From positions 63,862,001-63,926,000 of the forward strand of contig NC_086097.1 in assembly GCF_963921235.1 (NCBI RefSeq): a stretch of DNA of 64,000 bases, written 5' to 3'. The stretch is from Mobula hypostoma. Lineage: Eukaryota. The notes below the pieces were generated by a model. It ran no database searches. It saw only the letters and a list, made by a program, of their open reading frames with translations, and was not told the DNA's origin. The translations under genes and the position numbers were made by a program. Positions 1 to 64,000 of the stretch are shown here, in pieces; position 1 is the first letter of the stretch; each line of letters starts with the position of its first letter.

Positions 1-85
1 GGTGAGATTTATTCCAGTGAAATCAAATGATACTGCAGATCTATCCATGCGCTAAAATATTCACATTAAAACCCTTTTCTCTCAG

Positions 86-152
86 TCTCTGACAGATTGC
101 CTTCTAAAGATGAAATTGTGGAATGTAGCTGAAGAGGATAATCTTGCAGAAG
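86..152 (+). CDS. MIA2: MIA2/cTAGE5 coding exon (SLTDCLLKMKLWNVAEEDNLAE)
   Basis: ctcag acceptor and gtaata donor, phase 0 to 1. Peptide resembles human cTAGE5 'LTERLLKMKDW'. The window itself begins at a g|gtgag donor. Confidence 0.85.
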
Positions 153-554
153 GTAATAACTTAGATAAATTAAACGTAAAAACTAAACAAGAAGCATTAA
201 AGAAGTGAATCAATGTCTTATGATTTAAAAAAAAAATGTTTTTGAACTTTTTTACTCAGACCTCACCAGAGTAGCTTTGGTGAATGTTTGGTAATGTAAA
301 TAAGGTATAGCAGGTGATCAGATCCTGGGCATAATTCTAGATCTGTGCATCACAGAATCAGGTTTGTAGAGTATGTCCAGCAGCCCATTAAGGAAGGAAA
401 AAGAAGCACACATGCTGGAGGTGCATATTTCTTGTGGAATCATTTGCGTGCAGAATAATATTTAATTTAAATCGAGAGGTTGATGGACATTCTGAAATTA
501 ACAGATACACATACTCGTTCCATAATACTTACTGCAAGCAGCATTTAGTCAGTA

Positions 555-1737
555 CGTGCCAATGTCCTGAAAGGTGAGTTTAGGGAGTTAGGCGCCAAGT
601 TAAAGGACAGGACCTCCAGGATAGCAATCTCAGGATTGCTATCAGTGCCACATGCAGGCGAGTTTAGAAATAGTGAGATAAAGCAGATCAACACGTGGCT
701 GAAGACATGGTGCAGGAGGGAGGGCTTCAGATTTATAGATAATTGAGCAGTTTTCCAAGGAAGGTGGGACCTGTTCTGGCGGGATGGTTTACATCTGAAC
801 TGGAGGGGGACAAATATTCTTGCAGGTAGGTTTGCTAGAGAGGCTCCAGTGGATTTAAACTAGATACAAGGGGGGATGGGAACCAGAGTGTAGGAACAGA
901 TGTAGGGGAGAAGGAAGAAAAAGAAGATAGTAAAGTTGTTTGCACTGTTAGTGATATACAGAGAGTAGGAGGTGGAGAATTTCTTAAATGCATCCATTTT
1001 AATGCTAGGAGCATTTTAAGAAAGGTGGATGAGCTTAGAGCATGGATTGATACCTGTACATATGATGTTGTAGCTATTAGTGAAACATGGTTGCAGGAGG
1101 GCTGTGATTGGCAACTAAATATTCCTGGATTTCGTTGCTTCAGGTGTGATAGAATCGGAGGGATAAGAGGGGGGAGGTGTTGCATTGCTTGTCAGAGAAA
1201 ATATTACAGCAGTGCTCTGGCAGGATAGATTAGAATGCTCGTCTAGGGAGGCTATTTGGGTGGAATTGAGGAATGGGAAAGGTGTAGTAACACGTATAGG
1301 GGTGTATTATAGACCACCTAATGGGGAGTGAGAATTGGAGGAGCAAATCTGTAAGGAGATAGCAGATATTTGTAGTAAGCACAAGGTTGTGATTGTGGGA
1401 AATTTTAATTTTCCCCACATAGACTGGGAAGCCCATACTGTAAAAGGCTGGATGGTTTGGAGTTTGTATAATGTGTGCAGGATAGTTTTTTGTAGCAATA
1501 CATAGAGGTACCAACTAGAGAAGGGGCAGTGTTGGATCTCCTGTTGGGGAATGAGATAGGTCAGGTGACGGAAGTATGTGTTGGGGAGCACAAGCACAAA
1601 TGCTCAACGCGCATTGGCCACTTGTGTAGGTTACGGTGTCCATTTGACGCACAAATATAAATCAGCCTTAAGCGTTCGGCACGGACTAGAAGGGCCGAGA
1701 TGGCCTTTTTCTGTGCTGTAATTGTTATATGGTTATG
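555..1737 (+). mobile_element. CR1 LINE fragment: ORF1 esterase end, start of ORF2 endonuclease, joined to a CR1-type 3' tail
   Basis: DGLHLN...TNILAGR, then NARS...DVVAISETWL and YRPP; tail gaagggcc...ctgtgctgtaa. Boundaries approximate. Confidence 0.8.
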
Positions 1738-2602
1738 ATACCCAACTTGAGTATTTATATTGATTTGTTTTTCAATTATTAGAAAAATATTGGTTACATC
1801 ATGAAAAGTACTTTCTGATCTTTAATGCTTGTTGATCCATTAATGAAGCTTTAATTTATCATCTTTCTTCCAAAGGAATGTCAGTCTGGATTATCAGCTC
1901 TAACCTTTCAGCCCTGTGTTTTAGTTTTTACAATTCTGGGGCACTATAATGTAGATACTATGCCAAGTCTTTGCAGATGATCATCTCAGTACAAGTATTT
2001 CATATATCATATAACAGTCTGTTTTTTTATTTGAGGAAATGGACATTTCAAAAGTATTCAAAACAACTGAATAGTTATGCCTTGCACAATTTTTAGAATT
2101 ACAGTTACCACTTCACTAGCTTATTTACCTTCTGCTTTGTTGGATGGGACAACATGCTGCTAAGTGGTAGATAGGTAAACTAGTGCTTATAATATTTTTA
2201 AAAATCGAGAAAACAAGTTGTTTCTCTAATAATTTCACAATGCTCTCAAATTTCTTCCTGCTTGGGTCCTGTGTAGATTTCATTACCATAGTGATGTCCT
2301 TCAAAAGTAGTTACTTGATTGTAGTGTGCTTTGAGACATCTTGAGATAGACGAGAGATTTTGAGGGTAACATCTTAAGATGAGAAATAACTTTTTGAATA
2401 CTATCCTGAGTTATAATTAGAAAAATGTGGAAAATGTAATTCTTGTGAAGTTAGTGCTTACTTATACCTTCCACCTATGCTTTTTATATTATGACTGTAC
2501 ATTATTTTCAAGAAGCTTAGTGTTGATCTCCATTTTTCTTAAATATTCTAAGTTTTAGAGTCTGAGGAAGCTTGTCTAAAAGTTTTGTTTTTAATATATC
2601 AG

Positions 2603-2658
2603 AAATATCAGAAGAACAACAGAAGCAAAAAATTGAAAAATTGATCAATGTTGCGAAG
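2603..2658 (+). CDS. MIA2: MIA2 coding exon (EISEEQQKQKIEKLINVAK)
   Basis: tatcag acceptor (an alternative in-frame one lies 9 nt downstream) and gtatgt donor, phase 1 to 0. Resembles 'LKKLIHAAK'. Confidence 0.8.
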
Positions 2659-3067
2659 GTATGTCACATGGTGTAGTTTACTAGCATTATGTCTATGCCC
2701 TAGCATTTGCTTTCTTAGTTTATAAAAAGAAAATTTGGGGCATTTTTTAAAGTTCTGTTTAATGGTGCTTGTATTGCATGAAGTGACTGAGCTGTTATTA
2801 TTGACAGTACTTGAAAATTATTCTAATTATTTTGTTCCTCATCAGTGCCAAATATGTATTAACTGGGGGAAAAGAAATCTTCAGCATGACTGGGCACTTT
2901 TATTTCCCTTTTACTTCACATAGAGTAGTTTGCACCCCTGCCCCTCCCTAGTTCTTCACAGACAGAAGTGAAGCTGAGCCAAAGGAGATGTGAAATTATA
3001 GAAGATATAGTTTCATGCAGTGAAACATGTTCAGTGCTTTGTGAATGGTTTTAAATCGGGTTATTGA

Positions 3068-3277
3068 GCACACAGCGAATGCTGGAGAGATATAGAAATC
3101 CATGCAGCATTTATGGAGAGGAATAAATAGTTGATGTTTCAGGCCAAGACCCTTCAGTGTTTCTTGGTCTGAAATGTTGAATGCTTATTCCCCTCCATAG
3201 ATGTTGGCTGATATGCTGAGTTCCTCCAGCATTTTGTGTGTGTTGCTCAAGATTTCCGGCAGAACCTCTTGAGTTTC
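3068..3277. mobile_element. Degraded palindromic Penelope-derived mini-element
   Basis: Same inverted arms, with tttcaggccaaga / tcttggtctgaaa hammerhead remnants. Confidence 0.65.
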
Positions 3278-4707
3278 TGAAGTCAGGAACCTAATAGAAA
3301 TTGTGATTTTTGTAGTCATTTGATATATGTCCCTTAAAACCAGTAGACAGGTACGAACATTTTTCAAAAGGCTAACAGAAAGGAACCGTTATCTAAATGA
3401 AAATGGAATACAGATGGGATAGTGGACCTTTGTTATACATTTGTGAAGATCTTGTTTGATTACATTTGTTGTAATATGTTTAATTCTGGACAGCTGATCT
3501 CAAAGTAGTCATTGGCCTTGGAGATGAGCCCACATTTACTGCTCATCCCTGTCCAAGCTTGTGTTGTATTTTGTATCTGCATAGACATCTTCCCAGGGTC
3601 TTGGACATGGCAAAGATATCTTTACCTTGCAGTCATGTAGAGATTGTTACTAGTTCAATTGCTGGCAATGAATTGCTGGTCATATTTCTACGTCACACTG
3701 CGGTGTAACTTGGAGATCATGTTGCCATATGCTTGCTCCTTTAGACTTTTTAAGTATAGAGTTTGTGGGGTTAGGAGATACCAAATGAATTAGTAAAAAT
3801 ACTCTAATGCTGATGGATGGGACACATGTTGTTCTGGCTTTGAAAAGGAAAGCTTAATTAAGGTGTGGACAGAGTGCCTATGCAGATTGCTTTGTTTTGA
3901 ATGATGTCAAGGTTGAGATTGTTCTTGCAGTTCTATTGGAGTAGGCTAATGCAATGTATACAATCACACTTACAACTTTTAGGTATCAAGAAGGCATTGC
4001 TTGTAAGGAAGTGACTGGCCTTTCCTAGTATGACCAGCCTTTAACCTATTCTTGCAGTTACAACATTTTTCCATGATTTATTGCGATCACTAGTGCTATT
4101 GGTGGGATTTCAACTAAAATAATGTCATGTCAGTTGCAGGTGATTAACTTAGTCATGGAATAGGTCATAACCTATTAAACTGTACAAATGGTTCTCACCG
4201 CATCTCAAAGCATTTTGCACGTAGCCACAGTCTATTTCATTATTTGACGAAGCAATGGGTAGTCTGGATGGAGTCATGACCTATCAACTGTCCATTTCTC
4301 TGTAGAGATGCTGTCTGACCTGCTGAGTTCAGCCAGCTGTTTTTTTGCTCCAAATCCCAGCACCTGTAGTCTCATATGTTTTCATTATTTGCAGAGTTGC
4401 GAATGGAATTGTACACTGTTAAATGTTAGCATTTGAATGTATTGTGGATAGGAGTGAAAGGAGCCAGGAAACTCTTCTAATGAACCCACGTAGCAGTATC
4501 CTGGAATTAAGATATTGGTCTCAATGATCTTTGCAGTGAAACTTTCCCTTGATCCTCATTGATAACAATTTAATTAGCCTCCTTAGTGTTGAGTTGTTGT
4601 CTTGTTGACATCAGCTTGTACTGCAATTCAGTTTGTTTTTTTTCTGCATCAGGGCTGAGATCTGGTGGAACTGGGTGAGCTGAATGTTAATGAATAAGTT
4701 ATTTGTA

Positions 4708-5344
4708 TGTAACGTTCCGTTATATTGGCTCATATATGTCATGGGGAATTCCCACCCAGCACCTGCCTTAACACTCCCCACAGGGTCGGTCGCCGCCCGC
4801 ATCAATCCCAAACATCAATCATCAGCCAGCACACCCAGTAAATTTTAACAAGTACACTTTATAGATATTACTAATTCTATGACATTAATACAAATTCGAT
4901 ACAGAAAGGAAAGTAATGGAAAAAAAAAGGTGCCAACATTTATCAAAGTCCAAGTTCTTCGCGCGCTACCGTTGGAGCTCAATCGATTCCAGACGACCAC
5001 CCGAATCCTGTCGACTCACAGCCCGGGACCACCCGGAGTGATCAACTGGAGCCTTTCCGCACGTCCGCCGTCCTCCCCGTCTCTCCTCTGTCTCCCCGCC
5101 AAAAACCCCGTCCACCATCCTCCTTGCCTCTCCTCCGACTCCCCGCCAAAAACCCCATCCACAGTCCTATGATACAGCATGGTACCCAAAAACAAAACGA
5201 TACATGAACACCCATTGGCTAATAGCATCCTGCTATCTATAATAACCCAAGCAACTGTCTAGTTAGAGACTGTCTCAGCATTCCCCAGTATAACATAACA
5301 AAAGAAGCCATTTTAAATTTAACAAAAAAGAAAGACCCCGTACA
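4708..5344 (-). repeat. 3' LTR (637 bp)
   Basis: TGTAAC...CCCGTACA, homologous to 12976-13962, next to the polypurine tract. Confidence 0.93.
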
Positions 5345-5360
5345 CTCTCCCCCCACCAAT
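5345..5360 (-). other. Polypurine tract
   Basis: G/A-rich tract on - (ctctcccccc on +) directly abutting the 3' LTR. Confidence 0.8.
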
Positions 5361-5679
5361 AAAAGTCATGCCCTCATGACATTAGCAGAGTTCACCAGTG
5401 CTCCTTGTAAAACACAAAACCCAACCCAGGTGCATAAAGCAGTGACATAACTTTCCAGGGCAGTAGAGATCACACCCTGCTCTCCCGGCGCTGTATAAGT
5501 TAGTCTCTCCGGGGCGATGCCTACTCCTCTGAGGCCTCTGTACTTCCTCTGCTGACTCTACCTGTTCAGACACCCCAGGTGACCCCCCCCCCCCCGGGCC
5601 TATCTATCAGACCCTCCCCCTCACCGGGACCCCTCTGCCCCTGTGAGCCCTCTGCCTCAGGTTCTGGCTCCACCCTCTC

Positions 5680-5810
5680 CTCCCCCAATCCCGGCTGTAA
5701 TACAGGCGGCTCTGCAACACCCTCCCCCAATCCCGGCTGTAATACAGGCGGCTCGGCAACACCCTCCCCCAATCCCGGCTGTAATACAGGCGGCTCTGCA
5801 ACACCCTCCC
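5680..5810. repeat. 42-bp tandem repeat x3 (encodes GEGVAEPPVLQPGL on -)
   Basis: Unit ctcccccaatcccggctgtaatacaggcggctctgcaacacc starts at 5680, 5722 and 5764. Confidence 0.9.
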
Positions 5811-5819
5811 TCGGTTCCC

Positions 5820-7352
5820 CTAACTCAGTGATGGAAGGGCCAGGAGTCTCTTCTCCCGGCACCAGGGAATCAGCGAACGGAAACAGGTACCACACGTCTG
5901 AATCATCATCTTCCAATGACGTATCCCTTCTCGAGGTGGGGACTGGCCCCGTCTTCTTTGCAGCGGGCTCTTCCCGCGCCCTCGCAGAGTCCTCGTACTA
6001 GGCGTAAACTCCCATTCGGGCTCTGGGTCTACCTTCACTTCTCGACCCAGAGGCAACAGGTGGTTCTGATGGAGTACCTTGACAGGCCCCTTCCTGTCCT
6101 CGGGTCTCACCCGGTAAACAGGGAGGTTTGGCATCTGACTCTCCCCACCATAGGGGGTGGCTGCCCAACGGTCCGCCAACTTGTGCTTTCCCTGTAGTCC
6201 TAAATTCCGGATAAGGACTCGGTCTCCTGGCAATAGCTGGACGAACTTTACCTTCTGATCATACCTCCTTTTATTCCGCTGGTTCTGCTTGGTGGCTGCC
6301 GCCTCAGCCAACTCGTACGCCCTTTTCAACTCTCTCCTCATATCGGACATGTACTTCAGACATGGCTTCCAAGGTATTTCCCCTGCTTCAGTCCCAAAAC
6401 ACAGATCAATGGGCAATCTCGCTTCCCGTCTGAACGTCACGTAGTAGGGCGAGTACCCTGTAGCATCATTGCGAGTACAATTGTAACAATGAACCAAATG
6501 GGCAATGTGCCGATTCCACTTACTCTTCTGTCCAATCTCCAAAGTGCCGAGCATGTCCAGCAGGGTCCGGTTAAACCCCTCGGGCTGAGGATCACCCTGC
6601 GGGTGATAGGGGGTGGTTCTGGATTTCTCAACCCCAAGCATATCCAGTAATTCATGGATAAGCCTGCTCTCGAAGTCCCGTCCCTGACCACTATGGATCT
6701 GCCGGGGAAGGCCATAATGAACAAAGTACTTCTCCCATAACACCTTCGCCACTGTAGTCGCTTTCTGATCCTTAGTAGGAAAAGCCTGCGCATATCTAGT
6801 GTAGTGATCCGTGAGGACCAAGACATTCGCAGTATTGCTGGTGTCTGGCTCAATAGACAGGAAATCCATACACACCAGGTCCATGGGTCCCGCACTCTGC
6901 AAGTGGGATAACGGGGCCGCCTACGCAGGCAGGGTCTTCCTCCTGATGCAACGGCTACAGGTCTTACAGTATTCTTCCACCTCCCCCCTCATCCGGGGCC
7001 AGTAAAACCGATCCTTGACTAATCCATAAGTCTTCTCTACCCCTAAGTGCCCGGAATCATCATGTAGAGCCTGGAGCACAGTCTTCCGATACTTCTCAGG
7101 CATGACCAGCTGCCAGCGCCGGGGGTGGTCCAGAGGCGACGTGACCCGATACAGGACGTGGTTCTTCAGCTTCAACCGGGGCCACTCCTTCAGTAGTAGG
7201 GGAACGGAGGCATGTTTCGCCTTCTCCACCTGCCCCATATCACCCCGGCTAACCGCGTACCAGATAGTGCCAATGCTCGGGTCATCACGCTGAGCCGCCG
7301 CCACTTCCTGGGGACTCAACTCCGGCAGCTGCCTGTTCCTCAGAGCAGTCAC
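5820..7352 (-). pseudogene. Gypsy integrase (HHCC zinc finger and rve core), interrupted
   Basis: LHDDSGHLG...CKTC; MDFLSI...DHYTRYA...TTPYHPQGDPQPE. In-frame stop at 6921 and a D-to-G change in IHSGQG. Confidence 0.9.
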
Positions 7353-7498
7353 ATTACAGTAAACAGTGGGTAGCGCGTCATCGTCAGCCCCCCAATTGAT
7401 CTACTGCCCGATCCGTTCCCATCTGTGCTCCTACTTCCCCGTCACTCCCAACTTGACACATGGCCTTTACTCCCAGGGCAGGGACACTCTTCCACTCC

Positions 7499-8826
7499 TC
7501 AGCCATGCCCGACTCGTCGTGCGCCCGACAAGACAGGGCATCTGTTCCAACTCCCTGGGCGGTACTTCAGGCTGAACTCATAGGCAGACAAGGCTGCTAA
7601 CCACCGGTGCCCAGTAGCGTCCAGCTTTGCCGAGGTCAGGATATAAGTGAGGGGGTTGTCAGTTCTCACCTTAAACTGGGCCCCGTATAGGTAGTCACTC
7701 AACTTGTCCACCACCGCCCATTTCAACGCCAAGAACTCCAGCTTGTGAGTGGGATAGTTTCTCTCAGATGGCGACAAGCTCCGACTGACAAACACTACCG
7801 GCCTCAATCCGTTGCTCTGTTCCTGGTACAGGACAGCCCCCAGACCCTCGTGACTGGCATCAGTGTTTTCCGGGGATCAGCAAAAGCCAACACCAGGGCC
7901 TGTGTCAGCGCCCTTTTCAGAGATTGGAACGCCTCCTCACATTGAGCATCCCACCTCAATCCAAAAGGCTCCCCCGGGTTCAGGTATCCTCCTACCTCCG
8001 GCCCTCGGTCTCCCTTCCTCTTCCTCCCCACAGGTGGATAACCACACAACAGCTGGTTCAACGGATGACTCATTTTCGCATATCCTTTCACGAATCGCCG
8101 GTAATATCCGCAAAACCCCAAAAATGAGCGTAAGGCACTCACCTTCTGAGGTCTCGGCCAGGTGGTTACTGCGGCTATCTTACCCGGATCAGTGGCCACT
8201 CCATTTCGCGAGATTATGTGCCCGACATAACTGACCGACGTCTTACAGAACTGACAATTATCCAGGGAAAGTTTTAACCCTTCCTCCTTCAGCCGACTCA
8301 GCACCTTCAGCAGCTGCTCCTCGTGTTCCTCCAACGTAGATCCAAACACTATCAGGTCGTCCAGGTACACCAATACCTCCAGCAGGTTCATATCCCCCAC
8401 TGTCCTCTCCATGAGCTGCTGGAAGGTGGCTGGGGCCCCAGAGATGCCTTGGGGCATTCGTTCAAACTGGAAGAATCCTAGGGGTCAGATAAAGGCCGTC
8501 TTCTCTTTACCGGTCTCACTCATCGGAATCTGGTAATACCCACTCCGCAAATCCAATATGCTAAACCACTGCACCCCACTCAGACAGGCCAATGCATCTT
8601 CCACCCTCGGGACCGTATATTGGTCGGGAACAGTGCGCCGGTTCAGGGTCCTGTAGTCCACGCATATGCATACCTTCCCATTTTTCTTCCTTGCCACCAC
8701 TATGGGGGACGCATAGGGGCTTCGGGACTCCGCGATAATCCCTGCATCCTTCAACTGCCGCACATCTTCCAGATCTGCTGGGGCCAACCGCCGCGACCTC
8801 TCTCTAAACGTGGTGTCATTTGTCAC
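7499..8826 (-). pseudogene. Gypsy reverse transcriptase / RNase H, fragmented
   Basis: CVDYRTLN, LDLRSGYYQI, MPQG, YLDD, FLGFCGYYRRF and YPTHKLEFLALKWAV motifs spread over several frames. Confidence 0.92.
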
Positions 8827-9303
8827 TCAGATAGCGTGCCAAGTGCTCTTGGAACATCCCACATCAAACTCGCCCTGAGAAAAGACACCCCCTAACTTCT
8901 GCATCTTCTCCACCAGCCTGCTCTTATACGCCGGCGGTACAAGGGAGTCTTCAAAACTAAAGGCCTCCTCGGTCAGCCGCCCCCCGTTCTCCAATAGTTT
9001 TCCTCCACTGGGCTTCCCGGGGGCGCTGGACATCACCGTCACCGGGAACAAGTGCGCGAGGGGCATCCTGCGCTTAAAAGTGATCTCCCGCTCCGTTATG
9101 TTCCTTACCATCACCCCCATCCGCCGTGCCTGTACAGCTGAGGGCCTCTGCAATTCAGGTCTCACCAGCGCCCCAGCCGGGAACCGGGACTCCCGTTCCA
9201 GGTCGTCGGGGGCGTCTACCAGCAGGGCCTCTCCCGCCGGTACTCCGGGGAATCTGGGGGTCCCCATCACTAATGCCGCCTCCCCTGGCCGTATCACCTT
9301 AGG

Positions 9304-11007
9304 TCTCAAAGCTCTACGCTTCTTTTTGGATTCCAGACCTAATCAGTTCCCCTCTACCACCACACTGCTCCGTCTAGCAGAATTAGTCCTTACTCTTAAT
9401 AATTTCTCCTTTTGCTCCTCCCATTTCCTCCAAACTAAAGGTGTAGCTATGGGCACCCGTATGGGTCCTAGCTATGCCTGCCTTTTTGTTGGGTTTGTGG
9501 AACAATCTATGTTCCGTGCCTATTCTGGTATCTGTCCCCCACTTTTCCTTCGCTACATCGACGACTGCATTGGCGCTGCTTCCTGCACGCATGCAGAACT
9601 CGTTGACTTTATTAACTTTGCCTCCAACTTTCACCCTGCCCTCAAGTTTACCTGGTCCATTTCCGACACCTCCCTCCCCTTTCTAGATCTTTCTGTCTCT
9701 GTCTCTGGAGACAGCTTATCCACTGATGTCTACTATAAGCCTACTGACTCTCACAGCTATCTGGACTATTCCTCTTCTCACCCTGTCTCTTGCAAAAACG
9801 CCATCCCCTTCTCGCAATTCCTCCGTCTCCGCCGCATCTGCTCTCAGGATGAGGCTTTTCATTCTAGGACGAGGGAGATGTCTTCATTTTTTAAAGAAAG
9901 GGGCTTCCCTCCCTCCACTATCAACTCTGCTCTTAAACGCATCTCCCCCATTTCACGTACATCTGCTCTCACTCCATCCTCCCACCACCCCACTAGGAAT
10001 AGGGTTCCCCTGGTCCTCACCTACCACCCCACCAGCCTCCGGGTCCAACATATTATTCTCCGTAACTTCCGCCACCTCCAACGGGATCCAACCATTAAGC
10101 ACATCTTTCCCTCCCCCCCTCTCTCTGCATTCCGCAGGGATCGCTCCCTACACAACTCCCTTGTCCATTCGTTCCCCCCATCCCTCCCCACTGATCTCCC
10201 TCCTGGCACTTATCCGTGTAAGCGGAACAAGTGCTACACATGCCCTTACACTTCCTCCCTTACCACCATTCAGGGCCCCAAACAGTCCTTCCAGGTGAGG
10301 CATCACTTCACCTGTGAGTCGACTGGGGTGATATACTGCGTCCGGTGCTCCCGATGTGGCCTTTTATATATTGGTGAGACCCGACGCAGACTGGGAGACC
10401 GCTTTGCTGAACATCTACACTCTGTCCACCAGAGAAAGCAGGATCTCCCAGTGGTCACACATTTTAATTCCATATCCCATTCCCATTCTGACATGTCTAT
10501 CCACGGCCTCCTCTACTGTTAGGATGAAGCCACACTCAGGTTGGAGGAACAACACCTTATATTCCGTCTGGGTAGCCTCCAACCTGATGGCATGAACATT
10601 GACTTCTCTAACTTCCGCTAGGCCCCACCTCCCCCTCGTACCCCATCTGTTACTCTTTTTTATGCACACATTCTTTCTCTCTCCTTTTTCTCCCTCTGTC
10701 CCTCTGAGTATACCTCTTGCCCATCCTCTGGGTCACCCCCCCCCCCCGTCTTTCTTCCCGGACCTCCTGTCCCATGATCCTCTCGTATCCCCTTTTGCCT
10801 ATCACCTGCCCAGCTCTCGGCTCTATCCCTCCCCCTCCTGTCTTCTCCTATCATTTTGCATCTCCCCCTCCCCCTCCAGCTTTCAAATCCCTTACTCACT
10901 CTTCCTTCAGTTAGTCCTGACGAAGGGTCTCGGCCTGAAACGTCGACTGCGCCTCTTCCTATAGATGCTGCTTGGCCTGCTGCGTTCACCAGCAACTTTG
11001 ATGTGTG
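9304..11007 (+). mobile_element. 5'-truncated Penelope-like element (RT + GIY-YIG) nested in Gypsy pol
   Basis: GVAMGTRMGPSYA, RYIDD, VIYC...LYIGET. Premature TAG at 10520-10522 and natural stop at 10619-10621. TSD TCACCTTAGG at 9294-9303 and 11008-11017. Confidence 0.93.
10913..10948 (+). ncRNA. Minimal type I hammerhead ribozyme in the Penelope-like 3' end
   Basis: AGTC-CTGACGA-agggtctcggcct-GAAA-CGTC-GACT: conserved core, stem I AGTC/GACT, short stem II and palindromic ACGT stem III. Confidence 0.75.
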
Positions 11008-11098
11008 TCACCTTAGGCCTCGCCTGAGTGCACCACACTGTCCCTCGTTTGCACTCAGGATCCAGCCCCTGGGGGTCACTCACTCCTCCGTACACCGC

Positions 11099-11503
11099 TC
11101 AGAACACTGGGTGTACCGAGAGGGTCTCCAGAAAGTTCTCCCCCGCCGCCTTCTTACAGGCTCCCAAGAGCCGTCGCACCAGAGGGGAGTTAGTCCCCAC
11201 TAGCAGGGCAGCACCAACGGTTTCCACCGGGTCCGGACAGACCAACACCAGCGTCGCAAAGGCTTCCGACACTCCCACATCTCCCTCCGAAAATTCCAGT
11301 CTCACTGACAAGTACCCATCGTACGGGTAATCACCATCACTTATGCCCCAAATCTCCAATGCATTAAAAGGAGTTACTGGCAAATGCTTCAGATATTTGT
11401 TGTAGAACGACCGGTACAGTAAGGTAACCTGCAACCCGGTGTCAAGGAAGGCTTTCGCAAAGATTCCCTCTATCCGTAGGGACACGCTGGAACGAGGTCC
11501 CAC
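11099..11503 (-). pseudogene. Gypsy aspartic protease
   Basis: AFLDTG catalytic motif and LLVGTN. Confidence 0.85.
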
Positions 11504-11593
11504 CAGTCCATCCGGAATTTGGGCTTGAACTTTCAGGGGGTTCCATAGCTGTTTTCTGGGAACGTGTTCCTCCCGAGACTCCAGTCCGTTCCC

Positions 11594-12912
11594 TCACTGA
11601 GCCTCTCCTAAGTTTCCCGACACCCCTCCCTTCTTAGTGGCCCGGGGCCCTCCCCCCTCGGAGCATCTCGTCTCACAATCCCTCCGCAAGTGACCCGCTT
11701 CCCCACAGCTGTAGCATGCCCCCGGCCACTCACATTCCCGCCAGAAATGCCCCTCTCTCCCACAGTTATAGCACCCGCTACCCACCGCCTCTCTCCTCCC
11801 GGTACGCCCCCCCCGGGGACCCCTTGGATTTCTCTGATCTCACCCCAGCTACCACCTCCTGAACCGCTGAAGACCGTCCCTGGGGGTCCGAGCCCCCTGG
11901 TCGGCCCGAAGCACTCTCCTCTGCCCGTACCTCTCTAATCAGCTGCCTGAATGATGGAGGGGGGCTCCTCTTATATGACTGCCGGATACTCCAAGCCACC
12001 CTGTCATCCTCCTGGGAACCTCTACATATCTGGCTCATCCTCAACTTCGCTACTTTGTCCGCCCTCACTACCCCTCGTCGCCGCAGCCCCGTAAGCTTCC
12101 CTTCCAGCTGGAAAACGTATTCTGAGAGCTTTTCCCCTCTTCTCTGCCCCATTTGTTGAAACTCCGCTAAGTGTTGCCAGGGATCTTCTGACAGTCCAAA
12201 CACTTCCTCCAAAGCGTCCAAACACTCTTGACAGGGAAGCCGAAGGGCGTTTCGCTCTCAAATCGCGGACCACACGGGCCGCCCCGCCCCTTAAGCTTTC
12301 CACCAATTGCTGTCTCTTTTCTTCATCCGAAACTAGCCACACCTCTAACAACTGGGGTGTATCCTCAACCCAGGTCTCATATTCATCCTCCCCTACCGGG
12401 GTGGGCCTGGCTCCCGAGAAAATTCTCAGCTTCGGACGGGGCCCCTCAACCCTTCTCGCCAGGGAGGTAATGGCAGCCGCTAACTCAGAGGTCTCAGCCC
12501 TAACTGAGGGACGGGGCCTGGCCAAGCCTTCCCACTCCACACCTCCACCCCTGGCTACTGGCACCTCCCCTGGGGCCTCATCTAGCTCCTCCTCCGGCAC
12601 CTCCTCACTTTCATCCTCCGGGAGGGTGTGGAGACCCCACGACCCTGCCTCCCCCTGGACATGGACTGTCGCTGGTAGTTCCAAAGTAATGACGTTGGCA
12701 CTCGTCCGCACCAACATCCATCTGGACTCCAGTTCTTTCCCACACCTTCTAGCTATAAGTTCTACCTGCCCGATACCTTTAATCAAACTCAACCCTCGCA
12801 CCAGTACATCTGCTGGAATGCAATAATCGACCCCACTTAGCACGCATGCATGATTCACCGGTACCACCTCAAATTCACACCAACTTACAATCTTATCTCG
12901 ATCCATCTTCAC
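11594..12912 (-). pseudogene. PNMA-like Gypsy gag with two CCHC zinc knuckles, frameshifted
   Basis: KLRIFSG...P.GEDEYETW, QQLVESLRGGA, Q..GEKLSEYV motifs typical of PNMA-type capsids; CYNCGREGHFWREC and CYSCGEAGHLRRDC. Confidence 0.85.
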
Positions 12913-12955
12913 ACCACTTAACGCGACGACTATTACAGCTTTACCGAAAGTCCAA

Positions 12956-12973
12956 ATCCTGGGCGAGCCCCCA
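12956..12973 (-). other. Primer binding site, tRNA-Pro type
   Basis: TGGGGGCTCGCCCAGGAT on -, 16/18 match to the tRNA-Pro PBS TGGGGGCTCGTCCGGGAT, 2 nt after the 5' LTR. Confidence 0.85.
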
Positions 12974-12975
12974 CT

Positions 12976-13962
12976 TGTAACGATCCGTTATATAGACTCG
13001 TGTATGTCTCGGGGAAATTCCGCCCAGCACCTGCTTCAACACTCCCCACAGGGTCGGTCGCTGCCCGAATCAATCCCAAACATCAATCATCAGCCAGCAC
13101 ACCCAGTAAATTTTAACAAGTACACTTTTTAGATGTTACTAATTCTATGACATTAATATAAATTTGATACAGAGAGGAAAGTAATGAAAAAAGAAAGGCA
13201 CCAACACTTATCAAAGTCCAAGTTCTTCGCGCGCTGCCGTTGGAGCTCAATCGATTCCTGACGACCATCTGAATTTCGTCGACTCACAGCTCGGGACCAC
13301 CCGGAGTGATCGACCGGAGCCTCTCCGCACGTCCGTGGTCCTCCTCGTCTCTCCTCCGACGCCCCGTCAAAACCCCCGTCCACCAACCTCCCCGTCTCTC
13401 CACCGACTCCCCGTCTCTCCAACTCCCCGTCAAAACCCCCGTCCGCCGTCCTCCGTCTCTCCTCCGACTCCCCACCAAAAACCCCCGCACGTCCACAGTC
13501 CTCCCCGTCTATCTTCCGATTCCCCGTCAAAACCCCCATCCACAGTCCTCCCCGTCTCTCCTCCGACTCCCCGCCAAAAACCCCCGCACGTCCACTGTCC
13601 TTCCCGTCTCTCCTCCGACTCCCCGCCAAAAACCCCGTCCACCGTCCTCTCCGACTCCCCGCCAAAAACCCCTGCACGTCCGCCATCCTCTTCGTCTGTC
13701 CTCCGACTCCCCGCCAAAAACCCCCGCATGTCCACCGTCCTCCCCGTCTCTCCTCCGACTCCCCGCCAGAACCCCGTCCACAGTCATATGATACAGCATG
13801 GTATCCGAAAACAAAACAATACATGACCACCCATTGGCTAATAGCATCCTGCTATCTATAATAACCCAAGCAACTGTCTAGTTAGAGACTGTCTCAGCAT
13901 CCCCCAGTATAACATAACAAAAGAAGCCATTTTAAATTTAACAAAAAGAAAGACCCCGTACA
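12976..13962 (-). repeat. 5' LTR (987 bp) with an expanded internal minisatellite
   Basis: Same ends as 4708-5344, with extra copies of ccgtctctcctccgactccccgccaaaaacccc-type units at about 13335-13785. Confidence 0.93.
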
Positions 13963-14039
13963 TGTAAATGCAGCTTGATGGCATAGTTGGTGATGTCTGC
14001 CATTGCGTTGATTGAGAATGGACTGTTGATGTGGGAATT

Positions 14040-14722
14040 AAGTGATTGCATTCCCCTTGCTTGTTGATAGAGCGTAGCTGGTGGGTTTTTAGTTGCCCTG
14101 TCTGCTACAAAAGGCAGGACCTCCCGGTGGCTACCTATTTCAATTCAATTTCCGATTCTGACACATCTGTCCATGAGCTCCTCTACTGCTATGATGAGGC
14201 CAAACTTGGGTTGGAGGAGCCACACCTCATTCAGTCTGAGTAGTCTCCAATCTGACGGCATGAACATGGATTTCTACAAGTTCCGGTAGTTTCTCCCCCC
14301 CACCCCTCTTCTCTCTTTCTCCATCCCCTTTCCTGGTTGCCCTCACACCCTTCTCTTCTCACTTGCCATTACCTCCCTCTGGTTCCTCCCCTTCCTTTTT
14401 CCATGATCCACTGTGCTCTCCCATTAGATTCCTTTTCCTTCAGTCCTTTACCTCTTTTACCTATCTGCTCCCAGCTTTCTTCATTCCCGCTGCCCGCCCA
14501 CAAACCTTCCCCCCTCACCTGATCTCACATAGTATCTGAAAGCTTGTACTCCTTCCTCTCCTCCACACCTCTCCAGCTTCTGCCCCATTCTTTCCCAGTC
14601 CTGATGATGGGCCTCAGCTCGAAATGTCGACTGTTAATTCCCTTCCATAGACTTGCAGAATTCCTCCAATATTTTGTGTGTGTGGCTCAAGATTTCTAGC
14701 ATCTGCAGAATCTCTTGTGTCT
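14040..14722 (+). mobile_element. Degraded Penelope-like 3' fragment (GIY-YIG tail, pyrimidine-rich UTR, hammerhead)
   Basis: KRQDLPVATYFNS...YCYDEAKLGLEE is homologous to 10430-10620, followed by the same 3' end. Confidence 0.85.
14596..14633 (+). ncRNA. Hammerhead ribozyme-like motif (diverged)
   Basis: CAGTC-CTGATGA-tgggcctcagctc-GAAA-TGTC-GACTG. Confidence 0.6.
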
Positions 14723-16178
14723 ATGGTCAGTGTTTGGTTGTCAGGTAAATGTTACACCGGAATGGTTGACTTCAGCTAGTTCTGAAGCACCTCTTCACTA
14801 ATGCTAATAGATTTTGACCACTGCTGACCACTTGTTCAGGTTCTCTTGATGTGGCTTTATTATGTTCTTTTAAGCCAGGTTAGATTGTTACTAATGATAG
14901 TGATGTTTGCATTAGGCTGTAAAGTCACAGGTTATAACAGACATCGTCATGCCCGTGTATTCCTGATGTTGATTTGCAAGATCTTATCTGATTCTATCCT
15001 ATTGTTTATTTAAAGGAAAGTTGCCGAAAAGAAAATGGTGGGGGAGAAGGGTTGATTCTATTTGGGGCATTAAGATTGGCTTGGTTTCTCATTTGGGGTA
15101 GTCCAGAACAAGAGGATGGTCTTAGAATTAGGACATTCATGAATCATATTAGAAAGCACTTTTTTTTAATGGAAACAGACAGCGTAGGCTTCAAAAGTCT
15201 GTTAAGACTAGATCTATTAAAAATTCCGAAACTGAGATTGATGGAGTTTTGTTGCAAACACAGGATGTGCAACTAAGATGGGCAATTAGAGTGGAAGTGC
15301 TATCAGCCATGATCAGAATGAATGGTACACAGGCTCAGGGGACTGAAAGGAACAAGAATGAATTAATATTTTTATGGTCAGTTAGCTTGCTGACCTGTCA
15401 AATATGTCATTGTTATACCCCAAATTGTGGAATGATACAGCACTGAAGAGGGGAATATTTACCCATTGTGCTGTGCTAGCTCCTTGATAGAGTTATTACT
15501 CTCCCAAGATAACTGTATTTATCTACTTTTTTAAAAAATTGAACACAGCACAGGAACAGATCCTTTGGCCCTCATTGTCTTTGCTGACCATGAAGCCAGA
15601 TTAAACTATCCTATCTACCTGCACATGATCCATATCTCTCTATTCCCTGCATGTTCTGTGCCTAATTGTTTCTTAAACACCAGCCAAGCCAGTATGTTTC
15701 AGGCATCCATTGCTGCATGTAAAGAATTTATCCTGCACATCTCCTTTCAACTTTCAATACATTGAGGGGACAGACCTCATAGCAACATTTCATCTGAGGC
15801 TCCGATATTCCATTTGTTGTGTGGGATAACAACAACAAATATAAATATTCAGTTATTTGCATAAGTTTTACCGTATTTAGGATTAGAGGTTCATCGTTAG
15901 TCAGAAGATGAGGATAAATCAGGTGTTTTCAGAACTAGGAGAAGTAGTATGTTAAGTTGCTATGGAGCAGTGATGCAGCAGTGTGATGTCCCAGTACATC
16001 TTGAAAATTATCCCCAGCATCGACCAATCTTGACAAGCATTGTGAGTAACACTGTAAATTTGAGTAATGATAAGTAATAATCTGAAATTTATAACTTAAA
16101 ACTGGAAGTTCATTGCTAATATAAAAATCCAATGCTATGCTTTTAAATCTTGATTTAATACCTTTTATTTTTCTTTAG

Positions 16179-16269
16179 CTAAATGCCAGCTTGAAGTCAG
16201 TGGAAGAGGAAAGAAATCAGATTCACAGCAAATTGTCAGATGAAATCAAAGCAAAGCAAGAGCTGATGG
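16179..16269 (+). CDS. MIA2: MIA2 coding exon (LNASLKSVEEERNQIHSKLSDEIKAKQELM)
   Basis: Polypyrimidine-AG acceptor and gtaatt donor. Matches human 'LNASLKTLEGERNQI'. Confidence 0.92.
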
Positions 16270-18254
16270 GTAATTATAAAAGAAATTTTAGTACTCCTAT
16301 TTAGTGGAGCTTAATGATGTACTGTATGCCAGTGATGTTTCTTGGGATGCTTAACATCTTGCAACTAATGCATTTATGGATGAGCACATTTCCTCAATTT
16401 ACTAGAGACATTTTTGATGTCTTCAGTGTTATATGATGATCCTTGTTGACTTAGGGTGACTGGTAGTTTGTCTTTCTAGCACGCTGATATTTGACTCATC
16501 TGGTGACTTTACAAGTTCCAAATTATCAATAAGATCGCAGGGTAAATATGGATGAGAAAGGTTACAGAAATCTCTATCAGAATATCTAACTTTCTGAATA
16601 TTCTGTCTTGTTTCTCCACTATAATCCAGATCTCATTATAATTGTAGATTTCCAGTTTGTAATCCAGTATAGATTTGTTGAATAGTATTGTTGATGCTGG
16701 AAATCAGAAATGAATACAGACCTTGGTAGAAGACATTTGAACAATAGTTATGCTTTCTTTCGTACTTTAATTTTGCCACTAATTAGGTCACATCTAGATT
16801 ATCTTGCACGATTCTTGTTACCACAGTTACAGGAAGGATGTGACAGCAGTGCAGATTAGCTCCTCATCAATGTATCATTTTCTGTTTCTGTATTTGTTAA
16901 AGGGAAAGCATGTTTGAGAAATTTTAAGTACCTCCTTGAAGAAATAGTTGATTGGCTTGGTAAAAAGAATATGGAGCATATTTGCCATTCAACAAGAATT
17001 TTAGAATCAAATAAATTTATATCACTCAAAAGAAGCTTTTTGGCCCATATTGGGCATATAGACTAAAAAAGACACAACTTGTTTTGACTCGCACTTCTCA
17101 GTTTTCCACTGGTAATCTTGTAGATTGATGCTTAGGTACATTTTCAGATGTGTTTCTATCTTTCTGTTAGCAAATCTCAAGTCGCTGTCTGAATAAATAG
17201 AAAAATAAGTCCTCAGTGCACGTTGATCCTCCTTTCAATTCGAAAATTTATTTCCTCTAATTATTGAGCTCAATCTTGTTTAAGCTGCCTAGGCATTTTA
17301 AAATTTTATATTGTGCATAGTTAACGCAGCACAGAAAGACACTTCAGTCCAGCTTCTCTATGCCAACCAAGTTGCCTCTGTCAGCTAGTCCCATTTGTCT
17401 GCGTTAGGGCTTATATCCCTCAACTTTTCCTATCCATGTAGTTGTACTTGTCTAAGTGTCTCTTAAAAGGTTGTACATATACCTACTTCTACCACTTCCT
17501 TTGGCAGCTTACTCCATGTACCCAGCACCATCTGTATGGGGGAAAATGTTGCCCATCAGGTCCCCTTTTACCCTTACCCTTAAATCTATGCCCTCTAGCT
17601 TTAAACTCTCCTACTGGGACCATACACTTTATGCATATCAGCTCATGATTTTATATACATCTATCAACTTCTTGTCCTCCAGAGAAAGTAGACATTCTTC
17701 CTAAATAGATCAGCTCATAATACTCCCAACTGTGTTTTCACCAATCCAGTAGAGCTCAATCAAAAATGTGCCTGGACTTGATGTGCAAAAGCAAAACCTG
17801 AGTTGCTGGAAATCCGAAATAAAAGCAAAAAATATTATAAATATTCAGCACATCAGCAGGATCTATGGAGAAAAAAGTTTACATTCAGTATGATGACACT
17901 TTGTCAGAACTAGGAAAATTAGGAGTCAAGCATGTCCAACAATCTGGAAGAGCTGTAGGTAGAGGGAAATAAATAAGAGCAAAGAAAATTGAAATTATAT
18001 GGGATGCTGGAACTATCCAGTAGATTGGGCAGTATCAGTGGAGAGAGTAAAAGAGATGCTTTTCATTAGAATTAGCCTGTTTTGATATTGATTGAGAAAG
18101 CTGGTTATGTGGAATTGTTCAGTTTGTTATTGGGGGCTTTTGAGAGCCAAGTCAAGAGATGAGTTGCTGCTGTGATGCTCGTGTTTAGCATAGCTGGAAC
18201 AGGGAATTTTTCTCTCAAGAGATTACGGATCGTGAGGGCTGTGGAAATGTTTTG

Positions 18255-18525
18255 CCAGTCAAGGACAGCTTCTAAACTGCTCTTAACAGGTGTATGAATG
18301 GAGCTCTCACAAGCTAAAGGATGCACGCTTGATCTCCTAATCTACCTTATTGTATTGTAACTTTGGCATTTTACTTGTCTAGTTGCACTGCACTTTCTCT
18401 GACTGTAACAGTTTTTTGAATTCTGTTTCTTTTTGCTATCTTGCTATATTTATGTATAACATGATCTGTTTGAATAGCACACAAGCAAAACCTCATAGTA
18501 TCTTGGTATATGTGACAGCAATAGA
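18255..18525 (+). mobile_element. Rex1/Babar-type LINE 3' end (degraded)
   Basis: tcaaggacagcttc...ctgcactttctct...cttggtatatgtgac, homologous to 50610-50860. Confidence 0.55.
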
Positions 18526-18713
18526 TTCATACCAAATGCGTTCATTTGAATGACAAAAGCGACTGTATATGAAGAATGCCATTTGGTTATGATATTCCTG
18601 AATGACAGAAAAGGCTCAAGAGACCAATTTGGGTACTCCTTTCTTATGTTCCAAAGTAAAATATCTCAAAACTTGCAATGAATTTATAAATATTTTTTGT
18701 TTTCATTTGGTAG

Positions 18714-18852
18714 AGCGCGTTGAGAAACTCCAGTTGGAACATACTTCAGCACAATGTGTGAAAACTCAGTTTGAGACAGAATATAAAACCATTCAGCAAA
18801 AGTTAAAGATCATGACAGAATTGTACCATGAGAAGGAAATGGAGCTACAAAG
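18714..18852 (+). CDS. MIA2: MIA2 coding exon (ERVEKLQ...QQKLKIMTELYHEKEMELQR)
   Basis: AG/GT boundaries, phase 1 to 2. Contains the QQKLKxMTELY signature of the cTAGE5/TANGO1 coiled coil. Confidence 0.93.
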
Positions 18853-19319
18853 GTAATAAGCATGGATGAGTTTTGAGTGAAAATGAATCCTATAGGAAAA
18901 ATACGTAATTGATAATGGGGTAGAGTCACAACACATTTAGAGCCTGTTGGTATTACAATGCAGGTGGAGAGAGGAGCAGTTTAAATGCCAGTGTTTTCCT
19001 GATGAGCAACTCAGATGGGTCGTGACTAGGGATAATAAGAGGAAAACATTTAAAATTACTTTATTCTAAACAGTAATATCAGCCCATACATAACTTATTT
19101 GTTAATGTAATATGTATTCACAGTAAGTTAAAATATTAAAAATGGGTATAATCATAATTATTTCTTAACTATTTTAATTTTGTATTGAAAAGAGTGGAAA
19201 TGCCTAGTTGGGTCATTGATTTCTCAGTCATTTTTATGCCATTGAATTTCTCTTTTTAATCTTTTGAGCTTCCTATTTAATCAGCCACTAATCGCAGCTG
19301 CTGTTGCAGGTAACGTTCA

Positions 19320-19975
19320 AGCCAGGACAGGACCTCTACTGTGAATGGCAGGGCACTGATGAGTGTTGTGGAACAGAGGCACCTTTGCAGAAGTGCACAG
19401 TTCACTGAAAGTGGACAGAATGTTGAAGGCATTAATCATGCTGGCCTTTATTAGTTGGGGCATTATATTTAGTGTACAGTCTTGGTCACCTTACTGTGGG
19501 AAAGACATGCTCAGGCTGGAGAGAATGCAGAAGAGATTTACAAGGATGCTGCCTGGATGAGGGGGCCTGAGTTATAAGGAAAGGTTGGCCACACTGGATC
19601 TTTATTCCTTGGAGCGCACAAGAATGAGAGGTGACCTCACAGAAGTTCATAAAATCATAAATGGTATGGATAAAGTGGACAGTCATAGCCTTTTCTCCAA
19701 GTTGCAGAGTCCAAAACTAGAGGGCACAGATAAGTCAGAGGGATTTAAAAGAGACCCGAGAGGTAACTTCTTTAAACACAGCGTAGTGAGTTAGCTGCCA
19801 GAGGATGTGATCAAAGCAGGTACAATTGCAGCATTTAAGATAATTACGTGGAGGTGAAGGGATTGGAGTGTCATGGGACAAAGTGACCACTGAGACTAGC
19901 AGGGAGGATGTTGTGATCAGAATGGACCATTTGGCCTGAAAGGCCTGTTTCTGTGCTGTATTACTCTATGATTCT
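19320..19975 (+). mobile_element. CR1 3' fragment
   Basis: VQSWSP...LERMQKRFTRMLPG, RMRGDLTEVHKI and a CR1 3' tail. Confidence 0.85.
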
Positions 19976-21028
19976 CTGATGAAATGGAGGGAATAGTCAA
20001 TCAATTTTTATTGAATGATTTCTCCCTCTGAAACTTCTCTAAATCCCCATTGAAAATTCCTTGTATAACTGGTTATAGGATTTTAACAGACTGTTGTAGG
20101 TGTTCACCCTCAACAATAATAATTGATTAGCCACACAGAGAATCTATTAAATGACAAATATATTTATTGCTTTGGTTAGAAACAAACTTGCAAGTCATAC
20201 AGAACTTAAGTATCTGTGCACACACTCATTAAGTTCCTTTGACCCTCCTTGAGCAGTTATAGTAAAAGTCATACCTGAAAATATGAACAACACACATAAA
20301 CGTTGCGTGAAATTCCAGCATCTGCAGATTTCCTCATTTGGGCCTGAAAATATGAGTTTATGCAGGCCAGGTGTTCCTTTCAATCCCCACGTAATCTGCA
20401 CAATGGTTGGTCACCAGAGTTTTTGCTGCTAATACTCTGGAAATTCTCCATTCTTATCGAACTGTTGTGTTTCAATTTTATTGGCTCTGGTTCATCTTGC
20501 TAGCCTGTGTCAGCATCTGATTGGATATGGCCCAAGGCTACAAGCATATTTCTTTATTGCTTTTCCACCAGACTTGTGCCTCATATAACTTTCTTTGTTT
20601 TCTCTGAGACAGACCAGCTAAAGCCTGATCAGCCAAACACTGGGCTCAGGTTACTTCAGATCACGAGCTGTTCTTTCCCTAAGTCTGCCAGTTCTACCTA
20701 ACCAAATAAATAATTTCTTATTTGAAAATGATCTCTGCTTTAGCAGATCAATGTTCACTTCAAATTTTTGATTAATCTATCCTGAGCAAGAGTCAATTCC
20801 CAAATCAGTTCAGAACATGGTGACTGCAAGAAGTGCTACAGAAAGGCAGCCTTCATTTCAATCACATGACAAAACATAGACTTTTGGTTTGTCTGCTTCC
20901 ACTGTTAGCTGCTTTGTGGATCTAATTCCTTTCTGGCCAACATACTTATCATTTCATCAGTCTTTCTGTTGCTATTGTATACCAGTTAGCTAAGGCATAA
21001 TTTTGTATTTTGATTGTTCTGTCTACAG

Positions 21029-21130
21029 AAATCTAACTCTGGAAGAGCATCATAGGTTGCAGAAAGAAGAGAAACTTTCTGAAGTTGATGAAAAGGTTAA
21101 TCAAGCAAATGAAGAGCTCACTATTTATAG
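21029..21130 (+). CDS. MIA2: MIA2 coding exon (NLTLEEHHRLQKEEKLSEVDEKVNQANEELTIYR)
   Basis: AG/GT boundaries, phase 2 to 2. Matches 'KLTVEENYRLEKEEKLSKVDEK'. Confidence 0.93.
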
Positions 21131-21207
21131 GTAACCATTGGTGTCAGTTTCTTAGTTAAAATGCACACATTGAATTGAGATACAATTATTGTTTTCTTTC
21201 TTTGCAG

Positions 21208-21268
21208 ACAACGTGCTAAAGATCTTGAAGATGAATTAACTAAAACTATGCAGTCATATAAAAATCAA
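21208..21268 (+). CDS. MIA2: MIA2 coding exon (QRAKDLEDELTKTMQSYKNQ)
   Basis: ttgcag acceptor and gtatgt donor, phase 2 to 0. Matches 'RAKDLEEELERT'. Confidence 0.93.
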
Positions 21269-22122
21269 GTATGTAAAAGAAAATTGTTTTTCATTGCTTA
21301 TTTCTTAATAAACCCAATATAAAGTATTTTCCATCTGAAATGTTAATTCTTTCTCTCTCAGCACATGATGTTCAGCGTTTGCTGTTTTTATTTATGTATA
21401 AATACTTCCTTAAAGCTTTCAACTGAAAGTAAAGTTGTTCTTACTCTACCAGAGCTGTTCTGTAAGATTTTTTGTCTGTTATTCTTAATAGTAAATAATA
21501 GTTCAAACATTTTTAACAGACTTTGTGACTCTTTGAATGTTTATGAATGCCAATGACCCTACTCTTTGTGAAAGCCATTCTGGTGGCTGAGCTGTTAGCA
21601 TGTTCAGAGCCTGCACTATCCTGGGAGCCGGCCATCCAGTTTCCTGCAGAAGACCATGCCAGGGATGACATTGGAAAAAATGGCATAACCCACGGGCAGG
21701 CATATGAATTTGGGTGGTTCACTGGTCAGTCCATTTTTTTGCTATCTTAAATGCCAGCAAGGATTGGGTATAGAGCAAAAGGCTTATGTTACCAGATTAG
21801 CAATCATGAGGTTCAGACTAATTGATGGAAAGTATCACTTCAAACCAAACACACCAGAGTTTAAATTCAGATAATTAACCAAATATAATTGGAATATAAA
21901 TTTGATATATGGCCATTACTGGATTGTTGTAGAAACCCCAATTAATGCACTAAAATATTGCCGAGAACAGTTGGCATTCCTAAGCAGCAAGAAATCAAAC
22001 AAAGTGTGATTAACTAATAACCACTAATAAACAGATGAACCTTAATAAACTTTGCCAGTGATGTCCATATTCTGTGAGTGGCAAATTAATTAAATAATTT
22101 TCTTCTGTATTTACATTTTTAG

Positions 22123-22158
22123 ATTGTATCCCATGAGAAAAAAGCACATGATAATTGG
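22123..22158 (+). CDS. MIA2: MIA2 coding exon (IVSHEKKAHDNW)
   Basis: ttttag acceptor and gtgagt donor. HEKKAHDNW is conserved in MIA2/MIA3. Confidence 0.95.
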
Positions 22159-22169
22159 GTGAGTTTCAG

Positions 22170-22976
22170 AGACAAAATGAAGTGTTGCACCTGGGTAGGT
22201 CAAATGTAAAGAGCCAGTACACTGTTAAGGGTCTTGCCTGTAACAGTGTTGATGAGCAGAAGGATCTTGGGGTCCAGATTCATAGCTCCCTGAAAGTGGC
22301 TACACAGGTTGGTAGGGTGGTTCATAGCCTGCTTCCCTTTGTTTGTCAATGCATTGAGTTCAAGAGTTAGGAGGATATGTTGCAGATTTATAAAACTCTA
22401 ATTGTGGAGTATTGCATACAGTTCTGGTCATCCCATTATAGGAAGGATGTTAAGGCTTTGGAGAGGTGCAGAAGACGTTTACCAGGATGCTGTGTCAATT
22501 GGAGGGCATGTCCTTTCACGAGAGATGGGACATACTTGGCTTGCTTTCTGTGAAATGCTGGGGGGTGTGGTTGGGGGGAAGATTTGGTAGAGGATTACAA
22601 GATTATGAGAGGCATAGATAGAGTGGACAGACAGTACCTTTTTCGTCAAGGTTGAAATGTCTAATACCAGAGGGTATGCATGTAAGGTGAGAGAGGGTAA
22701 TTCTAAAAGGAATGCGTGAGAGGTAGTTTTGTTTTACTGAGTGGTGCATACCTAGAATGTGCTGCCCGGGGTGGTGGTAGAAGCAGATATATTAGTGACT
22801 TTTCAGAGACGTTCAGATAAGCAGATGAGTGTGAGGAAGATGGAGGCATATGGACATTGTGTAGGCATAAAGGATTAGTTTAGTTGGCCATTTGATTACT
22901 AATTTATTTAGTTCAGCACAACATTCTGGGCTGAAAGACTTGTTCCTGTGCTGTACAGTTCTGTATTCTATGTTCT
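22170..22976 (+). mobile_element. CR1 3' fragment
   Basis: EVLHLGRSN...KDLGVQIHSSLK, with a tail ending ttctatgttcta. Confidence 0.85.
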
Positions 22977-23454
22977 AAAATGCAATGGCTTACCATTTAT
23001 ATTTCTAATGTATCTATTTAAATAATTTTAGGCCAAGTTACTAAGCATGACCTTGGTAAAATGCCTTAGTCACGAACTCCTGTTCAATTTTATTCAATAT
23101 TGTGTGTAATTACTAGCTTAGCCTAGTGGGTGGCTCAGTGGGGAGGGTGTCTGAAGGATGCATTTATTGCACGTACAAAAGCCCAAAGCTATTAACTGAC
23201 CATCAATTTATTCATATTAAGATAATAGCCAGCCCCTGGTGCAAATGTAAAGCACCTGGTAGTAGAGACACTGGAAAAAAAGTTAATAAAATATGAAATG
23301 ATTGTTCACTGAATCAGGTAAAAAGAAACAATCTCTGAATTTGCTGTAAACTAATTCCTGGAGTATGCCATCAATGAATTGCTACTACTGTCTTCTGAGG
23401 CTGATGTACATCATGTCCATATTTGTAACTGATATACAAAATTTTTAATTGTAG

Positions 23455-23522
23455 CTGTCTGCTCGTGAGGCTGAACGAGAACTTGGCAATGTTAAAAGAG
23501 AGAATATTCACCTTCGACAAAA
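23455..23522 (+). CDS. MIA2: MIA2 coding exon (LSAREAERELGNVKRENIHLRQK)
   Basis: tgtag acceptor and gtaagt donor, phase 0 to 2. Matches 'LAARNAERNLNDLRKENAHNRQK'. Confidence 0.92.
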
Positions 23523-24308
23523 GTAAGTTTCCAGCTGTTTCTAAATGAGCTCCTTATTCCCTTTGAATTCAGTGACAATAATTTTGAACTGAGCGTTATA
23601 ATTTTAAAAAGTCAGACTTTAGGCATTCCTGCTACATCAAGAGCTTTTTCTTCCAATATAAAAATATTAAGGCATGCTGTTTTACGAAAGTTTATGCAGG
23701 GAGTGATGATAGGTAACTAAAATATTTAAACATTATTGAGTTGAGGATTGATCTGAAGATATTCACAATGGTTGAATATTTTCTTCCTGATATTTGGTAG
23801 GATGGTGGAAAGAGCATAGAAGTATAATTTCTATCCATAGAATTAGTTAAATTCAACTAGTCCTGTTACTGTGCTATAAATATATTAATACTCCTTTGTA
23901 AAGAACATTATTAAACTTTTGGGGAAAAATAATAATTCATCCCTCTTGTTTGTAGCCTGCATTTTGTCCAAGTTTCTTCTAAATGTATTAAATATTGAAA
24001 GATCTGCCCAGTTCTCTGCCCTTTGAGTTGTATTGCAGGTCTGCAGATTTGAAGCATTCTTGACATTTGTCCTGCCTGAGATTGCAATGTATTTCTTGTT
24101 GCTAACCAGCAGCTGAAGAAAATCTCTAAATAAGATGTTGTCAAAGAAATCTTTTCTGCATGTTATTCCCAAGTTGCCAGAGTAGGCATGGTAGGAGCAG
24201 AAATTGGATGCATTAGGCCTTAAAATATAATTTGAAGTTCTGGTTAAGTAACAGTTCAGAAAAGCAATAAGTAAAATGTATGCTCGGTGGGCAGTACTCC
24301 AGAATATA

Positions 24309-24845
24309 CATTCAGTGGCCACTTTATTAGGTATCTTCTGTACCTAATAATGTGGCCACTAAGTGTACGTTTGTGGTCGTCTGCTTCTGTAGCCCATCCA
24401 CTTCAAGGTTCAATGTGTTGTGCATTCAGAGGTGGTCTTCTGCACACCACCGTTGGAACGTGTGGTTCTTTGAGTTACTGTTGCCTTTCTGTCAGCTTGA
24501 ACAGGTCTGGCCATTCTCCTCTTGACCTCTCTCATCAACAAGGCATTTTTGCCTGTAGAACTGAATTTTTTTTATTTTTTGCTCTATTCTCTGTAAACTC
24601 TGGAGACTGTTGTGTGTGAAAATCCCAGCAGATCAGCCGTTTCTGATATTCAAACCACCTCACCTGGCATCAACAATCACTCCATGGTCAAAGTGACTTG
24701 GATCACATTTATTCCCCATTATAATGCTTGGTTTGAACCACTACAGTTGCAAGTAAAAGTCTGTAAACCTTTTAAAATTATTTGGTTTACTGCATTAATT
24801 GTATTAATTACTCATAAAACGTGGTCCGATCTTCATCTAAGTCAT
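24309..24845. mobile_element. Tc1/mariner-type non-autonomous remnants (two adjacent termini)
   Basis: TA-CATTCAGTGGCCACTTTATTAGG and TA-CAGTTGCAAGTAAAAGT termini typical of fish Tc1 TIRs (recognised from memory). Confidence 0.55.
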
Positions 24846-24964
24846 ACCCACATTTCTCTTGATATTGCAGTAACTTCTGTAAATAGGGAGTGATTTTTTT
24901 TCAGCAGGATAGAAGTCCTTTCCTGTGCTAATTTTGAACGGGAAATTATGTATTATCTTTACAG

Positions 24965-25074
24965 AATAACTGAAGCAGAATTCAAAATGGATATTGCTTT
25001 GAAGGATCCACTTTTAATTGAAGTATCTGGAACAGCAGCATTAAGTGCTTCAGCGCTTGGCCCACCATACAGAG
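24965..25074 (+). CDS. MIA2: MIA2 coding exon (ITEAEFKMDIALKDPLLIEV...PPYR)
   Basis: tttacag acceptor. The gtctgc donor is weak but gives the phase 1 needed for the next exon. Matches 'LTETELKFELLEKDP'. Confidence 0.8.
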
Positions 25075-25317
25075 GTCTGCATTCTTTTTCATTCTTCTGG
25101 ATATTCTATCCACCACAGTAAATTTACTTCAGTCTTATCATATAGCAGAGGTTTTGGTTGGTGCACATCCTTTGGTTATTGGTGTAATGAGACTTCATTT
25201 ATGTAAGAATCAGCCCAGTTGTTATTTACCTTAATTATATAGGTTTTAAAAATTAGATGTTTGATTTTAATATCAAAAATTAAAGCTGTTTTGTTTTTTT
25301 TTACTTCATAATTATAG

Positions 25318-25449
25318 GAAGAAGTTCTCCATATGGCCCTTCTCCGGTGGGTCGACCTGGCTCCGAACCTATGGGCTTTCTATCACCTCCATTACTAGAT
25401 GGGCCCTTAAGGTTTTCACCTTTGTTTCCTGGGAAACCAGACTCTAAAA
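25318..25449 (+). CDS. MIA2: MIA2 coding exon ([14 protein letters not shown]...[19 protein letters not shown])
   Basis: AG/GT boundaries, phase 1 to 1. Matches 'HSPYGPSPLG...FLSPPTLLEGPLRLSP'. Confidence 0.93.
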
Positions 25450-26226
25450 GTAAAGTATTTAGCAAAATAATCTGTTTGAAATATTTTTCATACTAGTTAA
25501 GTCATAGCCAGAGTGACGCATACTATCCAAGAGATTTATAAAACTTTTGCCAGATCTTCTTTTTTAATTAAGAGAAAAGATTAGCTAGGCTGGTATTATT
25601 TTCTCTAGAACAGAGGGTGCTGAGGGGAAATTTGATCATTGTATAAAATTATGATAGATTAGCAAAGAAGGATGTTTCTCTCAAGTTCTAGGCTCAGTAA
25701 CTGGGAAGTGCGCCACTTTTGTATAAAGAAATCAGATCAAAAAATATAAAACAAGTTTGCTTAACCAATTAATGCATTTGGAAAGAATGTGAGGTGATGT
25801 AAGAAATATTAGAGTAGGGTTGAAGAAAGATAGTGTCACCAAGAGGGATGGTAAAAATCTGGAACCTGCTGCCTTCAAGGGTGGCCAAGGCAATTCCTCA
25901 TTGCACTCAGTGTAAAATTCTGAATGACCACATCTTTGATATGATGGACAAATAACTATATGGGCCCCTTCTCAGAGGTTATGGACATAATGGGTCAAAT
26001 ATCCTCTTTCTGGGATGTCTATGATTGTAAAATTATAGAATTGCTGAATAGTTGTATAGTAATCTGATTTTATTAATGTTTTCCGCAGTAATATAAGCAT
26101 ACTCCTGTCAGCATACTAATTAGCTTAGGTTGTGAACTATTCTACGAAATGTTCTACATGTAGTATTTATTTTATATATGAAAGAACTGGCTTGTGTAAT
26201 TCATTTGGTGTATTGTTTGTCCATAG

Positions 26227-26379
26227 CGAGAGGTCCATCAATCCATCTGGATCGCACAACTAATGAAAATACAGATTCTGTTTCTGACCGAATGTCTGAT
26301 CAGCATGGTCCACAGTCAGACAGTGGTTCACTGTCCCCTGTGTGGGAAAGAGATCGTAAGCTGTGCAGAGCATCACCAG
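26227..26379 (+). CDS. MIA2: MIA2 coding exon (RGPSIHLD...QSDSGSLSPVWERDRK)
   Basis: ccatag acceptor and gtacga donor, phase 1 to 1. Matches 'SDTGSLSPPWDQDRR'. Confidence 0.9.
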
Positions 26380-26577
26380 GTACGAAAGAATCCATATAAA
26401 ATATCCATCTACTGAGTGGGTATATAGGTTCTGTGACTGAGATTACTTGAATATAATTTTTTAATAAATGTCAATGTCTAGTCCTGTGTATGTTTTAAGG
26501 GAATTAAGATTTTGAAGAAGTGCTTGACCAATTGGATGCATTTCACATTCCTGTACATCTACAATGTACACTTGTAG

Positions 26578-26763
26578 ATCCTTTATCTCCCTGTTCTCAG
26601 GCATTGGATGGAGCAGGGGTTCCCAACCTGGGCTCCACTGACCCCTCGGTTAATGGTAGGGGTCCATGGCATAACAAAAGTTCTGTGGACCAACCGAATC
26701 TCTTTTTTCAGCCAGAACAGGTACAGTGTAGCACTGCATTTGTAATTCTCGCAAAACAAATAT
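26578..26763 (+). CDS. MIA2: Probable MIA2 coding exon containing a hAT MITE (DPLSPCSQALDGAGVPNLGSTD...LAKQI)
   Basis: cttgtag acceptor, open frame and gtaagt donor, phase 1 to 1, at the position where one exon is expected. Similarity to human is low, and an alternative donor exists after 26720. Confidence 0.55.
26614..26682. mobile_element. hAT-type MITE remnant
   Basis: CAGGGGTTCCCAACC terminus and internal ggggtccatggcataa shared with 41054-41093. Confidence 0.75.
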
Positions 26764-26779
26764 GTAAGTGAGAAGGTCA

Positions 26780-29700
26780 GACAGTGAGAGTAGGAATGCG
26801 ATGAGGTGGAGGATAAATGCGTGGCTGAGGGATTGGAGCAGGGGGCAGGGATTCAAGTTTTTGGATCATTGGGACCTCTTTTGGCGCAGGCGTGACCTGT
26901 ACAAAAAGGACGGGTTACACTTGAATCCCAGGGGGACCAATATCCTGGCGGGGAGATTAGCGGGGGCTACTGAGGTGATTTTAAACTAGAATGGTTGGGG
27001 GGTGGGAATCAAATTAAAGAGGCTAGGCGTGAGGAGGTTAGTTCACAACAGGGGGATGGGAACCAGTGCAGAGAGACAGAGGGGTGTAAAGTGAGCGTAG
27101 AAGCAAAAAGTACAAAGGAGAAAAGTAAAAGTGGCAGGCCGACAAATCCAGGGCAAGCATTAAAAAGGGCCACTTTTCAACATAATTGTACAAGGGCTAA
27201 GAGAGTTGTAAAAGAGCGCCTGAAGGCTTTATGTGTCAATGCAAGGAGCATTCGTAATAAGGTGGATGAATTGAAAGTGCAGATTGTTATTAATGATTAT
27301 GATATAGTTGGGATCACAGAGACATGGCTCCAGGGTGACCAGGGATGGGAGCTCAACGTTCAGGGATATTCAATATTCAGGAGGGATAGACATGAAGGAA
27401 GGGGAGGTGGGGTGGCGTTGCTGGTTAAAGAAGAGATTAACGCAATAGAAAGGAAGGACATAAGCCGGGAAGATGTGGAATCGATATGGGTAGAGCTGCG
27501 TAACACTAAGGGGCAGAAGACGCTGGTGGGAGTTGTGTACAGGCCACCTAACAGTAGTAGTGAGGTCGGAGATGGTATTAAACAGGAAATTAGAAATGTG
27601 TGCAATAAAGGAACAGCAGTTATAATGGGTGACTTCAATCTACATGTAGACTGGGTGAACCAAATTGGTAAAGGTGCTGAGGAAGAGGATTTCTTGGAAT
27701 GTATGCGGGATGGTTTTTTGAACCAACATGTCGAGGAACCAACTAGAGAGCAGGCTATTCTGGACTGGGTTTTGAGCAATGAGGAAGGGTTAATTAGCGA
27801 TCTTGTCGTGAGAGGCCCCTTGGGTAAGAGTGACCATAATATGGTGGAATTCTCCATTAATATGGAGAGTGACATAGTTAATTCAGAAACAAAGGTTCTG
27901 AACTTAAAGAGGGGTAACTTTGAAGGTATGAGACGTGAATTAGCTAAGATAGACTGGCAAATGACACTTAAAGGATTGACGGTGGATATGCAATGGCAAG
28001 CATTTATAGGTTGCATGGATGAACTACAACAATTGTTCATCCCAGTTTGGCAAAAGAATAAATCAAGGAAGGTAGTGCACCCATGGCTGACAAGAGAAAT
28101 TAGGGATAGTATCAATTCCAAAGAAGTAGCATACAAATTAGCCAGAGAAAGTGGCTCACCTGAGGACTGGGAGAAATTCAGAGTTCAGCAGAGGAGGACA
28201 AAGGGCTTAATTAGGAAGGGGAAAAAAGATTATGAGAGAAAACTGGCAGAGAACATAAAAACGGACTGTAAAAGCTTTTATAGATATGTAAAAAGAAAAA
28301 GACTGGTAAAGACAAATGTAGGTCCCCTGCAGACAGAAACAGGTGAATTGATTATGGGGAGCAAGGACATGACAGACCAATTGAATAATTACTTTGGTTC
28401 TGTCTTCACTAAGGAGGACATAAATAATCTTCCAGAAATAGTAAGGGACAGAGGGTCCAGTGAGATGGAGGAACTGATGAAATACATGTTAGTAGGGAAG
28501 TGGTGTTAGGTAAATTGAAGGGATTGAAGGCAGATAAATCCCCAGGGCCAGATGGTCTGCATCCTAGAGTGCTTAAGGAAGTAGCCCAAGAAATAGTGGA
28601 TGCATTAGTGATAATTTTTCAAAACTCGTTAGATTCTGGACTAGTTCCTGAGGATTGGAGGGTGGCTAATGTAACCCCAATTTTTAAAAAAGGAGGGAGA
28701 GAGAAACTGGGGAATTATAGACCGGTTAGCCTAACGTCGGTGGTGGGGAAACTGCTGGAGTCAGTTATCAAGGATGTGATAACAGCACATTTGGAAAGCG
28801 GAGAAATGATCAGACAAAGCATGGATTTGTGAAAGGAAAATCATGTCTGACGAATCTCATAGAATTTTTTGAGGATGTAACTAGTAGAGTGGATAGGGGA
28901 GAACCAGTGGATGTGGTATATTTGGATTTTCAAAAGGCTTTTGACAAGGTCCCACACAGGAGATTAGTGTGCAAACTTAAAGCACACGGTATTGGGGGTA
29001 AGGTACTGGTGTGGGTGGAGAATTGGTTAGCAGACAGGAAGCAAAGAGTGGGAATAAACGGGACCTTTTCAGAATGGCAGGCGGTGACTAGTGGGGTACC
29101 GCAAGGCTCAGTGCTGGGACCCCAGTTGTTTATAATATATATTAATGACTTGGATGAGGGAATTAAATGCAGCATCTCCAAGTTTGCGGATGACACGAAG
29201 CTGGGCGGCAGTGTTAGCAGTGAGGAGGATGCTAAGAGGATGCAGGGTGACTTGGATAGGTTGGGTGAGTGGGCAAACTCATGGCAGATGCAATTTAATG
29301 TGGATAAATGTGAAGTTATCCACTTTGGTGGCAAAAATAGGAAAACAGATTATTATCTGAATGGTGGGCGATTAGGAAAAGGGGAGGTGCAACGAGACCT
29401 GGGTGTCATTATACACCAGTCATTGAAAGTGGGCATGCAGGTACAGCAGGTGGTGAAAAAGGCGAATGGTATGCTGGCATTTATAGCGAGAGGATTCGAG
29501 TACAGGAGCAGGGAGGTACTACTGCAGTTGTACAAGGCCTTGGTGAGACCACACCTGGAGTATTGTGTGCAGTTTTGGTCCCCTAATCTGAGGAAAGATA
29601 TCTTTGCCATAGAGGGAGTACAAAGAAGGTTCACCAGATTGATTCCTGGGATGGCAGGACTTTCATATGAAGAAAGACTGGATGAACTGGGCTTGTACTC

Positions 29701-30115
29701 GTTGGAATTTAGAAGATTGAGGGGGGGATCTGATTGAAACGTATAAGATCCTAAAGGGATTGGACAGGCTAGATGCAGAAAGATTGTTCCCGATGTTGGG
29801 GAAGTCCAGAACGAGGGGTCACAGTTTGAGGATAGAGGGGAAGCCTTTTAGGACCGAGATTAGGAAAAACTTCTTCACACAGAGAGTGGTGAATCTGTGG
29901 AATTCTCTGCCACAGCAAACTGTTGAGGCCAGTTCATTGGCTATGTTTAAGAGGGAGTTAGATATGGCCCTTGTGGCTACAGGGGTCAGGGGGTATGGAG
30001 GGAAGGCTGGGGTGGGGTTCTGAGTTGGATGATCAGCCATGATCATAATAAATGGCGGTGCAGGCTCGAAGGGCCGAATGGCCTACTCCTGCACCTATTT
30101 TCTATGTTTCTATGT
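26780..30115 (+). mobile_element. Young 5'-truncated CR1 LINE, ORF2 with three frameshifts
   Basis: ORF1 end, APE endonuclease, RT (FADD) and a (TTCTATGT)n tail. Indels near 28478, 28818 and 29727 relative to the twin copy at 56628-60124. Confidence 0.95.
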
Positions 30116-30542
30116 CAGCAAGATTTTCATATTTTCAAAATTTGTAGAAAGAAAATATAACTATGATTAACTGTTTTAAATTTTGATAAATTTCAATGAA
30201 TGAATGTCATTAATGGTCTGAAATAGACTTGAATGACCCAATTTACTATTTTAACAGACCTACTATTGCATTGGTCCCTGGTAGACTCAAAGTTACGGGA
30301 TGCTTTTAAGTAAACCAATGAGGACAAACTTATGAAAAATATTAGCTGAAAAAAATATACCTATCCATGGAAGAAAATGTTACTTATGTAAAGGTCAACT
30401 TATTCTAGAATTGTTAGTCATTTTTTAATGCACAAAATATTTCTGAATTTGAAGTTTTTCAAAGTTTTAATTAGATTTCAGTGTTTGTTTTTTTTCCCTG
30501 TTGGGTGAAAAAAATGACATATCATTTGTGACCTGTTTCATA

Positions 30543-31080
30543 TATAGAAACATAGAAGCATTGAAAAATCTGAACCACTGTAGAACATTTGGTCCTTCAA
30601 GTTTGTCTTTCAATATGATCATATCAATTCCTCTGTGTCATTGCTATATTCCTGCCCATTGCGTCTAGAAATGTGTCTACCTCCTTTTTAAATATAGTCT
30701 GCCACTTGGCCTTCTGTGATACTGAGTTCCACAGAATGAAGACATTTCTCCTTACCTCATTCCTAAGTGTCATACCACATATCTTGATACTTTTGAGTTC
30801 TGGTTCTAGATGCCCATTCCATATCTACGCCTGTACTTGTGGTATCATCCTATCAAGCCCTGTCAGAATTTTGAATGTTGCAATTAAACATTCTCTTATT
30901 CTTTTAAAGTTTAATGAATGCTGCTTTTGTCAGTCAAAACTTTTCCTCATACAGTCCTGTCATCTCAGTCTGGAAAACTTCTACTGCATCAAGAGTATAT
31001 ATCTCCTTCGTTGTTTTAAGGATATCAAACCTGGACACAATACTCCAAAAGTCTTCTCCTATACAATTATAGTAAGACAT
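30543..31080 (-). mobile_element. Old CR1 3' fragment
   Basis: atagaaacatagaa tail in reverse orientation and degraded RT C-terminal sequence. Confidence 0.55.
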
Positions 31081-31094
31081 TCCTCCAAAGCCTT

Positions 31095-33718
31095 CAAAGG
31101 TGGTATACAGATAGTGTCATGGCTGCAGAAAGGGAGGAAGTCACGGAGGGATTGTCTACTGAGTCTTTGTGGGTGGAAGTTAGGAACAGGAAGGGGTCAG
31201 TAACTCTACTGGGTATTTTTTATAGACCACCTAATAGTAACAGGGACATCGATGGGGAGATAGGGAGACAGATTCTGGAAAGATGCAATAAAAACAGGGT
31301 TGTTGTGGTGGGAGATTTTATTTCCCCAATATTGATTGGGATCTCCTCAGAGCAAGGGGTTTAGATTGGGTGGAATTTGCTAGGTGTGTACAGGAAGGTT
31401 TCCGGACACAATATGTAGATAAGTCTACAAGAGCAGAGGCTGTATTTGATCTGGTATTGGGAAATGAACCTAGTCAGGTGTCAGGTCTCTCAGTGGGAGA
31501 GCATTTTGGAGATGGTGATCACAATTCTATCTCCTTTATCATAGCATTGGAGATGGATAGGAACAGACAAGTTAGGAAAGCCTTTAATTGGGGTAAGGGG
31601 AAATATGAGGCTATTAGGCAGGAACTTGGAATCATAAATTGGGAACAGATGTTCTCAGGGAAATGTACAGCAGAAATGTGGCAAATGTTCAGGGGATATT
31701 TGCATAGGTTTGTTCCAATGAGACAGGGAAAGGATGGTAGGGTACAGGAACCATGGCTGTTGAAAATCTAGTCAAGAAGAAAAGAAAAGCTTACGAAAGG
31801 TTAAAAAAACTAGGTAATAATAGAGATCTAGAAAATAATAAGGCTAGCAGGAAGGAGGTTAAGAATGAACTTAAAAGAGCCAGAAGGGACCATGAGAAGG
31901 CCTTGGCAAGCAGGATGAAGGAAAACCCCAAGGCATTCTACAAGTATGTGAAGAGCAAGAGGATAAGATTTGAGAGAATAGGACCAATCAAGTGTGACAG
32001 TGGAAAAGTGTGTATGGAACCAGAGGAGGTAGCAGAGGTACTTAATGAACACTTAGCTTCAGTATTCATTATAGAAAAGGACTTTGGCAATTTTAGGGAT
32101 GGCTTACAGCAGACTGAAAAGCTTGAGTATATAGACCTTAAGAAAGAGGATGTGCTGGAGCTTTTGGAAAGCATCAAGTTGGATAAGTCACTGGGACTGG
32201 ACGAGATATACCCCAGGTAGGCTGTAGCTGTGGGAAGTGAGGGAGGAGATTTTGGAGCCTCTGGCAACGATCTTTGCATCATCAATGGGGACGGGAGAGG
32301 TTCCAGAGGATTGGAGGGTTGCAAATGTTGTTCCCTTGTTCAAGAAAGGGAGTAGAGGTAGCCCAGGAAATTATAGACCAGTGAGTCTTACTTCAGTTGT
32401 TGGTAAGTTGATGGAGAAGATCCTGAGAGGCAGGATTTATGAATATTTGGAGAGGCATAATATGATTAGGAATAGTCAACGTGGCTTTGCCAAAGTCAGG
32501 TCGAGCCTTAGGAGCCTGATTGAATTTTTTAAGGATGTGACTAAACACATTGATTAAGGTGTAGTGTATGTGGATTTCAGCAAGGCAAGGTACCCCATGC
32601 AAGGCTTGAGAAAGTAAGGAGGCATGGGATCCAAGGGTACCTTGCTTTGTGGATCCAGAATTGGCTTGCCCACAGAAGGCAAAGAGTGGTTGTAGACAGG
32701 TTATATTCTGCTTGGAGATAGGTGACCAATGGTGTGCCTCAGGGATCTGTTCTGGGACCCCTTCTCTTCGTGATTTTTATAAATTACATGGATGAAGAAG
32801 TGGAGGGATGGGTTAGTAAATTTGCTGATGACACAAAGGTTGGGGGTGTTGTGGAAAGTGTGGAGAGCTGTCAGAAGTTACGGTGGGACATTAATGGGAT
32901 GCAAAACTGGGGGGAGAAGTGGCAGGTGGAGTTCGACACAGATAAGTGTGTGGTGGTTCATTTTGGTAGGTCAAATATGATGGTAGAATATTGTAAGGCT
33001 CTTGGCAGTGTGGAGGATCAGAGGGATCTTGTGGTCCATGTCCATAGGACACTCAAAGCTGCTATGCGGGTTGGTTAAGAAGGCATACGGTGCATTGGCC
33101 TTAATCAACCATGGGATTGAGTTCAAGAGCCGAGATGTAATGTTACAGCTGTCTCGGACCCTGGTCAGACCCCACTTGCAGTCCTGTGCTCAGTTCTGGT
33201 CACCTCACTACAGGAAGGATGTGGAAACTATAGAAAGGGTGTAGAAGAGATTTACAAGGATGTTGCCTGGATTGGGGAGCTTGCCTTACGAGATTAGGTT
33301 GAGTGAACTTGACCTTTTCTCCTTGGAGCAACAGAGGATGAGAGGTGACCTGCTGGAGGTGTATAAGAAGATGAGAGGCATTGATCGTGTGGATAGTCAG
33401 AGACTTTTTCCCAGGGCTGAAATGGCTAACATGAGAGGGCACAGTTTTAAGGTGCTTGGAAGATGAGATGAGATGTATGGAGGAGATGTCTGGTAAGTTT
33501 TATACGCAGAGAGTGGTGAGTGCGTGGAATAGGCTGCCAGCAACTGTGGTGGAGGTAGATACAATAGGGTCTTTTAAGAGACTCCTGGATGGGTACATGG
33601 AGCTTCGAAAAATAGAGGGCTTTGGTTAACCCTCAGTAATTTTGTAAAGTAAGTACATGTTCAGCGCAGCATGGTGGGCTGAAAGGCCTGTATTGTGCTG
33701 TAGGTTTTCTATATTCTA
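31095..33718 (+). mobile_element. Degraded CR1 ORF2 copy
   Basis: YRPPNS, NYRPVSLTS, GVPQGSVLGP and FADD motifs across frames, plus a CR1 tail. Confidence 0.92.
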
Positions 33719-33979
33719 ATAAGAAGCAAAGTAACCAACTCTTAATAAAAGTTAAGATGTTGATTTCTAGCTATAACTTGGGCTCAGAGTTTAGATCATT
33801 TTTTTCCTTAGCAGCAATGATTTATAAATTGGTACACCTCTACATTTGGAAAAGTGTTGTTCTGAATATATTTTCTGACTCTCTACATACATGTACATTC
33901 CTGTTTATTTACAATAGCTTACATTGCAAAAGAGAAATACAAAAAAAATAGATTTGGTTGGGTGGGGGGGGGGGGTGCA

Positions 33980-36847
33980 GTTTAAATGAGAATTGCAGGG
34001 AACTGCGAACCAGAGTTCCAGGACAGCAAGTGGAATGGTTTTGGGTAAAGTAGCATTAAGCCTACATAAAAAGACAAGAACTAAAAGGTTGAGAATGATG
34101 GGGCTAATGTTCTGTCTATTTCAATGCAAGAAATATTGTAGGTATGAGTTCGGAGGATAAATCAACACATGGAATTATGATTTTGTAGCCATTAGTGAGA
34201 CTTGGTTGCAGGAAGGGCAGGACTGGCAGGTCAGACATGATAGTGGGGCACAATTTAAAAAGAGAAAGGTACTAGTCATGGAAAATGATACAGCAGTGCT
34301 CAGACAGGAGTACTTGCCTACTGAAGCTTTATGGGTGGGATTGGAGAATAAGAAAGGAGCGTCCACTTTAATAGGAGTGTAGTATAGACCTCCCAATAGT
34401 CAGTAGGATTTAGACAAGCAAATTTGCAGAGAGGTAAGAGTTACAAGAAAAAAAAGGTTGCGATAGTAGGTGATTTTAACTTTGCACATATTGACTGGGA
34501 TTGTCAAATGTGCTCAGCGAGGTTTCCTTAATCAAAATACATAGAAGTCACAAATATAGAGAGCACGATACTAGATCTCCTATTAGGGAATGAGACAGGG
34601 AAGGTGACAGATCTAGTATTCACAGTTCCATTAGTTTCAGCATAATTATGGAGAAGAATAGGACAGGTCTTGGATTGAGATTCTAAATTGGAAAATGTCC
34701 ATTTTTTTTTGATGGCAGGTGAGGACTAGGAATGGTTGTTTTCTGGCAAAGGGATGCTTGGTAAGTGGGAGGCTTTCAAAAGTGAAATATTGGGAGTACA
34801 GAGTTAGTAGGTTCCTGTCAGAATAAAAGCCAAGAATAACAGGTTTAGGGAATCTTGATTTTCAAGGGATATTGAGACCCTGGTTAAGGAGTTGCATAGC
34901 AGGTATATGCAAGAAGTAAGAAATGAGGTACTTGAAAAGTATAAGAAATGCAAGAGAACACTTAAAAGGGAAATCCAGAAGGATAAAGGGGGACATGATG
35001 TTGCTCTGATAGACAACATGAAGGAGAATTCCAAGGGTTTCTGCAGATACATTTAGAGCAGAAAGAAAAACAAGGAACAAAATTTATATTTACTATATTT
35101 ACTCAGGAGGTGGACACAGTATATAGAGCTGAGGCAAAACAGTAGTGAGGGCCGTATCCAGATCACAGAAGCTGTCTTGCTGTCTTGAGGTACGTTAGGG
35201 TGGATAAGTAAGACCCCAGGGCATGACAAGGTGTCATCTTGGACTTTGTGGGTGGCTGGTGCAGAAACTGTAGGGGTCCTCGCCCAGAGATATTTAACTA
35301 TCCTTGGCCTCAGGTGAAGGGCTGGAGGATAGCTAATGTTGTTCTATTGTTCAAGAAAGGCTGTACGAATACACCAAGAATTTATAAGCAGTGAGCCTGA
35401 TATCAGTCATGGGTAAATTATTGGAACATATTCTAACGGACAGGATATATATATATAAAAGTATTTTCATAGACAGGGATAGTCAACTTGGCTTTTTGTG
35501 TGATACATCATGTCAAATCAGCCTTAGAGTTTTTTGAGGAGGATAGCAGGAAAGGCAGTGGAGGTTGTCTACATGGACTTTAGCAGAGCCTCTATCAAGT
35601 CCACATGGGAGGCTGATCCAGGAGGTTCAGTTGCTTGACATTCAGGATGTAGTAAATTTGTTTCAACATTAGCTTAGCAGAAGGTGGAGCGTGCTACTAG
35701 ATGGTTCACTCTCTGACTGGAGATCAGTGCTGGGCCTGTTGTTTGTCATCTCTATTAATGACTTGAATGATAATGTGGAAAACTGGATCAGCAAATTTGC
35801 AGAATACACCAAGGTTTGGGGCATACTGAGCAGTGAGTAAGGCTATCAAAGCTTGCAGATCCAGACCAGCTGAAAACATGGCAGATGGAGTTTAATACAG
35901 ACAAGTGTGCGGTGATTGCACTTTGGGAGGACAAACCAGTGTAGGACTTGCACAGTGGAAAGTAGGGAACTGGGGAGTGCAGAAGAACAGGGGAATATAG
36001 ATCCATTAATTCCGTCAAGGTGGCATCACAGGTCGATAAGCTTGTAAAGAAAGCTTTTGGCACATTGGCCTTCATAAATCAGAAGACTGAGTACAGGAGT
36101 TGGGATGTTATGTTGAAGTTGTATAAGATGTTGGTGAGCAATACACACAAAATGCTGGCAGAACTCAGCAGGTGGAGGAGCATCTATGCAAATAAATGAA
36201 CAGTCAATGTTTTGGCCCGAGATCCATCATCAGGCCCCAACGAAGGGTCCTGGCCCAAAACTTCACCTGTTCATTCACTCCCATAGATATTCTGCATGAC
36301 TTGTTGAGTTTCGCCAGCACTTTGTGTGTGTTGATCTGGATTTCCAGCCTCTGCAGGATCTCTTGTGTTTATAAGATGTTGGTCAGGCCAAATGTGGGGG
36401 TATTGTGTGCAGTCCTGGTCACCTATGTACAGGAAAGATATCAATAAGATTGAGAGTACAGAGAAAACTTACAAGGATGCCCCTGGACTTGAAGACCTCA
36501 GTTATTAGGAAAGATATGATTAGAATTTGACTGTATTTCCTGGAGCATAGGAAAATAAGGGGATATTTGATAGTGGTATAAAATTTGAGAGGGTATAGAT
36601 GGGATAAATGCAAGCAGGTTTTTTTTACTGCAGTTGCATGACACTAGAACTAGAGGTCATAGTTCAAGGGTGAAAGATGAAATATTTAAGGGGAACTTCA
36701 CTCGGAACGTAGTGCAAGTGTGGAACGAGCTGCTGGGATGGGAGGGGTATGGTAGCCTATACTCCAGGTGCAGGCCAGTGGCACTGTGCAAATCACCACA
36801 CTGAATGGGCCAAATGGCCTGTTTCTATGCTATTGTGTTCTATGACT
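33980..36847 (+). mobile_element. Highly degraded CR1 (ORF1/ORF2 junction to 3' tail)
   Basis: ETWLQEG-like, YRPP and RT remnants, and a tail ctatgctattgtgttctatgact. Confidence 0.8.
36139..36369. mobile_element. Palindromic Penelope-derived mini-element inserted into a CR1
   Basis: TSD TATAAGATGTTGGT at 36122-36135 and 36370-36383. Inverted arms acacacaaaatgctggcagaactcagcagg / ttgttgagtttcgccagcactttgtgtgt. Confidence 0.8.
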
Positions 36848-36887
36848 AAAACTATCTGATATATTTATAACTCACTTTCACCTTCAG

Positions 36888-36973
36888 CTTTGATATGTGA
36901 AGATGGGCGCCCCAAACTAGAAAATAGCATGCAAACTTCAAATTCTGCTTCAGAAAGCCAGGCCCAAGATTGT
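36888..36973 (+). CDS. MIA2: MIA2 coding exon (LICEDGRPKLENSMQTSNSASESQAQDC)
   Basis: ccttcag acceptor and gtaagt donor, phase 1 to 0, fitting the flanking exons. Low sequence conservation. Confidence 0.7.
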
Positions 36974-37141
36974 GTAAGTGTAGTCCATTCTTCTTGTGTC
37001 TTATTTCTGCACAGATTATTATGTTTGCATACCATTAGAGCATTTGTTCATAATGAGCTTCAGAGTTATTGGAACCTCTATGCTTTTATTTGATTTGAGA
37101 CTTTATATTGGAGAAGTAGCCATGTATAATCTTCTCTGCAG

Positions 37142-37370
37142 GACTTACTAAATGCATCTCTAAACCAGTCTCTTCCTGTGGAAGCTGAATTTGGAATTCG
37201 ACCTGGTTTTCCACTTGCCTATCCCAGCCACGTTCCCTCATTACCTGTTGATCTAAGAGGTCATGTTCCACTCAGAGGACATCCACTACCTCCACGTGTT
37301 GGAATCTATGGTCCTCCGGAATGTTTCCCGCTAAGAGCTTTTGGTTTGCCGCCTCATCCTTCCATGGGAA
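37142..37370 (+). CDS. MIA2: MIA2 proline-rich exon (DLLNASLNQSLPVEAE...PPHPSMG)
   Basis: ctgcag acceptor and gtaagt donor, phase 0 to 1. Resembles 'DSSLPAENEATGPGF...PVDARGP'. Confidence 0.88.
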
Positions 37371-39617
37371 GTAAGTATACATTTATTTATCCAATTGACT
37401 GCTATGTATGTATAGTGAAATCATCTATTTGTGTTTGAAAAGTCGTGTAGAAAGGTAAAGGAAAATGTATGAAGGTGGAAGCAACCATTCTTTGTAGGTG
37501 ATATTTGATTGGCGGCATGCACACCATTATATACAAATCAATATTTTTCTATGCATTTCCCAACCATGAAAAGATGCAGTCAGCAGCTACCTTTTCCTCC
37601 TTTAGCCCCTGAGTTATGGTTAATATAAACTGGGATTGATTCTGGATCTATTGTGTGGACAAGTCCTTTGTCCATACTTAAATTTAGAAGCGAATGTAAT
37701 TTCCTGGCAGTCCGCCTCGGGCTATAACTTCACTGCTCATCAGTGGAGCATCTGCTTGAAGATAGCATTTCCACCAGCAGTATACAGTCAAGATGAAATT
37801 CTCAATATTGACACTGGAACTCCTAATGTCTCATGCTATCAAGTCAAAGATGGACTTCGACCAGTTTGTTGATCATCACCACTGGTCTTTCTCAGCTGAT
37901 GAATCATTTTCCTTCCATGTTGAGCACCATTTAGAAACATTTAGTGTGGTAACAACTTAGAATATGCTTTGACTGAACACCTTCAGTGTTCGTTGCAGTC
38001 ATCAGTAGCATCACCACCACCGATAAAACTAGCCGAACTCCTGTAAGACATTAACTGTTTGCTGCAGACTTCATTTGGTAGCAGAGCGATAATATAAGAT
38101 TAGAAATCACCTTATTTCTTGTTCATCAGCTGCATCTGTATGTGATGATATTGGTAGGAGTGCAGTGCTCACATTGAGGGCACGTACAAAGTTATTTTTT
38201 GGGACTTCCATTGTGCAAATGGGATAGATTCAAAAGAGACAGCAGCTCTGTAAGCAATGTCTGATGGACAAAAACACTGTGTAAGAAAAATATGATCCAG
38301 TGAAACTGTTCCAGTACAACATAACGCAGAAATCTACTTGGGCATGTAGAAAATTGTTGCAGCATGTCCTACCTCAAAAACTAGGATAAATTGCTGGTTA
38401 GTCATGTTAGTTTACCCTGCTGCAACTGTAGTTAAATGTAGTCAACAAGTCATTTTGCTCACTGATGCTCAGTTTGTGTTCTGCCATGTAGCTGCAGTTA
38501 TTATAGCCTTGGTTTAAGCATAGACAGTTCCATGAGGTAAACGTAAGATTAATTGAGGAATAAATTCTCATCTGCTGAAGTCTGACTTACGACATCTTAG
38601 TCTGATGTTAATGTAGAACCTTGAGGCAATAATCCAGTTTCATTCATCTCCAATTGTCTTATCAATAACTTTTCCTCCATTCATAAAGTATGAAGTAGAC
38701 ATGTTAATTTTTTTGTGTTGCTTATAGACATGTTAATTCTAGTTCCATTCACAATACTAATAGGTTCATGCCTGCGTATAGCAAGATAAGTTGTAATTAC
38801 GATTGAACTGATAAGTAGATGGTACATTTATCCAGTTCCCTTATGGATCTGTGCCTACTACCCCCACTTATTTAAGAGTGACCACCCTCTTTCAGAGTTC
38901 AGAGAGTTGATATACTTGGAAAGAACATTTTGAGCAATAGTTATTTTTAATATTTATTTATTGCAATCTGTCAGTCCGATTTTATGCAGAAGGTAGGGTG
39001 AACTCTATCTTAACTGGTGTAGTTTTTCTGGTGAAAGTACTCCCCCTGTGCTGTTGGGGGGGGGGGGTGTTCTGGGATTTAGACCCGGTGATGATGAGGC
39101 AACAACATTTTGAAGTTAAATGCTGTGCAACTTGTTGGAGTATTTGGTGTTTGCATGTATCTGAAGCCCTTGTACTTTTTGCTCTTACTTAACCCCTCTG
39201 AGTTTATAAAATAGAAATGTGAAGCTTCAACTTTCAACATGTGGGGAAATATCACCAGCTAGCAATTTCAATAACAGCAGCTTTGACTGTTAGCAGCATT
39301 ATGCCTAAATGGGTTTATTTCTGTTGGAAGGTAAATCCCTTTTAATTAAAAACATTAGTGTTTATTAGGAATTTTGTCAACTCAACTTTAAAAAAAAATA
39401 CTTTGTTCACATACCATTGTAGATTTCAGCTTTTATGATGTGTCAAAACTGTTGCAGGAGATTGACTACCTTTTCCATACAGGCAGCCAATCTATTCATT
39501 CCTAGTTGCTGGAGCCTGAGGTATTTAAGTAAGATAGATTGTCTAGGTGTTGCTGCTAGTTATTTGGCCAAAAGTTATAACTAAAATTCCAAGAAAAACT
39601 TTTGTTCTTTATTTTAG

Positions 39618-39778
39618 TAAGAGATCCATTGCGACCATATGTGAGTAATTTCCCACCACCTCGGCCAACTTTCCTACCACCCAGACCAGTTCCAGGTATT
39701 GCTGGCGGCCTTCTTCCTTCACGGTTTCCTCTATCCAGGTTTTCCTCAACTGAACATCCATCTTCACAAGATAAATAA
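39618..39778 (+). CDS. MIA2: MIA2 terminal coding exon (IRDPLRPYVSNFPPPRP...STEHPSSQDK*)
   Basis: ttttag acceptor, phase 1, TAA at 39776-39778. The C-terminus resembles human '...PATEHPEPQQET'. Confidence 0.85.
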
Positions 39779-40263
39779 TTTGCTGATGGAACTGAATCAA
39801 TGGCTGTCTGATTTATCAAAAAGTGCATTAGAGTGTAAAGTGTAGGTTACGATATTGCATTTTTTTGTTGATGTTTGCTATAATTGGTGGTAACCTTACA
39901 CTTTGCATAAAGGCACACATTTTCTGAAAGTGCTGTTTGATTAGAATTGTACACCTCAGGAGTCTTGCATAGAAGTTAAGCTTTTATTGTGCAATACTGC
40001 AGGGTTTTACCATGCACTGGTTTTAGTTCAGAGCATTGTTTTTATCCAGACCATTTTAGGTAAGGAATTTGTAAATGCTTAACTTGAATGGCAAAACAAT
40101 ATGAATTGTTGGAATTTTAATTAATAAGAATGTCATTCATGTGCATGTCCAAGGTGGTACTAATACTAGTTCCACCACTGTAAATGCAGATTTATAGGCC
40201 TAAGATAAAAGGAATGTTTGAAGAACATATAGAATGTAAAAATGTTTATTGTAACATACTGAA

Positions 40264-40269
40264 AATAAA
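40264..40269 (+). promoter_or_regulatory. Candidate MIA2 polyadenylation signal AATAAA
   Basis: AATAAA about 490 nt after the stop codon, with a T-rich tract downstream. Confidence 0.55.
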
Positions 40270-41053
40270 AACAAGGTTGATTTAAACAATGAACTTCTGA
40301 TGTGCATTTTTTTTTGCATACAACTTCACGTACATAGGAATGAAGGTAAATGGTTATGGGACTTTACAAGTTGTTTTTCCACATCCACTTTATATCCCTA
40401 TCCACTTAGTTCTTAGGCATTAAATTGGTCAGTTTGGATCATTAATTGTTCTTGCACCTCTGGGGGGTGGGGGGGGGTGGAGAGAAGATAGAGCAGTGAT
40501 CCTTACGATGAAATCAGTCCTTAGATATAGTGATAAAACTTGGTCTGCTTCAAGATGCCACTATGAAAAGCAAGTACATCATATTTCACTACAAGGAGAT
40601 AGCCTAAGAAAACAATGGTAGAATATTGTATTTAGTTACCACCACTCACCTATCTACTTCAAAAAAGATAAAGCAATAAGAGGTCAAATCCAAGCAGCAG
40701 CTCACTAACTAAAGACAGGCAAATAAATGGAACAATCCTAGGAATGATTTGCATAAATTTCAGGCTAACAATAACTGATGGAATTTGGGATTGAGTTGGA
40801 ATGATAATTGATAATGGTTCTGTTTGTTATTAACAAATTGTGAAATATTGTCTAAGACAGATAATCGTACTACTGTTTGCCATCTAATTGCGTTGCAATG
40901 ACTTTCTGAGAAAACCAAAATATTTTCATTGAATAGCACTGTGCACTTGAAATAAGCAATGAGAGAAACAATAGACAGACAATTCAAAATCCCTAAACAG
41001 CAGTGGTCTATGTAAACACTGGCCTTGAATATTTTCTCTTCCATTAACTAGAG

Positions 41054-41093
41054 CAGGGGTCCATGGCATAAAATAAGAGGTTGGGAAACCCTG
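41054..41093. mobile_element. Internally deleted hAT MITE with an 8-bp TSD
   Basis: CAGGGGT...GGGAAACCCTG termini; flanks AACTAGAG / AACTACAG (7/8). Confidence 0.7.
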
Positions 41094-42033
41094 AACTACA
41101 GAATCCAAACCTTATTGCATCAACATTGGCGAGACATCCCTTGCTAAATGCAAGTTATCCAAGAGCTAAAGGACCTCAAGTTCCAAAAAAACATACCACA
41201 TCTATTTGGAAACAGTGGTAAATAATCAGATAACTGATTTTGCAATATCCAACCCTTACACCATGATAAAGTCTAGCAAACATTAATTACAAGTGTAACT
41301 AGGTGGTTTATTGGTTCTATTTGGCCTCTGAAGTTCCTAGCAAAAATATGAAAATCCAACCAACCCAATTTAAGTGGCACTAAACAGAAGACAATTGCCA
41401 TCTGAATACATCCCAAGAATGTACCATTCTATAATAATGGAACTAGTATCCTCAATATCTCACTTACCACAAATTCCTAGTATTTCTATTCTTAACAGGC
41501 AAGTATACAAGTCACTGCTTCTATACTATCCGCACAGCACATTCCTCAGTTACTGCCATCAAACAGTTTTGCCTAGCCAGAACATTCCATTATATAGAAA
41601 TGCATACCATGAAGCAAACAAGTTTCAAAAAACACTGTAGAAAGATCTTCAAACAAGTCCAAGGGCCCAGTCCTTCTAATTATATTTAAACCTTTTCCAC
41701 ACTGTGATGGTTATTGGGGAAGAGTATTGTAGAATCATTATGGTAATGAAACCTCATAAGATCACTGCAATTTCATATTTGAAGTGCTAAACATTTAAGT
41801 AGTACGGTAGGAGCAAAAATCAGTGATAAGGTTTGTAACCACACTTTACTGCAAATACTAATACAGTATTCAGAGTGTATGTAAACTAGTTTAGACTTTT
41901 AAACCAATCAATGTAGTTACTGTCAGTACATGCAACTTCTGGCAAAGCCCTACAACATGATAAAGCTTAAAACGTCATTGTAAATTCCCAAAACTTTAGC
42001 ACTAAACATTACGTAAATAAGACATTTGAATGC

Positions 42034-42039
42034 TTTATT
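42034..42039 (-). promoter_or_regulatory. Candidate FBXO33 polyadenylation signal AATAAA
   Basis: TTTATT on + about 1 kb past the FBXO33 stop, in an AT-rich UTR-like region. Confidence 0.45.
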
Positions 42040-43041
42040 GATAGATTAAAACAATCAGCAGTCAACACAACTTTAAACATTAATTTAACATTCAACTGCT
42101 TTCCTCACATTTTCTGTCAGTATTTCATATGATCTCATTCAATGATAAAATCTCACCACATCTGGCATTTTCATACATTGCACCAGTGGATCCACTCTAC
42201 AGATGTACATATAAAATCCGCATGGTAAGTGCATTAATCACTGGAGACACGCAACATAATGCACACCTGTCAAAATGCATCATCTTTGACAAGATGGTAA
42301 AACCATTTGAAACAATCACCACTCACACTTTCTTCATAAATAGAATCTTGACATATGTTGCATACAGTAAATTTGTTTTACAAGCTTATACAAAGCAGCC
42401 AGGTCACAGCACTGCTGGGCAGCATGATGGCCACACTGAGTAATACTGGCTGTCCTTTACATTAAATGCACAACATTCGTACCACTTAAAACTGGGGTCA
42501 GGTGCTAGTCTCACAGAGACCACGACTGTACCCGCGGTTGCCCTGAACATTGCGGCTTTTAAAGCCTCTTGCTTTAACAAGATTTTAAAAGTTATCCTAG
42601 TGGAATGTTCTCAAAAATCATAGCAGCAGCTCATAGCTTTGTTAGAACTGATTTTTTTTTGTATTCACTATTCACAGTGAACCAGGTGCACGTTCATTTA
42701 AGAGCTGAAAGTTGTTGACTGAGCCACAGCACAGCTGTGTACCACAGGTCGAAAATTCGACCTTTTAAACTCGTAGGTTCTGGCTGACCAGCCATTGGCC
42801 TGCCCCTGCCAGCATGTGGGCACTTCTTCATTCTGTTTTCTTTGGCAGTTGACACAGGCGCTGACAGAGAAAATCCAGTGACTCTTGCCACATCTACTTC
42901 TAAACCAATACCGACTACATTTACAGGTTAAGCAAGATAAACAAGTGTATATATTTATAACTAATACTAATTAACAGCACATGTAAATGTTAACTTATTA
43001 CTGAAAAATGCAGGGCCCTCTAATACACAAGTTTTGAAATG

Positions 43042-43313
43042 CTAAATGCCTTCACTGAAGCGCTGCATCTCTTTGTAAAAATAACGAGTGGTCTCACTGA
43101 AAACGTAAAGGGTTTCATTTTTCATTACTGGATGCCACCGCTTTCCTAAGCCTATGGACACTTCTTCAATGAGATTCTGCACAGGATCTCCATCCAGGTC
43201 AGCCATCGCATCTTCATCAAAATTAATGCTTTCCTCAGTGACCTCCAGGACTTGCAGCTCTGGCCCACGGAGCCGAGCTATAGCAATGAGATTATGCGCC
43301 CAAACTGCATAAC
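43042..43313 (-). CDS. FBXO33: FBXO33 last coding exon (GYAVWAHNLIAIARLRG...KEMQRFSEGI*)
   Basis: aatccag acceptor, TAG at 43044-43042. Closely matches the human FBXO33 C-terminus 'YTVWAHNLIAIARLRG...EMQSFSEDI'. Confidence 0.95.
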
Positions 43314-43875
43314 CTGGATTGAGGAAAACATTTAAAAATTAGGGACTCAAACAATATTTACACAATTTTTTTTTTACAGAATTCACACAAACTTGGCTAT
43401 TAACTATGGACTCCAGATAAGGTTAAAATACATCACCAAGCAATCCACAATGCAGCACCATGACAATCACAATAAAGTTGCTATCTAAAATTTCACATTG
43501 CTGTTTTCCCAAGAAACCAGTTTAACAGTGGAAGCATAATCCTCTAAAACATATTTCACCTATTTAATATTCAGTACAAAAATTAGTTCATTGGCCAGAA
43601 AACTAATTTCATTTTAATGATTAACTGCTCTAGAAATTTTGACAATTTCATGGAACAGCACAGCACGGGAAGGCTCTTCAGCTAACATTATTTCTCCTAT
43701 AAATGTCTAATTTTGCACTGCTTTACTATTCAATCTATACAGTTTATTTTTCTGTAAAGTTCATTGCTTTCTATTATTCAAGAATAAATACTCAAGAAGA
43801 GAAACACAAGTCAAAAATTATCACACCAAGACCAACATTAATACAAAAAAAAGCACAAGTAGACCCACTGCTTAC

Positions 43876-44567
43876 CATGGATTGAAAGGTGAGAAAGCTT
43901 TGTACACTTCCATGCCAAAAGCACCAAAGGGTCTTCATTGCGGTTGTCGCTGAGATCTGGAAAACCATTAATGCCTTGCTCTGCATCCTTTATTAGGAGG
44001 AAGTGGGTAAGGGATTTGTCATACTGCCTGGATATGAGATCTACCACGGCACCTGAAACACCATTAGTTGAGCTGTCAAAGTGAATTCTCCCTAAAGGTA
44101 TGCTTGGCTTCAGAATTCTAAGCAAAATGTCATTCCTGACATTAAAGGCCATGATGTAAACATGAAGATTTGCACAGTGCCTGGTAAGCACCTTCCAATC
44201 TGCATCTTGTGGCATGTTATCTAAAACGTGTATGTTGGACATCGAGAGATGATGTATTACAAGAGACAACCTATGCAAAGGCACATGGTTGCTGTTGGCG
44301 AGCACTCGTGTTACTTCAGCAGTAAAATCGCAGAAATCCAATGCAAGTGATCGCAGGTTAAGAAAGCGCTCCAACTCAACTGCCTCAATAATTGGGGTTT
44401 TATTAATAAAATGGGTATCCAGGAGACTCAGATGTTCAATGCAGTTGGCACTGGACTGAGGCAAGGCTGCTAGTGTTGTGGGAGTTACTACCTCCAGCAT
44501 AAAACCAAGGGAGAGCCATTTCAGATGTTTGGAATTTCCCAATACCTCTTCAATCAATTGTTGGATT
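43876..44567 (-). CDS. FBXO33: FBXO33 coding exon 2 (IQQLIEEVL...LSIH), leucine-rich region
   Basis: ttacag acceptor and gtaagc donor, phase 2 to 1. Contains 'LALDFCDFTAE' and 'FPDLSDNRNEDPLVLLAW'. Confidence 0.95.
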
Positions 44568-47097
44568 CTGTAATAAACAAAAGTATTACATTTGCTACAT
44601 TTCTAAACATCAGCAATTCATTTAAGACAAAAGCCCTTAAAATCCTTCAACTCTGCACCCAGAGTTTATTGGGAACAGGATGCTTACTGAATCAGAGCTA
44701 CAAGAATGAAGCAAGAAAAATCCATGCACCCATCACTTGCTGTCAATTGAAATCTGCACTTTTTCTTGATCCTCCTTTCACCACAAAAATTGCCAGTTAC
44801 ACTTTAGATTTTACCATTGTCAGAACCAACTACACAGTTCCAATTATTAAAATACAGTTACTCCATTAGCTCAGTCCCTTTATACCCTCTGCCCCTCCCC
44901 GTTTCTCTGCAAGTTAAAGCATGTTTGAACTCCAATTCTGATCACAATTAACTGATCCTCTGTCCATAGATGCTGCCTGACCTGAGCATCTCAAACACTT
45001 ATTTTAATTTCAGTTTTCCAGCATCTGCAGTTATTTGATTTTTTTTCATTATTTCTTTACATATTTAAGCTGTGGATTTCTGGGCTTTGAACTTTCTTAT
45101 GTCATATATAGTAATCAGCTTCCATTTAATGAAAAAACATTAAATACAAATTCCTTAATCAAGCAGTTACTTTCCTAAAAAAAATGATCCATTCCAGCTA
45201 TGGAAAAATAATTCAATTGAAGGCACTTGCTTTTCAGGTTATATTAACATCCCCTGCAGGATGGTTTCTTCAATTATCATTCTCTGTATTTTGCATGTTA
45301 GGTAACATTTTGGGGATGATAGTAATTTATGGAATGTTGGTTTGATGAAAAGGGCAATACTCCAGGGTGTAGAACCTGCACCAAAGCACACCTTCAAGCA
45401 AAATACAAAATACCTGGGCCAGTTGCATTCTTCTTCTCACTGCAGTATCAATGCTGCACACGAGATGGTGGCAAAGTATAGTTATTCCAAATTATATTGT
45501 CTCCTTCAGTTATTTAAAGTGTTCTTCAAATAAATATGTTGCAGGATGCTTTTCTAATTTAGTATTCATTATTTATTAAGAAAATGTTTTCTTGATTTTT
45601 ACTATTATGTCAGCTGTCATATTCCATGAACATGTTTAATCCACAGAATTGTACTTACCAGTCATGCTGATGATAATTACAGGGCTGAAACATCAAAATA
45701 ATTTTACAAACATTGACACGAACAGTGTCAATTCACTGCCAAAAAGCATTTAATAAGTTTCAGAATTAAAACAACATACTTGTTAAATAAAACAGAAGAG
45801 ACAGACAGCAATTATTTTTAAAAAGTTGTTCTCCTTCCACTCACAAACAGAACTGCTCCAAGGTAGATGTGAAAGCCACACTATTCTGCAGTTTATTGGT
45901 GCTGTGATGCTTTTGGTATTTTGCAGGCTCCTCCATAAATGTCTAACTCAGCTCAGAATGCCCTAACAAATTCAAAAAAACCCCAAGAAACACTGAAAAC
46001 AGAAACACAAGCAAAATGAACGCAGGATCAGATTACCACAGGACAGTTTTCCTGAGTTTGACAAATTTCACTCAGATCTCAAACCACAACTAGACCACAT
46101 TACTGCATAGTTATTATTCATACTTCCTTCAGCATGACCACTTACTGCAGTAAAGCTGTAGACATGTGAATGAGCTACATCACACACCTATCCTAGCAAC
46201 AAGCACAGACAAACGATGCAATGGAGGATCAGCTCTGCAACATGCAGCAACCACTCAATTTACACAGCAGCCATAGCCCAGCCCCAAATCCTATCAGTTT
46301 GCTGAGAGATGGAGATTTGTAATGTGCATCAACTGTAGATCTTCATTTTATATTGATAGATAAGCTTTAGTGAAAACTGAGAATTCTGTACTTTTGATCT
46401 GCAAGCTATTTTAGTGTAACATTTTCCAATCATATATAGCATATGTCTTTTTATGTTCCCTCCAACAAAAGAAATATGCTTTGATATTTGATTCCTTTAC
46501 GTAAGGTACTGGGTCTTATGACAATCACATTAAAATATAATTGGAAATTAATTATCAAATTTCACTTTCATGTAGAGGCAGAGGCCAACTTCCATTTTTA
46601 ATACATCAAGTTTCAGTATCAAACTCCTGAAAGTGCAATATACCCTAGTAAACCTTACCTTTAACAAAAGGGCAACAATTCCACTGGTATGAGACCTATA
46701 TATTTTGTAAAAATCTATAAATTGTCTGGAGCAGCAGAAAATATTCTTTAGCATACTGAAGAACCAATGGATGCAGACTGGGATAAAAATAATCTGCTCA
46801 GACTTTTGTTTTAAGTAGCGATCTAAAGAAATAGAAATAAAAGAAAAAGAAAATGAAACCGGAAGAGAAATCACAAACATTAAAAAGACAGAAAAATAAA
46901 AGGGCAAATATAAAAGTTATACAAGAGACAAGAGACTCTTGTCATTGGTTAAAAAAAATTCTCCAAATCTAATGCAACCCAGCCGCTTTCTACAATAAAA
47001 TAAAAACTCAAGCAAAACAAATAAAGAATATTTTAAGTTGCAGAATCAAAGATTTCCTTAAATGGTTCCAATTTTACAATCATAAGGAATATTGATT

Positions 47098-47300
47098 TTT
47101 TTTCCCTTTTTCATGATTTTTGTTTAGATATTTTTCTTTGTTTTATATTATTCATTGGTATCCTATATGATTGGGAGTTTATCATTTAAGTATTATTTAG
47201 CTTTATAATCACTCGTTAATTATAACAATGTATTCCTGATAACTTTGTACTACTACCATGTCATGTTTATATCTTTATGAAACTAATAAAAAGATTGAAA
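47098..47300 (+). mobile_element. Short L1-like 3' end insertion with a 14-bp TSD
   Basis: AAGGAATATTGATT at 47084-47097 and 47301-47314. T-rich body ending AATAAAAAGATTGAAA. Confidence 0.6.
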
Positions 47301-47879
47301 AAGGAATATTGATTGCTGTATTAATTAGCCAGATAATTATGGTCAACAAGTCTGCATTTTTCACTGGGGTTTACTAATGGAAATATTACTTCCCTTATTA
47401 TGACACTACATTTAGTTAAATACAGTATGTATGATACAAAACAGTTGATCCTATAAAGATCTTAGAACTCACAGGACATAAATGTAACTACTACGTCGAT
47501 TCAGGCCAGCGTCGGGCAAAATGTAAAGTTTTTAAGATTCTTAATCAATACTACTTGCCTACCACTACAAAGTGCCATATTTATATATTGCAATAATATA
47601 ACTCAAAGTAATATGCATTCAGTACAGCCTCAAAGCAAATATTAACAAAAAGAAAGCAAAATTTAAATCTTAGTTTCAATTTCAGCATCCTCAGGAATAA
47701 AGCTTGCACATCTAATTTTCACAATCCAAAGATGCAGAAGTAATATTAGCACTGCTCTTCACTGAGTTGTTCAGCTATTCTGTTGTACAAGTCTTCTTTA
47801 CAGCCTGACGCAATGGATAAATCAAAAATGTCAAGATATGTCGGGGAAAAAGAATCTCTGGACTGCTTATTGTACCTTT

Positions 47880-48615
47880 CTTTGGGGGGGAAATGGATAG
47901 ACCTGGAGATTGAGAAATAGTAGAACAAAGGGATGTGGGAATGCAGGTCGATAATTCATTGGAAGTGGAGACACAGGAAGATAGGATTGTAAAGAAAGCT
48001 TTTGGCACATTGGCCTTCATAAATCCAAGTACTGCATACAGGCATTGGGATGTTATGTTGAAGTTGTACAAGACATTGGGCGAAACCTAATTTTGATTAT
48101 TGTGTGCAGTTTTGGTCACCTGCCGACGTGATTGTTGTAAATAAGGTTGAAAGAGTACAGAGAAAGTTCACAAGGATTTTGCAGGACAGGAGGATCTAAG
48201 TTATAACAAAAGATTGATAGATCAGCACTTTATTCCTTGGATTTTAGAAGACTGAGGTAAGATTTGATAGAGGTATACAAAATTATGAGGGGTATAGACA
48301 AGGTATATGCAAGCAGGCTTTTCCCACTGAGGTTGGGTGGGACTACAACTAGAGATTATGGGTTAAAGGTGAAAGGTGAAAAGTTTAAGGGAACAGAGGG
48401 GAAATTTTTTACTCAGAGGGTCATGAGAGCTGCCAGCACAAATGGTGCATGCGAGCTCAATTTCAACACTTAAGAGAAGTTTGGATAGGTACTTGGATGG
48501 TAGGGAGTATGGAGGGCTATGGTCGGGGTGCAGGTCAATGGGAGAAGGCAGTTTAAATGGTTTAGCATGGACTCGATGGACCAGCGGGCCAGCACTCTGT
48601 TACATTTTTATGACT
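47880..48615 (+). mobile_element. CR1 3' fragment
   Basis: YCVQFWSP, IEVYKIMRGIDKV and FFTQRV motifs. Confidence 0.85.
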
Positions 48616-49329
48616 ATTTGTTGAGGCTCTGTATGTTACTATCAGTATTAATGATAAAGTTAAGATTTTATGGATTTTAAAGTTTAAAACACAAACACGA
48701 GAAGGTCTGCAGATGCTGGAAATCCAAAGCAACATACCAAATTGCTGGAGGAACTCAGCAGGTTAGGCAGCATCTACGGAAGTTCCGCTACTTGCTAAAT
48801 GATTTCCTCCATGCTACATACCAGCCAGTAAAAAAGGCACAAACAGTAGTTGGCAAAAAAAAACACTAGCCAAGTCCCAGCATGACGGGGAGGAAGAAAA
48901 CAGGTATTTTAATCAATTAAATATCCATTAATATTCTGTAAAGATAGGACAAAAATGGCCCTGTGCAAAGTTTCGCTGCTCGCTCTATGAAAATGTAGGG
49001 CCCAGGACAGGCGGACCCACAAAGCCAAATGTTTCCCAAGCGCACCGAAGACTCACAGAACATGTTATTTTTAAAGGTGTAACAATCAATATTTTGGAGG
49101 AAGGTTGCGAAAGTGCCCGTAAACAAACACACTAAGTAATAGAATCGGCTGCAATTCTCTGCTCCCTAACTCATAAAGGACTTGTAGATACTGAGAAACA
49201 ACGCGATATTGCAGCAGAGAGACCTCTGAGACCAAAGCCACTACATATCAATCGCTCGGGGAAGGAAGGGACAGTCAGGTAGACAAACAAGATGTCGTGC
49301 AACATGAACAGGGCACGGCTTCCAAGCCT

Positions 49330-50400
49330 GTCTGGGACCCCGGACCCCTGCCTCCCGCTCTCCCCGCTGCCGGACACCTACTCGTGCGAGTGTTTGTCGT
49401 CAGGCTCCTGCAGGTATATGTCGCCGAACACGCTGAGTTTCTGCAGGTTGCGGTTGCTCCTCACGCTTTTCAACACGCATACAACCTCATCCATGTAACT
49501 CCTGAGGGGGTCGGGCCGGCCCCCGCCGCCACTCTCGAACTCCACACGCAGCTCCCGTACGAATGAGCCGCACTTCTTCATGAGGAAGTCGAGGCGGCAG
49601 CGCTCGGCGGCCGAGCCGCGGAGGCGGAGCCGCAGCTCCGGCCACAGCGAAGGGTAGAAGAGGCACTCGCGCCACTTGGAGCAGACGGACGAGGCCCGCA
49701 ACCGGTCCCAGGGGGGCAGGAAGGAGAAGATGTGCACGATGACTTCGCACGGCAGGGCGGCCGCCGCCGCCATGGCCCCGCACAACGCCATCGCCCGGCT
49801 CCCGGCCTGCCGCCCCGGCCGCCCGCCCCTCACTCCTTCCCCTCCCACAGCGGTTGGTTCTGGGCCGCGGAGCGCCGTTCCAGCTCACTATATCGGTCCG
49901 CTCCACCCCCCCCGGTGGCTCCCGGCCACTCGCTAACTTCACGCCCTCAGCGCCGCCACCGCTATCTCATCGCCTCCACTTCCAGTCCCGGCTCGGGGCC
50001 TCGCACCGGAAGTGAGGCGGGAACGCTGCAAAGCAGAGGCGGCGGGGGGGGTGGGGGTTAATCCAGCACACTACAGCCACCTCAGAAACCACAGTGGAAA
50101 ACCTCGCTAATTTACATACTGTAAATATTACTTCAAACTACTTTAGCAATGCTGGGATAAAGTTATCTGGAAGCTCTAAAGACTCGGTTACTTTTATCTC
50201 CTAATCTCAGGATCCCCCCGCATTTTCAGCTAATTTCGGAGCCACAAGCCTGTTTACAAAATTCTGCGCGACCGTCACGTGATATGACATCAGCCTGTGG
50301 GAGGAAGCGGGGGGGTGGGGAGAGAGACAGGGTCGGAGGGGTCACAACTCGGCCCCACCGGCCCCGGAGCCCGTCTCCCCGGGAACCAGAGAGCTGCCAG
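49330..50400. promoter_or_regulatory. CpG island / FBXO33 promoter with ETS motif CCGGAAGTG (50006-50014), E-box/CLEAR-like GTCACGTGAT (50274-50283) and CRE-like TGACATCA (50285-50292)
   Basis: GC- and CpG-dense stretch over exon 1 in an AT-rich background. Motifs were read directly; function is inferred. Confidence 0.7.
49382..49791 (-). CDS. FBXO33: FBXO33 coding exon 1, F-box domain (MALCGAMAAAAALPCEVIVHIFSFLP...)
   Basis: ATG at 49791, F-box LPxE(V)IVHIFSFL...W, donor ga|gtaggt in phase 2. Total CDS 410+692+272 = 1374 nt. Confidence 0.93.
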
Positions 50401-50609
50401 CACTTTTACCAATCCCCCCCCCTTCTAACCCCAAAAGACCAAAGTCCTCAAATGTTATGTTTCTTCCCACACAAAATAGATACAGAAGTGTATGTACCAC
50501 CTGGCTCAACAGCCCAAATCCTACAGACGCTGGAAATCCAGATTACCACACACAAATTGCTGAAAGAAACGAGCCAGGAACCAGTCAAGATCACGGCCCT
50601 ACTGAGTTC

Positions 50610-50860
50610 CTCCAGGCTCAAGAATAGCTTCCGTCCCACTGTTATCAGATTCTTGAACGACAAAATGGGACTCCTGGCCTCACGATCTACCTCGTTATGA
50701 TCTTGCACTTTATCGTCCACCTACACTGCACTTTTCCCGTAGCTTTTACACTTTATTAAGTATTATTATTGTTTTACCCTATTCTAGCACAATGCAGTGT
50801 GTAATAATTTGATCTGTATAAACAGTATACAAGAGAAGCTTTTCATTATCTTGGTACATG
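50610..50860 (+). mobile_element. Rex1/Babar-type LINE 3' end
   Basis: RLKNSFRPTVIRFLN ORF terminus followed by a UTR homologous to 18255-18525. Confidence 0.6.
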
Positions 50861-52189
50861 CCAATGCCAACACACATACTGGCCAACTTGCTGAGTGTTT
50901 CCAACAGCTGTTAATTTTGTTTCAGATGTCTAGCATCTGCAGTTTCTTCAGCTTTCATTTAATGACCAATTCCTTCTGCTGGAAATGTGAGCCTTTCAAA
51001 TCCTCAGTCAGAGAACAATGTTTTTCCAGACCATTTCCTGAAGAATGTTCTAGTGAGAACAGCTTTCATCATTCTGAAGCCCATTGAATCTACTCCTAGT
51101 GCTGAATATTAGTAGTTCAAAGTTCGTTCATTGTCATCTGAGTATACAACTAAATAAGACCACGTTCCCGAGGGCTGGCGGTAGATGGGCTGAGTTTTGG
51201 ACTAACTAGACTGTCTTCACAGCACCACCCCTTCATTCTTGGTCTATTTCTATCGTATTCCCTTATAAGGTGAGTTGTTGTCCCTCAAGTTTTGACATAC
51301 ACCTTTTAGTTTCTGAATTTACTATTTCAAGGATACCCTCACTTGTACTGCAACCTCTCTCGTCCTAGAGAGATTCTATATATCACGACTTAGTTTTCAC
51401 CTCATTCAAAAGGACATGTTCACGGTTGCCCAAGTTCATACCACTGGACAAAGTAGGTACTCCCCCCCCCCCCATTCAGCTTTGAGAGTGCTTCATTATT
51501 AGGTCATGATTGACCTGTAGCATAACTGTATAGAGTCAGTCTGCCTCACAGTGCTTCCTTGAAAGTAGACGAAGAAATATCATGTACGAAAGATCTGAAT
51601 ATTTAATGCAGGTCAGATTTATACCCGAATGGAGCTTCGTGTCCATTGACACAGGCCACAACAGTGGTTTGGATAAAAATTTCCTGCTCAATCTTCTTCA
51701 ACTCTAATCAAATAAATTTCAGCATTCTCGGGAACTTTTTCGTCACCCTCTCTCCTCACCGAGCTCTCTTCAAAGACAGGAATGGACAGCTTCTCATGTA
51801 TGAGAGATTTGAATTTCTTGATACAGGCAGAGAGAGCAGTGAGATCCCTTTTAAAATATTGTCTCGATGGCTATTCTCAATACGATGGCGAACTGATTTG
51901 TTCGATTTGGTTGGAAGTAGCAGCCCTCCAAACCGAATTTTGTCCTTAGTCAGTAAGTGGCCAGACACCAGTGCCCATTCTGTGGCACCTGACCATGCAA
52001 CTCCTAGCTTTCCTCTCCTTCCTTCCCAATTTCCAGACATCCTAACAGTTCTCGCAGGCGAAGCAATTCACTCGCAATTCTTCGAGTCCAAGGCATGGCA
52101 TTCGGTGCACATAGTGTTGACTAATCTAATGCAGGCAGAAATTTAATCCCACCTGCAGACACAGGCCGATTGTTTTGCATTCAGTCCGC

Positions 52190-52620
52190 CTGTTTATGTC
52201 TGAGTGGGGAGCGCACCGCTGCCGCCGCCGCCTGGCCATCCAGCGAACTCTGGCTAGTGAACCGCTCGTCACCGCTAACAGCAGTAAATGGCGGAGAAGC
52301 TGCCCGGTCTCGGCCTCTACCTCAGCCCCGGCAACGTGCTGCTCAGTGGGGGCAGTATGGACGCGGAGAAGGTGAGGAAGGGGGCTCGGTGCTGAACAGG
52401 CGGGTTCCCAAATGACCGGAGAACCCCAGTGGGCGGGCGGCGAGGGCGCGGCGCCAGGGCGAGAAGCCGGGCCCGATCGGCCGAGAATGGCTGGCTGTAT
52501 TTCCTGCAGCCGCCGGGAGTGTTTCCTAGTTCCCCACCGGGAGCAGCCTCCTTCCTCCCCCCTCCCGAGAGCGGCCGGGAACGGTCTCCAATTCCCTCCT
52601 CGGGAGCGGCTGGGATTCAT
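52190..52620. promoter_or_regulatory. Second CpG island, promoter/first exon of a + strand gene
   Basis: CpG-rich, with GCC repeats upstream of an ATG and a strong splice donor. Confidence 0.7.
52288..52371 (+). CDS. First coding exon MAEKLPGLGLYLSPGNVLLSGGSMDAEK, tentatively FAM177A1-like
   Basis: ATGG start, 28 open codons and an AAG|GTGAGG donor (phase 0) inside a CpG island. The peptide recalls fish FAM177A1 N-termini (from memory, unverified). No exon 2 was recognised in the window. Confidence 0.55.
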
Positions 52621-53745
52621 CCTTGTCCGTAACTCTTTGCCATATGTCACATAAAGTAGATGATCGTCAATCGTTCCTAAATGGGCAATAGCTCCTTCCC
52701 CTCCCATTTCAGCATTTCGCAGGGATCACTCACTTTGTAACTCCATGATCTGAACATGACAGCACAAGAACAGGCCCTTCAGCCCACAATGTTGTGCTAA
52801 ATTAAATAAATTAGTAATCAAATGATCAGCCAAACTAATCCCCACTGTCTACAGATTATCCAAATCCTTCCATTTCCTGTACCTTCATGTGCCTATTTAA
52901 CGCCTCTTGAATGCCCATATGGTATTCGCCTCCACCACCACCCTAGGCTACATATTCCAGGCATCCACCACTCTCTGTGTGGAACACTTGCCCCTCTCAC
53001 CTTTAATGTACGCCCTCTGGTATTAGGCATTTCAACCCCCGGAAAAAAGAAGATACTGGCTGTCTACCTCTACCTTCTGGCTGGCCCACTCTGACCTTCG
53101 GTCCTCTGGGCTCCTGCATTGCTATGTGTTCAAAGTCAAGCTTGAGGAACAACACCTCCTCTTCCATCAGGATTGCATATTGAATTCTACAATTCTAAGT
53201 AGTTCATTCTTTCTTTCACTCTGCTTCAACACTAGCCATTTCAGCTGGTCATTATGTTGGTTCAATTTTTCTTATTTCTATTCATATAGTCTAGTGTGTG
53301 GGGGGCATATCCCACAGCCTCACCATTTATAGTATATTTCATAGAGAAATGAGCTTATTATGCTGGTAACCATTCCCTTTAAGCTACTTGACTTACCCCT
53401 ATTAGAGATACTTCATTTGTTCTACACATCTCTCCCCATCTGCTCACTTGATGAAAACCAATTTGTATTTCCCTTTCACAATTCTGACCAAGATAGGTTA
53501 ACCATTCTGTCTTGATTTGTTGAGTGATTCCAGCTCTTTCAGTTTTGTTTCAGATTTCCAGCATATTATTTTCTTTCACTGTCCAGCCAGACTAGGAGCT
53601 GGCCACTTTCTTACCAGTATTGCTGGAAATCACTGATAAACCCTCTAGGAACACACGGCATTAGGGTAGGCTGAAATTGGCCACTGCCCCATCAGAATAA
53701 TCTCTGATCTGTTCCTGCTCCAGAAAGGCAGGGTAGGAAATGAAG

Positions 53746-53912
53746 CAACATACATCAAAGTTGCTGGTGAACGCAGCAGGCCAAGCAGCATCTCTAGGAA
53801 GAGGCGCAGTCGACGTTTCAGGCCGAGACCCTTCGTCAGGACCTGGCGTTCACCAGCAACTTTGATGTATGTTGCTTGAATTTCCAGCATCTGCAGAATT
53901 CCTGTTGTTTGC
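53746..53912. mobile_element. Palindromic Penelope-derived mini-element with a 13-bp TSD and a hammerhead on - (53809-53842)
   Basis: TSD GTAGGAAATGAAG at 53733-53745 and 53913-53925. Inverted arms caacatacatcaaagttgctggtgaacgc / gcgttcaccagcaactttgatgtatgttg. Near-identical to 10914-11005. Confidence 0.85.
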
Positions 53913-56627
53913 GTAGGAAATGAAGAATTGGTTGAGCCATTATTTGGGGCAGCTGTGAATTTTGTAATAATTTTGTGACAGATAATTAGAAATAAAAAAT
54001 AACATCCCATCAAAAATGAATCAGAGGAACAAGAATTCACATCCTTAAGATATAAGAATGACTAAAGTTTGGAAAAGAATGTAAACTGACAGGAATGCGC
54101 AGAATGCCAAGTTTCTGGAAAGTAGGCAGGATTAAGAGCAAAAAAAACAGACCATTTGGCATTGCATTTGCTCCGCAATTGCGACAGTTAGCTCATTGCC
54201 ACATTCCTGGGCTAAATCCTATTTTCTGAATCATTTAATATCTAGAAATCTATTATTATTTCTGTGATCCTCCACTGTTCTCCGATAAATAATTCCAAAG
54301 ATTCAGTAACCTCTAGATGTAGAAACTTCCACTGGTCTCAGTTCTTCTTTAGAGTTTGTGATCTCTGGTTCTTAGATGTATAGCTTTGGTAATACTATAA
54401 ATAATTCTATATGCTTTGTACCATTTTTCAAAACTCTTATAGAGTTTACACCCAGTCAATTCAATCCAGTACATCTCTCCTCACAGGAGGAACCTTCACC
54501 CTAACAATCAATCTGGTGAATCTTTCTTGCTTCAATTCCAAGTTTATTCTTCCTTTAGGTGGGAAACAAGCCCTATATATAATATTCCAGGTATGGGCTC
54601 TCTAAGGTCCTTTGTGACAAAAGTTGCTACTTCAGGGTATCTGAGAGTAATGCTGTCTATACAGAATCAGCATCTAATTTCTCTGGTATATAACTAAGCT
54701 TCCATCAATTTCAGAACAGGTTTTTGAGGACAACAACGAACTTCTTATCAAACGCTCCTCATACGATAACGCTTTCAATCCTGCTATCATCCTCCTCTGA
54801 AGCCTTTCCAATGCGAGCACATCTTTTCTTAGGTAAAGAGCCCAAACCTGCTCACAATACTCCAAGTGCATTCTGACCAATGCCCTTTGAAGTTCAAAAT
54901 AACACGAAGTCCAGTGGAATACCACTCGTCACCGTCAGCAAACTAGAAAAGGCCTCCTTTTTTCGCGCACTTTTCCTGCTGCCAGTCAGCCTGTCTTCTA
55001 CCTATGTCAGTGTCTTTCCTGTAATACCATGGGCTCTTATCTTGTTAAGCAGCCTCATGTGCGGTACTTTGTCAAAAGCCTTCTGAAAATCCAAGTAAGC
55101 AACACCCACTGACTCTCATTTGCCTATCTATCCTGCCTGTTATTTCCTCAAAGAATTCCAACTGATTTGTCCTTAAGGAAACCATGCTGACTCTGGCCTA
55201 TTTTATTATGTGCCTCCAAGTACTTTGAAATCTCATCCTTACTAATTGACTCCAACATCTTCCCAACCACTGAAGTCAGGTTAACTGGCATATAATTTCC
55301 TTTCTTCTGCCTCCCTCCCTTCTTAAATGGTGAAGTGGCATTTGCAATGTTCCAGTCCTCCCAAACCATTCCAGAATATAGTGATTCTTGAAAGATCACT
55401 ACTAATGCCTTCACAATCTCTTCAGCAACCAATTTTTAGAACCCTGGGGTGTATTTCATCTGGTCCAGGTTGGTCGTCCCCTCCCAACAATGTCTACCTT
55501 CAGATGTTTGTGCTTCCCAAGCACCTTCTACTTAGTAATAGGTATTAAACTCGCTTCTGCACCCCTCAGCCCCCCAACACTCTCAAATTTTATCAGGCTG
55601 CTGGTACCTTCCACAGTGAAGACTAAGACAAAATACTTATTCAATTCGTCCATCATTTCTTTGTCTCCCTTTACTACTTCTCCAACATCATTTTCCAGTC
55701 GTCCAATATTCACTCTCACCTCCCTTTTACTCTTTATATATCTGAAAAAGCTTTTTGTGTCCTCTTTTATATCATTGGCTAGCTTATCTTTATAGTTAAT
55801 CTTTTCTCTCCGTATTGCTTTTTTAGTTGTCTTCTGTTGATTTTTAAAAGCTTCCCAGTCGTCTAACTGCCCACTAATTTTGCTTTTTATGATGTCTTTG
55901 ACTTACCTTATCAGCTACGATTGTGTCATCCTCCCTTTAGAATATTCCTTCATCTTTGGAATGTATCTATCCTGTGCCTTCCAAGTTGCTCCCAGAATCT
56001 CCTGCCATCACCCCTGCTAGTGTCCCCTTCTAATCAACTTTGGCCACCTCCCCTCTCATGTAATTCCCTTGACTTCACTGTGATACTAATATAAATGACT
56101 TAAGCTTCTCCCTCTCAAAGTGCAGTGTGAATTCTGTCATATTATGATCTCTGTCTCCTAAGGATTTCTTTACCTCAAGCTCCCGAGACACATCTGATTC
56201 ATTACACAACACCTATAGCATTTTCTCTAGTGGGCTCAACCAGAAGCTGCTCTAAAAAGCCATCTACCCGCATTTTGGAATTCAACTAATATAACATTGC
56301 CCTTTCTACCTGCCTTTTCTATATCCTGTTGTAATTTGTATCCCTCATCCTGAGTACTGTTCGGAGGCCTGTATGTAACTCTCATCAGGGTCTTTTTACC
56401 CCTTTAGTTCCTTAACTCTACTCACAAGGATTCGACATTTTAAGGATTTGATTTCATTTTTTTCCAACAGAGCCACTCCAGCCCATCTGCTTATCTGCCT
56501 GTCCTTTTGATACAATGTGTGTCCTTGGATGTTAAGTTCTCAGCCATGATCTTCTTTCAGCCACGACTCAGTGATACCCACGTCATATTTGCTGATCCCT
56601 AACTGCGCCACACAAGCATCTACCTTA

Positions 56628-59600
56628 GAAACATAGAAACATAGAAAATAGGTGCAGGAGTAGGCCATTCGGCCCTTCGAGCCTGCACCGCCATTTATTA
56701 TGATCATGGCTGATCATCCAACTCAGAACCCAGCCTTCCCTCCATACCCCCTGACCCCTGTAGCCACAAGGGCCATATCTAACTTCCTTTTAAACATAGC
56801 TAATGAACTGGCCTCAACAGTTTGCTGTGGCAGAGAATTCCACAGATTCACCACTCTCTGTGTGAAGAAGTTTTTCCTAACCTCGGTCCTAAAAGGCTTC
56901 CCCTCTATCCTCAAACTGTGACCCCTCGTTCTAGACCTCCCCAACATCGGGAACAATCTTCCTGCATCTAGCCTGTCCAATCCCTTTAGGATCTTATACG
57001 TTTCAATCAGATCCCCCCTCAATCTTCTAAATTCCAACGAGTACAAGCCCAGTTCATCCAGTCTTTCTTCATATGAAAGACCTGCCATCCCAGGAATCAA
57101 TCTGGTGAACCTTCTTTGTACTCCCTCTATGGCAAAGATGTCTTTCCTCAGATTAGGGGACCAAAACTGCACACAATACTCCAGGTGTGGTCTCACCAAG
57201 GCCTTGTACAACTGCAGTAGTACCTCCCTGCTCCTGTACTCGAATCCTCTCGCTATAAATGCCAGCATACCGTTCGCCTTTTTCACCGCCTGCTGTACCT
57301 GCATGCCCACTTTCAATGACTGGTGTATAATGACACCCAGGTCTCGTTGCACCTCCCCTTTTCCTAATCGGCCACCATTCAGATAATAATCTGTTTTCCT
57401 ATTTTTGCCACCAAAGTGGATAACTTCACATTTATCCACATTAAATTGCATCTGCCATGAGTTTGCCCACTCACCCAACCTATCCAAGTCACCCTGCATC
57501 CTCTTAGCATCCTCCTCACTGCTAACACTGCCACCCAGCTTCGTGTCATCCGCAAACTTGGAGATGCTGCATTTAATTCCCTCATCCAAGTCATTAATAT
57601 ATATTGTAAACAACTGGGGTCCCAGCACTGAGCCTTGCGGTACCCCACTAGTCACCGCCTGCCATTCTGAAAAGGTCCCGTTTATTCCCACTCTTTGCTT
57701 CCTGTCTGCTAACCAATTCTCCACCCACACCAATACCTTACCCCCAATACCGTGTGCTTTAAGTTTGCACACTAATCTCCTATGTGGGACCTTGTCAAAA
57801 GCCTTTTGAAAATCCAAATATACCACATCCACTGGTTCTCCCCTATCCACTCTACTAGTTACATCCTCAAAAAATTCTATGAGATTCGTCAGACATGATT
57901 TTCCTTTCACAAATCCATGCTGACTTTGTCCGATCATTTCACCGCTTTCCAAATGTGCTGTTATCACATACTTGATAACTGACTCCAGCAGTTTCCCCAC
58001 CACCGACGTTAGGCTAACCGGCCTATAATTCCCCGGTTTCTCTCTCCCTCCTTTTTTAAAAAGTGGGGTTACATTAGCCACCCTCCAATCCTCAGGAACT
58101 AGTCCGGAATCTAACGAGTTTTGAAAAATTATCACTAATGCATCCACTATTTCTTGGGCCACTTCCTTAAGCACTCTGGGATGCAGACCATCTGGCCCTG
58201 GGGATTTATCTGCCTTCAATCCCTTCAATTTACCTAACACCACTTCCCTACTAACATGTATTTCGCTCAGTTCCTCCATCTCACTGGACCCTCTGTCCCT
58301 TACTATTTCTGGAAGATTATTTATGTCCTCCTTAGTGAAGACAGAACCAAAGTAATTATTCAATTGGTCTGCCATGTCCTTGCTCCCCATAATCAATTCA
58401 CCTGTTTCTGTTTGCAGGGGACCTACATTTGTCTTTATCAGTCTTTTCCTTTTTACATATCTATAAAAGCTTTTACAGTCCGTTTTTATGTTCTCTGCCA
58501 GTTTTCTCTCATAATCTTTTTTCCCCTTCCTAATTAAGCCCTTTGTCCTCCTCTGCTGAACTCTGAATTTCTCCCAGTCCTCAGGTGAGCCACTTTCTCT
58601 GGCTAATTTGTATGCTACTTCTTTGGAATTGATACTATCCCTAATTTCTCTTGTCAGCCACGGGTGCACTACCTTCCTTGATTTATTCTTTTGCCAAACT
58701 GGGATGAACAATTGTTGTAGTTCATCCATGCAACCTTTAAATGCCTGCCATTGCATATCCACCGTCAATCCTTGAAGTGTCATTTGCCAGTCTATCTTAG
58801 CTAATTCATGTCTCATACCTTCAAAGTTACCCCTCTTTAAGTTCAGAACCTTTGTTTCTGAATTAACTACGTCACTCTCCATGTTAATGAAGAATTCCAC
58901 CATATTATGGTCACTCTTACCCAAGGGGCCTCTCACGACAAGATCGCTAATTAACCCTTCCTCATTGCTCAAAACCCAGTCCAGAATAGCCTGCTCTCTA
59001 GTCGGTTCCTCGACATGTTGGTTCAAAAAACCATCCCGCATACATTCCAAGAAATCCTCTTCCTCAGCACCTTTACCAATTTGGTTCACCCAGTCTACAT
59101 GTAGATTGAAGTCACCCATTATAACTGCTGTTCCTTTATTGCACACATTTCTAATTTCCTGTTTAATACCATCTCCGACCTCACTACTACTGTTAGGTGG
59201 CCTGTACACAACTCCCACCAGCGTCTTCTGCCCCTTAGTGTTACGCAGCTCTACCCATATCGATTCCACATCTTCCCGGCTTATGTCCTTCCTTTCTATT
59301 GCGTTAATCTCTTTTTTAACCAGCAACGCCACCCCACCTCCCCTTCCTTCGTGTCTATCCCTCCTGAATATTGAATATCCCTGAACGTTGAGCTCCCATC
59401 CCTGGTCACCCTGGAGCCATGTCTCTGTGATCCCAACTATATCATAATCATTAATAACAATCTGCACTTTCAATTCATCCACCTTATTACGAATGCTCCT
59501 TGCATTGACACATAAAGCCTTCAGGCACTCTTTTACAACTCTCTTAGCCCTTTTTAATGCTTGCCCTGGATTTGTCGGCCTGCCACTTTTACTTTTCCCC

Positions 59601-60124
59601 TTTGTACTTTTTGCTTCTACGCTCACTTTACACCCCTCTGTCTCTCTGCACTGGTTCCCATCCCTCTGTTGTGAACTAACCTCCTCACACCTAGCCGCTT
59701 TAATTTGATTCCCACCCCCCAACCATTCTAGTTTAAAGTCACCTCAGTAGCCCCCGCTAATCTCCCTGCCAGGATATTGGTCCCCCGAGGATTTAAGTGT
59801 AACCCGTCCTTTTTGTACAGGTCACACCTGCGCCAAAAGAGGTCCCAATGATCCAAAAACTTGAATCCCTGCCCCCTGCTCCAATCCCTCAGCCACGCAT
59901 TTATCCTCCACCTCATCGCATTCCTACTCTCACTGTCGCGTGGCACAGGCAGTAATCCCGAGATTACTACCTTTGCGGTCCTTTTTCTCAACTCCCTTCC
60001 TAGCTCCCTATATTCTTCTTTCAGGACCTCATCCCTTTTCCTACCTATGTCATTGGTACCTATATGTACCAGGACCTCTGGCTCTTCACCCTCCCACTTC
60101 AGGATATCTTGGACACGATCAGAA
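56628..60124 (-). mobile_element. Young 5'-truncated CR1 nested in an older CR1
   Basis: 6-bp TSD ACCTTA at 56622-56627 and 60125-60130, (TTCTATGT)n tail, and ORF1 SGNH-esterase part (HIGTND, DGLHLN). Confidence 0.93.
56723..59737 (-). CDS. Intact CR1 ORF2 (APE endonuclease + reverse transcriptase, about 1000 aa), no AUG at its start
   Basis: Uninterrupted frame with ETWL, YRPP, GDFN, SDH, QGSVLGP and FADD. The track start is TTG; the frame extends back to the TTTAAAC at 59737. Confidence 0.9.
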   Translation of the reverse strand, partial: FKLEWLGGGNQIKAARCEEVSSQQRDGNQCRETEGCKVSVEAKSTKGKSKSGRPTNPGQALKRAKRVVKECLKALCVNARSIRNKVDELKVQIVINDYDIVGITETWLQGDQGWELNVQGYSIFRRDRHEGRGGGVALLVKKEINAIERKDISREDVESIWVELRNTKGQKTLVGVVYRPPNSSSEVGDGIKQEIRNVCNKGTAVIMGDFNLHVDWVNQIGKGAEEEDFLECMRDGFLNQHVEEPTREQAILDWVLSNEEGLISDLVVRGPLGKSDHNMVEFFINMESDVVNSETKVLNLKRGNFEGMRHELAKIDWQMTLQGLTVDMQWQAFKGCMDELQQLFIPVWQKNKSRKVVHPWLTREIRDSINSKEVAYKLARESGSPEDWEKFRVQQRRTKGLIRKGKKDYERKLAENIKTDCKSFYRYVKRKRLIKTNVGPLQTETGELIMGSKDMADQLNNYFGSVFTKEDINNLPEIVRDRGSSEMEELSEIHVSREVVLGKLKGLKADKSPGPDGLHPRVLKEVAQEIVDALVIIFQNSLDSGLVPEDWRVANVTPLFKKGGREKPGNYRPVSLTSVVGKLLESVIKYVITAHLESGEMIGQSQHGFVKGKSCLTNLIEFFEDVTSRVDRGEPVDVVYLDFQKAFDKVPHRRLVCKLKAHGIGGKVLVWVENWLADRKQRVGINGTFSEWQAVTSGVPQGSVLGPQLFTIYINDLDEGIKCSISKFADDTKLGGSVSSEEDAKRMQGDLDRLGEWANSWQMQFNVDKCEVIHFGGKNRKTDYYLNGGRLGKGEVQRDLGVIIHQSLKVGMQVQQAVKKANGMLAFIARGFEYRSREVLLQLYKALVRPHLEYCVQFWSPNLRKDIFAIEGVQRRFTRLIPGMAGLSYEERLDELGLYSLEFRRLRGDLIETYKILKGLDRLDAGRLFPMLGRSRTRGHSLRIEGKPFRTEVRKNFFTQRVVNLWNSLPQQTVEASSLAMFKRKLDMALVATGVRGYGGKAGF

Positions 60125-62194
60125 ACCTTATTCCACATACTGCGAGCATTCAAATATAAAACCTTCAACGCTGTTTTCATCACCCTTTTCAATTTTCCCC
60201 CATGTTATACTTCAATTGAACCGACTGCAAATTTGCCTTATCATCTACCTGTCCTTCCTCACAGTCTCACTATATGTTGCATCTTCTTGTAAACCAACTG
60301 CCCCATCCATAGCCTTATCACTCTGGTTCCCATCCCCCTGCCAAATTCATTTAAACCTTTCCCAACAGCTTTAGCAAACTTGCCCATAAGGATATTGGTG
60401 CCCCTCGAGTTTAGTTGTAACCCGTCCTTTTTGTTCAAGCTCGAGTTTATTGTCATTCAACTGTATACATCCAAATGAAACAACGTTCCTCTGGACCAAG
60501 GTGCACAACACAGTACATATAACTCACACACACACAACACGTTAGGTAACATTACCACTAGTAAATTCACAAATAATAAGGTGCATTTGTGATACAAGTT
60601 AATGACTATACCAAGTTAATGATCATACTTCCCCAGAAGAGATCCCAGTGATCCAGAAATCTGAACCCTTGCTCTCAGCACCATTTCCTCAGCCACACAT
60701 TCTTCTGCCAAATCATCCCATCTTACCCTCACTGGCACGTGACACAGTCAGCAATCCAGATATTACTACCCTTGAGGTTCTGCTTTTCAGCTTTCTCCCT
60801 AACTCCTCCCATTCTCTCTTTAGGACCTCATCCCTTTTCCTACCTATACTGTGGGTACCAATATGTACCATAACTTCCATCTGTTTACCCTCCCCCTTTA
60901 GGATCCGAGACATCTGTGACTCTGGCACCTGGGAGACAACATAATATCCAAGTGTCTCTTTTGCATCCACAGAATCTCATGTCTGCTCCTTTAATTATGG
61001 AATCCCTTATCACTACTGCACTTCTCTTCTGAGCCACAGAGAAAGACTCGGGGCCCAAGGCCCAGTTGCTGCACCTTCCCCCAGTAGCTCATCCTCTCTA
61101 ACAGTATCCAAAGTGGTGTACTTATTATTGAGGGGAATAGCCACAGGGCTACTCTGCAGTGGCTACCTATTCGCATTTGCTTTCCCTTTCCTGACAGTCA
61201 CCCAGCTATCTGCCTTGTACAATTTAGGAGTGACTACCTCCCTCTAGCTTCTATCTATCAGCGCCTCATTTTCCCATATGAGCTGAAGGCCATCCAGCTT
61301 CGCACCTCCAGTTCCTTAATGTGGTATATAAGGAGCTGTAGCTTTATGCACTTAATACAGATGTAGTTATCAGGGAGACTGGGGGTCTCCCAGTGTTCCC
61401 ACATCTCACACAAAGGATATATCACTAACCCTGGATCTATTCTCAATGCACTATATACTAATAAACAAAGGAAGAAAAAAAACTTAGAGCCTCCGCCATT
61501 GTCATCAGAGCCTGTTGAGCTAAAGCCTTCCACTCTAACCCTGGCCCACTCCAACAATGGCCGCTCTGCTCACTTCTTTTTATTGGTCCTTGCTAATTTA
61601 CTAACAATGCAAGCAGTATTCTGCTCTGCAGACAAATCCTGACAGGTCCCACTTGCTATTGAAAACTGGCGTGTAAACTGCCCAAGGAACTGTCTCAAAA
61701 TCTCTCTGCCTTGAAGCATTCATTTGACCAAAATTCTACTACACTGGATGTTTATTACTTTCCCCTTTTTATAGGCCTCCAACAATTCAGTGGTAACATT
61801 CCGTCCTTCAAGTTTGAACATCATGGTTTTACATTATTTTACAGAGACCTGAATGAGACTATGGAGCACTGCATTGTCAGAGGTGCAAAACAAAATTGAG
61901 ATGATCCTGCCTGCCCCACTTAAGTAAAATATCTTGTAACACAAAACAAAGAGTAGGAAAGTTGTCCTAATGCAATTCCAGAGTATGCACGTTCTCTTTT
62001 GTGAGTGTGATGCAATTGGTTTGTGCACGGAAGAGTGCTCAACAGAAGTGAGATGAGGGATATGTCTTAGTATTGGACATGTCCAGTTACTGTGTCATGA
62101 TAATACAATAGTACCCAGTTGGTAGAGTTGGCTGTGTTAAAACAATGCAATATTATATTTTGTGTGCTATTTCTGTTCCCTGTTGCCTTGGGAA

Positions 62195-62450
62195 AGGTCA
62201 GAATCAGATTTATTATCATCGACTGAGATGACGTGGAGTTTGTTATTTTGCAGCAGCAGTACAGTGCAAAGACAATTATTATAAATTACAAAAATAAATA
62301 GGAAGTTAGTGATCATGCACCATTCAGAAATCTGACCGTGGAGAGAAGGAAGCTGTTCCTGAATCGTCGAGTGTGGGTGTTCAGCTTTGTGGTCTTTCTC
62401 CCCCATCAAGAAGAGGGCATGTCCTGAATGGTGGGGGTCTTTCGTGAAGA
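62195..62450 (-). mobile_element. Rex1/Babar-type LINE 3' end
   Basis: KDPHHSGHALF, an RFRNSF-like sequence, and an aataaatctgattctga tail on -. Confidence 0.6.
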
Positions 62451-63438
62451 ATACCAAATCTCCTTAAAGTCTTAACAAAGTAAAACTACTGACTTAGCTT
62501 TGTTGTGATTGCATCAGTGTGTTGGGCCCTCTGAAAGATTGACGCCCTGGAGTGTGACACTGCTCACCGTATCTTCCACTGATCCCTCAATGAGGACTGA
62601 CTTCCTTTTCACGTTCCAGTCAATGCTTGTGGGAAACTTCAGTGCAGAGACAATTCAAGATTGACTCTTTGAGAGTTGTCTTTTTTAAAAATCTCTTCCC
62701 TCTGGCTCTGAATTGAAATGATTATAAAGTAACTCTTGAGCCCTTCAAGGGTATCCTGATGAGAGGGAATCTCAAAACTAATCCTGGGACAAGATGACTG
62801 AAAAAATATTTCCTGGCATCGACAGGAACAATAATAGAGATAATCAGAAATGATTTTAATCTTGTTACAAAGGAATTGTTATATTGAGACTTTAAAATTA
62901 AAATTTAAAATCACTTGGTTAACACACTCTGAGTAGCACACTCCTTTAAAAACACACCATGATATTTGAGAGTACATCTGATAATAGTTGTGGAAAACAT
63001 TGTGTAACTAAAACCAGCTCATTTACTGTTATAGGTTCTTTACATCCAAGTTGCTGTATCAAACAGGGAGCTTTCATATTTCAAGAGTGTATATGATGGA
63101 CCATTGTTCATAATTTGACCCAGCCTGTCCAATATTTTTGACCTATGTAAATACAGGATGACAGTACTGGCTTAATAGGGCTGATCTCAGTAATGCTAAA
63201 ATCCAATACCTTGAATTTCCTTTCCAAAGAAAATGTAAGCAACTGGAGACTGATTTTTCAAGTTATGCTGAAACTGGACAGAAGGTGTCTGTGTACTGTA
63301 TGTCATGGATCCAAGTGAGTAGGGCAGTAGCAGGAAATGCAGCAGGACAGCGCTCGTACTTCCTCCGCCAGTTTTTATTTGAATTTCTGTCAGCATACAC
63401 TTCAATGTTCAGGATAAGGCAACATCTACTACGAACTG

Positions 63439-63994
63439 CAGACATCCCACCCTGCAAAAACTGATTTCAGGGAGGTAGCACCATCAATTTGCGGGAGACT
63501 TCTGGGAGAGGTGGGATGTTTGCAATAGAGTAGCTCCTTAGCAACCAGACAGCTAGTTTAAATAACGTTAACTATGCCAATAAACGAATGACACCTGTTA
63601 AACTCACCTCAACATGTCTTTTACAGTCTTAACCCACCATGGGCAATAGAAAAGTCACTGTTGTAAACAGTGCAGCGAGCAATACTGTCATTATTTTTGA
63701 CCCCTATTAGGCAGGGGTACACTTTAGTGTAGTCTGGGGTGACGTACTTTTTATTTTTTTTTGGAACACTCTGCCATGGCGCGCCCTTGCTCTGTCTCTC
63801 ACGCTTTCTCTCGCGCTCTCTCGCTTGCTTTCTTGCGCTCTCACTTGCTCTCGTGCTCTCGCTTGCTTGCTTGCTCTTGCTCGCTCTTAAAAAAATTTGA
63901 TTTCTGTGATATTGTATATAATTTACGGGCATCAGGGAGCCACTAATTCATATGCGGGAGGCTTCTGGAACTTATGGGAGAGTTGGGATGTCTG
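63439..63994 (-). mobile_element. Non-autonomous hAT-like DNA transposon remnant
   Basis: 11-bp TIR CAGACATCCCA / TGGGATGTCTG. Internal YPCL...ARCTVYNSDFSIAHGG resembles the N-terminal zinc finger of hAT transposases. Flanks GAACTG / GAATTG. Confidence 0.65.
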
Positions 63995-64000
63995 GAATTG

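Follow-up and report, generated by a model that had tools for sequence, protein, structure and literature searches.

Probable relic of an optional cassette exon, split by a transposon, in a ray cTAGE5/MIA2 gene

The locus and its mobile elements

The window analysed here, a stretch of 64,000 nucleotides from the ray Mobula hypostoma, contains the 3′ half of the cTAGE5/MIA2 gene. Its exons were placed from position 86 to position 39618 by tblastn of orthologues, and the polyadenylation signal AATAAA lies at 40264. The segment under study sits in the intron that follows exon 26227-26379. In a protein search this exon matches the orthologues of sawfish, electric ray, skate and shark, and its spliced joint to the preceding exon (25449>26227) is present in contigs of all three RNA runs described below. 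An earlier note on this DNA had described 26578-26763 as an apparent MIA2 coding exon with a hAT MITE embedded in frame. It proposed that the insertion frameshifted an ancestral exon, which was then rescued by a downstream donor at the price of a remodelled protein; skipping of the exon was offered as the alternative. The features that bear on these proposals are collected in Table 1.

Table 1. Coordinates of features in and around the segment under study
Feature	Position	Strand	Basis or comparison
Upstream MIA2/cTAGE5 coding exon, 153 bp, phase 1-1	26227..26379	+	tblastn of orthologues
Putative relic cassette, 5′ half, from AG acceptor to insertion point	26578..26613	+	5/12 residues identical to sawshark cassette start
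Probable target-site copy on the left, GGATGGAG; differs from nnnTAnnn at one base	26606..26613	+	
69-bp remnant of a high-copy hAT-type MITE of about 80 bp; left end complete, right end short of its last ~11 bp	26614..26682	+	
Putative relic cassette, 3′ half, up to the old donor (GT at 26721); frame differs from that of the 5′ half	26683..26720	+	
Putative former intron; GTAAGT donor in frame after 26763, with no sign of use in contigs	26721..26769	+	
Young 5′-truncated LINE, endonuclease and reverse transcriptase (Pfam)	26780..30115	+	97.3% to 56631-59937
Downstream MIA2 coding exon	36888..36973	+	in orthologous proteins, follows 26379 directly
40-bp copy of this MITE with an internal deletion, downstream of the MIA2 polyadenylation signal; 7/8 flanking duplication	41054..41093	+	

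Other parts of the gene differ among the fetched proteins. The exon that begins at 36888 has five extra start residues (ALICx, 36888-36903) in all fetched ray and skate proteins, and sharks and chimaera are without them; an AG 15 bases inside this exon, before 36903, would give the shark-type start DG. An upstream shift of the acceptor in the ray lineage is likely. The peptide of exon 25318-25449 is missing from epaulette shark isoform X3 (P0010), which is 43 residues shorter than X1, and this exon is a second optional exon of the cTAGE5 tail. Electric ray isoform X6 (P0004) carries two inserts that other rays lack, one in the coiled coil (about 48 residues), the other before the last exon (about 25 residues); they are possibly repeat-derived exons in the gene model.

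Mobile elements are found throughout the neighbourhood. The LINE in Table 1, which we take to be CR1-like, begins 16 bases behind the 26763 donor and has GTCAG at both junctions. Its second copy, at 56631-59937, still has an uninterrupted reading frame of 1006 aa that encodes endonuclease and reverse transcriptase (Pfam), and recent activity of the family is likely. An LTR-type retrotransposon with integrase and reverse transcriptase (Pfam), presumably Gypsy-like, occupies about 4700-13960 on the minus strand, within MIA2 intron 2659-16178; its end repeats are 89-91% alike and it contains internal tandem units. Beyond MIA2, and tail to tail with it, lies an F-box gene (Pfam F-box; 43838-49884, minus strand), which we assume from synteny to be FBXO33.

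The kinship that had been claimed between the MITE at 26614-26682 and the free copy at 41054-41093 held up. A 23-bp block is identical at 21 of 23 positions, and 15 of the 16 bases at the left end (26614) are complementary to the right end of the copy at 41054, so a terminal inverted repeat is present. The flanks of the 41054 copy, reported as an 8-bp target-site duplication, agree at seven of eight bases (AACTAGAG / AACTACAG) and are not a perfect repeat; the target site AACTAGAG (41046-41053) has TA at positions 4-5 and fits nnnTAnnn. The flanks of the 26614 copy do not match each other, and its right flank has likely been deleted. Loose contig ends accumulate before 26614 and behind 26682, which indicates that the full MITE is about 80 bp long, has inverted ends and is present in high copy. 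Past 26682 the contigs read on as GGGAACCCCTG. Before 26614 the loose-end consensus ends CTCTAGAT in run X12 (198 contigs, agreement only 0.4) and CTAGAT or CTAGAC in runs X10 and X17; the family flank consensus ends CTCTAGA. By its ends, inverted repeats and target pattern, the element is most likely a Buster-type hAT MITE.

Contigs placed on the region number 5,950 in the DNA-like run X12 and 556, 307 and 107 in the RNA runs X9, X10 and X17, with a depth peak at 26601-26726; these contig counts are not copy numbers of the MITE. RNA contigs by the hundreds carry other copies, and the family is thus common in ray transcripts; some of these contigs may be true exonizations. The MITE has no Rfam match, neither copy folds better than its shuffles (z -0.76 and -0.28), and a metagenome scan with a 19-base motif of the MITE returned three loci, none of which resembles the element beyond the motif. 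No paper dealing with this MITE, or with the MIA2 exon in cartilaginous fish, turned up in searches of PubMed Central and bioRxiv (open-licence content); the family may already be named.

One contig of organism D, about 4% diverged in the flank, runs from 26020 to 26674 and so enters the MITE, which shows the insertion to be shared with that species. Judged from depth (4.8 without the change, below the contig depth of 5.5), this contig appears to have A at 26610, which would give the target its TA at positions 4-5 and, at the residue just ahead of the insertion, an Arg codon as in sawshark; the ray window has Gly there. In record 10 of run X12, 26 letters differ, 19 of them before 26536 and about seven in or beside the MITE (26610-26674), above the flank rate; this record may be a contig tracking a collapsed repeat.

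The candidate exon and the vertebrate cassette

Much of the earlier description of 26578-26763 proved accurate. The segment comprises 186 bp between AG and GT, in phase 1-1 and without stops, and reads AGVPNLGSTDPSVNGRGPWHNKS through the MITE; a second frame reads KFCGPTESLFSART as far as the GT after 26720. Computed splice products bear out the statement on phase, in that skipping and use of the donor after 26763 both lead to the native stop; the old sites 26578 and 26720 yield an out-of-frame product of 143 bases.

By splice-site score, the view that this was the only plausible exon in the intron has to be given up: a crude model that learned from 14 acceptors and 13 donors of the gene itself gives 10 phase 1-1 open candidates there an equal or higher summed score. 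Requiring at least the candidate's own value at each of the two sites leaves only three, and 5 of 100 shuffles yield one. Compared with the true exons of the gene, the segment has splice scores near the bottom of the range. Two of the three forward frames are open through the MITE, and an open frame across it is therefore no evidence for coding. The conserved core of the cassette described below, GRLSGP, is absent from the in-frame translation of 26578-26763. A search with the 61-aa candidate peptide scored none of 27 candidates, which is weak evidence, and Pfam gave no match. We also considered a mini-exon from the stronger-looking acceptor at 26716 (48 bp, in frame) and rejected it, as no joint to it occurs in the RNA contigs either. 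That the LINE brought in the GTAAGT donor is another idea we rejected, since this element begins only at 26780 and has GTCAG as its junction repeat; the 26763 donor is not part of the LINE and is older.

In bony vertebrates, a cassette marked by GPA[ED] stands at the equivalent junction in 108 of 147 anchored proteins from our first searches. The motif GR[LFM]SGP is found in 107 of these 108 cassettes, which had been chosen by the overlapping GPA[ED] motif. Cassettes with the GRLSGP core occur in coelacanth, lungfish, gar, sturgeon, bichir, birds, mammals and isoform X1 of sawshark, and some annotated isoforms of bony vertebrates (possum X7, serow X5, caecilian X1) are without the cassette. 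The earlier premise that an exon is required at this place, which as a rule holds in bony vertebrates, is wrong for cartilaginous fish: the cassette is missing in 37 of 38 junction-spanning proteins, including every ray and skate protein. That set derives from 43 fetched proteins, five of them non-spanning fragments, from 13 named species plus skate-like transcripts, and it consists of cluster representatives and members, not of every isoform per species. Already in the first set the flanking exons were joined directly in 33 of 33 spanning proteins, and chimaera and basking shark do likewise.

The idea that cartilaginous fish never had the exon was overturned by the remaining protein. Sawshark cTAGE5 isoform X1 (P0300) carries a 33-residue insert exactly at the 26379/36888 junction, isoform X2 (P0041) is without it, and the insert matches the bony-vertebrate cassette profile with E=0.00027. 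The two ends of the ray segment resemble this insert. Beyond the likeness of the 5′ half (Table 1), six of 11 aligned residues of 26683-26720 are identical to the sawshark cassette end. When the comparison is anchored on splice dinucleotides over both strands of the window, none of the 8,679 AG sites matches the cassette start as well as 26578 and none of the 6,737 GT sites matches the cassette end as well as 26720; the final five cassette residues, not shared by the mammalian motif, put 26720 first even when used on their own. Over the intron the anchored pair scores 48, and 200 shuffled cassettes reach at most 35. Unanchored, the two halves still come first in the intron, but at a suggestive level of about 2 SD above shuffles (49 against a shuffle mean of 43.9 and a maximum of 51 in 60), and three plus-strand places in the window outscore 26578-26720.

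The resemblance to human RLSGPAELRSF that had been noted is a weak guide when the mammalian motif is taken alone, and it is the sawshark sequence that carries the case for a cassette. Compared with the cassette of macaque, the donor 26720 with its 14 preceding codons comes 21st of 655 donors. Seven bony-vertebrate cassettes fail to single out 26578 or 26720, and the relic call therefore depends on a single annotated isoform of sawshark. When the intron (525 windows) was searched with a profile built from 80 bony-vertebrate cassettes, nothing was found (best E 1.2), and the CGPTE frame ranked 85-135 of 351. The same kind of profile with four fish left out still recovers those fish; we conclude that it is too distant to see the ray relic.

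The sawshark cassette is 99 bases long and the ray remains, minus the MITE, come to 74; the roughly 25 missing bases sit at the insertion and span the start of the GRLSGP core. The relic is identical to sawshark at 11 of 23 residues, compared with 39/43, 37/50, 17/24 and 51/75 (68-91%) in four neighbouring exons. By position, phase and matching ends, 26578-26720 is probably the orthologue of the vertebrate MIA2 cassette.

Transcript contigs across the region

Contigs from four of 24 listed public runs were placed on 24900-26779: X9, X10 and X17 (three of seven runs guessed to be RNA) and the DNA-like X12. None of the listed runs is recorded as RNA, and the first three are counted as such since each shows two upstream GT..AG joints; X9 and X10 come from organism A and X17 from organism B, so that two species are represented. 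Record 1 of X10 and record 15 of X17 run through three exons and exit at 26379; their remaining 974 and 982 letters lie outside 24900-26779. If the exit is joined directly to 36888 and proceeds via 36888-36973, 37142-37370 and the last exon, these contigs end at 40276 and 40284, just past the AATAAA; the 26379-36888 joint is thus deduced from length and not displayed. In X9, an exon contig ends at 26379, where the unspliced contig of record 24 (26350-26666) branches off. Record 3 of X10 is a further unspliced contig (26470-26648), and both of these read through the 26578 acceptor. None of the three RNA runs has a joint into 26578, 26716 or the MITE, bearing in mind that contigs lose rare forms. 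Positions 26727-26779 have no contig cover in the RNA runs and likewise none in the DNA-like X12; this gap is not evidence of absence.

In the contigs examined, 26578-26763 is not spliced into the main MIA2 mRNA form. The proposed rescue by the 26763 donor, with its remodelled protein, is without transcript support, given that X10 and X17, two of the three RNA runs, have long contigs that pass it by, and the alternative of a skipped exon is favoured by the contigs that leave at 26379.

Origin of the segment and comparison with known systems

We conclude that 26578-26720 is probably a dead, skipped relic of an optional cassette exon that was split by a MITE, and that the transposon letters likely lie outside the normal protein. 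The earlier claim that the insertion frameshifted an ancestral exon holds, with one correction. The sawshark match points to an ancestral exon at 26578-26720, and its halves are out of frame; the MITE remnant alone is not the cause, because its 69 bp are a multiple of three and leave the frame as it was, so that the shift needs the loss of about 25 exon bases.

The history might have run as follows. The jawed-vertebrate ancestor would have possessed a phase 1-1 cassette with the GRLSGP core at this MIA2 junction, and in cartilaginous fish its skipping would have become the usual form. Later, in the line leading to this ray and before the separation of organisms A and D, a MITE of about 80 bp may have been inserted into the little-used exon by a hAT transposase of the Buster type. 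A deletion of about 44 bp could then have removed the right end of the MITE, the right target copy and about 25 exon bases including the core; we favour a single deletion, as it accounts for all three losses. Skipping of a symmetric exon keeps the frame, and the damage would accordingly have cost little, leaving the remains to drift as intron. An alternative is that the MITE killed a working cassette exon. Yet the fetched sawfish, electric-ray and skate proteins all skip the cassette, which indicates that skipping was quite probably the usual form already when the MITE arrived.

A partial rescue is the strongest competitor of the skipped relic. It would consist of a minor, tissue-limited isoform using 26379-26578 and 26763-36888, in which 62 residues, 23 of them MITE-coded, stand before the Sec23-binding proline-rich tail. 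Such a splice reaches the native stop, its donor is older than the LINE and outside it, and the optional status of the cassette in sawshark makes tissue-limited use plausible. Further, a stop-free, in-phase route to a donor is rare by chance: among 20,210 intronic start points it was found for GTAAGT in 0.24%, for GTRAG in 2.1% and for looser donors in 10.7%, and 2-11% is the range we apply here. The contig of organism D also has no listed difference over 26536-26609 (74 bases, comprising the acceptor region and the 5′ half), as against 19 substitutions in the preceding 516 bases; a plain stretch of intron (25577-25660, 84 bases) is equally free of differences in the same organism. Against an isoform of this kind, contigs of two species bypass the region with no listed joint into 26578-26763, the GRLSGP core would stay lost, and the peptide search described above, weak as it is, scored nothing. 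As contigs lose rare forms and a textbook donor in phase is seldom met by chance, we regard minor inclusion as unlikely, though with a chance that deserves mention. It is equally doubtful, in our judgement, that some ray tissues carry beside the COPII-binding tail a 62-residue insert composed of old exon, transposon, shifted exon and intron, the product of a shark-to-mammal cassette hit by a transposon and reframed by a new donor. If true, this would be an unusual entry of a DNA-transposon peptide into a conserved secretion factor by way of frame repair.

Low-rate use of the 26578 and 26720 sites as a poison exon leading to nonsense-mediated decay is very unlikely. Both ancestral dinucleotides are intact, and the resulting stop lies one codon (3 bases) inside the exon that starts at 36888, ahead of two further junctions; but no joint at 26720 is listed, and its donor is weak (3.8 versus 8.5 for 26763). 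Still less probable is that the segment was never an exon and is plain intron with a MITE whose likeness to sawshark arose by chance. The weak unanchored scores, the single sawshark model and the silent bony-vertebrate profile would fit such a reading. However, 26578 and 26720, which both rank first among thousands of sites, had been named before the sawshark sequence was seen, and the five residues outside the mammalian motif rank first on their own. That the 186-bp exon belongs to the main mRNA is scarcely credible, for all its open frame and compatible phases, as no piece of 26578-26763 appears in the long X10 and X17 contigs.

As a skipped relic, the ray segment is a readable fossil of exon loss in which both splice sites, the transposon and the deletion are still visible, in an exon kept by bony vertebrates and one shark. 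The Sec23/24-binding tail of human cTAGE5 comprises residues 651-804 (PMC3128532). The ray relic suggests that the GRLSGP segment just before this tail is dispensable in rays, and that exons that are mostly skipped may offer transposons safe landing places.

The element itself has counterparts among known transposons. Buster-family hAT elements have the target consensus nnnTAnnn, an example being the MITE Mar of Drosophila willistoni (PMC3517528), and Buster elements are described with 8-bp duplications and ends of 14-16 bp (PMC12637253). The ray element resembles the Buster MITEs of the first of these papers in being short and non-coding, with short inverted ends that begin CAGGGG, and its 41054 copy has flanks that agree at 7 of 8 bases, with TA at positions 4-5. 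Unlike full Buster hAT MITEs, the 26614 copy is without its right end; the ray element is about 80 bp long. The host exon, for its part, is like the cTAGE5/MIA2 cassette of other vertebrates in having the same two flanking exons, the same phase and first and last residues as in sawshark, and differs from it in being split by a transposon, about 25 bases short, out of frame, destroyed in its core and missing from contigs. Finally, the locus recalls transposon exonization as outlined in PMC7786948, in that sequence of the transposon is bounded by a potential acceptor and a potential donor with the frame open. Exonization in that sense makes a new exon from intron, whereas the ray element appears to have entered an old exon, provides neither splice site and sits in a segment whose inclusion is not observed in the contigs.
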